Below, piece by piece: positions 1 to 26,418 of a stretch of DNA of 26,418 nucleotides. Within the stretch, counting starts at the first letter, position 1, and the number at the start of each line of letters is the position of its first letter. The position numbers and the translations under genes were made by a program. The stretch is from assembly GCA_964467075.1 (NCBI GenBank), contig CAYXPN010000017.1:5051-31468 (forward strand), read 5' to 3'. The notes beneath the pieces were generated by a model. That model had not been told where the DNA came from. It did no database searches and saw nothing but the letters and a program-made list of their open reading frames with translations. The DNA is from an uncultured Planctomycetaceae bacterium (GTDB taxonomy: Bacteria > Planctomycetota > Planctomycetia > Pirellulales > Thermoguttaceae).

Positions 1-141
1 CTCGCGTCCGCCCACGCCCCCGCTCATTCGGCCACGACTTCAGCGTGGCCCTCCAATTCATTTGGGTGCCTGGAGGGACGCGGTCCCTCGCGTCCGCCCA
101 CGCCCCCGCTCATTCGGCCACGACTTCAGCGTGGCCCTCCA
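1..141. repeat. Two tandem copies of a 55-bp unit (1-55 and 87-141; period 86 bp). Each contains the hairpin ggccacg-acttcag-cgtggcc.
   Basis: Direct reading: ctcgcgtccgcccacgcccccgctcattcggccacgacttcagcgtggccctcca occurs identically at 1-55 and 87-141. The window begins inside the array, so more copies may lie upstream. Confidence 0.85.
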
Positions 142-165
142 TGGATGCTGCTCGGCATGTTGGCG

Positions 166-657
166 TCACACGCGCCCGCTAATGGCCGTCTCCAACAATT
201 GAAACTGCTTGACCAACAGCGACAGCGCCAGGTTGTGTTGCACCTGGTTCTTGACCATTTCCGTCACCTGGTATTCCATGCCCACGTTGTCCAGGTCGTG
301 GCGGAGGATGGTCTTGGGATGGCGGCTCACCTCGGCCAGCATCTCGGCCGGACTGCTCTGGGCCGCGGTCGCACCCGGACCCGCGGCAGCCGCCCAACCC
401 GGCGAATGGGCCATCAGTTCCCTCAGCGCCGCGTCCGCCGGACCGCTGTCGCCGGTCGTGCCCGCTGCCCGTCTGGTCGCGGCCAGTGCGTCGCGCAGGC
501 GGTTCTGGAAGTCGTCGACCGACAGGTCCCGCACCTGGTAGCCCGGCGTGTCCAGGTTGGCGATGTTACCGGCCAACACGGTATGGCGTCGCTGGGCGAA
601 CTGGACGACCTGTTCGAGCAGCGAGACGGTCGGCGGGTTCAACACACCGGGGTTCAT
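166..657 (-). CDS. flgB: Flagellar basal-body rod protein FlgB
   Basis: 163-aa ORF with the FlgB N-terminal signature ...VLAGNIANLDTPGYQ... (NIANxDTPGY rod-protein motif). ATG at 655-657 preceded by agagga. It lies downstream of, and on the same strand as, the sigma-54 regulator. Confidence 0.82.
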   Translation of the reverse strand: MNPGVLNPPTVSLLEQVVQFAQRRHTVLAGNIANLDTPGYQVRDLSVDDFQNRLRDALAATRRAAGTTGDSGPADAALRELMAHSPGWAAAAGPGATAAQSSPAEMLAEVSRHPKTILRHDLDNVGMEYQVTEMVKNQVQHNLALSLLVKQFQLLETAISGRV

Positions 658-992
658 CGCCTGGTTCCTCTGGCTTCCCGCTCAGTGCAAGGCCCATGCC
701 CGACCGCCGGGCGGTCGCACGCTTTGTGGCGGCCTAATGACAGGCGGCAAGGGCGCAACTTCAATCCGGCCAATTGCTTGTGACTTGGCGTGCCCATTCA
801 TGCGCTGAACACCGCGGCCCAGGCCGTTCGGCCGCTTTTTGCGGCACCGGCAATCCCTGCGCCGGGCGGTTCGGCAGAATCTGCCGATCGCCGCAGCCTG
901 GCCCCCGCGCCAAGCCGCCGGTGCCGCACTCGGCGCCATGCGATTTGCGGTCGTGAACCGGCCGGGGACCGGCGCTGTTGTCGGGGAAATGC

Positions 993-2411
993 TCATTGCG
1001 ATCGCGAAAAGCTCTTCTCGCGCGGTGCATAGCCGTATTGGCGCAACTTGCCGCTCAGCGTGCGCACGCCGATGCCCAGGGCCTTGGCCGTGCGCGCCCG
1101 GTGGCCGTCGAAGTGCTCCAGCGTGGCTTCGATCAAGCGGCGTTCCATCTCCTCGAGGCTCAGGCCCACGGGGACGTCGGTCTTGGTGTGCTGCGTGGCC
1201 TTTTCCACAGGCGGCATCAACCAGCGGCGCAACTGGTCCGCGGAAAACCGTCCGCCGTCTCCCAGCACGCTCACCCGCGTAATCAGGTTTTCCAGCTCCC
1301 GCACATTGCCCGGCCAGCGGTACTCCATGAGCAGTTCCATGGCACCGGCATCCGGCGTGCAGGGCTCGCGTGCCAGGCGCCGGGCGGCCCGGGCCGAGAA
1401 AAAGCCGAGCAGCTCGGGGATATCTTCGCGGCGCTGGCGCAGCGGGGGCACGTGGATCGGCAGCACCGCCAGGCGGAAATAAAGGTCTTCGCGAAACCGG
1501 CCCGCCGCCACTTCCGCGGCCAGGTCGCGGTTGGTCGTGGCGATCACGCGCACATCCACGTGGATCGTCCGGCTGGCGCCGACCCGCTCGAAACATTTCT
1601 CTTGCAGCACGCGGAGCAGCTTGGCCTGAAGGTGCAGATCGATCTCGGTCACTTCGTCCAGCAGGATCGAACCGTCGTGGGCCATCTCGAACCTGCCGGC
1701 GCGCGGGGCGACCGCGCCGGTGAACGCGCCGCGTTCGTGACCGAACAGCTCGCTTTCCATCAGGTGGTCGGAGAGCACCGGGCAATTCAGGCTCACCAGC
1801 GGACCCCGGCTCCGATCGCTGGCCGCGTGCAGGCTGCGTGCGACCAGCTCCTTGCCCGTGCCGCTTTCGCCGGTGATCAGCACGGTCTCGGGCGTGGGCG
1901 CGACCTGGGCGATGCGCCGGCGCAGGGCGGCCATCGGCGCACTCGATCCGATCATCACCGGCGCCTGGGTTGCGCCGCCCGGCGCGTCCGGTTGCTCGCG
2001 GTCGAGCAGGCGCCCGTGGCGAAGCGCCTGGGCCACGAGCCGTTCGAGCTGTTCGGCCGAAAAGGGTTTCTCGATGTAGTCGAACGCCCCGTGGCGCATG
2101 GCCTCGACCGCGGTGGCCACCGACGCATGGGCCGTGACCATCACCACGCGCGCCGCACAGCGGCGCTGCTCGAGCTGGACGATCAGCTCCAGGCCGCTCA
2201 TACCCGGCATCTTCAGGTCGGTCACAATGCACTCGTAGGCGTGCGCTGCGATCAGGCGCAGCGCCTCGGCGCCGCTGGAGCAGCAATCCACCTCGTGGCC
2301 GCAGCGCTGCAGCACGTCGGCCATGGACTGGCGCGCCTGGGCGTGATCGTCGACCACCAGCACCCGGCCGGTGGCCACGGCAGCGGTCGGACTCGGGTTC
2401 GATCCACTCAT
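993..2411 (-). CDS. Sigma-54-dependent two-component response regulator (NtrC/FleR/FlgR-like: receiver + AAA+ sigma-54 activator + Fis-type HTH)
   Basis: N-terminal receiver (VLVVDDH...DLKMPGMSG). Central AAA+ domain with Walker A (ITGESGTGKELVARSLH), the GAFTGA motif (ERGAFTGAVAPRAG) and EVTEIDLHLQAKLLRVLQE. C-terminal HTH (RTAKALGIGVRTLSGKLRQYG). Its ATG overlaps the upstream kinase stop (ATGA). Confidence 0.92.
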   Translation of the reverse strand: MSGSNPSPTAAVATGRVLVVDDHAQARQSMADVLQRCGHEVDCCSSGAEALRLIAAHAYECIVTDLKMPGMSGLELIVQLEQRRCAARVVMVTAHASVATAVEAMRHGAFDYIEKPFSAEQLERLVAQALRHGRLLDREQPDAPGGATQAPVMIGSSAPMAALRRRIAQVAPTPETVLITGESGTGKELVARSLHAASDRSRGPLVSLNCPVLSDHLMESELFGHERGAFTGAVAPRAGRFEMAHDGSILLDEVTEIDLHLQAKLLRVLQEKCFERVGASRTIHVDVRVIATTNRDLAAEVAAGRFREDLYFRLAVLPIHVPPLRQRREDIPELLGFFSARAARRLAREPCTPDAGAMELLMEYRWPGNVRELENLITRVSVLGDGGRFSADQLRRWLMPPVEKATQHTKTDVPVGLSLEEMERRLIEATLEHFDGHRARTAKALGIGVRTLSGKLRQYGYAPREKSFSRSQ

Positions 2412-3261
2412 CGAGCAGCCTCCCGGGCGGCCGCGGGAATGCGCAGGGTAAACGCCGCGCCGCCTTGCGCTGGATTGCGCACCGAAACCTCGCCGCCGTG
2501 GACTTCGGCGACGCGCGCGACGATGGTCAGGCCCAATCCGGTGCCGCCCTGCTTGGTGGAATAGAACGGCTCGAAGACCCGCTGCACCGCCTCGCTGCTC
2601 AAGCCCGGCCCCGTGTCGGCCACCTCCAGCGTCACGTCGCGGGAGTCGAACGCCGCGGCGATCGACAGGCGCCCTCCCTCGGGCATGGCGTCCAGGGCAT
2701 TCAGCGCCAGGTTGAGCAAGGCCCGGCGATACATGTGGGGATCAGCCGTGATGAAACGATCGCGGGGCACACGGCAGCGCAGCTCGATCTGCTGGGCTTC
2801 GAGCTGCGGAGCCAGCGACGAGCAGACCTCCTCGACCAGGCGTGCCAGGCAGAAGGTCTGCAACTGCGGGTCGCGATCCGAGGTGAAGTGCAAGAGGTCG
2901 TTCACCGTAGCGTCCAGGGCCGTGAGGCCCGCGGCGATCTTGTCCACGATCTCCTGGCCCTCCCGGTCCTGGTCGCAGCGCCGCCGCAGCAGACTCAGGT
3001 AGAGGGTCACAGGCACCAGGGTGTTGCGCACTTCGTGGGCCACGTGGGAGGCCACCTGGCCGAGATCGGCCAGGCGGTTCTTACGGGCCAGCTCGCGGTT
3101 CTTGCGTTCCAGCTCTTCGTTGAGCCGGTGGACTTCCGCGCGCAGGGTCTCGTGGGTCTGCTCCAGGCGCAGCGTGGCCGTGTGCCAGGCGGCCAGCACG
3201 GTTTCCAGGTCCGCGCTGGCGTCCAATTGGCCGGCTGCGGCGAGTTTTGCGTCCGTGGTCA
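2408..3261 (-). CDS. Cytoplasmic sensor histidine kinase (HisKA + HATPase_c). No transmembrane or sensor domain, as in FlgS/FleS.
   Basis: H-box HVAHEVRNTL, N-box LNLALNALDAM, G-boxes DTGPGL and GGTGLGL. The N-terminus is a ~60-aa coiled coil only. I chose the start at MTTDAK (ATG at 3259-3261). The longer ORF to 3556 would read through a repeat element. The stop overlaps the RR start (translational coupling). Confidence 0.85.
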
Positions 3262-3267
3262 TCTTTC

Positions 3268-3435
3268 GCCTCGCGCTTACGACTCCGACGAACGGTAGCC
3301 ACGCTCGCCAGAGCGTGGGACGACACTTACGAACGCCCTGCAAGAAGCAGGTCGTCCCACCGTCTGGCTTTCGGCGGCTCCAACTGGAACTCTCCTTGTC
3401 AGACACACCCTCGCGCTTATGACTCCGACGAAAGG
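3268..3435. repeat. Composite palindromic (REP-like) element flanked by 27-bp imperfect direct repeats (3268-3294 and 3409-3435)
   Basis: cctcgcgcttacgactccgacgaacgg and cctcgcgcttatgactccgacgaaagg (2 mismatches) flank a 114-bp core. The core contains the hairpin ccacgctcgccagagcgtgg (3299-3318), a 9-bp stem tgggacgac/gtcgtccca, and block ccgtctggctttcggcggctcc. Both hairpin and block are reverse-complement matches to the copies at 9927-9995 and 11280-11365. Confidence 0.85.
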
Positions 3436-3851
3436 TCGATCTGGTGCATCTTCTCGGCCGGGCCCGCGGTATAGGCCCCGCGCGCCTGGTCGGCCAGGTG
3501 GGCGCCCTGCAGGCGTCGGGCCGCCTCGTCCCGGCGCCGGCGCAGGGCCTGTTCACACAGCTTTTCCTGGCCGATGATCTCGGCCAGCAGGGCCTCGCTT
3601 TCGTCGATCTGTGCGGCGCACCTGGCCCGCGCCTCGGCGCTGCGCCAGCGGCGCTCTTCCGGGGCCTGGCCGCGGAAGGGATCCAGGGCGCGTTCGATCT
3701 CCTGCAACTCGATGAGCACGCGCTGCTTGGCGGCCAGCAACTCGAGCAGGCCCGCCATCTCGTCCGCTTCGATCAGCTCGTACTGGGCCCGACCCATTTC
3801 GCGCAGGCGCGACAAAGCGTCGCGCTTGCGTGCCACCAGGTCGGCCAGCAT
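3417..3851 (-). CDS. Small coiled-coil protein, possibly a FlgN-like flagellar chaperone (hypothetical)
   Basis: 144-aa ORF from the ATG at 3849-3851 (MLADLVARKRDALSRLREMGRAQYELIEADEMAGLLELLAAKQRVLIELQEIERAL...). The heptad-like Leu/Glu pattern resembles FlgN-family proteins. The flagellar context (flgB, FlgSR-like two-component system) supports this. The longer ORF up to 4706 overlaps the TPR gene and is rejected. Function assignment is weak. Confidence 0.45.
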   Translation of the reverse strand: MLADLVARKRDALSRLREMGRAQYELIEADEMAGLLELLAAKQRVLIELQEIERALDPFRGQAPEERRWRSAEARARCAAQIDESEALLAEIIGQEKLCEQALRRRRDEAARRLQGAHLADQARGAYTAGPAEKMHQIDLSSES

Positions 3852-3931
3852 CTCGGTCTCATGTTCACTTACCACCAGGCCGGCTCCACTGCTCGCGTGT
3901 GTCGTTGGTAGTCCCGGTGAGATCAGCCATT

Positions 3932-6409
3932 TCAACTTCCCGCCAGTTGGTCCAGCAACCGGCTCCACTCGTCGCGCGTGTAGTTGGTCGTTTTGCCAAA
4001 ATCGGCCTGGGCGTCCAGCCGCGCCAGCACCACCTTGGCCTGCTCCAGCGCCGTGCGCGCCTCGCGCGCCTGCCCCAGCCGGCGGTAGGCCCGGGCCATC
4101 TGCACGTAGGCTTCGAGCACCTCGGGCTGGCGCTGATAGCGGATGGTGGCCGCCCGGTAGGCCCGGATCGCACTTTGGTAGTCGCCCAACTCGAACTGCG
4201 CGGCCCCGCGCGCGAAATAGCAGTTGCGCAAGACAGCCTGCTGGAGGGCCGTGAGCTCGTGGGTCTGTTGCCGCTGTTCGAGGTCGTCCAGCAGTCGGGC
4301 GTAGGCGTCGGCGGCCTCGACGAGCCACTGGCGCACCTGCTGCTGCTCCGCGGTTTGAACGCCGGGTTGCGGGCCCAGCGCACGGCGCGCCGCCACCGCG
4401 TGCCGAAAGGAGCACTGGGCGGCCAGAAAGCGGGCTTCGGTGGCCTGGGGAACGTCGGGATAGCGCTCGACCGCTTCGCTGAGCCGCTGGGCCGCTTGTT
4501 CGTAGTGCCCCTGCACGTATTCCAGTTGGCCCAGGGCGAACAACGATTCGCGCCACTCGCGGCTGGCCGGAGTGAGCAGCTCGCCGATCAGGTTTTCGCG
4601 CAGCAGCGCCTCGGCCTGGTCCAACTCGCCGCGTTCGATATGCGCCCGGGCGGCCAGCAATCGGGCGCGATAGGTGGCCGCGTCGCGCGCGTGATACGTC
4701 AGGCAATCGTCAAAGGCCTGCAAGGCCTCGTCCACCTTGTCCAGGGCCAGCAGGGCTTCGCCCAGAGAGACCAGCGCCAGGGCATGGCGGTTGCGCGTCT
4801 GGTCGGCCAGATAGCTGCGCAAGACGGTCACGGCGTTGCGATAGTCCTGCCCGGCGAGAAACGCCTCAGCCGCCTGCCAAAGATGCTCTGAATAGCTGGG
4901 CGTGGTCACTTCCAGGCGCGCAAGATACATATGAAACTGGGCAGCACGGCGCAGGCGCTCGCGCGCCTCGCGGCGCAAGGCTTCGGCCTGGTGCGGCGGC
5001 GACTGCTCGGCCTGGGCCAGCAGCGACTCGGCCCACTGCCGGCACGCCTCGGCCGAAAGCTCCGCCGCACGGCTGCGCGCAAACAGCGGATGAAACACGC
5101 GCGCCAGTTGCAGCGCCACCTCGAAACGCTGCGTCTCAAGATAGTGCTCATACGTGGCCAGCATCTGCCGGCGCAACTCGTCCAGCGGCAGCCAGGGATT
5201 GCGATAAGCGGCCGGATCGGGAACCGCCTGGAGCAACGCGCGATAGACCGCCAGCGCCTCGGCGTCGCGCCCGGCGCGGCGGGCCAGCTCCGCCTGGTGA
5301 AACGCGGCGGCCAGACCTTCGGGCCACTGCGCATGCAGCTTGCGCACCCGCTCCAACTGGGCCCATGCCGCGCGCCGGTCGTTCATCTCCAGGAAACACA
5401 CGCCGATCAGGTACATCGCCTCTCGGGTGGCACGATTCTCCAGCGTGTCGCGACTCTGGGCCTGGCGCAACGCCTTGACCGCCTGCTGGTACAAGGCGCG
5501 CGCCCGCAGGCGCGCCTCGGCAGAAACCAGCGGATCGCGCGTCAGGGTGCGGGCTTGGGCCATCAACACCTGGGCGCGCACCACCAGGGTCTCGCCCCGG
5601 TGGGCGGACTGGGTCGACACCGCGTCGAGTTGCTCCCGGCACTCGTCAATCCGCTCCAGGCGCAACAGAATTCGGGCCCGCTGCAACAGGGCCTCGTCGC
5701 GCTGGGCGGTCGAAAGGTCGGGCTGGGCCAGCAACTGGGAGTTGTACTGGAGCGCCTCGTCCAGCTTTGGTTCGGCGTCGTCCGCACTGGCCGCGGCCAG
5801 CAGGTAGTAGGTCTGCGCCCGCTGCTCGGGACAGGCCTTGAGCGCCTCGCGCAGCACGACCCGACTGGGCGGCACGCGCTCGCCCAGATACAGACACTTG
5901 CCCAACAAGAACAGCCCCGCGCCTTCTCGCCCGGCCGGAAAGCCGCGGTCCCGGGCCTCTTCCAGATAGCGGGCGGCCAGCAGGTAGCGTGTCGAGCGCT
6001 CGGGTCCCCATGTCTGGTCGGCCTCGCGCGCAGCAACCACACCCAGCACATACGGCGGACCGCCCCATTGCTCCAGCGGCAAGGTGCCGGCCGATTGCAG
6101 GACGCGGGCCATGTCCGCGGCCTCGTCCAGCTCACCCCGGTCCAAGGCCGTCAAGACGTCGGCCAGCTCGGGCGGCGGCTGACGGTTGTAGCTGACCGCG
6201 ATCAGGTACCAGAGCACTCCCACCACGCTGAGCGAGACCAGACCCGCGCCGCCCACCAGCGCCGCGCGCACCGGATGGGCGCGCGCAAAGGCCCGAGCAG
6301 CCGCGGACAGACCCGACAGACGCTGGCCCATGCTCGGCTGCTCGCCGGCCTCGGCGGCCTCCGCGGCCTCGAGCGCCTCGAGGAATTCGGGGCTGAGTTG
6401 GTCCGGCAT
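3932..6409 (-). CDS. Membrane-anchored TPR-repeat protein (825 aa, single N-terminal TM helix), unknown function
   Basis: Long ORF. N-terminus has an acidic stretch then the hydrophobic helix VRAALVGGAGLVSLSVVGVLWYLIAV. The remainder is rich in A/L/R/E/Q helical repeats with TPR-like periodicity (AxxLY, LGxxYxxxGxYxxA motifs such as ALGQLEYVQGHYEQAAQRL and ELGDYQSAIRAYRAA). Confidence 0.75.
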   Translation of the reverse strand: MPDQLSPEFLEALEAAEAAEAGEQPSMGQRLSGLSAAARAFARAHPVRAALVGGAGLVSLSVVGVLWYLIAVSYNRQPPPELADVLTALDRGELDEAADMARVLQSAGTLPLEQWGGPPYVLGVVAAREADQTWGPERSTRYLLAARYLEEARDRGFPAGREGAGLFLLGKCLYLGERVPPSRVVLREALKACPEQRAQTYYLLAAASADDAEPKLDEALQYNSQLLAQPDLSTAQRDEALLQRARILLRLERIDECREQLDAVSTQSAHRGETLVVRAQVLMAQARTLTRDPLVSAEARLRARALYQQAVKALRQAQSRDTLENRATREAMYLIGVCFLEMNDRRAAWAQLERVRKLHAQWPEGLAAAFHQAELARRAGRDAEALAVYRALLQAVPDPAAYRNPWLPLDELRRQMLATYEHYLETQRFEVALQLARVFHPLFARSRAAELSAEACRQWAESLLAQAEQSPPHQAEALRREARERLRRAAQFHMYLARLEVTTPSYSEHLWQAAEAFLAGQDYRNAVTVLRSYLADQTRNRHALALVSLGEALLALDKVDEALQAFDDCLTYHARDAATYRARLLAARAHIERGELDQAEALLRENLIGELLTPASREWRESLFALGQLEYVQGHYEQAAQRLSEAVERYPDVPQATEARFLAAQCSFRHAVAARRALGPQPGVQTAEQQQVRQWLVEAADAYARLLDDLEQRQQTHELTALQQAVLRNCYFARGAAQFELGDYQSAIRAYRAATIRYQRQPEVLEAYVQMARAYRRLGQAREARTALEQAKVVLARLDAQADFGKTTNYTRDEWSRLLDQLAGS

Positions 6410-6596
6410 GGCGTGCCGTCAGAAAATTGAGGGAGGTGGAAAGGGAAAAGCCGACCGAACGCGGCTGCCCCGCGGGCGCGCATGGGGGAAACCCGGCACG
6501 CGGGGCCGTCTAATGCCGATCCGGCTCGCCGGCCGCGCGCACGCGCAAACCCGCACGTGCCCGTTGGGGCTGGGGATGTCGAGGAAAAGGTGCGGC

Positions 6597-6627
6597 TATC
6601 TAGCGGAAAGCGGGCAGACGTGTCAAT
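6597..6627 (-). promoter_or_regulatory. Candidate sigma-70-type promoter for the TPR operon (minus-strand reading TTGACA-17 nt-CTAGAT)
   Basis: The reverse complement of 6597-6627 reads ttgacacgtctgcccgctttccgctagat. That is a perfect -35 hexamer, a 17-nt spacer and a 4/6 -10. It sits ~180 nt upstream of the TPR start codon. Sequence-motif inference only. Confidence 0.3.
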
Positions 6628-6859
6628 GCACGTTTGGGAGGGATTTTCTGCTTGTCTTGCCCGCTTTGTCAGGGCGTGCGCGTGTTTCCGATACTCACCT
6701 GCTTGGCCGGCATGCCCTGTTTATCTAAAAGAAAAGGTGACAGGTACATATATGGGGGATTTTGCGAAGACTGGGAAACCTCGGAAGCACAACGAAGTGT
6801 CTATCGGCAGCCTGCTTTGCCCAAACTCGCCATTATATGCGCCTGTCACCTTGCTTTGC

Positions 6860-6945
6860 TTGGGAGGGCGAGGCTCCCGCCGAGCCGAAGAAGCAATCGA
6901 AAGTTACGGCAACGCGCGCGGCTCGGCGGGAGCCTCGCCCTCCCA
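6860..6945. terminator. Perfect 28-bp-stem inverted repeat (tgggagggcgaggctcccgccgagccg / cggctcggcgggagcctcgccctccca, ~29-nt loop) immediately 3' of the sulfatase gene. Likely a transcription terminator or insulator hairpin.
   Basis: Read directly. The arms are exact reverse complements. Located 17 nt downstream of the sulfatase stop (6962) on its strand. No clean U-tract follows, so an intrinsic-terminator call is tentative. Confidence 0.5.
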
Positions 6946-6961
6946 AACCGTGAAACCCTAT

Positions 6962-8770
6962 TTAGTTGCCCCAGGGCTCCACGTTGCAACGCTTGGCCCA
7001 GGCCTCGTATTCGCGCGACAGTTGCTCGACCAGCACAGGGAAGCGGGGCCCCAGGTCGTGCATCTCCGTGCGGTCCGCCTCCGTGTCGTAAAGCTCCCAG
7101 GGCCCGCGGTGCCGGGCCACCAGCTTCCATTTGCCGTCGCGCACCGCGCGGTTGCCCTCGTGTTCCCAACACAGCACCCCGCGCTGCAGAACGCGACCCT
7201 CGAAGGCGGGCACCAGGCTGCGCCCTTCGATCGGGGTGAGATTGAAGCCGCCGAACTGAGCAGGATAGGAAACCTTCGCAACCTCCAGGCAGGTGGGCAT
7301 GACGTCGATCACGTGGCCGAGCTGCTCGCTCCAGCGGTTGCCCGTTCGGATCACCGCGGGCCAGCGCACGATCATGGGCGTGGCGATGCCGCCCTCGTGG
7401 ACGTCGTGCTTGTAGAGCCGGAAGGGCGTGTTGCTGACATTGGCCCAGGCGATGCCGTAGCTCTGGTAGGTGTCTTCGCCGCCGGGGTCGAAACGCGGAT
7501 CGTTGCCCACTTGCACGGGCCGGCCGTCGTGGGTCTTTTCGGGGATGTGCAGACCGGTCCAGTTCGGAGCGATCTCTTCGGCACACCCGCCGTTGTCGGC
7601 CAGAAACATCACCAGCGTGTTCTGCTCGGCGCCGATCTGCCGGAGCTTCTCCAGCACGCGCCCGATGCCCTGGTCCATCAGGTCCACCTGCGCTGCATAG
7701 ACCTCCATGCGCCGCTGTTGCCAGGACTTGTAGGCGTTCAGCTCCCACTGGCGCACGCGCGGGTCGCGGGGCGTGAGTTCCCACTGGCGCGAGATGACGC
7801 CCAGACCGATCATCCGCTGGTAGCGCTCGTTGCGCAAGGCGTCCCAGCCCGCGGCATAGCGCCCCCGATAGCGCCGCACCACGCTCTCAGGCGCGTGCAG
7901 CGGCCAGTGGGGCGCGGTGTAGGCCACGTAGAGGAAAAACGGCTTGTTCGCCCGCGCGGCCTCTTCCAGATAGAGCACGGCGTGGTCGGTGATCGCATCG
8001 GTGTAGTAATAGTCGCCCGCTTCGGGGCGGCGGATGAAGTGGTTGTCGCGCGTGAGCGTGACCGGATCGAAATAGCTGCCCCCGCCGTGGATGGTGCCGT
8101 AGAACTTGTCGAATCCCCGCTGGAGCGGCCAGTTATACCTCGGGCCCTCCGGGCCGACGAATCGCGTCACGTGCCATTTGCCGCACATCATGGTCTGGTA
8201 GCCCGCGGCGTGGAGCAACTGGGCGATGGTCACACAGCGCTGGCTGAGGTTGCCGCGATAGCCGGGCCGCCGGTGGTCCGTCATCATGTGCCCTATGCCC
8301 GCCTGGTGCGGATACAGCCCGGTCAACAGGGCGGCGCGGGTCGGGCAGCAGCGGGCGCAGTTGTAGAACTGCCGGAAGCGCAGGCCGTCTTTGGCCAGGC
8401 GGTCGAGGTTGGGCGTGAGCATCTCGCCGCCGTAGCATCCCAGATCGGACCAGCCCAGGTCGTCGGCCAGGATGATCACGATGTTGGGCACACCATCGGA
8501 GAGCTGGGCACGGGCCTGCGCCGCCCCGCTCCAGGCCACAAGGGTCATTGCCGCCCAGAGGATCGCTGCCAGGCGGGCCGCAGCCCAAAGGGCACCTGGT
8601 TCGCCCGAGGCGCAGCCCCTGCTTTGTCGATGCTTGGCCTGTCGCACGGCATTGCCTCCTTCGTCTGCGAGACTCGCCCGCCTGCGAAGCTGGTCGGCCG
8701 AGCCCACGCGGCCGGCGCGAAGTCGGCCTGCGAAGCCCGGGGCTGGCCCGCGCCGCCTTCGATCACTCAC
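6962..8770 (-). CDS. Type I sulfatase (arylsulfatase family, formylglycine-dependent), secreted
   Basis: IVIILADDLGWSDLGCYGG...CARCCPTRAALLTGLYPHQAGIGHM carries the C-x-P-x-R FGly signature plus the conserved LTG and metal-binding DD motifs. A hydrophobic signal-like segment ALWAAARLAAILWAAMTLVAWSGAAQA is present. The true start may be downstream of 8770. Confidence 0.9.
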   Translation of the reverse strand: MSDRRRRGPAPGFAGRLRAGRVGSADQLRRRASLADEGGNAVRQAKHRQSRGCASGEPGALWAAARLAAILWAAMTLVAWSGAAQARAQLSDGVPNIVIILADDLGWSDLGCYGGEMLTPNLDRLAKDGLRFRQFYNCARCCPTRAALLTGLYPHQAGIGHMMTDHRRPGYRGNLSQRCVTIAQLLHAAGYQTMMCGKWHVTRFVGPEGPRYNWPLQRGFDKFYGTIHGGGSYFDPVTLTRDNHFIRRPEAGDYYYTDAITDHAVLYLEEAARANKPFFLYVAYTAPHWPLHAPESVVRRYRGRYAAGWDALRNERYQRMIGLGVISRQWELTPRDPRVRQWELNAYKSWQQRRMEVYAAQVDLMDQGIGRVLEKLRQIGAEQNTLVMFLADNGGCAEEIAPNWTGLHIPEKTHDGRPVQVGNDPRFDPGGEDTYQSYGIAWANVSNTPFRLYKHDVHEGGIATPMIVRWPAVIRTGNRWSEQLGHVIDVMPTCLEVAKVSYPAQFGGFNLTPIEGRSLVPAFEGRVLQRGVLCWEHEGNRAVRDGKWKLVARHRGPWELYDTEADRTEMHDLGPRFPVLVEQLSREYEAWAKRCNVEPWGN

Positions 8771-9110
8771 AGTATCCGCAGGCGCCCGTGCGGGGTCAAC
8801 TCGCCCCCGAAGCCGGCTTGGAGGATGGGGCGAGCGGAGGGTGGCACGCCCTCAGAAGGGCGTGACTGGACCACGCAGCACTCACCACGCCCATCGCTGC
8901 GCTGAAGGGCGTGCCACCCGGCCCGGGCCACGCGGCCGCTCGTTCGTGCGCTTTCGCCCTGTCGCGTGTGCGCGATGATGGTCCTCAGGAGGGCTGCGCT
9001 GCCTCGCGGCCGTGCGCGCGGCCGAGGTCATTTCGCCAGGAAATCCCGCTACACGCGAGCCGATCTTCGGGCTGTCCCCGCGGCAGGTCATCGCATAGGA
9101 TAGCAGGTGC

Positions 9111-9894
9111 CATGTCTGAGAGCCGTGTGGTGATCTTCGAGGCCCCAACGATCGACGCGGCCTACCGGCTGCGCAGTGCCTTGGGCCGTGAGGGCATCCC
9201 CGCGGTGGTGCTGGCCAGTTGCGAGACTGGGTCCGGCGACCCCGAGGGCCGGCCGGTTGCCGCGTGCGTGGCCGTCGATCCGGAATACGCCGACCCGGCC
9301 CGGCACATCGTCCGGGTGCTGGAGAGAACCGCGCGCTGGGAGGTGGGCGAGGACCGGGCGGAGGCAGCCGACCGGCAGACCGGGGGCCTGGCAGCGGGGC
9401 CCGCGCCCGAGGATGTCCCGCCCGGCTGGCCGCGATGTCCGAAGTGCCGCGCGCCGCGTTTGACCTGGTGCCCGATCTGCCAGACGGCGGGCACGCGGTT
9501 TGAAGCGGCCGACGACGTGCCGCCGGAGCTTTTCGACGAGCTGGGAGCGGGGGCATCTGCAGCGGAAAGCAGCGGATCGGCCGGCGCCTGCGACACATGT
9601 GGTCGGCCGGCCGCGGCAGCGGGGAAACCGCTGGAACCAGCGGAGCCTGAAGCCGACGCCCAGCGCGCGTCCGAAGCACCGGGCATGGTGTTGTGCCCGA
9701 CGTGCGACGAGCCGTTCGTGCCCGCGTTCGCCCGCCACTGCGAATGGTGCGGTCACGAGTTTGCCGACGGCACGGATTTCACGCCGCTGCCGCAAGATGA
9801 CGGCGAATCGCTGGGGCCGCGCGCGGTGGCGGTCATCGTGGCGTTGGTGGTGCTCGGCGCGCTGCTGGTGGGGTATGTGGTGTACTTGTTGTAG
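9111..9894 (+). CDS. Tail-anchored multi-zinc-ribbon protein with DUF2007-like N-terminal domain (hypothetical)
   Basis: Start chosen at MSESRVVIFEAPTIDAAYRLRSALGREGIPAVV, which fits the DUF2007 pattern. There are four CxxC pairs (CPKCRAPRLTWCPICQ, CDTCGRP, CPTCDEP...CEWCGHEF). The C-terminal TM helix is AVAVIVALVVLGALLVGYVVYLL. The upstream part of the ORF (8911-9110) has no coding character. Confidence 0.6.
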
Positions 9895-10035
9895 CGCGCC
9901 GTCGCCAGACCGCGAATTGGTTCCACGCTCTGGCGAGCGTGGCTACCAGTAGCCGCCGAAAGCCAGACGGCGGACAAAACCGGTCTGTGCACATGGCAAT
10001 CCACGCTCTGGCGAGCGTGGCTACGATTCCAAGAG
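9895..10035. repeat. Cluster of REP-like palindromic repeats: two copies of ccacgctctggcgagcgtggctac (9927-9950, 9998-10021) interleaved with gtagccgccgaaagccagacggcggacaa-type hairpin blocks
   Basis: Direct reading. Same family as the 3268-3435 and 11280-11365 elements. Located in the gap between the convergent zinc-ribbon gene and the glycosyltransferase gene. Confidence 0.85.
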
Positions 10036-10180
10036 GCGAGTGCGGCTACCGACGACGCCCGGCGCCGGCCGCAGCCCGGCCCCGCATGTCCCGCCTGCAA
10101 AACGGGGCTGCGGCCGGTGCGGTGGGTGGCGGATGCGCTGCGGCAGGATACCCTGGCCCACTTGACTGTTGCAGTTGCCT

Positions 10181-11092
10181 TTAGCGCGCCAGCGCCAGGC
10201 TCAGCAACCAGGACAGCACAAACCGCTTGGCCAGGCGCCCGTCGCTCAGCACGCGCAAGGGCCAGCGTCGCAGCAGCAGGTAACAGAGGCTGCGAAACGG
10301 ACGGTAACGATGGGCCTTGTAATAGGCGCGGGCCAGTTCCAGCAATTCGCGCCGTTGGAGCATATCGATCCGTGGTCCCAGCCGGGCGGCCACCACCGGA
10401 TGGCGGCGCAGGTGTTCGACCATGCGCAGCCCCTGGCTCACGTAGCGATCGTACTGTGTGCGTGCCGAGGCATCCACGCGCCGCACCTGCGCCACATGGG
10501 TGCCGCAGAAACGGAATTCCAGTTGGGCGGCCAGCCGGATCAACAACTCGATGTCCTCGCGGTAGCTGAGGTCTTCGCGGTACATGCCCAGGCGCAACAT
10601 GGTGTCGCGCGCGAGGAGATAGCCGTTGTTGTCCATAAACGGTCGACGCACAAACGTCTTCAGCACGTCCCCCTCGACCCTCTCGGCGGCGAAGCTCGCC
10701 AGCGACACCTCGCCCTCGCCGCCCCGCGACAGCCCGTAGGCCACGCCTGCAAATCCCGGATCGTCCAGAAACAGGCGCATGCGGCTCTCCACAGCCCAGG
10801 GCAAGAGCAGGTCGTCGGAATCAAGCATGCAGACGTATGACGCGTCGGTGGCCTGGATGCCGAGATTGCGCGCCGCAGACTTTTCGCCGTTCAACGGCCG
10901 GCGAATCAGGTGAATGCGATCGCGGTAGCGGGCTTGAAGCTGCTCCGAGGTGCCGTCGGTCGAAGCGTCGTCGACCACCACGCACTCGACGTTGGGCCAG
11001 GACTGGCCGAAAACCGAGTCAACCGCCTGGCAGACGTGCGGCCAGCGGTTGTAGGTCGGGATGATGACGGCCACTTTGGGGCGTAGCAACAT
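10181..11092 (-). CDS. Family 2 glycosyltransferase
   Basis: KVAVIIPTYNRWPHVCQAVDSVFGQSWPNVECVVVDDASTDGTSEQL...YVCMLDSDDLLLP is a typical GT-A/GT2 N-terminus with a DxD-like DSDD motif. Confidence 0.85.
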   Translation of the reverse strand: MLLRPKVAVIIPTYNRWPHVCQAVDSVFGQSWPNVECVVVDDASTDGTSEQLQARYRDRIHLIRRPLNGEKSAARNLGIQATDASYVCMLDSDDLLLPWAVESRMRLFLDDPGFAGVAYGLSRGGEGEVSLASFAAERVEGDVLKTFVRRPFMDNNGYLLARDTMLRLGMYREDLSYREDIELLIRLAAQLEFRFCGTHVAQVRRVDASARTQYDRYVSQGLRMVEHLRRHPVVAARLGPRIDMLQRRELLELARAYYKAHRYRPFRSLCYLLLRRWPLRVLSDGRLAKRFVLSWLLSLALAR

Positions 11093-11279
11093 GCCGACAG
11101 CCGGGGGAAAGGGGGATTGAGAGCGGCCCAGAAGCCCACTATGCGTGCTGTCTCCCTGGCAAATCGGCGCATTGCCGCCGAATCTTTAAACCTTTTCTGT
11201 GGATTCCGATCGCCCATCGTTACTAGAAGGAATCGGGAAGATGCGAAGTTTGGGAAACATGCATTACATAGAGAAGAAC

Positions 11280-11375
11280 GGCTGTTCGTAGCCGCCGTCG
11301 CCAGACGGCGGACAAGCGATTCAGCCGATGGCCGGTCGCGTCCACGCTCTGGCGAGCGCGGCTACCGACCTGCCG
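11280..11375. repeat. REP-like composite element (gtagccgccgtcgccagacggcggacaa block + ccacgctctggcgagcgcggctac hairpin)
   Basis: Direct reading. One mismatch to the hairpin consensus. Immediately 3' of the DUF72 gene. Confidence 0.8.
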
Positions 11376-11386
11376 CGGCCGGACGC

Positions 11387-12127
11387 TCATCCCTCGCCCA
11401 GCAGCCGGGCGAACGCCGCGGCGTTTTGCGGTGCATGGGCCTCGTAGTCGTTGTTGAAGAAGGCGTACAGCCTCCGCCCGCCCAGGGGGCGCTCAACGCG
11501 CCGGGCCCACTCGGCCAGTTCCGCCTCGGAGTAGTCATAGCGGTAGAGCTGCTCGCCTTTGCCGTGGAAACGCAAGTAGAGGAAATCCGTCGTGGGCAGG
11601 ATCTCCTCGGGCAGGTGCGGATGGCTCAGCGCCACAAAGCAGGCCGCGTGCCGGGCCAGCAGCTCGCAGACCTCGTCGTCCCACCAGCTTTCGTGCCGGA
11701 ATTCCATTGCGTGGCGCACCCCCTCGGGTACGAATCGCCCCAGCCGGCCCAGGAAGCCATCCAGGCGCGCAAGGTCCTTGTGCAACATGGGCGGCAACTG
11801 CCAGAGCACCACGCGCAGGGGCTTCAGTTGCCCGGCACGCTCACAGAAGGCCGACAAGGCCTCGTCGCAGTCGGCCAGTTTCTTCCGGTGAGTGATCAGG
11901 CGCGAGCCCTTGAGCACCAGATGGAAATCATCCGGCAGCCGTCGGTTCCACGCCCGAATCATGGTCTCCGTGGGCAGCCGGTAGAACGTGGCATTGACCT
12001 CCACGGTCTGAAAACGGGCGGCGTAGAAGGCCAGCCGGTCTGCGCCTCGCACGTCGTCTGGATAGAACGGGCCGCTCCAGTCGTCGTAGGTCCAGCCGGA
12101 GGTGCCCACATAGACTTGTCGGCTCAT
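11387..12127 (-). CDS. DUF72 family protein (YecE-like)
   Basis: Start at MSRQVYVGTSGWTYDDWSGPFYP (ATG at 12125-12127). The VGTSGWxYxxW motif is the hallmark of DUF72. Confidence 0.85.
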   Translation of the reverse strand: MSRQVYVGTSGWTYDDWSGPFYPDDVRGADRLAFYAARFQTVEVNATFYRLPTETMIRAWNRRLPDDFHLVLKGSRLITHRKKLADCDEALSAFCERAGQLKPLRVVLWQLPPMLHKDLARLDGFLGRLGRFVPEGVRHAMEFRHESWWDDEVCELLARHAACFVALSHPHLPEEILPTTDFLYLRFHGKGEQLYRYDYSEAELAEWARRVERPLGGRRLYAFFNNDYEAHAPQNAAAFARLLGEG

Positions 12128-12478
12128 GGCATGCCCCCCAAGGACACTTGGGCCTGGGGGCCCGGAGGCGGAGGCGGCGCGATGAAAGGATCGGGGCCAC
12201 GCAATGGACCACACGGGCAGTGAGCGGGGCCGGGCCCCCAGGGTCCCGATCCCACAGCCCCGCCCATGCTACTGCGGCGCGCATGGTTTCGGTAGGCCGG
12301 GCCGCGCCGGGCAGGGCCTCACAGGCGAAATCGCTGCCTGGTTGCGGCTGGGACTTGGGGGCGTGGGCAAGGCCCTACTTGGCGGCGGGGCTGGGTTGGG
12401 CGTAGAATACCGTGTTTTCGTCCCGCTGGGAGACGCAGTGCATCTGCGCGGGCGGGAATCCTCGATTTCAGGCAGGTT

Positions 12479-13498
12479 TTGCGAGCCATGACACGCGTGG
12501 CAATTATCGGCGGCGCGGGCTATACGGCCCTGGAACTGATCAAACTGCTGTTGCGCCATCCGGAAGTGGAGATCGCCGCCATTTCCGATGTGCAGGAGAG
12601 CCGGCCCCACGTGGCCCGCGTCCATCCGTCGCTCACCCACCGGATCGACCTGCACCTGGAGGTGCTGAGCCCCGCGGAGGTGGCGGCGAGGGCCGACTGC
12701 GTGTTTTGTTGCCTGCCCCACGGCGTGAGTTGCACGCTGGTGCCTCACCTGCTGGACGAGGGCACGCGCGTGATCGACTTCAGCGCCGACTATCGCCTGG
12801 ACGACGCCCAGACGTTTGCCGACTGGTACAACCAGCGGCACCCCGACCCGGACCGGCTGGGCAACGTGCCCTATGGTCTGCCCGAGCTGTTTCGCGACGC
12901 GATCCGCGATGCGCCGCTGGTGGCCAATCCGGGCTGTTTCCCCACGTCGGTGGTCCTGCCGCTCGCCCCGCTGCTGCGCGCCGGGTTGATCGAGCCGGAA
13001 GGGATCGTGGTGGACTCGAAGACGGGTGTGACCGGCGCCGGGCGCACCCCCAAGCTGACCACCCACTACCCGGAGTGTAACGAGAGCATCTCGGCCTACA
13101 ACGTGGGGCGCCATCGACACACGCCCGAGATGGAACAGATCCTCGGGCGCGTCTCGGGTCGAAAGGTGGAAGTGGTCTTCGCGCCCCACCTGGCGCCGAT
13201 GGATCGCGGCATCCTCAGCACGATCTACGCCCAACCAGCCGGCCAGGCCAATGAGGAGAAACTGCTGGAAACGCTGCGCGAGTTCTACGCCGACGAACCG
13301 TTCGTGCGCGTGGTGGACCACCTGCCGGGCACAAAGGACTCGGCGGGCACAAATTTTTGCGACGTCACGGCGCGGGTTGTGCGCGGCCGCGTGATCGCCA
13401 TCGGCTGCCTGGACAATCTGGTCAAGGGCGCCTCCGGCGCGGCCGTGCAGAACTTCAACGTGATGTACGGCTATCCGGAGATCGCCGGCCTGGTGTGA
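12479..13498 (+). CDS. argC: N-acetyl-gamma-glutamyl-phosphate reductase
   Basis: MTRVAIIGGAGYTALELIKLLLRHPEVEIAAIS... Catalytic Cys region LVANPGCFPTSVVLPLAPL and C-terminal DNLVKGASGAAVQN. The start could be the second ATG at 12488. Confidence 0.93.
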   Translation: MRAMTRVAIIGGAGYTALELIKLLLRHPEVEIAAISDVQESRPHVARVHPSLTHRIDLHLEVLSPAEVAARADCVFCCLPHGVSCTLVPHLLDEGTRVIDFSADYRLDDAQTFADWYNQRHPDPDRLGNVPYGLPELFRDAIRDAPLVANPGCFPTSVVLPLAPLLRAGLIEPEGIVVDSKTGVTGAGRTPKLTTHYPECNESISAYNVGRHRHTPEMEQILGRVSGRKVEVVFAPHLAPMDRGILSTIYAQPAGQANEEKLLETLREFYADEPFVRVVDHLPGTKDSAGTNFCDVTARVVRGRVIAIGCLDNLVKGASGAAVQNFNVMYGYPEIAGLV

Positions 13499-13788
13499 AG
13501 GCGGAAGGCGGAAATCGGAACGCGCGTGGCGAGCCGCTCACCGTAAGCCGGCGGTTCACGCAGCAGCGCCGAGGAGCGTTGCGTCACACTGGTTCGCCCG
13601 CTGCCGGAACGACCGGCGTGCGGTTCAACGCCCCGGGTTGGTGGCGCCACCCGAACCGGGAGCTGACGCTCCCGGCTCGCCATGCCACAGGCCCAACGTC
13701 CGACGTGCTCCGTCTGCATTCGTTCGACAAATCGCACCACCGACCACCACAAACACGCATGCAACCTATCCAGGAGTGAGATCGAGCG

Positions 13789-14982
13789 ATGACCACCCCA
13801 GTGCCCCGAGGCTTCCTCTTGGCCGGTGTCCACTGCCGGCTGAAGCGCGATCCCCAGAGGCCGGACCTGGCCCTGATCCTCTCCGAACAGCCCGCCACGG
13901 CCGCGGGCGTGTATACGCGCAATTTGGTCTATGCGGCGCCGGTGGCGCTGGACTCCAGCCGCACGCCCACCGATCGGGCACGCGTGGTGGTGGTCAACTC
14001 GGGCAATGCCAACGCCTGCACCGGCCCGCGCGGACTGGAGGATGCGCGGCGCATGGCCCAACTGGCGGCCGCGGCCTGCGGGGCAAAGGAGCACGAAGCG
14101 CTCGTGCTCTCGACCGGCGTGATCGGCCAGTATCTGCCCATGGACCGCATCGAGCAGGGTGTGTCGGCCGCGGCGGTGAAGCTCGACGACCACGAGGCAG
14201 CCGTCGAGTCCGCGGCCCTGGCCATGATGACCACCGACACGGTGCCCAAAATCTGCGCGCGCACGATCCAGGCCCGCGGCGGGGAAATCCGCCTGCTGGG
14301 ACTGGCCAAAGGCGCGGGCATGATCAGCCCCCAGATGGCCACCATGCTCTCGGTGGTGCTCACCGACGCGGCCCTCGACCCGGAAACAGCCCAGCAGTTG
14401 CTCGCCGCGGCCGTGGATCAGACGTTCAACTGCCTGAGCATCGACGGACATATGAGCACCAACGACACGGTGCTGCTCTTGGCCAACGGCGCAGCCGGCG
14501 GCGAGCCGCTCGCCGGCGCCGAGCTGGACGCGTTTCGCGGCGCGCTGGTCGAAGTGTGTGCGGGGCTGGCCCGCGCGATCGCCGCGGACGGCGAAGGGGC
14601 CTCGCACCTGGTCACCATCGAGGTGTCCGGTTGTGCCACCGAGGAAGACGCCCGCCGGATCGCCCGGAGCATTGCCGACAGCCTGCTGGTCAAGTGTGCG
14701 ATCGCGGGGGCCGACCCGAACTGGGGACGGATCGTTTCGGCCGCGGGCTACGCGGGCGTGGCCTTCGATCCGGCGCGGATCAGCCTGCGCGTGAACGGCC
14801 ACCTGCTGTATGACGAGGGCGCGCCTGTGGAGTTCGACGCGCGCACGGTCTCGCAAAGCATGAGGGACAACCGGGAGGTGCTCATCGAGCTGTCGCTGGG
14901 CGCAGGCGATGCCGGGGCGCGTTTCTGGACCACGGACCTGACCGCGGAATACGTGCGCCTGAATGCGGATTATCATACGTGA
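13789..14982 (+). CDS. argJ: Bifunctional glutamate N-acetyltransferase / amino-acid acetyltransferase ArgJ
   Basis: Full-length ArgJ-like sequence, including the autoproteolytic site ...GMISPQMATMLSVVLTD (A|TML) and NSGNANACTG. Confidence 0.93.
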   Translation: MTTPVPRGFLLAGVHCRLKRDPQRPDLALILSEQPATAAGVYTRNLVYAAPVALDSSRTPTDRARVVVVNSGNANACTGPRGLEDARRMAQLAAAACGAKEHEALVLSTGVIGQYLPMDRIEQGVSAAAVKLDDHEAAVESAALAMMTTDTVPKICARTIQARGGEIRLLGLAKGAGMISPQMATMLSVVLTDAALDPETAQQLLAAAVDQTFNCLSIDGHMSTNDTVLLLANGAAGGEPLAGAELDAFRGALVEVCAGLARAIAADGEGASHLVTIEVSGCATEEDARRIARSIADSLLVKCAIAGADPNWGRIVSAAGYAGVAFDPARISLRVNGHLLYDEGAPVEFDARTVSQSMRDNREVLIELSLGAGDAGARFWTTDLTAEYVRLNADYHT

Positions 14983-15063
14983 CAAGGTGGGATATTCGTG
15001 GTACGCTGGTTCGTCAGGCGTGGGCCAGTATTGGGGGGCGATGCAAAAAGGGGAGATCTTGTC

Positions 15064-16518
15064 ATGACGTTGAACGAGGAATCCTTGTGCGAAGAAAAAG
15101 AAGTACGGCTCTTCCCGTCACATCACATCCGTTCGGACAGAGAAGCCGAGCCCAGAGCCACAGCCGCATTCCTGGCTGTGGTCCGTGCTGTTTCGAAGTT
15201 CGGCAAGCGCATTGTGTCAATCGCGGGTGGGCCGGGAGGCAGGATTGGTTGTTATCCCGAGGTGCCTATCCAGGTTGGTGTGGGTCCCGATTCCCGTATT
15301 GAGAGGCCCGATGGCATCATCCGAGCCACCTGGGGCAAGAAGGATTGGGCCGCGCTGGTGGAAGTCAAGGTGGGAGAGAACCCACTTGACCACGACCAAG
15401 TCGAGCGATATCACAAGCTGGCGTACGAAACGGGTATCAATGCGCTGATTACCGTCAGCAATCAGGCGGCACTGCCGAACGGGCTGCCCCCCGGCATCAA
15501 GGTGAAGGCCTCGCACCTCAAGAAGGTCCCTGTGGCGCATCTCTCATGGGAGAGGCTTCTCAGCGAGGCACAAGTGTTGACGCGGCGCAAGAGCGTTGCA
15601 GATCGTGACCAGGAGTGGATTCTGGAAGAGTGGGTTCGCTATCTCGTCGATCCCGCCTCCCGGATCATCAAGCCTCCGGATCTGGGACCACACTGGCACA
15701 GAGTTGTTCAGTATGCGAGACAAGGAAATCTCGGCGCGTGCAAGAGCGAAATGCAAGACGTAGTGGAACGATGGGATGCTTTCTTGAGAAAGACCGCTCT
15801 CAGACTGCGGGCGAAGTTGGGCGCCGAGGTGAGGGTGGTCATGCCTCGCGCGGAGCGGACTGATCCTGCGGTGCGACTCAAGAACTTGCTGGGCGTTGCC
15901 CTTAACGATCAGCAGTTGTCGGGCACTTTCCGTGTTCCGCACGCTGCCGGCGACATGTCTGTAGTCGTACTGCTCCCGGCTAGATCCGTGCAGTACGTTC
16001 TCGATGTCAAGGCACCGACAGAAGGCAGGCCCAAGACGCAGCTCAAGTGGATCATCAAGCAGCTAGCGTCGGGAGAAGTGCCGGACGACCTTGTCGTTCA
16101 CGTAGATTGGGGGTATCGTGTATCATCTCAGGCACCTGTTGTAGAGGCCGAGCAACAGATCGAGGCGCTCTTGTGGGACAGCAACAAACAACCCATTCCT
16201 ACAAAATCCGAACCACGCTGTTTCTACCTCAGACGCACTACGGCTCTGGCCAAGGGTAAGGGACGCTCGACGGCAGGAGTATTAGAGGGTATCGCCCAGG
16301 GAATGGAGGACTTTTACAGACGCGTCGTAGAGAAGGTCAAACCCTACGTGCAAAAGGCCCCCCAAATGCCCCGGGAAGAGCGCGACCAACAGCCTCCCGA
16401 TGTGGTGTCACGTGAACAAGCCGAAGGCCAATCCGAATCGGCCACCGCTACGCCGTCGACCACGCCCATCCAAGAATCGGCAAAGCAGGGCACGCCGGTC
16501 GGTGATTCTGATTCGTGA
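15064..16518 (+). CDS. Hypothetical protein with N-terminal RecB/Cas4-like PD-(D/E)xK nuclease domain and an unknown ~350-aa C-terminal region ending in an acidic S/T-rich tail. Compositionally foreign (candidate orphan defence-type nuclease).
   Basis: ATG at 15064 preceded by aaaggggag at proper spacing. Motifs, numbered from this Met: E66 (YPEVP), D83 (RPDGII), E100-V-K102 (ALVEVKV), Q112-VER-Y116 (QxxxY). GC is ~56% versus ~68-72% for flanking genes. Many A/T-ending codons (gaa, aaa, gta, tca, aga, tat, caa). Confidence 0.7.
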   Translation: MTLNEESLCEEKEVRLFPSHHIRSDREAEPRATAAFLAVVRAVSKFGKRIVSIAGGPGGRIGCYPEVPIQVGVGPDSRIERPDGIIRATWGKKDWAALVEVKVGENPLDHDQVERYHKLAYETGINALITVSNQAALPNGLPPGIKVKASHLKKVPVAHLSWERLLSEAQVLTRRKSVADRDQEWILEEWVRYLVDPASRIIKPPDLGPHWHRVVQYARQGNLGACKSEMQDVVERWDAFLRKTALRLRAKLGAEVRVVMPRAERTDPAVRLKNLLGVALNDQQLSGTFRVPHAAGDMSVVVLLPARSVQYVLDVKAPTEGRPKTQLKWIIKQLASGEVPDDLVVHVDWGYRVSSQAPVVEAEQQIEALLWDSNKQPIPTKSEPRCFYLRRTTALAKGKGRSTAGVLEGIAQGMEDFYRRVVEKVKPYVQKAPQMPREERDQQPPDVVSREQAEGQSESATATPSTTPIQESAKQGTPVGDSDS

Positions 16519-16698
16519 AACCCGTGCGCCAGGTTGCCTGCTGCCGCGAATTCGAGAAACACGCACTGATTCCGGATCGTCCGGTCCAATACACGATCTG
16601 TTCCTGCGCTAGCGCTCCGTTGACCAGCCAACTCCGCTACCTGACTCGCTCCTGACCCACTCCACACAGAAGCGGTTGGCTGTTCCTGCGCGCCCTAT

Positions 16699-18471
16699 GT
16701 GGAAAGCCCACGGATGCACAGCCCACTGTTCGCTCTAGCTGAGGCGCGAGATTTCTGGCAATGGACCCTGGAAATCCTGCTGCTGCTGGCAGCAGCCATG
16801 GTGCTCGGCGCCGTAGCCGAGCGCCTGCGCCAGAGTGCCATTGTGGGCTACCTGATCGCCGGCGCGGTCATCGGCCCGAACATGCTGGGCGTGGTCGCGC
16901 AGCAGCAGGACCTCTTCGCCATCGCCGAGCTGGGCGTGGCACTGCTGTTGTTTACCATCGGACTGGAGTTCGCCCCGCAGCGCCTCTGGGGCCTGGGACG
17001 CCTGGCCTTTCTGGCCGGCCTGCTCCAGGTGCCCGTGACCATGGCCCTGGCAACCGTGGTTTGCCGCCTGGCGGGCATGCCGCTGGCCGCGGCAACGGTC
17101 GTCGGCGCCATGGTTGCCATGTCCAGCACCGCGTGTGTGTTGCGAATCCTGGCTGACCGGGCCGAGATGGACAGCCCTCACGGGCGCATTTGTTTGGGGA
17201 TTCTCTTGGTGCAGGATGCCGCGGTGGTGCCGCTGCTGGTGGTGGTCACGGTGCTGTCTGCGGGAAAGGGCGGGCTGGGTCCTTGGTGGCAGCTCGGACT
17301 GGTGACCGTCTCGGCATTCGTGCTGGCCGGGGTGTTCTACGTGCTCTTCGCGCGCGTGGCACCCCGGTTGATGCAGCTTCGCACGTGGCTGCGCAACCGC
17401 GACCTGCCGATCCTGCTGGCCATCGTGATGGCGCTGGGTTCCACGTGGGCCGCCCACCAGGCCGGCTTGAGCCCGGCGCTGGGCGCCTTCCTGGCCGGGG
17501 CCCTGCTGGCGGCCTCGCCCTTTGCCGTGCAAATCCGGGCCGACGTGGAGCCGGTCAAGACCATCCTGGTCACGCTCTTCTTTGCGTCCATGGGCATGTT
17601 CGGGGATTTCGGTTGGCTGCTTGAGCACGCGGGCCTCGTGTTCACAGTGGTCGCAGCCGTGATTCTCGGCAAGGCCGCGGTCGTGGCCGCGATCACGCGG
17701 CTTATCGGCGCCTACTTCCCGTTCGCCGTGGCCTCCGGCTTGTGCGTGGCACAGATCGGCGAGTTCTCCTTCGTGCTGGCCACCGTCGCCCGCGGCGAAA
17801 ATGGAAACGGAGCATTGCTCTCGGATACCGCGTTCCGCGCGATCGTCTCGGCCACCTTGATCAGCCTGCTCGTGACCCCGTATCTGATCGCCGCAGGGCC
17901 GCGGTTGGGCTATCGGCTGCACCGGGCGTTCCACGAGGCGCTGCGCCGCTTGCGCCGACGCGCCACGCGCGCAGGAGGCCAGCCGGATAAGCCATTGGCG
18001 CCCGACGCGCAACCGGAAGGCGACGAGGCCCAGGGCGGCCCGGAAGACCTGATCCTGGTGGTCGGCTTCGGCCCGGCCGGCCAGCGCGCAGCCGAACAGC
18101 TCGCCGCCACTTGCGCCGTGCAGGTGGCCGTGTTGGATTTGAACATCGAGAACGTGCGGCTGGCCGAGCGCTGCGGGCTGGCTGCGTATGCGGGCGACGC
18201 CACCCAGGTCGAAGTGCTCCAGCACGCGGGGCTCCATCGCGCCGCGGCGGTGATCGTCACCGTGCCCACGCCCCGGGCTTCGCGCCGGCTGATAGCACTG
18301 ATCCGCCATCATGCGCCCGCGGCCTTGATCGTGGCCCGGGCCCGGTATCACATCCACCGCTGGCAGCTCGTCCATGCGGGGGCCCACGTGGTGGTGGACG
18401 AGGAGGACGAAGTGGGCCACCATCTGGCCGCGGCGCTGGTGGGACTCTTGGAGGGCAAAGAGGGCGATTGA
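16699..18471 (+). CDS. Kef-type monovalent cation:proton antiporter (CPA2) with C-terminal TrkA-N/RCK domain
   Basis: Twelve or more hydrophobic helices (GYLIAGAVIGPNMLGVV..., LFTIGLEF...). C-terminal Rossmann motif LILVVGFGPAGQRAAEQL. The start may be the ATG at 16714. Confidence 0.9.
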   Translation: MESPRMHSPLFALAEARDFWQWTLEILLLLAAAMVLGAVAERLRQSAIVGYLIAGAVIGPNMLGVVAQQQDLFAIAELGVALLLFTIGLEFAPQRLWGLGRLAFLAGLLQVPVTMALATVVCRLAGMPLAAATVVGAMVAMSSTACVLRILADRAEMDSPHGRICLGILLVQDAAVVPLLVVVTVLSAGKGGLGPWWQLGLVTVSAFVLAGVFYVLFARVAPRLMQLRTWLRNRDLPILLAIVMALGSTWAAHQAGLSPALGAFLAGALLAASPFAVQIRADVEPVKTILVTLFFASMGMFGDFGWLLEHAGLVFTVVAAVILGKAAVVAAITRLIGAYFPFAVASGLCVAQIGEFSFVLATVARGENGNGALLSDTAFRAIVSATLISLLVTPYLIAAGPRLGYRLHRAFHEALRRLRRRATRAGGQPDKPLAPDAQPEGDEAQGGPEDLILVVGFGPAGQRAAEQLAATCAVQVAVLDLNIENVRLAERCGLAAYAGDATQVEVLQHAGLHRAAAVIVTVPTPRASRRLIALIRHHAPAALIVARARYHIHRWQLVHAGAHVVVDEEDEVGHHLAAALVGLLEGKEGD

Positions 18472-18590
18472 GCAGCGCCCAGTCGCCCCTACCGACGCCG
18501 CGCTTTCGATCCGTGTGGCCAAAACAGCCACGCCCTTCTCAGCGCGTGCCACCCGGCCGCGCTCGAAAAGAGTCCGCTCCGGCTCGACGA

Positions 18591-20240
18591 CTACTCGCTC
18601 CGGCTCTCGGTGCGATCGGGCTTGGGCGAGTCGCCTTGCGCGGCATCCGATCGGCCGGCCGGCTGCTGGTCCTGGGTGGTGGCGAATCGGGCGAGCACCT
18701 CGGGGATTTCCACCCCGCCCACGTCGCGCAGCACCTGCATCATGGGCGGCAGGGTGCGGGCCATGTTGTGCAGCCAGTTGGCCGTGGCCGACGTGCCGTT
18801 GCTGGAGCCGGAATCCCACACCACGACCTTGTCGAAGCGGATGTTGGAGATGGCCTCGGCCGAAGCCTGGGCCAACTGGTCGAAGTGTTCGAGCATGAGC
18901 ATCTGGAAGGCCTGCTCGGCGCCGCCGCAGGCCTCGATGATCGCGTGCAGGCCTTCGCCTTTTTTGGCCAGGATTTCGTACTGGCCGCGGGCCTCGGCTT
19001 CGAGTCGGGCGAAGATGGCCTGGGCTTCGCCTTCGGCCTCGATGCGGCGCTTTTCCTTTTCGGCTTCGGCCTCGACGATGATCCGCGCCTTCTGTGCCTT
19101 GGCCGGCGCTTCGAGTTCGGCGCGCCGCTCGGCTTCGATGCGCTCGGCCTCGGCCAGGGCGGCCTTGGCCAGGGCGTGGTGCTGGGCCTGGAGCACCGCG
19201 GCTTCGGCCACGCGTTTGCGCGTCTCGCCCAGCTCGTAGGCCTCGGCCTCTTTGACTTTCAGAGCCGCCAGCGAAGCGGCGATCGTGGCCCGCGCCTCGT
19301 TCTCGCCTTCGACGGCCTGGGCGTTGGCTTCGGCCACGCGCACACGTTTTCCGCGTTCGGCGTCGGCCACTTGCGAGTCGCGTTCGAACTCCGCGCGCTG
19401 CTCGCCGACGACTTGTTCCTTCGACAAGTCGGCCACGCGGACCGCGGTTTCGCGTTCGGCCTCGCGCGTGCCGATGGTCTGGTCCCGGCGGGCGTTGGCC
19501 ACCTGGATGGCCTTCTCGCGTTCGGCGTCGGCCACGCGGATTTCGCCCATCTTCTCATTGTCGGCCACGTCCCCGCGAGCCTGCTGGATCGCCTCGCTGG
19601 CGGCTTTCTGGCCGATGGCTTCGATGTAGCCCGACTCGTCGGTAATGTCGGTGATATTGACATTGATCAGCACCAGTCCGATCTTGCGCAATTCGGGTTC
19701 CAGGGAGAGCTGGATGTTTTCGAGGAATTTTTCCCGGTCGCGGTTGATGTCCTCGATCTGCATCGAGGCGATCACCTGGCGCAACTGGCCGAAGATGATG
19801 TCTTCGGCCTGGCGCTTGATGTCCTGCGTAGCCAGGCCCAGCAGGCGGATGGCCGCGTTCTGCATCAGCTCGGGTGTGGTGCCGATGGCCACGGTGAACA
19901 CGCTGGGCACGTTCACGCGGATGTTCTCGATCGAGAGCGCACCGCGCAGGGGAATTTCGATCTGCATCGGCTCCAGGTTCAGCCAGCCGTGATCCTGGAT
20001 CAGCGGCCATACAAAGCGCGCCCCGCCGTGCACGCAGGTTGCGGCCTGCCCGCCGCGCGACTTCCCGTAGATCACCAGCACGCGGTTGCTAGGGCAGCGC
20101 TTGTAGCGCTTCACAAGCAGACCGAGCACCAGCGAGAACACGATCACTGCCGCAAACAGCAGCAGCACCAGCCAGAAATAGAAGTTCGCATTGTCGGCGA
20201 GGTCTTGCAGCAAGTCGGCCGCCAGCAAGAGACTACTCAT
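18591..20240 (-). CDS. Flotillin-family (SPFH/band-7) protein, YqiK/FloA-like, with long Ala/Glu/Arg-rich coiled-coil
   Basis: Start at MSSLLLAADLLQDL (ATG at 20238-20240, aaggagg Shine-Dalgarno). N-terminal TM then SPFH domain (RVLVIYGKS...IENIRVNVPSVFTVAIG...). Long EA-rich region (AEAERIEAERRAELEAPAKAQKARIIVEAEAEKEKRRIEAEGEAQ) is typical of flotillins. Confidence 0.9.
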   Translation of the reverse strand: MSSLLLAADLLQDLADNANFYFWLVLLLFAAVIVFSLVLGLLVKRYKRCPSNRVLVIYGKSRGGQAATCVHGGARFVWPLIQDHGWLNLEPMQIEIPLRGALSIENIRVNVPSVFTVAIGTTPELMQNAAIRLLGLATQDIKRQAEDIIFGQLRQVIASMQIEDINRDREKFLENIQLSLEPELRKIGLVLINVNITDITDESGYIEAIGQKAASEAIQQARGDVADNEKMGEIRVADAEREKAIQVANARRDQTIGTREAERETAVRVADLSKEQVVGEQRAEFERDSQVADAERGKRVRVAEANAQAVEGENEARATIAASLAALKVKEAEAYELGETRKRVAEAAVLQAQHHALAKAALAEAERIEAERRAELEAPAKAQKARIIVEAEAEKEKRRIEAEGEAQAIFARLEAEARGQYEILAKKGEGLHAIIEACGGAEQAFQMLMLEHFDQLAQASAEAISNIRFDKVVVWDSGSSNGTSATANWLHNMARTLPPMMQVLRDVGGVEIPEVLARFATTQDQQPAGRSDAAQGDSPKPDRTESRSE

Positions 20241-20868
20241 AGCCGATCTCCTCCTTTTCGGGGATTGGCTCGACTTCGACGGTGTCGGTGCTGACCACAC
20301 GTGTTACCACAACCGTAGCACCCGAACCCAGGCGTTGCCCGGCGGTTACCGCCAAGTATTCCATGGTCCGGTTTTGCAGGTTGATTTGGATTTTCCCGGC
20401 GCCGGAATTGTGCGCGGGGATTGGAACGTACACAGTGGCAGGCCGGCCGACGGCGCGTTCGATGCGTGCCGTACCTTCCGATTGCAGCTTGTACATGGCC
20501 TGCATCAACCAGAACACGCCGTACATGGCGGCCAGCCCGGCGCCCACGGCAACCGCCACCGCGAGCGCAACACCGGCCCCGGCCGCCTCCGCGGCCAGGC
20601 CCGCCAGTCCGAAGAACGTTAGCGCGGCGACCAGCGTGCGAAAAGAGAGCACGCCGAGGATCCAATCGGCTTCCGGGTGTCCCAGGTCGCCCGCATCGTG
20701 AGTGGGCAAATCCACGTCCAATGCGTCGGCCCCGTCGAGCCCGCCCGACACATCGCCGCCGAAGTCGGCATCGGCAACCTCGCCGCCGAACCCGACGAAC
20801 ATCAATATGAACTGGATCACAAGGATCGTACCGCCTACCACAGCGCAGAGCAGGAAAACGGTCGTCAT
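20233..20868 (-). CDS. NfeD/YqiJ-like membrane protein (flotillin partner)
   Basis: Start at MTTVFLLCAVVGGTILVIQFILMFVGF (ATG at 20866-20868). Two hydrophobic segments plus a C-terminal beta-rich soluble part (GKIQINLQNRTMEYLAVTAGQRLGSGATVVVTRVV). The stop overlaps the flotillin ATG by 8 nt (tATGAGTAG). The longer upstream ORF extension has no coding character. Confidence 0.7.
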   Translation of the reverse strand: MTTVFLLCAVVGGTILVIQFILMFVGFGGEVADADFGGDVSGGLDGADALDVDLPTHDAGDLGHPEADWILGVLSFRTLVAALTFFGLAGLAAEAAGAGVALAVAVAVGAGLAAMYGVFWLMQAMYKLQSEGTARIERAVGRPATVYVPIPAHNSGAGKIQINLQNRTMEYLAVTAGQRLGSGATVVVTRVVSTDTVEVEPIPEKEEIGYE

Positions 20869-21603
20869 CGCTGAAACCTTTCCCGAGTCGATTTGCACGC
20901 ATGCAAACTCCCCGCTGATTATTCGCTCGAACCCAGCCGGGCTTGGATTCCGATCGGTCGGGAAGCGCCGGCCGTGGGTGCCGCTCGGCGGGGGATTCGT
21001 TTGCCGTGTCGAAACTGGACTCCTGCAAAATGCCGATCTCGGTTTCGCCACGTCCCACCGGAAGGGGCCCTGCGCCTTGCGGTGTAGGGAAGTTGCGCAA
21101 GTGAGGAAAAGCGTTTCCGCGCTGGCTCCCCCCTCATTCCTGGCCCTCTGCGAGAGGGAAAAGTCGACCACGCTGCGAGAGCGCGGTTGAAAGCTTCGGC
21201 AAGGATTCTCGGCCCACGCCAACCCACAGGGGTGCTGACGCTGCCTCTCGAAAGGCAAGCAAGAGAGCCCCGGACGGATATCACGATAGTCGCATCCCCC
21301 CGTTTGTCAACAGCGCCATTCAGGGGGAAAGCCGCGCCGGATCGAGCACTACGTGCTCGACCGGGCAGCCCGTAGGCTGCGTGCTTGCAGCACTGCTGTA
21401 AACGTCTTCGTGTGGCGAAAATGCCAAGGAAAACGGTGATTCGCGGGGTATGTGTGTATCGCGTCACCCGAACCCCAACGGGGTTCGAGACAAAAGCCCA
21501 GGGTCAGCTTCCGCGGCCGCCGGGCCGCGAAGCGCCACCCTGGGTCATCGAGGGCGCCAATTCCCGCACCTACCCCGAAGGGGTTGGGTAACCGTTCACG
21601 GGC

Positions 21604-21666
21604 CGTCATTGTCGCCTTTCGCTCCGCGAAAGTGGCGCTGCTTTCGCGGAGCGAAAGGCGACTATC
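21604..21666. other. Perfect 22-bp-stem hairpin (gtcgcctttcgctccgcgaaag-tggcgctg-ctttcgcggagcgaaaggcgac)
   Basis: Arms at 21611-21632 and 21641-21662 are exact reverse complements with an 8-nt loop. It sits in the long region with no convincing coding gene, 8 nt upstream of an AT-rich 49-codon ORF. Confidence 0.8.
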
Positions 21667-22259
21667 CACGCGAAATGGCCCGAAAACGGGCAGCGGCCCG
21701 TGAACAGTTAGGACTTGTAAAGGAATTGTTTGCCGAATTCGATGCGCAGCCCCGGGAAGTAATACTCTTACAAGTTCTTACTCGCGGCCTGAAACCCGGG
21801 GTGGCGCGGCCTGGCGGCCGCTGACCCCGGGCTTTGGAATCCAACGCCTTCGGCGTTGACTCGGTCGGCGCAGCGCTCACCACACAGCGGGCAGGAGCCT
21901 TGGCCGAACACTCCCGAAAGATGTTTACAGCACTGGTACAAGCACGCACCCTACGGAAGGCAAAGGGGACAGGCCCATCCGCGCTGCGCGAAAACGCGCT
22001 GGTGCCCCGCGCGCCGCCGCATCCGCGCGCAAGCCGCCAGCCCCGAAGATCCGGACATATATCGCGCCCCTTCGGGGCTGGGACGCTGGGCGTGCCGGAG
22101 CGGGTCGGCGGGTGATGCTGACCACGTCGCCTTTTGCGGGGCTCGGGGCACTTGGTAGGCCGACGTTTCCCGTGGGCTTTCGCAGACGGCCAAATAGGGT
22201 TTCACGCAAGGCCATTTACCATCCTCGGCCCCTGCGGAGCCGGAAGGCCCGCGCATGTC

Positions 22260-22285
22260 CACCTCAGACGGCTGAAGTGCTACGT
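22260..22285. repeat. 26-bp palindromic motif c[ac]c[ct]tcagacggctgaagtg[ca]tacgt, copy 1 (copy 2 at 26195-26220, same orientation)
   Basis: Copy 1 is cacctcagacggctgaagtgctacgt. Copy 2 is cacttcagacggctgaagtgatacgt. The two bracket the tRNA-Arg and the beta-propeller cytochrome gene. Confidence 0.8.
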
Positions 22286-22294
22286 AGTTGTGAT

Positions 22295-22420
22295 GGTGTC
22301 CGGGAATCGTCCTCGGATTGCGCTGGAAGTGTGCCACTGCTTGCCCGCCGGGCAAGCAGTGCTCGGGGCGGCGAGGCACTACTTCTGGCGAAGCAGTGGC
22401 ACACTGAATTCCCGGACACC
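22295..22420. other. Nested imperfect palindrome (~125 nt): outer stem ggtgtccgggaat/attcccggacacc, inner 15-bp stem agtgtgccactgctt/aagcagtggcacact, small central hairpin cttgccc-gcc-gggcaag
   Basis: Read directly from the sequence. Candidate structured RNA or protein-binding cruciform ~350 nt upstream of the tRNA. Confidence 0.7.
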
Positions 22421-22767
22421 CGCACGGAGCTCGAAACCCACCCGCGGAGCGCTGCCACCTTCAGCCTGCCGATCCACAGCTTCTCCAAGGCGCGGCCCTC
22501 TGCAAGGCGCAGCCCGCTCGTGCCCGGCCGCGGCAGCGCATTGCGACCACGGCCGGGCAGGGTAGAATAGACGTAGCACGCGGGCCAAACGGAGCGACCC
22601 GGCGGGCGATAGCCTTCGGCCGCGGGACGGCGCCGTGTTTCGACCGCCACACGCGGTTCTTTCGGCTGCCACACGCGGTTCGCACCGAAAACCGTCGGCC
22701 GACAAACCCGGGCCCGTCGCCTTCGGCTCCGCAAGCGGCAGCACCGCCCGCGGGCCAGACCGTGCCA

Positions 22768-22840
22768 GCGCCTGTAGCTCAGGGGATAGAGCGACGGTTT
22801 CCTAAACCGTAGGTCGCAGGTTCGAATCCTGCCAGGCGTA
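22768..22840 (+). tRNA. tRNA-Arg (anticodon CCT)
   Basis: Manual fold of the 73-nt sequence: acceptor GCGCCTG/CAGGCGT (one G-U), D-arm GCTC-AGGGGATA-GAGC, anticodon stem ACGGT/ACCGT with loop TTCCTAA (anticodon CCT), T-arm GCAGG-TTCGAAT-CCTGC, discriminator A. CCA is not encoded. Confidence 0.85.
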
Positions 22841-23465
22841 CTTCCTGCTTCCTTCCTGCTTTGCGTCGCCGGGAAGTCGGCCGTCTATTCCGGCATCGCC
22901 ATCGATATCCCCGTGGGCAAAGGCTGGGGCACGCAAGCCTCACCCAGTGATCCGGAGGACGTTTATCGCGCCGTCCGCCGCGCACGAGATGCGGGCGCGT
23001 GGGGAGGGGAATCGTCGTCTGTCGGGAGCACGAAGAGATGCACGAGGCCAGCCTGCGAGCCATCGGCCGGGCGATTCGGGAGGGCTGGAGGGGCTGAACC
23101 AAGGGCTTGCCCGATACTCGTGGCGATTCCGCCCGGCGCCAAACCAGGCAGTCCGAGCCGATGACCGAGGGCCTTGTGCCCACTTCACTCGGCTGAACTG
23201 TTACGCAGATCGAAGGTCGATCGCCGCGGCGCTGATCGCCCCCAGCGGCCGCCGGCACGCGCCGTCAACCCCGATGGCGAGCAAGGCGGGAAAGGACGTC
23301 GATTGCGAGAAGCCGACGGCATTGACAATTGTCGAAGCCCAAACACAATTCATTGCAGACGATGAAGCCAACCACATGCGACGCTGCGCCATGCGCGAGC
23401 CGCGGCGGGAGTGAGTCGCGCGTGAAAGAGGCGCCGACGTATTCATACCAGTTACGCAGGAGGCG

Positions 23466-25979
23466 ATGACCATGATCAACCCGCGGAACCCCAACCAGCG
23501 ATTCTGGCTTCCAGCAGTGCTGGGCGTGTGGCTCCCTCTGGCCGGCTGGGCCGCCGCGGCAGAGTCGCCTGCTGGGAATCCCGCCGCGGAGCCCGGACCG
23601 GTGCTGAGCGAAGCGCTGGCCGGCCCACTGGCGCACGTGGAGGACGTGGTATTCGCCGTCCGCTTGCCCTACGACGACCCCCACTGGTACGCCAACATCG
23701 GGTACTACTGCGACGACGAGCAGCACAAAGCGTACGCGGGCAACGGCCGGCCCGACGTCGGGCGGTTGTGCAAGCTGCAAATCCGGACCGGCAAGGTAAC
23801 CGCGCTGTTGGACGCGCCGGGCGGTTCGGTGCGCGACCCACAGGTTCACTACGACGCCCGGAAGGTGCTCTTCTCGTTCCGCCCGCCCGGGTCGGACCAC
23901 TACCACCTCTACGAAATCGGCCTGAACGGTCAAGGGCTGCGCCAGATCACCTCGGGCGATTACGACGACTACGAGCCCGCGTATCTTCCCGACGGCAGGA
24001 TCGTGTTTGTTTCGACGCGGTGCAATTGCTGGGTCAACTGCTGGATGACTCAGGTGGGCGTGCTCTACCGGTGCGACGCGGACGGGGGGAACATCGAGCG
24101 CGTGTCCTACAGCCCCGAGCACGACAACACGCCGTGGGTGCTGCCCGACGGGCGCATCCTCTACACGCGCTGGGAGTACGTCGACCGAAGCCAGGTCGAT
24201 TTCCATCACCTGTGGACGATGAATCCCGACGGCACCTCCCAGATGGTCCTCTACGGCAACATGCACCCTCGGGTGGTGATGATCGACGCGAAGCCGATTC
24301 CCCACAGCAACAAGATTGTGGCTTCCTTCTCTCCCGGCCACGGGGTGACCGACCACAAGGGCATCGCGACCGTGCTTACGCCGGCCGCCGGGCCCGATCA
24401 GCAGGCCGCCGCGGTGGCCCTCCACGAGCGCCCGCTGGTGGAGGACCCTTATCCGCTTTCGGAAGACTGTTTCCTGGCGGCTCGCGGCAAGCAGATTCTG
24501 GTGATGAACGGGTCGGGCGAGACGGAGCCACTACTGACGTGGCCCGAGGATGGCGACGTTCGCGAGCCGCGGCCCGTGGTGGCGCGGCCGCGCGAACGGG
24601 TGATCCCGGACCGTGCCGATCCGAGTCAGCGCACGGGACGATTCGTGCTTACGGACGTCTACCACGGGCGCAACATGGCCGGCGTGCGCCGCGGCGAGAT
24701 TCGCAAACTGCTGGTGCTGGAAATCCTTCCCAAGCAGGTGAACTTCAGCGGCGGGCAGGATTTGACCTCTTGGCTGGGGACCTTCACGCTGGAACGGGTG
24801 CTGGGAACCGTGCCCGTGGAGCCCGACGGCTCGGCCTACTTCGAGGCTCCGGCGGGACGCCCGATCTTCTTCGTAGCGCTGGACGAGCACGACCTGTCGG
24901 TCAAGCGCATGCAGAGCTTCACCAACGTGGCGCCGGGTGAGGTGCTGGGCTGCGTGGGTTGCCACGAATCGAGGACCGACACGCCGGAGAGCCGCACGGC
25001 GCGGGACCTGCTGGCGCTGCGCCGCGCGCCCAGCCCGATCGATCCCTTCGAGGATTTCCCCGACGTGCTGGACTTCCACCGCGACGTCCAGCCGATCCTC
25101 GACAAGCACTGCGTGGCCTGTCACGACTACGACAGTCGGTCGGGCAACGTCCTGCTGACCGGCGACCTGGGGCCCGTCTGGTCCCACAGCTACTTCTCGC
25201 TGCTTGCGCATCGGCAAGTTGCGGACGGCCACAACGGACTGGGCAACCAGCCGCCGCGTGCTCTGGGCAGTTCGGCCAGCGCGCTGCTCGAAAAACTGCA
25301 AGAGAGCCACTATGAAGTGAAGGTATCGGCGGAAGAGTGGCGCACCGTGTGGCTTTGGATCGAGAGCGGCGCGCCCTACGCCGGCTCGTACGCGGGCTTG
25401 CGCAACAAGGAGACGCAGGAGATCGCGGGAAGAGCCGTCGCCGCCGTCTTCTCGCAGGGCGCCGCGGTGCTCAACCGCGGCTGCCGCGGGTGTCACGCCG
25501 CCGAGGAAGCCGACAGCGGGCAGGCACCGCCGCTGCCGCTGAGGTTCGAAGTGCGATACAACAGCCGCGGCACGGATCGACCCATGGCGCCGTACGAACG
25601 GATTGTGCTTGCGGACGACCCTCTCGCCAGGTTCAGCAGCAACATCCTGCTCAATTTCTCGCGTCCTTCGCTCTCCCCGCTGCTCCTGGGACCATTGGCC
25701 AAGCAGGCGGGCGGCTGGGGCAGTTGCGGGCACGTGTTCGCGGACACCGACGATCCTGACTACCGGTTGCTGTTGGCCGCCTTGCAGAAGGGCAAGGCCG
25801 AGATCGACGCCGCGCCGCGCTACGCAACCCCGGGATTCCGGCCCAACCGGCAATACATCCGCGAACTGAAGAGATACGGGGTGTTGCCCGCTTCCTTCGA
25901 CATCGCGAGAGAGGAGCTCGACGTGTTCCAGGCCGACCAGGCGTACTGGAAGTCTGTCTGGCTCAGACCGCAGAGATAG
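23466..25979 (+). CDS. Secreted beta-propeller (PD40/TolB-like) protein with a C-terminal c-type cytochrome region carrying three CXXCH haem-binding motifs
   Basis: Signal peptide MTMINPRNPNQRFWLPAVLGVWLPLAGWAAAAE. Repeated PDG(R/T)IxF(x)S / YxxDxxG propeller-blade motifs (LPDGRIVFVSTR, LPDGRILYTRWEY, MNPDGTSQMVLY). CXXCH motifs at nt 24948-24962 (CVGCH), 25110-25124 (CVACH) and 25483-25497 (CRGCH). The start could be the second ATG at 23472 (better Shine-Dalgarno spacing). Confidence 0.8.
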   Translation: MTMINPRNPNQRFWLPAVLGVWLPLAGWAAAAESPAGNPAAEPGPVLSEALAGPLAHVEDVVFAVRLPYDDPHWYANIGYYCDDEQHKAYAGNGRPDVGRLCKLQIRTGKVTALLDAPGGSVRDPQVHYDARKVLFSFRPPGSDHYHLYEIGLNGQGLRQITSGDYDDYEPAYLPDGRIVFVSTRCNCWVNCWMTQVGVLYRCDADGGNIERVSYSPEHDNTPWVLPDGRILYTRWEYVDRSQVDFHHLWTMNPDGTSQMVLYGNMHPRVVMIDAKPIPHSNKIVASFSPGHGVTDHKGIATVLTPAAGPDQQAAAVALHERPLVEDPYPLSEDCFLAARGKQILVMNGSGETEPLLTWPEDGDVREPRPVVARPRERVIPDRADPSQRTGRFVLTDVYHGRNMAGVRRGEIRKLLVLEILPKQVNFSGGQDLTSWLGTFTLERVLGTVPVEPDGSAYFEAPAGRPIFFVALDEHDLSVKRMQSFTNVAPGEVLGCVGCHESRTDTPESRTARDLLALRRAPSPIDPFEDFPDVLDFHRDVQPILDKHCVACHDYDSRSGNVLLTGDLGPVWSHSYFSLLAHRQVADGHNGLGNQPPRALGSSASALLEKLQESHYEVKVSAEEWRTVWLWIESGAPYAGSYAGLRNKETQEIAGRAVAAVFSQGAAVLNRGCRGCHAAEEADSGQAPPLPLRFEVRYNSRGTDRPMAPYERIVLADDPLARFSSNILLNFSRPSLSPLLLGPLAKQAGGWGSCGHVFADTDDPDYRLLLAALQKGKAEIDAAPRYATPGFRPNRQYIRELKRYGVLPASFDIAREELDVFQADQAYWKSVWLRPQR

Positions 25980-26011
25980 AGTCCCGCCAGAAGGGGACCG
26001 CAGAGATAGAG
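25966..26011. repeat. 16-bp direct repeat gaccgcagagatagag x2 (25966-25981, 25996-26011) overlapping the stop codon of the cytochrome gene, with the small hairpin gtccc-gccagaag-gggac between copies
   Basis: Direct reading. Confidence 0.8.
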
Positions 26012-26159
26012 CGAATCGGCTGTCAACCACTTTCAGCGCCAACGAAAAACGTAACACTTCGGCCATGTGGAGTGCCCCGAAGAGCAAAGGCATTGCCCTC
26101 CGACGGCTCTAAATCACCGTGCGCGATTCGGGTACAGGTCGCGGCCAATCAGTTTAACG

Positions 26160-26186
26160 GCAAGCCGCAGGCGCTTTTTTTTCGCG
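26160..26186 (+). terminator. Possible terminator: GC-rich segment followed by a T8 run (26175-26182), downstream of the cytochrome gene
   Basis: ggcaagccgcaggcgc then tttttttt. Only a weak 3-bp stem can be drawn, so this rests mainly on the U-tract. Confidence 0.3.
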
Positions 26187-26194
26187 TTCCCTCT

Positions 26195-26220
26195 CACTTC
26201 AGACGGCTGAAGTGATACGT
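26195..26220. repeat. Copy 2 of the 26-bp cttcagacggctgaag palindromic motif
   Basis: cacttcagacggctgaagtgatacgt, a direct repeat of 22260-22285 (23/26 identical). Confidence 0.8.
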
Positions 26221-26295
26221 CGCAAGTCGGAAGCTGGAGATGCGGTGCGGATTGCCCTGCTTGATGCGCGCACCGCGCGAAGAAGCCACAGTCCC

Positions 26296-26418
26296 GGGCT
26301 CTATTGCGCGGGTCCGTCGGGCCGCGGGCGGCAGGTCCGGCGGATCGTCTCGACCAGTGCCCGGGCCGGGGCGTGTTTGCTCACAAAGGCCACGGCCCCG
26401 GCCTTGAGCATGGCCCGG
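26296..26418 (-). CDS. Possible 3' end (last ~40 codons) of a response-regulator receiver-domain gene that continues beyond the window
   Basis: The reverse complement reads ...AMLKAGAVAFVSKHAPARALVETIRRTCRPRPDGPAQ*. The LKAGAxxFxxK pattern is typical of the receiver alpha4-beta5 region. The fragment is very short and truncated by the window edge. Confidence 0.3.

Follow-up and report, generated by a model that had tools for sequence, protein, structure and literature searches.

GTAG-headed REP elements in the intergenic DNA of an uncultured planctomycete

What are the palindromes that recur between the genes of this planctomycetal locus, and what could have placed them there? In the window (the whole stretch of DNA analysed, 26,418 nucleotides from an uncultured Planctomycetaceae bacterium), an initial annotation had described a hairpin and a second hairpin block that recur in both orientations, sometimes as pairs, at four intergenic sites. 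The recurrence was confirmed. The 24-mer of hairpin A, CCACGCTCTGGCGAGCGTGGCTAC, occurs four times at no more than one mismatch, at 3295-3318 (minus strand), 9923-9946 (plus), 10001-10024 (plus) and 11342-11365 (plus), against an expectation of zero from 100 shuffles. Hairpin B was found at 11288-11311 and 9949-9973, and reverse-complemented at 3357-3381. Moreover, GTAG hairpins with stems of 7 bp or longer number six in the window, compared with a mean of 0.56 and a maximum of 4 in first-order Markov resamplings. Some details needed correction: two copies of hairpin A had been placed at 9927-9950 and 9998-10021, off by 3-4 nt from their actual positions (9923-9946 and 10001-10024); the second hairpin block is indeed present, but its supposed 'aaag' variant is AAAGC, one base longer, with the stem cut to 6 bp; and two copies had been overlooked, a degenerate B at 9891-9914 and a truncated copy at 10035-10049.

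A family of hairpins between the genes

Nine elements of a single family thus lie between positions 3295 and 11365 of the window. Once read on the opposite strand, hairpins A and B share one design, a 5'-GTAG head with an 8-bp, G+C-rich stem immediately after it, closed by a 4-nt GCCA loop, and the strands given hereafter are those of the GTAG-headed units. The two stem types are GTAG CCACGCTC GCCA GAGCGTGG (type A) and GTAG CCGCCGTC GCCA GACGGCGG (type B). The GTAG head is present in seven of the nine copies; the other two carry GGAG and a degenerate form. The elements group into four tail-to-tail A/B pairs and one truncated copy, and what had been described as both orientations, sometimes paired, proved to be mostly inverted pairs of GTAG-headed palindromes.

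The gene model around the repeats was built from a codon-position G+C frame plot combined with Pfam. It comprises, on the minus strand, genes for a sigma-54 response regulator (993-2411), a histidine kinase (2408-3262), a FlgN-like protein (3417-3929), a TPR protein (3932-6409) and a sulfatase (6962-8770), then a zinc-ribbon protein on the plus strand (8911-9894), and, again on the minus strand, a GT2 glycosyltransferase (10181-11092) and a DUF72 protein (11387-12214). All nine copies lie outside the coding frames of this model. The repeats had been assigned to gene 3' ends or convergent junctions: their intergenic position was borne out for every copy. The first site separates two co-directional genes, those of the FlgN-like protein and the histidine kinase. 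The second site lies between convergent genes, and the third is 3' of the DUF72 gene and 5' of the GT2 gene. An Rfam scan of the window returned only a tRNA and a miRNA-like match to a palindrome at 6860-6946, which we consider spurious.

At the first site, the pair begins with a type A element (3295-3318, plus strand; GTAG CCACGCTC GCCA GAGCGTGG), continues with a 38-nt spacer (3319-3356) whose ends, GACGAC...GTCGTC, are complementary, and closes with a type B variant on the minus strand (3357-3381; GGAG CCGCCG AAAGCCAGA CGGTGG), in which the head is degenerate. This pair is flanked by a 28-nt direct repeat, one copy of which (3269-3296) holds the ribosome-binding site and start context of the kinase gene, and the other (3409-3436) the final part of the FlgN-like gene with its stop codon.

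The second site is the most crowded, with five elements. The degenerate type B copy, GTAGCGCGCCGTCGCCAGACCGCG (9891-9914, plus), comes first, and its GTAG holds the TAG stop codon of the gene at 8911-9894; it stands tail to tail, across an 8-nt spacer, with a type A element (9923-9946, minus). The second pair is made of a type B variant, GTAG CCGCCG AAAGCCAGA CGGCGG (9949-9973, plus), and a further type A element (10001-10024, minus) separated by 27 nt. The truncated copy, GTAGCCGCACTCGCC (10035-10049, minus), retains the head and the left arm only. At the third site, a type B element, GTAG CCGCCGTC GCCA GACGGCGG (11288-11311, plus), faces a type A element with a G·T wobble, GTAG CCGCGCTC GCCA GAGCGTGG (11342-11365, minus), across a 30-nt spacer.

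The spacers of the four pairs, of 8, 27, 30 and 38 nt, are unrelated in sequence, and the pairs are therefore not recent copies of one master pair. As single strands, all four fold better than their shuffles (z from -3.1 to -3.8), either into one long bulged hairpin or into two short ones in the predicted structures. Two inverted REPs with a short spacer that fold into a long hairpin, as in a REPIN, are thus present four times; replication of the whole doublet, spacer included, as one unit was not seen in the window, where the four spacers are unrelated. A CRISPR array was considered and rejected: the copies are inverted and irregularly spaced, and no cas domains occur among the Pfam hits of the window.

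The window repeats are real, and they are ordinary bacterial REP elements. The REP part of the REP/BIME-like organisation first proposed is therefore retained; a strict BIME structure as in E. coli, with conserved linker motifs, was not seen in the window.

Stem covariation, distribution and turnover

We scanned one genome per species with the pattern GTAGCCNNGCTCGCCAGAGCNNGG. The motif is not confined to the window: it was found in at least 109 other stretches, which belong to about 51 planctomycetal and verrucomicrobial assemblies, and none of the listed loci overlaps the window. Among the matches listed, many carriers are Planctomycetota (for example the cultured Roseiconus nitratireducens JC645, Schlesneria and Pirellulaceae) and many others Verrucomicrobiota (for example Prosthecobacter, Victivallales and a complete Limisphaerales chromosome); one MAG carries the motif in up to 16 blocks of 8 kb. 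Viral contigs scanned for the motif gave no match. The repeat family that the initial annotation had suggested for this lineage is thus real, but it is not lineage-specific, as it spans two phyla. The tail-to-tail pair is the typical arrangement in the other genomes too, often combining an A-type stem with a second stem type. A few carriers are doubtfully labelled, for example 'Kuenenia' contigs at 55-60% G+C.

The window and the 109 listed loci (110 sources) yield the consensus GTAG + CC NNNN TCGCCAGA NNNN GG, with the GTAG head present in 206 of the 229 family copies. The inner four stem pairs co-vary, as ACGC/GCGT, ACGT/ACGT, ACGG/CCGT, AAGC/GCTT, GCGT/ACGC, GCAC/GTGC and ACCG/CGGT, and as GCCG/CGGC in the window. 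In a set of 37 unique variants, collected by a pattern that imposes no pairing, 95.6% of the stem cells are paired and four stem pairs vary on both sides (38 cells). None of 500 shuffles matched the covariation score, and pairing falls to 22-49% when the partner columns are slid.

The exceptions to Watson-Crick pairing are informative as well. G·T wobbles number 20 on the GTAG strand and 1 on the other (an A·C cell), a count from related variants that has no clean probability but a clear direction. This bias to the GTAG strand indicates that selection acts on the hairpin of one single strand: judged from these substitution patterns, the selected object is the hairpin on the 5'-GTAG strand. Frequent G·T pairs have been recorded for GTAG REPs (as stated in PMC3733652), and the TnpA-REP enzyme of E. 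coli (structure 4ER8) is described as recognising a single strand made of a 5'-GTAG and a hairpin (in the account given in PMC6006769). One-strand selection fits what would be expected of a TnpA-REP substrate.

Stem variants of the family are lineage-typical; the head and the loop are the same in Planctomycetota and in Verrucomicrobiota/Lentisphaeria, and this conservation across two phyla is the one mildly unusual aspect of the family. We clustered the ORFs of the 109 listed loci: the recurrent neighbours are abundant PVC families, and no transposase was found as a recurrent neighbour in this clustering. The one neighbour cluster that was read consists of sulfatases; the top clusters, judged by size only, probably represent DUF1501 and PSCyt-type proteins.

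A homologue search with the window kinase retrieved a syntenic metagenome contig, L190, whose genes are 80-87% identical to those of the window at the nucleotide level. This contig has no REPs at the orthologous FlgN-kinase junction (site 1) or in the DUF72-GT2 spacer (site 3). The family is present at three other places in L190, following the GT2 gene, the zinc-ribbon gene (there as a B/A pair) and fliG. The REPs being absent at two of the three orthologous sites, the family is subject to turnover. A unit of about 28 nt is repeated five times in tandem, in degenerate form, at the FlgN-kinase junction of L190; the window keeps two copies of it, one on each side of the site-1 REP pair. We had considered the 28-nt repeat (3269-3296/3409-3436) as a target duplication; this was rejected, as L190 has the five tandem copies and no REP there.

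Amplification was seen in the MAG Dive96_bin2.57, which has 14 matches to the CCATGC stem variant. Thirteen of these 14 are near-identical copies of a pair-bearing unit of about 135 bp whose borders are sharp and whose flanks are unrelated, and repeat-bearing units have therefore multiplied recently in this MAG. Copying of the pair as a whole unit was seen only there and not in the window. The embedding of a pair in a longer unit with imperfect terminal repeats of its own and T(T/A)A borders, which occurs in some genomes, fits a DDE-type MITE equally well.

Candidate partner transposases and alternative explanations

We consider it likely that the window repeats are GTAG-tagged REP elements moved by a Y1 HUH transposase of the RAYT/IS200-like type. 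The A and B stem variants form tail-to-tail heterodimers with variable spacers, a REPIN-like arrangement. Their GTAG-bearing strand, when single-stranded, would be the target that such an enzyme, with its gene elsewhere in the genome, binds and cuts, and the enzyme would then copy or move the units into intergenic DNA. Those hairpins that lie at gene 3' ends may also serve transcripts as 3'-end barriers or stabilisers, a putative secondary role.

It had been proposed that the repeats could be substrates of a RAYT transposase. In 719 kb around 127 repeat copies, we found two Y1 genes, at loci L083 and L010, neither of them flanked by the window hairpin; the same was true of all of the approximately 95 transposase loci inspected. 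The L083 gene (3828-4505) encodes a RAYT that scores 72.8 bits on the NCBIfam model REP_Tyr_transpos (cut-off 80) and 22.8 bits on Pfam Y1_Tnp (cut-off 23). Inverted pairs of another hairpin, GTAG-TCCGGACC-CCTT-GGTCCGGA, stand on either side of the gene. This 226-aa RAYT has more than 3,000 relatives, many of them named RayT by their sources, and in the 80 metagenome loci of its family most are bracketed by their own GTAG hairpins; the window hairpin was found beside none of these 80. The L010 gene (6356-6817) encodes a member of a 154-aa IS200-like family that is very conserved and has 655 relatives. All 16 loci read for this family contained nested X/Y hairpin terminal repeats, X being TAGCCGCGAAGCGGCG and Y being GTAG-CCnnGnGC-GYCA-GCnnnnGG, and the window hairpin in none of the 16. 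GTAG hairpins flank all 10 distinct 154-aa proteins read, one of which, P0243, was readable downstream only. The Y hairpin has the format of the window hairpin with a different sequence.

Each of the two Y1 families thus has its own flanking GTAG hairpins, and a partnership between such hairpins and Y1 transposases is clear in PVC phyla. For the window repeats, we infer mobilisation by a RAYT. A broader possibility, which we put forward as doubtful, is that one REP family, GTAGCC-NNNN-TCGCCAGA-NNNN-GG, has persisted across at least two phyla, and would then either rank among the oldest vertically kept REPIN populations or depend on a conserved PVC Y1 transposase that acts in trans and does not have this hairpin at its flanks. 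The 154-aa family, with a Y hairpin of the same format, is a candidate for such an in-trans enzyme. Should the conservation across phyla be due to long vertical persistence, the repeats would offer a useful test of whether REPIN populations reside in genomes for long periods; failing that, they are a routine case within a known class, of modest significance.

Three other explanations were weighed. The pairs could be MITEs that depend on an IS5- or IS630-type DDE transposase, with the GTAG hairpins merely lying within the terminal repeats. Indeed, besides their sharp borders, the 13 units of Dive96_bin2.57 have terminal repeats, albeit imperfect, and T(T/A)A on either side, and outer inverted TAGTGCTTTGTCAA segments bracket the pair in several other MAGs. 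However, the window copies and most others are devoid of these outer segments, single and truncated units occur, and spacer lengths vary between 8 and 38 nt. The window showed no target duplication, and T(T/A)A borders were found in that one other MAG only. Moreover, an invariant GTAG, stem covariation and a one-strand G·T bias typify Y1 substrates and not DDE ends, and REP dimers nested in longer palindromes are on record (among the cases described in PMC3733652). We therefore regard a MITE origin as unlikely, and retain movement by a Y1 transposase.

It is still less probable that the hairpins are immobile, kept by selection as 3'-end stabilisers, terminators or attenuators with no transposase involved. 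Among the matches listed, the identical 24-mer adjoins unrelated genes in about 51 assemblies, and copies are missing from orthologous sites of the close relative L190, a difference that this reading leaves unexplained. The copies lie in both orientations relative to transcription, yet the G·T bias tracks the GTAG strand. Such a function would account for the position of every copy at a gene 3' end or between genes, for the stability of the predicted folds and for the GTAG that supplies a stop codon; but no T tract follows the stems, terminator-like sites number 4 against a shuffle expectation of 4.9, and the repeats match no Rfam family. Least probable of all, and to be given very little weight, is that a DNA-binding protein, such as a regulator, a nucleoid protein or gyrase, binds here at sites conserved as sequence and not as structure: the TCGCCAGA loop with its closing pairs and the GTAGCC head are invariant across phyla, as such sites might be, but compensatory changes inside the stem preserve pairing and not sequence, the copies are at 3' ends and not at promoters, and no conserved partner gene lies alongside, the recurrent neighbours being abundant PVC families.

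Relation to known repeat systems

To our knowledge, almost all work on REPINs and RAYTs concerns Proteobacteria, and the REPIN-associated RAYT groups described by Bertels in 2017 are reportedly proteobacterial. Di Nocera, De Gregorio and Rocco (2013; PMC3733652) describe 24 families of GTAG REPs, and report several families in the PVC members Rhodopirellula baltica and Opitutus terrae, in which tyrosine transposases are said to be numerous. In the features set out in that source, the window repeats share with GTAG REPs the 5' GTAG tag, stems of 6-9 bp, short loops, an extragenic location and occurrence in the PVC superphylum. They also share alternative complementary stem bases, frequent G·T pairs, tail-to-tail dimers with variable spacers, and heterodimers. 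As to identity with GTAG-1 to GTAG-24, the comparison was made through the REP-encoded peptides listed there for R. baltica and O. terrae, which do not fit the window repeats, and a literature text search with a 20-mer of the window hairpin gave no match. The window family is thus a new, or at least unnamed, member of the GTAG REPs, in so far as GTAG-1 to GTAG-24 can be compared through these peptides.

With the REPIN/RAYT system (Bertels and Rainey 2011; PMC3116915), the repeats have in common the inverted REP pair, the fold into a long hairpin and the intergenic dispersal; as with REPINs, the pair was amplified as a unit in one MAG. They differ in that the window pairs are A/B heterodimers with unrelated spacers and not the copies of one master REPIN, and in that a flanked single-copy RAYT was not found for the window hairpin among the approximately 95 transposase loci. 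Like the BIMEs of E. coli, the repeats are mosaics at gene ends in which two REP types alternate in orientation, but the linkers in the window are variable and carry no conserved inter-REP motifs. The closest likeness in format is to the hairpins of PVC REPtrons and TIR-flanked Y1 genes (226-aa RAYT and 154-aa IS200-like), which also have a GTAG head, an 8-bp stem and a loop of 3-4 nt. In the 154-aa family, the Y hairpin also starts with GTAGCC, like that of the window, and in L193 it has the GCCA loop as well; the stem sequences of both Y1-flanking hairpins differ from those of the window.

In practical terms, the repeats are of use in annotation: they account for spurious small ORFs, for breaks between contigs and for unusual palindromes between genes in planctomycetal and verrucomicrobial assemblies. 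The string GTAGCC....TCGCCAGA....GG provides a sequence marker for the evolution of REPs and Y1 transposases outside Proteobacteria.

Apart from its repeats, the window has a base composition and a set of genes that indicate a planctomycete: its G+C content is 67%, and it encodes a sulfatase, flagellar genes, ArgJ and ArgC, together with one protein that combines a hydrazine-synthase-alpha-like domain with cytochrome c motifs.

Further hairpin families in the window

Besides the main REP family, in which a GTAG head is followed by an 8-bp stem with a GCCA loop, the window contains a second GTAG-type hairpin family, in which GTAG, GTAA or GTAT is followed by CACTTCAG-CCGT-CTGAAGTG. Its three copies (22260-22283, 23181-23206 and 26195-26220) are found around the tRNA-Arg gene; the genome therefore carries more than one REP family. 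Another hairpin family, based on GGTGGCACGCCCT / AGGGCGTGCCACC, occupies two intergenic regions (8841-8853/8902-8914 and 18525-18554).

An amplified REP pair and the IS200-like Y1 family in other genomes

The REP pair has been amplified in a MITE-like manner in MAG JAJRWU01 (Dive96_bin2.57). There, it forms the core of a ~135-bp unit present in 13 near-identical copies (loci L006, L012, L023, L033 and L041, plus eight further loci); the terminal repeats of this unit are imperfect, and T(T/A)A flanks both borders.

Members of the 154-aa IS200-like Y1 protein family (L010 6230-6900 and L193-L208, all loci from other genomes or metagenomes) share 60-68% identity. The terminal repeats of this family, nested hairpins in the order X-Y-X, are kept from Planctomycetota to one Chlamydiales MAG, and four to five tandem copies of the upstream X-Y unit are found at L203. 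MAG contigs labelled 'Candidatus Kuenenia' (L017, L021, L034, L064, L071 and L089) have a G+C content of 55-60% and a gene content typical of Planctomycetia, so some records carry doubtful taxonomic labels.

Other repeats in the window

The junction between the FlgN-like and kinase genes is made of ACCTTTCGTCGGAGTCGTAAGCGCGAGG-like tandem units of ~28 nt, in which the upstream gene has its stop codon and the downstream gene its RBS. Two units are present in the window (3269-3296 and 3409-3436), and five degenerate ones in the syntenic relative L190 (9840-10000).

Immediately 3' of the sulfatase gene lies an inverted repeat (6860-6946) whose 28-bp arms match perfectly and are separated by a 31-nt loop; it is adjoined by an imperfect 31-nt inverted repeat (6734-6764/6822-6852). 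The sole Rfam match to the 6860-6946 palindrome, a miRNA precursor, was below threshold and spurious.

A 587-bp segment (21370-21956) is enclosed by 39-nt inverted repeats that start with CGTAGG and are 87% complementary. It contains a palindrome with a 22-bp stem (21611-21662) and several smaller hairpins; the tested ORF inside it had no Pfam match. This segment may be a decayed TIR-flanked element. Finally, the window opens at its left end with an exact 55-nt direct repeat (1-55 and 87-141), each copy containing a 7-bp hairpin (GGCCACG...CGTGGCC).

Follow-up and report, generated by a model that had tools for sequence, protein, structure and literature searches.

The window, by which we mean the whole 26,418-nt stretch of planctomycete DNA analysed here, carries between argJ and a Kef-type antiporter gene a single gene that reached the argJ-kef spacer of a planctomycete ancestor of this lineage by horizontal transfer and was then retained under purifying selection. 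Its product is, according to sequence and structure model, a stand-alone, metal-dependent PD-(D/E)xK DNase with a predicted intact active site, and belongs to an unnamed, large, accessory family that moves between phyla. Its role is probably that of a defence or selfish nuclease, an anti-phage function being plausible. The full reading, a foreign DNase gene kept by purifying selection and acting as a one-gene sensor-nuclease effector in conflicts with phages or other mobile DNA, is given a probability of about 0.5.

Capture of a foreign gene at the argJ-kef junction

The nuclease CDS (484 aa, 1455 nt including the stop codon) starts with ATG and spans positions 15064..16518 of the window; like all features given below it lies on the + strand. 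A longer ORF beginning with GTG at 14998 was rejected, since homologues start at the ATG of 15064. A Shine-Dalgarno-like sequence read directly from the DNA, AAAGGGGAG (15046..15054), ends 9 nt ahead of this ATG, and the 81-nt leader is also kept in the alignment with a relative, L001. The GC content of the gene is 0.583 (0.574-0.590 in 500-nt windows, against 0.67-0.70 in the flanks), its GC3 is 0.647 against 0.817 ± 0.061 for the 16 other genes of the window (z = -2.8) and about 0.82-0.85 in the host, and 35% of its codons end in A or T, compared with 13% in argJ and 15% in kef; in high-GC loci, genes were called by the GC3 > GC1 > GC2 rule. The initial annotation had described a gene of foreign composition with its own Shine-Dalgarno, both of which are confirmed by these values, and of low GC content, which also holds, although the figure of about 56% was slightly too low.

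The conserved flanks of the insertion are argJ on the left (13789..14982; Pfam ArgJ in the orthologous locus) and the Kef-type K+/H+ antiporter gene on the right (16699..18471; Pfam Na_H_Exchanger). The window argJ is 87-89% identical to that of two relatives, L001 and L088. In L088, the close relative (89% identity for argJ and 85% for the Kef N-terminus), the site is empty, with kef directly 3' of argJ and the nuclease gene absent. Positions 1174-1455 of L088 correspond by blastn to 14701-14982 of the window, and 1729-2051 to 16681-17000, while in the alignments homology fades about 30 nt past the argJ stop and picks up again near 16680; the DNA missing from L088 thus extends approximately over 15010..16680, and about 1.67 kb in the window stands where L088 has about 245-273 nt of unrelated spacer. 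In L001 an equally GC-poor nuclease orthologue lies 3' of argJ and is followed by a TrmE-like GTPase gene of housekeeping type, homology with the window ending near 16380. The two orthologues are separated by a dS of 0.51-0.56, close to that of the flanks, at a dN/dS of 0.22-0.27. Because the L088 site is empty and the L001 orthologue combines low GC with a flank-like dS, we conclude that the gene was acquired and then inherited under purifying selection. Comparison of the junction in relatives therefore upholds the horizontal single-gene insertion between housekeeping genes that had been proposed, and vertical inheritance at native GC is not what was seen. Four states of the argJ junction have been found so far: the nuclease gene followed by kef, the nuclease gene followed by the GTPase gene, kef alone, and another gene.

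At the insertion borders we detected neither a target-site duplication nor a terminal inverted repeat, and no integrase, tRNA or terminator; the only direct repeat near them is the 12-nt CTGTTCCTGCGC at 16598 and 16680, and Rfam returned only a distant tRNA-Arg. As had been claimed, no methyltransferase, helicase or ATPase gene is found near the nuclease gene in the window, the remainder of which is housekeeping and not a defence island. Even read conservatively, the locus is a clean natural case of one foreign gene captured between housekeeping genes, in which foreign GC3 persisted under purifying selection across a dS of about 0.5.

Nuclease core and C-terminal half

The structure model of the whole protein (pLDDT 87, pTM 0.82), together with conservation among relatives, divides it into five parts. 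Residues 1-57 (15064..15234) contain a conserved (V/A)RL(F/I) motif followed by two helices with E29 and R31, predicted at residues 25-42 and 44-53; R15 is conserved in 125 of 133 relatives, and L16 and E29 in 129 each. The PD-(D/E)xK catalytic core occupies residues 58-175 (15235..15588), displays the alpha-beta-beta-beta-alpha-beta core fold of the superfamily, and carries E66 (codon 15259-15261), RPD83G (D83 codon 15310-15312), E100-V-K102 (codons 15361-15363 and 15367-15369) and Q112-VER-Y116 (codons 15397-15399 and 15409-15411). D83, E100 and K102 are invariant in the 133 divergent relatives, as they are in a smaller alignment (49/49), whereas Q112 and Y116 are kept in 132/133 and E66 in 129/133; at the level of sequence, these motifs are not a product of chance. 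In the model D83 stands at the beginning of strand 84-90, E100 and K102 are on strand 93-101, and Q112 and Y116 sit on helix 110-123, after the ExK motif. The catalytic motifs are thus all present in the order initially reported, with a PD-(D/E)xK fold around the triad in a high-confidence model, but the domain, which had been delimited at about 135 residues, extends to about residue 175 in the model.

The catalytic core is followed by a conserved helical linker (residues 176-282, 15589..15909; D180, E189, Y193 and W237), delimited by model and conservation, and by an alpha/beta domain (residues 283-441, 15910..16386) that belongs to the fold class of YktB (DUF1054), YbjN and type III secretion chaperones and terminates in a conserved FY...PYVxxAP motif. 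This fold class comprises dimeric, peptide-binding adaptor proteins. The last residues, 442-484 (16387..16515), form a disordered (pLDDT < 50), Ser/Thr/Pro-rich tail, which is variable in sequence among aligned homologues and, in agreement with the acidic tail noted before, has a pI of 4.05 versus about 9.2 for the remaining protein. The C-terminal half of about 350 residues is uncharacterised, as the initial annotation held, but not unrecognisable, given the fold class assigned in the model.

Family distribution and possible roles of the nuclease

The family comprises 1859 clusters at 50% identity; its members, about 50% identical across phyla, are found in many of these but patchily (at least 252 pattern-confirmed matches in some 185,000 species genomes). 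In 61 of 73 loci the gene has a lower GC content than its flanks (p = 3.7e-10), and it is often inserted alone and GC-poor between conserved genes, in mobile elements or beside defence genes. Insertion loci vary widely among genomes, with no common target gene, and housekeeping, mobile and defence genes all occur in the neighbourhoods: upstream neighbours are mostly housekeeping (e.g., argJ, ribonucleotide reductase, GroEL, PheT, CarB and MetE), other copies adjoin MobA/AlpA/PIN/PDDEXK_7 and IS21, and further neighbours include OLD/AAA_15 and DUF4011-helicase-REase giants. Plasmid copies, all of the TerD-fused actinobacterial form, are found in Rhodococcus near SIR2, an E1-JAB module and IS110, and in Streptomyces near a polymorphic toxin, DUF3883 and a helicase. 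One copy is located 2.9 kb from recA, frameshifts or interruptions are seen in some, and no copy was found on IMG/VR viral contigs or INPHARED phages. All-against-all ORF clustering of 84 loci revealed no universal partner gene and no conserved enzymatic partner.

In Actinobacteria, family members carry a TerD domain (PF02342; Pfam E down to 1e-43), N-terminal in P0157, P0174, P0177, P0182, P0188, P0200 and P0238 and rarely C-terminal (P0198), and these fusions are annotated merely as 'TerD family protein'. The TerD HMM matched nothing in the window protein or in 164 genome and metagenome loci, whether in the protein or in its neighbourhood, and there is no terZABCDE-type cluster near the window gene. 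Some scattered lineages have a gene for a voltage-gated cation channel recurring 3' of the family gene, tightly linked and even translationally coupled to it; these channels are of the Kv type (TTVGYGD, S4 arginine ladder) and once of the BacNav type (TLESW). Among 84 loci of about 16 kb, five of the six channel genes found lie at most 100 nt from the nuclease 3' end, a linkage that we provisionally estimate to be far above chance. The orphan gene without partner of the initial annotation holds at the window locus, but TerD fusions and the channel link, which it had missed, occur elsewhere in the family. In the literature, TerD figures as a domain with which conflict systems bind ligands (PMC7159879; PMC3710099), and TerD-centred stress and anti-phage systems go back to Anantharaman, Iyer and Aravind 2012, as cited in these two papers. 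Our literature search, which did not cover Anantharaman et al. 2012 itself, returned nothing specific on TerD-nuclease fusions or channel-nuclease defence systems.

We postulate that the basic N-terminal domain would cut DNA through D83, E100 and K102, with Q112 and Y116 helping to place the substrate. The linker helices and the YbjN/type III chaperone-like domain would serve as a dimerisation and regulatory or sensing module, whose binding of a protein, peptide or small ligand would license cleavage; the acidic disordered tail may cover the DNA-binding surface until then, and the fused TerD of Actinobacteria may be an extra input. Consistent with such a conflict effector are the confident model with its invariant triad (pLDDT 87, pTM 0.82; 133/133), the empty L088 site, the flank-like dS in L001 and the GC3 of 0.65 versus 0.82, as well as the 1859 clusters spread over many phyla, GC-poor in 61/73 loci and some in mobile or defence contexts, the lack of a conserved enzymatic partner, the frameshifted or interrupted copies, and the adaptor-type C-terminal fold class together with the TerD fusions. 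On the other hand, no Pfam, NCBIfam, PADLOC or PHROGs match exists by which a tested defence system would vouch for the family, the window is no defence island and upstream neighbours in the family are mostly housekeeping, no copies occur on the phages and viral contigs searched (IMG/VR, INPHARED), and retention at one locus over a dS of about 0.5 also fits a host function unrelated to defence. If this reading is true, the family would be a new, widespread one-gene nuclease system that escapes current defence-finding tools, none of the Pfam, NCBIfam, PADLOC and PHROGs models recognising it.

Single-gene insertions beside housekeeping genes without an integrase would also be explained by a selfish, free-standing nuclease of the homing type, which in genomes without it would cut a target within or close to conserved genes and be copied in by repair. 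PD-(D/E)xK homing endonucleases exist, and this explanation agrees with presence and absence at one intergenic site (argJ-kef with and without the nuclease gene) lacking integrase, tRNA and repeats other than the 12-nt one, with upstream neighbours that are often highly conserved genes, and with a composition foreign in most hosts. It is nevertheless unlikely, given that the loci share no common target gene, that the protein is large and its non-nuclease half conserved and under purifying selection, and that co-divergence with the flanks over a dS of about 0.5 indicates long vertical retention instead of a cycle of gain, decay and loss. Homing-type nuclease genes are, moreover, commonest in phages, and IMG/VR and INPHARED held no phage copies.

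The channel linkage suggests a further, distinctly unlikely role, in which the family would be the nuclease arm of an unrecognised membrane-signal-coupled conflict system, switched by a channel tail or by an ion or ligand change. The C-terminal domain would dock on the channel tail or sense such a change, for example K+ efflux and depolarisation upon phage DNA entry, and thereby turn the DNase on; TerD would be a Ca2+- or ligand-binding input in Actinobacteria, and the stand-alone form of the window, beside a Kef K+ efflux gene, might use host channels or another trigger. If functional, the pairing with voltage-gated K+ and Na+ channels would couple bacterial DNA cleavage to the electrical state of the membrane, and a conflict role, if true, would give a function to the stretch of 450 residues that is unannotated in actinobacterial 'TerD family proteins'.

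A restriction endonuclease acting alone, either of Type IV (modification-dependent) or another orphan, is more doubtful still; its C-terminal module, by recognising modified or foreign DNA, would make a methyltransferase unnecessary. A single horizontally mobile gene with no methyltransferase nearby accords with it, but the module folds neither like SRA or a winged helix nor like any other known DNA reader and resembles protein-binding adaptors, the domain order is opposite to that of MspJI and AspBHI, Pfam and PADLOC gave no match to a Mrr, McrBC or MspJI model, and the window contains no McrB-type GTPase partner. Very improbable is a VRR-NUC-like, structure-specific host nuclease of DNA repair or recombination, a lineage-specific housekeeping gene that is GC-poor by chance: VRR-NUC enzymes act on branched DNA, and the sub-threshold similarity to them in 15/49 relatives, purifying selection with synteny in two genomes and the copy near recA would fit, but the gene is missing in L088 despite an argJ 89% identical, is rare and patchy, about 50% identical across phyla and systematically below its hosts in GC, and has copies on plasmids and mobile elements.

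Comparison with known systems

Searches of Pfam (none at E <= 10), NCBIfam, PHROGs and PADLOC with the window protein gave no meaningful match; in the PADLOC-DB v2.0.0 screen of known defence systems, the candidate defence gene of the initial annotation matched none of the systems described there. Sequence searches of the PDB, run with the protein alone and with a profile of 49 sequences, yielded only noise (E > 0.6), and Foldseek against PDB only weak REase matches and no full-length analogue. A toxin-antitoxin pair was rejected, as the window has no small partner ORF, and a secreted toxin, as the protein has no signal peptide or transmembrane segment.

The RecB/Cas4 assignment made initially is borne out for the QxxxY motif (132/133) but not by HMMs or Fe-S cysteines: PDDEXK_1 and Cas_Cas4 matched neither the window protein (E <= 10) nor 49 relatives (E <= 1), and of the Cas4/AddB four-cysteine Fe-S cluster, which is not conserved, only C63 is found, in 58/133 relatives. 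RecB, Cas4 and AddB nucleases also differ in their helicase or CRISPR context, and Cas4 identity was rejected for lack of the Cys cluster and of a CRISPR context. In Shedu (SduA, DUF4263) the nuclease is C-terminal to a variable N-terminal sensor, the reverse of the order seen here, the non-catalytic module has another fold, and the Shedu models in PADLOC did not match the window protein.

VRR-NUC (PF08774; the FAN1 C-terminal domain and phage or bacterial stand-alone forms), which has the PD-(D/E)xK core in common with the window protein, is the sole Pfam family with a sequence signal for the nuclease, found in 15 of 49 relatives, with no strong match (best E 3.8e-4; P0177 at E 0.0025 and 18.3 bits, below the Pfam gathering score of 23.8 bits); the window protein itself has no match, and its relatives have sub-threshold ones only. 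FAN1, like the window protein, has a conserved Q ten residues after E-V-K, in the helix that comes next. VRR-NUC domains are about 100 aa long and occur stand-alone or fused to helicases or SAP/UBZ modules; to our knowledge they have never been seen with a helical and YbjN-like C-terminal half, and, unlike them, the window protein has an additional conserved N-terminal RLF/EAE motif. YktB, YbjN and the type III secretion chaperones are 5-12% identical to its C-terminal domain, a fold-level resemblance only, and their functions (unknown, regulator or effector chaperone) are not transferable to it; we know of none that is fused to a nuclease. Among the solved structures searched, none combines a VRR-NUC-like DNase and an adaptor domain of the chaperone-like kind, as this protein would.

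A foreign-composition gene inserted after argJ

The flagged region holds a single gene, at positions 15064-16518 (+) of the window, which starts with ATG and encodes 484 amino acids; 48 homologues align from this ATG rather than from the start of an alternative longer ORF that begins with GTG at 14998. It is preceded by AAAGGGGAG, 9 nt upstream of the ATG, and separated by 81 nt from the stop of argJ (13789-14982) and by 180 nt from a gene encoding a Kef-type K+/H+ antiporter (16699-18471). The remaining genes are ordinary planctomycete housekeeping genes, encoding a flagellar rod protein, a sigma-54 activator, a histidine kinase, TPR, sulfatase and GT2 proteins, DUF72, argC, a flotillin-like Band 7 protein, tRNA-Arg and a PD40/HZS-alpha-like protein. 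Judging by the names of argJ homologues, the host belongs to Planctomycetota, Pirellulales or a Thermoguttaceae-like group. The 837-aa protein encoded at 23466-25979 (+) combines PD40 beta-propeller repeats with a hydrazine-synthase-alpha middle-domain match (E 6e-19 in a Pfam scan), a type of domain that is, to our knowledge, unusual outside anammox bacteria.

The GC content of the nuclease gene is 0.583 (0.574-0.590 in 500-nt windows), against 0.67-0.70 on both sides, and the contrast is strongest at third codon positions, where GC3 is 0.647 (z = -2.8 relative to 16 other window genes, which average 0.817 with an sd of 0.061); codons ending in A or T make up 35% of the gene, versus 13% of argJ and 15% of kef. 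Reduced GC3 was also seen in three ORFs at 20233-21258 (-) (0.74), 22112-22570 (+) (0.67) and 22947-23414 (+) (0.69), versus about 0.85, located in a lower-GC stretch at 19500-21750 (0.61-0.63) and around tRNA-Arg(CCT) (22768-22841). These ORFs, of which the 341-aa one has no Pfam match, may mark another acquired region. Local GC dips occur at 6501-7000 (0.596), covering the sulfatase gene 3' end and intergenic region, and at 10751-11250 (0.608), at the GT2 gene 5' end.

A search for argJ homologues, followed by inspection of the contigs bearing them, revealed an empty site. In a close relative (locus L088, argJ 89% identical), the orthologous kef, whose product is 85% identical to the window Kef at its N-terminus, directly follows argJ after a gap of 310 nt. 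Blastn and alignments against this locus place the insertion boundaries about 30 nt past the argJ stop and at about 16680, so that about 1.67 kb in the window stands in place of about 250 nt of unrelated spacer. A second relative, L001 (argJ 87% and argC 89% identical), shares the left-hand synteny sulfatase-DZR-GT2-DUF72-argC-argJ and carries at the same place an orthologue of 76% amino acid identity, with the 81-nt leader conserved and an equally low GC content (0.57-0.59 versus 0.68-0.70), followed by a different right-hand neighbour, a TrmE-like GTPase gene. In L086 (argJ 82%) a different short ORF follows argJ before the contig ends. As L088, L001 and L086 differ after argJ, this junction is a variable spot in the planctomycete clade, with four kinds of right-hand state, namely nuclease then kef, nuclease then GTPase, kef alone and another gene (L086 7215-7346; L087 end; L001 11519-12721; L088 1765-2736). 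Two contigs of the clade end immediately past argJ, which suggests strain heterogeneity at the spot.

The initial annotation had called this gene a compositionally foreign single-gene insertion between argJ and kef, and both points are borne out: relatives do not uniformly carry an orthologue of native GC content, since one site is empty and the other copy is equally GC-poor. No target duplication, inverted repeat, integrase, tRNA or terminator was found at the borders, and no mechanism is indicated. An exact 12-nt direct repeat, CTGTTCCTGCGC, is present at 16598-16609 and 16680-16691, the second copy lying exactly at the point from which the empty site aligns again; the repeat could be a scar of recombination or a coincidence.

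In the comparison of the window with L001, dS is 0.51-0.56 for the nuclease gene, 0.44 for argJ and 0.57 for argC, and dN/dS is 0.22-0.27 for the nuclease gene versus 0.11-0.17 for argJ and argC. Because its dS equals that of its neighbours, we conclude from these rates that the gene entered once, before the two lineages split, and that purifying selection has acted on it since, while it was passed on together with its flanks and retained its foreign GC3.

Active site and fold of the two halves

Residue conservation was measured across 133 cluster representatives (clusters at 50% identity or less). All 133 have D83, E100 and K102, while Q112 and Y116 are conserved in 132 and E66 and E29 in 129; the catalytic motif proposed earlier is real and strongly constrained. 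By fold comparison the N-terminal half resembles AF1548 (score 9.5), FokI and AspBHI (8.3 each), BspD6I (8.2), NucS (7.4), MspJI (7.3), Can1 (6sce, 7.0), McrC (7.0), Cas4 (6.9 and 6.2), Can2 (8bao and 7bdv, 6.8 and 6.7), Hna (6.7), Cap4 (6.4), SduA (6.3) and VRR-NUC (6.0); Foldseek agreed weakly and returned no full-length analogue. No Pfam model matched the window protein by sequence, and in 49 relatives the sole recurring signal was VRR-NUC (15/49, sub-threshold, best E 3.8e-4), besides PDDEXK_4 in two. The E-V-K-x9-Q spacing also fits the FAN1 VRR-NUC motif. RecB and Cas4 models matched neither the window protein nor the relatives scanned, and the Cas4 cysteine cluster is absent. Given the conserved site residues and a recurring signal from VRR-NUC only, the protein is predicted to be a nuclease of the PD-(D/E)xK type that has kept its active site, nearer to VRR-NUC than to RecB/Cas4 and a scoring member of neither; of the RecB/Cas4-like nuclease originally proposed, the nuclease stands and the affiliation does not.

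The C-terminal half, previously regarded as unknown, comprises a conserved helical linker (residues 176-282), an alpha/beta domain (283-441) and a disordered acidic tail (442-484), whose pI is 4.05 when that of the protein without it is about 9.2. The fold class of the alpha/beta domain can now be recognised: the best matches were YktB/DUF1054 (2a8e, score 8.2, 160 residues aligned), PF0168-like (1yb3, 7.9), DUF1054 (3mqz, 7.5), the YbjN family proteins AmyR and Tll0839 (7.0) and type III secretion chaperones of the Spa15, SicP, SycN and CesT type (6-7), at only 5-12% sequence identity, so that the match defines a fold class, not a functional assignment. Members of this class are typically dimeric protein- or peptide-binding adaptors, and no function is transferred. 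The domain is neither a DNA-reader fold nor an ATPase or helicase.

Spread, neighbours and fusions of the family

A word-indexed search returned 130 full-length relatives, all annotated as hypothetical and lacking Pfam domains, and an exhaustive profile search found 1,859 clusters at E <= 1e-3 (625 at E <= 1e-30). One-genome-per-species data contain at least 252 pattern-confirmed copies, in Planctomycetota, Gemmatimonadota, Acidobacteriota, Bipolaricaulota, Latescibacterota, Eisenbacteria and Krumholzibacteriia, and a distant clade (about 30% identity) occurs in Alpha- and Gammaproteobacteria, including cultured Pelagibacterium, Microvirga, Nitratireductor, Hyphococcus, Halomonas, Mesorhizobium and Marilutibacter. 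Searches of phage collections turned up none. The identity of about 50% across phyla, together with the patchy distribution, points to horizontal spread. Flanking DNA sufficed for a comparison at 73 loci, and at 61 of them the gene has a lower GC content than its flanks (median -0.055, Wilcoxon p = 3.7e-10).

Clustering of all ORFs from 84 loci yielded no universal partner. Upstream neighbours are mostly conserved housekeeping genes, and downstream ones are mixed, including OLD/AAA_15 ATPase-nucleases, UvrD and DUF559. In four loci (L055 9395-14083, L077 9241-14085, L023 5952-10703, L078 2833-7629) the gene adjoins one for a giant 1,560-aa protein (DUF4011, SF1 helicase, MTES_1575 REase, DUF3320), which could be an additional facultative partner or simply share a defence island with the gene. 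A stretch near recA (L089 5824-15443) encoding PIN_4, the nuclease, a 647-aa unknown protein, a MobA/MobL relaxase, AlpA, a 753-aa unknown protein and DUF2357/PDDEXK_7 looks like an integrative mobilisable element, and one copy lies beside IS21. Broken copies, frameshifted in L018 (7944-8495/8459-9487) and L029 (2461-3468/3369-3857) and split by about 3.6 kb in L021 (7965-8846 and 12453-13415), could be pseudogenes or long-read assembly errors.

About 20 of the top 150 representatives bear an N-terminal TerD extension of 250-300 residues (P0157, P0174, P0177, P0182, P0188, P0200 and P0238, among others; Pfam E down to 1e-43), and one (P0198) has TerD at its C-terminus. These fusions are actinobacterial, from Nocardia, Nakamurella and linear plasmids of Streptomyces and Rhodococcus. 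Public records call them just "TerD family protein" or "stress response protein SCP2" and leave their 450-residue nuclease-plus-adaptor part unannotated. Plasmid loci include L084 (8221-10263) and L085 (8173-10269). On Rhodococcus pLP337 the fusion lies between SIR2, ThiF-type E1, JAB/MPN and DUF6602 genes and IS110, and on S. glaucescens pSglau1 near a polymorphic toxin, DUF3883 and a helicase. Published work describes TerD as a module that binds ligands in conflict systems, and also mentions a TerD-dependent anti-phage system (PMC7159879, PMC3710099).

In six of the 84 genome loci a gene for a six-transmembrane ion channel of about 260 aa lies downstream of the nuclease gene: on the same strand in L018 (9563-10339, +), L029 (3766-4581, +) and L034 (9326-10126, +, with a 4-nt overlap), convergent and 13-32 nt away in L030 (9564-10427, -) and L035 (7256-7996, -), and past the giant helicase in L023 (10737-11462, -). 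All six channels have the TTVGYGD K+ selectivity filter and an S4 arginine ladder. An independent metagenome sample added a Kv-type gene 46 nt downstream (L107 1688-2383), a truncated one (L117 2741-3058) and a BacNav-like channel (TLESW) 290 nt downstream (L167 6345-7283), giving nine loci from different phyla, seven Kv-like (TTVGYGD, S4), one truncated Kv-like and one BacNav-like. Five of the six channel genes present in about 1.3 Mb of flanks are within 100 nt of the nuclease 3' end, a clustering very unlikely to be due to chance. Since pairwise identity among the channel-linked nucleases is only 26-47% and no channel accompanies their nearest relatives, the link is either old and often lost or repeatedly formed. 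Kef neighbours, in the window and in L050, fit the cation theme; as the empty site already had kef, the adjacency in the window may be coincidence.

Possible role and relation to known systems

These data show that an intact PD-(D/E)xK nuclease gene with a foreign base composition was inserted at a junction of housekeeping genes and has been kept by selection, and that it belongs to a large, unnamed, horizontally mobile family of fixed three-part architecture. We give about even odds (0.5) to a putative DNase whose activity would be controlled by the adaptor-like C-terminal module, perhaps also by the acidic tail, and which would act in genetic conflict, most likely in defence against incoming DNA. 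A selfish homing-type nuclease seems unlikely. The channel linkage and the TerD fusions would also be consistent with a nuclease coupled to a membrane or ion signal, to which we assign a lower probability still, and a solitary modification-dependent restriction enzyme is slightly more doubtful again. A lineage-specific repair nuclease appears the least probable.

Neither the family nor its architecture, nor the links to TerD and to channels, match any Pfam, NCBIfam, PADLOC (a check proposed with the initial annotation) or PHROGs model, and no description was found in the searchable literature. Both folds are already known, as is the design that combines a nuclease and a regulatory module in one gene.

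Follow-up and report, generated by a model that had tools for sequence, protein, structure and literature searches.

The window (the whole 26,418-nucleotide stretch of DNA analysed) comes from a planctomycete, probably of the Pirellulales, and has at 20869-22767 a spacer without genes. Two divergent units flank it, the NfeD-like/flotillin operon (minus strand) and tRNA-Arg(CCT) (plus strand; Table 1). The non-coding gap runs beyond the tRNA, to 23465. The GC3 frame plot was flat from 20869 to about 23470, against a spread of 0.3-0.56 in the flanking genes. None of the ten longest ORFs had a credible match in Pfam or PHROGs, and what was returned was noise (Na_trans_cytopl, E = 0.01; DUF6788, E = 0.23). 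These results uphold the statement of a sequence-only reading that the interval holds no convincing protein gene. Spurious ORFs arise from the core hairpin described below, the arm of which translates as ...FRGAKGD....

The same reading had proposed an Rfam scan as a check for structured RNAs. With Rfam 15, the tRNA-Arg was the only match at gathering thresholds and nothing else was credible at E<=10, the best non-tRNA match having 21.6 bits against a cutoff of 65.7. No intrinsic-terminator-like site was found in the region, compared with 2.5 expected. Promoter-like sites numbered three in 20700-23600 compared with 0.4 expected from shuffles, all counted by consensus match only; the one at 21283-21310 marks the left limit of the spacer, which is putatively without transcription.

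Table 1. Features of the spacer between the NfeD-like/flotillin operon and tRNA-Arg(CCT)
Feature	Position	Strand	Remarks
Promoter-like site TTGACA-16-TATCGT	21283..21310	-	Consensus match only; faces NfeD-like/flotillin operon
Left half of GTAG-type REP-like palindrome, GTAGGCTGCGTGCTTGCAG	21372..21390	+	Split by MITE
MITE-like element, 545 nt	21391..21935	+	Ends CACTGCTGTAAACGTC ... GATGTTTACAGCACTG
Composite REP-like module, left copy	21469..21545	+	DNA fold z = -6.7
Extended palindromic element, 126 nt (GGTAACCGTTCACGGGCCG ... core ... CGGCCCGTGAACAGTTA)	21587..21712		DNA fold z = -11.2
Core hairpin ATT-GTCGCCTTTCGCTCCGCGAAAG-(8 nt)-CTTTCGCGGAGCGAAAGGCGAC-TAT, 58 nt	21608..21665		DNA fold z = -10.9
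Composite REP-like module, right copy	21794..21857	-	DNA fold z = -4.1
Right half of GTAG-type REP-like palindrome, GTACAAGCACGCACCCTAC	21936..21954	+	Split by MITE
Hairpin, 12-bp perfect stem 22037-22048/22070-22081, 21-nt loop	22037..22081		z = -3.1
GTAG-type REP, GTAG-CACTTCAG-CCGT-CTGAGGTG	22260..22283	-	Repeat family and sequence reading
Nested palindrome, 136 nt	22290..22425		z = -7.1
Imperfect hairpin, 13 bp	22521..22559		z = -2.4; overlaps -35 of promoter-like site
Promoter-like site TTGCGA-16-TAGAAT	22541..22568	+	About 200 nt upstream of tRNA; consensus match only
Two tandem 22-nt repeats, TTTCGRCYGCCACACGCGGTTC	22638..22681	+	Upstream of tRNA
tRNA-Arg(CCT)	22768..22841	+	Rfam tRNA, 71.8 bits

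Sliding folds of 200 nt over the whole window had a mean z of -0.47 (sd 1.54). Within the region only 21401-21800 was a far outlier (z -5 to -8.6), and moderate values were obtained at 22301-22500 (-3.6) and 22001-22200 (-3.2). An unrelated site of the window, 6701-7000, has a sliding-fold z as extreme as that of the hairpin region. Folded as whole segments, 21350-21970 had a z of -12.2, 21960-22767 of -2.7 and 20869-21369 of -1.5, the last being ordinary. Excess structure thus lies mostly in 21372-21954 (z -12) and 22290-22425 (z -7), so that the description of the whole 1.9 kb as hairpin-dense is borne out for these two intervals and not for the first 500 nt. All of the hairpins that had been listed are present (21611-21662, 22037-22081, the palindrome at 22290-22425 and the stems in 21460-21600); the 12-bp perfect stem assigned to 22038-22081 starts one nucleotide earlier, at 22037.

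The GTAG-type REP at 22260-22283 has sister copies at 23181-23206 and 26195-26220, and further canonical GTAG REPs (GTAGCCACGCTCGCCAGAGCGTGG) are found in the window at 3295, 9946 and 10024. Folded alone, the REP had a z of -0.3, which is not significant. It adjoins the 136-nt palindrome via CTAC/GTAG. The arms of this palindrome are 22290-22307/22408-22425, 22328-22342/22391-22405 and 22335-22347/22349-22361, and in the inner part CACTGCTT has two alternative AAGCAGTG partners. When the region was compared by BLAST with about 1 Mb of planctomycete loci, the recurring parts were 21587-21712, the module at 21794-21858 and the MITE ends, and 21955-22767 gave nothing. Neither the hairpin at 22037-22081 nor the REP at 22260-22283 had copies in these loci or in viral contigs. 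No copies of 22290-22425 were found in the same loci, a scan of viral contigs with its 22328 stem was empty, and BLAST against the loci gave no known copies of the hairpin at 22521-22559.

Relatives of the flanking genes have other surroundings. Homology with the nearest flotillin relative (87% at the amino acid level; loci L001 and L002) ends at 20928, where an asparaginase lies upstream instead; this relative does not have the hairpin region, and its neighbour genes are different. For the HzsA-like gene, sulfatases lie upstream in its nearest relative (72%; locus L004).

The split palindrome and the MITE-like element

REPs and REPINs of the GTAG superfamily are short G+C-rich stem-loops that are dispersed and mostly intergenic, and REPs are often found as inverted doublets folding into longer hairpins, while single, tandem and clustered copies are known too (Di Nocera et al. 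2013, PMC3733652; Bertels & Rainey 2011, PMC3116915). We looked for a 5' GTAG beside a 6-13 bp stem with a short loop. Like GTAG REPs, the elements at 21372/21954 and 22260-22283 and those reading GTAGCCACGCTCGCCAGAGCGTGG have a 5' GTAG, then a stem of 7-8 bp with a loop of 2-4 nt. The palindrome halves at 21372-21390 and 21936-21954 give inverted termini of 37-39 nt that are 87% complementary. Unsplit, the palindrome GTAGGGTGCGTGC(TT/AA)GCACGCAC(CCTAC) is solitary at L095:3917, L132:832, L134:266 and L138:1569, and these stand-alone copies carry the GTAG tag and short stem-loop, reading GTAG-G-GTGCGTGC-TT-GCACGCAC. The left-half sequence adjoins IS/MITE ends in loci L130-L138 and L144.

Between the two halves, 21391-21935 is a MITE-like non-autonomous derivative of an IS4-family insertion sequence, made up of about 158 nt of backbone and 387 nt of nested inserts. 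Its ends, at 21391 and 21923, are the same as those of autonomous IS copies, and the end sequences (CACTGCTGTAAAC.. and ..GTTTACAGCAGTG) flank a 465-aa transposase ORF in L133, L136, L138 and L144. These full IS copies are metagenomic, 1.54 kb long and encode a DDE transposase with matches to DDE_Tnp_1 of Pfam (3e-14) and transpos_IS4_1 of NCBIfam (3e-29); the score with the latter model was 102 bits for L133, under the cutoff of 115, and 132.7 for the L130 copy. Relatives of the transposase number 2409, and almost all of them sit on contigs of 1.5-1.9 kb; one is named as Thermoguttaceae. The terminus pattern was seen in nine metagenome contigs, with a sharp outer boundary that is frequently at contig ends. 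A single metagenome sample can hold several terminus-bearing copies (L130, L131 and L137 are from one sample), and L126 and L130 are different contigs.

Like IS4-family MITEs, the window element shares its ends with the 1.54-kb autonomous DDE_Tnp_1 copies and has no transposase inside, its internal ORFs being without Pfam or PHROGs match. These MITEs come in short and long versions. The short ones, of about 185 nt (about 223 nt with the flanking palindrome halves), are found at L131:1731-1956 and L132:589-811 and have ends and subterminal sequence in common with the window MITE. Unlike them, the window MITE is swollen to 545 nt by repeats and has no intact target duplication. Other copies have duplications of 9-10 bp, typical of the IS4 family, and these are located inside the GTAG-type palindrome (GTGCTTGCAC in L131, L132 and L138; TGCAAGCAC in L144). 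In the window, GTGCTTGCAG and GTACAAGCAC match at only six of ten positions; the copy is therefore old or rearranged, and simple insertion is not proven for it. A reading of the 37-nt inverted terminus as a whole IS terminal repeat was rejected, since the duplications in L131, L132, L138 and L144 assign the outer 19 nt to the target REP.

Judged from four or five junctions, the IS4-family element seems to have a specific insertion target, the core of the REP-like palindrome (GTAGGGTGCGTGCTTGCACGCACCCTAC). IS1397 and ISKpn1 are REP-targeting insertion sequences of the IS3 family. Like these, the IS4-family element has a fixed insertion position inside a REP-like palindrome, with the palindrome core (GTGCTTGCAC) duplicated in four independent copies. 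It differs from them in having an IS4-family DDE transposase, in its host phylum and in that number of junctions.

Two copies of a composite REP-like module lie inside the MITE. The left copy has a small hairpin (CGAACCCC-AAC-GGGGTTCG), a spacer and then the hairpin CCCAGGGT...ACCCTGGG, and the right copy has the mirror order, CCCGGGGT...ACCCCGGG, spacer and CAACGCC-TTC-GGCGTTG. The left copy and the inverted right copy are 70.7% similar. The right copy is 78% identical to L100:215-276 over 65 nt, and homologues were found in L100, L121 (twice), L122 and L139. The composite module is known from other Pirellulaceae, and there are genomes in which it is present as a single unit. A GTAG, as in GTAG REPs, accompanies the CCCAGGGT module at L100, L121 and further loci. 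As for the 126-nt element, it is found including its asymmetric 28-nt insert in L127 (77% over 124 nt) and partly in L075 (86% over 79 nt).

The 58-nt core hairpin and its relatives

The stem of the core hairpin is 22 bp and perfect at 21611-21662, or 25 bp at 96% over 21608-21632/21641-21665, and its arm is ATWGTCGCCTTTCGCTCCGCGAAAG. There is one copy in the 26-kb window. The exact 22-nt arm was found in more than 120 genome stretches from at least about 75 species, all of them Planctomycetota among the matches listed, where carriers of the identical arm (22/22 nt) belong to the Pirellulales, Planctomycetales, Gemmataceae, Isosphaeraceae and Thermoguttaceae. With up to four mismatches allowed, the matches listed contain 257 core-arm units in 120 loci. 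Arm pairs among them are convergent in 95 cases, the polarity of the window, and divergent in two. The partner arms, which were not selected by the query, are 81-100% conserved per position, and in the matches listed conservation ends 3 nt beyond the stem. Loops are mostly 6-8 nt long, with extremes of 3 and 130 nt. The foot of the hairpin (positions -3 to 0) reads A (84%), T/G/A, T/A, G, that is ATAG, ATTG or AGTG, and GTAG is found 3' of a core half-unit (GAAAGTAGCG). Relative to the strand of the flanking gene, G.U and A.C mismatches were 13 and 17, without bias. The core hairpin belongs to a repeat family kept by sequence, not by covariation.

Only 12 of 162 core elements lay deep inside an ORF of at least 200 aa, and many copies are located 0-20 nt past a stop codon. 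Gaps holding core copies were convergent, tandem and divergent in 14, 30 and 12 cases, compared with about 12, 30 and 14 expected from gap length, the gene calls behind these context statistics being crude. Partial copies exist, both truncated and tandem. A short form, GTCGCCTTTCGC-TCC-GCGAAAGGCGAC, was present in six counted pairs (e.g. L096, L104 and L110). Extended versions have several copies with shared flanks within single genomes (L016, L024 and L100) and therefore point to replicative spread. Among ORFs of at least 100 aa in 125 loci, adjacency revealed no recurrent neighbour protein family, the largest clusters being kinases, sulfatases, sigma factors and similar, and no RAYT (REP-associated tyrosine transposase) gene adjoined the core hairpin in these loci.

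Like REPs and REPINs, the core hairpin is a short, repeated and predominantly extragenic palindrome, arranged like REPINs as inverted doublets with one preferred polarity. Unlike GTAG REPs, it has a stem of 22-25 bp, its GTAG position is taken by A-(T/G)-(A/T)-G, and no RAYT gene was linked to it. REP families are usually species- or genus-specific, whereas this arm is identical phylum-wide; such conservation therefore needs a reader protein that is itself conserved or, if not, frequent horizontal spread. Near-invariance across orders is unusual for selfish REPs and speaks against the repeat view.

DNA uptake sequences of Neisseriaceae and Pasteurellaceae are 9-12 nt long and present in thousands of copies. 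Like these, the core hairpin is a motif shared across a large clade, often in intergenic inverted pairs that form hairpins. It differs in its 25-nt arm, and there is no evidence of natural competence here. No Rfam 15 model matches the core hairpin, its sequence is absent from the papers searched, and literature searches on it and on planctomycete REPs or MITEs yielded no description. The GTAG-20 and GTAG-21 REPs of R. baltica (PMC3733652) were compared with it and rejected as unlike. Also rejected was the Rhodopirellula-1 motif, a repeated hairpin motif from Planctomycetes (Weinberg et al. 2010, PMC2864571), whose sequence (AACAAACGGAUGAAC...GUUAUCCUUGACGUU) differs from the core hairpin and which looks like an integron attC site.

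Origin of the nested repeats

At least five layers of palindromic repeats or mobile elements are nested in 21372-21954, each with independent copies in other genomes or metagenomes. Together with the GTAG REP at 22260-22283, these layers support the "REP-element nursery" that the sequence-only reading had offered as one option. The hairpins are probably palindromic repeat and mobile DNA elements piled up in a gene-free spacer, rather than RNA genes or gene remnants. A GTAG-type REP-like palindrome would have been struck at its palindromic core by an IS4-family element, which may survive as the 545-nt MITE. In the middle of the MITE is the inverted pair of composite modules, the 126-nt palindromic element lies between them, and its core is the 58-nt hairpin of the Planctomycetota-wide family. 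We infer that the layers come from successive insertions. Extruded hairpin or cruciform DNA may be a preferred target, so that palindromes may attract palindromic elements; alternatively, a spacer without promoters may simply tolerate insertions. For the small REP-like hairpins, a RAYT gene somewhere else in the genome may supply the enzyme that moves them in trans. The 26-kb window has no RAYT gene, and no mobilising enzyme for the small hairpins, RAYT or other, was identified. Any effect on the host, such as a putative block of read-through between the divergent units, would be secondary.

Much of the length of either arm of the 583-nt structure can be aligned with the other arm, at 74% column identity, and inverted duplication would also give this. 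It is rather unlikely that the palindrome arose mainly in that way, by template switching or snap-back synthesis at the central hairpin and not by serial insertion, the mirrored modules then being two diverged copies of one arm. The arms do align end to end, in patches of 65-94% identity, the modules are in mirror order, and the long core form looks as if the apex of the short form (GTCGCCTTTCGC-TCC-GCGAAAGGCGAC) had been duplicated in inverted orientation. However, the left and right subterminal regions match MITE ends A and B and not each other, the composite module is single in other genomes, and the 126-nt element has the same asymmetric insert in L127 and was therefore a unit in its own right elsewhere. 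Structured non-coding RNAs, proposed earlier with a long-hairpin 6S-like RNA as one possibility, are very improbable, and so is an sRNA. The strongly negative fold z-scores and the promoter-like sites agree with such RNAs, but the predicted promoters point away from the nest, terminator-like sites and Rfam families other than tRNA are lacking in the region, perfect DNA palindromes fold equally on both strands, the repeat family is conserved in sequence without strand bias, and the closest relative does not have the region. For the remnant of a tRNA-targeted integrated element with a decayed integrase, the other earlier suggestion, we see next to no likelihood. The region adjoins tRNA-Arg and synteny with relatives is broken, yet it lies 5' of the tRNA and integrases normally use the tRNA 3' end. 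Moreover, copies of the tRNA 3' end or other att-like repeats longer than 11 nt are absent from the window, integrases and phage proteins left no trace in the ten longest ORFs when these were searched with Pfam and PHROGs, no phage or plasmid matched the region as a whole in BLAST, and the GC content (0.61-0.68) is not clearly unlike that of the rest of the window.

A different question is whether the core hairpin, possibly with the whole cluster, is a functional cis-element and not merely selfish DNA. This reading is compatible with mobility, and we hold it only as a tentative possibility. The sequence-specific site or hairpin would be read by a protein conserved in Planctomycetota, candidates being an HUH/RAYT-type enzyme that was domesticated, a protein of the nucleoid, a termination factor and a DNA-uptake receptor, and in the window it might be a bidirectional barrier between the two divergent units. 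The identity of the arm in species of several orders, the conservation of unselected partner arms, the strict polarity of the pairs and the many copies just after stop codons are in its favour. In contrast, the distribution over gap types follows gap length, a misfit to a dedicated terminator, mismatches have no strand bias, loop length is variable, truncated and tandem partial copies occur, the window has a single copy, and horizontal spread of a mobile element also explains the identity. That the 58-nt hairpin is a Planctomycetota-wide functional element, held near-invariant by purifying selection through a conserved reader protein, is conceivable and somewhat doubtful; possible readers include a RAYT-like HUH enzyme with vertical inheritance, a protein of the nucleoid, a termination factor and an uptake receptor. 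If this were true, such palindromes would be preferred landing pads for one another, giving nested structures.

As regards the window itself, the gain is chiefly one of tidying up, as the apparent 1.9-kb structured RNA region is repeat DNA that annotators should mask, and the core hairpin breaks assemblies. With palindromic repeats and mobile elements as the probable source of the hairpins, the nest is a clear case of palindromic elements several layers deep, which bears on how REP clusters grow.

The gene-free spacer and its excess of structure

G+C is 61-73% over most of the window. The flotillin and the HzsA-like protein have their best named relatives in Pirellulales and Thermoguttaceae MAGs; the source organism is thus a planctomycete, and its order is probably Pirellulales. 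The span from 20869 to 23465 is gene-free, the tRNA being the sole interruption. The sequence-only reading had seen no protein gene in the hairpin-rich region 5' of tRNA-Arg (20869-22767), and this was borne out by a GC3 frame plot that is flat there and strongly periodic in the neighbouring genes; the ten longest ORFs of the region had no credible match in Pfam or PHROGs. Three sigma-70-like promoter matches were found (0.4 expected), and a search alongside them for intrinsic-terminator-like sites found none. If the promoters are real, the palindromes sit in an untranscribed spacer between two divergent promoters. Two tandem copies of a 22-nt repeat (TTTCGRCYGCCACACGCGGTTC) lie at 22638-22681, between the promoter-like site (22541-22568) and tRNA-Arg, approximately 90-130 nt upstream of the latter.

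Coordinates of the features (plain numbers, window; L-numbers, other genome, metagenome or viral-contig stretches compared)
Feature	Position	Strand	Remark
Kef-type transporter	16699-18471	+	gene near region
Flotillin	18591-20300	-	gene near region
Small NfeD-like membrane protein	20236-20868	-	gene near region
Promoter-like match	21310 to 21283	-	faces NfeD/flotillin operon
Split REP-like palindrome halves	21372-21390 and 21936-21954
MITE	21391-21935		between palindrome halves
GTAG-type REP	22260-22283	-	sister copies at 23181 and 26195
Promoter-like match	22541-22568	+	faces tRNA
tRNA-Arg(CCT)	22768-22841	+
Promoter-like match	23322-23349	+	faces HzsA-like gene
HzsA-related/PD40/cytochrome c protein, 837 aa	23466-25979	+
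GTAG-CCACGCTC-GCCA-GAGCGTGG family	3295-3318 (+); 9923-9946 (-); 10001-10024 (-); 11341-11365; 11288-11311 (+)
IS4-family element sites	L131:1731-1956; L132:589-854; L138:12-1591; L144:2840-4440
Half-unit arrays/truncated copies	L049:6437-6525; L026:1545-1601 and 5070-5164; L081:3508-3562; L005:5748-5790; L044:5172-5253
~105-115 nt palindromic element around hairpins	L016, L024, L100, L010, L032, L019, L050, L064

Every hairpin listed by that reading was found again. It had described the whole 1.9 kb as hairpin-dense; the excess is real, but it comes mainly from one block of ~580 nt and one 136-nt palindrome. Against dinucleotide shuffles, fold z was -12.2 for 21350-21970, -2.7 for 21960-22767 and -1.5 for both 20869-21369 and 22842-23465; 20869-21369 resembles unremarkable promoter and leader DNA. 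When the whole window was folded in sliding segments of 200 nt (mean z -0.47, sd 1.54), 21401-21800 was at z -5 to -8.6, 22301-22500 at -3.6 and 22001-22200 at -3.2. A second strongly structured site, 6701-7000 (200-nt fold z -5.6 to -6.0), lies in locally low GC (0.60) at the start of a long ORF (6482-8905) and contains a perfect 28-bp inverted repeat (6860-6887/6919-6946) and a 31-nt repeat (6734-6764/6822-6852).

A structured non-coding RNA, one of the explanations offered earlier, gained no support from Rfam 15, where the tRNA was the sole match whether gathering thresholds or E<=10 was applied. Neither did a decayed integrated island: there is no att-like tRNA repeat (no copy of tRNA sequence longer than 11 nt in the window), and nothing in the phage and plasmid collections resembles the region at the nucleotide level. 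The idea of a REP-element nursery proved right, since the block at 21372-21954 is made of five nested layers, each with independent copies elsewhere. The region is best read as a permissive gene-free spacer where palindromic repeats and mobile elements collected.

Layers of the nested block and other repeats in the window

The inverted repeats of the block are, from outside inwards, 21370-21408/21918-21956, 21471-21545/21794-21857, 21589-21605/21694-21710 and the central (core) hairpin. The layers are a REP-like palindrome, an IS4-family MITE, a module pair, a 126-nt element and the core hairpin, and they would have been built up by serial insertion. Inverted duplication may have contributed to the block, as its two arms can be aligned over much of their length.

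The terminus pattern TGCGTGCTTGNANCANTGCTGTAAAC was matched in nine contigs from metagenomes, frequently at their ends, and the conserved block around it has a sharp outer edge. In L133, L136, L138 and L144 this terminus block lies on both sides of a 465-aa ORF, which is matched by DDE_Tnp_1 (3e-14) and by the IS4 model of NCBIfam; a second copy, in L130, scored above the NCBIfam cutoff. The IS4-family insertion sequence is ~1.5 kb long. Of the 2409 transposase relatives at E<=1e-20, almost all are on contigs of 1.5-1.9 kb, which is what a multi-copy IS would give; the name of one assigns it to a Thermoguttaceae MAG. MITE versions of ~185 nt occur in L131 and L132 (~223 nt with the flanking palindrome halves), and their subterminal sequences match the left (type A) and right (type B) ends in the window. 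The junctions in L131, L132, L138 and L144 carry direct duplications of 9-10 bp (GTGCTTGCAC or TGCAAGCAC), which place the true IS ends at CACTGCTGTAAACATC.../...GATGTTTACAGCAGTG; the 19 outermost nt of either side are thus target and not IS. This target is a GTAG-type REP-like palindrome, GTAGGGTGC-GTGCTTGCAC-GCACCCTAC, of which uninterrupted copies also exist. The element prefers a palindromic target; its insertions appear to be specific for the core of the GTAG-type palindrome GTAGGGTGCGTGCTTGCACGCACCCTAC and create duplications of 9-10 bp. Another copy of this palindrome is often located 20-45 nt away. The decamers flanking the window MITE agree at 6/10 positions only, and this copy is therefore old or rearranged.

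Further in, one composite module is present as two mirror copies (21469-21545 and 21794-21857); it consists, in this order, of a small hairpin, a ~10-nt spacer and CCCAGGGT...ACCCTGGG. The module is also found in L100, L121, L122 and L139, where GTAG, ATAG or ACAG precedes the large hairpin. The 126-nt palindromic element (21587-21712) shares a part with L075, and both its outer arms and its asymmetric insert are present in L127 (77% over 124 nt). Five contigs classed as viral in IMG/VR (L125-L129, including L127) carry the exact core-hairpin arm; they may be phages of planctomycetes or misclassified chromosomal fragments.

Downstream of the block, the GTAG-type REP adjoins the 136-nt palindrome (22290-22425) via CTAC|GTAG. 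The sequence CACYTCAGACGGCTGAAGTG(A/C)TACGT, on the minus strand an 8-bp stem-loop tagged GTAG/GTAT/GTAA, occurs at 22260-22285, 23181-23206 and 26195-26220, always intergenic, with no copies in other loci or viral contigs. Likewise, the 136-nt palindrome and the hairpins at 22037-22081 and 22521-22559 had no copies elsewhere in the sequence searched.

The window also contains a canonical GTAG-tagged REP family, GTAG-CCACGCTC-GCCA-GAGCGTGG, which implies that the genome would have a REP/RAYT-type system; in the variant at 11288, GTAG-CCGCCGTC-GCCA-GACGGCGG, the loop is unchanged and the stem changes are compensatory. Probably another REP-like family is a 30-nt inverted pair (GGGTGGCACGCCCTCAGAAGGGCGTGACTG, 90% complementary, a small hairpin inside each) at 8839-8868, within the last ~70 nt of the ORF 6482-8905, and at 18525-18554, ~55 nt beyond the 3' end of the Kef-type gene. 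The window opens with a perfect direct repeat of 55 nt (1-55 and 87-141, 86-nt spacing). An ORF of 506 aa (14998-16518), without Pfam match, lies in a patch of clearly lower G+C (0.58 vs ~0.68) and may be horizontally acquired.

The core hairpin in Planctomycetota

The exact 22-mer GTCGCCTTTCGCTCCGCGAAAG was found in at least 120 stretches of the species-representative genome collection. Among the matches listed, which come from about 75 assemblies (counted by hand from contig accession prefixes), all carriers are labelled Planctomycetota: Pirellulaceae, Planctomycetaceae, Thermoguttaceae, Gemmataceae, Isosphaeraceae, Fuerstiella, Schlesneria, cultured Roseiconus, Rubripirellula and Roseimaritima, and some MAGs labelled Kuenenia. 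These loci hold 257 units with up to 4 mismatches; paired units have the window's polarity in 95 cases and the opposite in 2, and loops are mostly 6-8 nt. Conservation stops 3 nt beyond the stem (A, T/G, T/A), the flanks being otherwise unrelated. Half-units (ATAGTCGCCTTTCGCTCCGCGAAAGTAGCG) and a short form (GTCGCCTTTCGC-TCC-GCGAAAGGCGAC) also occur. Half-units are also arranged as direct tandem arrays (period 33-35 nt) and as truncated copies placed head to tail (period 20-24 nt); the latter break after ...CTCCGC, which may mark a specific point of cleavage or slippage.

Longer versions with common flanks at several loci of single genomes (L016, L024, L100; L019, L050) point to replicative spread. 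In several genomes the hairpin is inside a ~105-115 nt palindromic element with ends CTAAGRATCG.../...CGATYCTTAG; TTTAG on both sides of it in L024 may be a target duplication of the IS5-like YTAR type.

By crude gene calls, many copies are at most 20 nt from a stop codon, few are deep inside long ORFs, and convergent, tandem and divergent gaps hold copies in proportion to gap length. No protein family recurs beside the hairpins. Stem mismatches on the sense strand have no bias of G.U over A.C (13 vs 17), thus giving no sign of RNA-level selection. The hairpin is different from the Rhodopirellula-1 motif and is not among the R. baltica GTAG-20/21 REPs. It was absent from the literature searched, although absence there and in Rfam is no proof that it is undescribed. 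Typical REP families are not nearly invariant across a phylum, and the near-invariance of the core hairpin therefore suggests either that a protein reading it is conserved or that horizontal spread is frequent.
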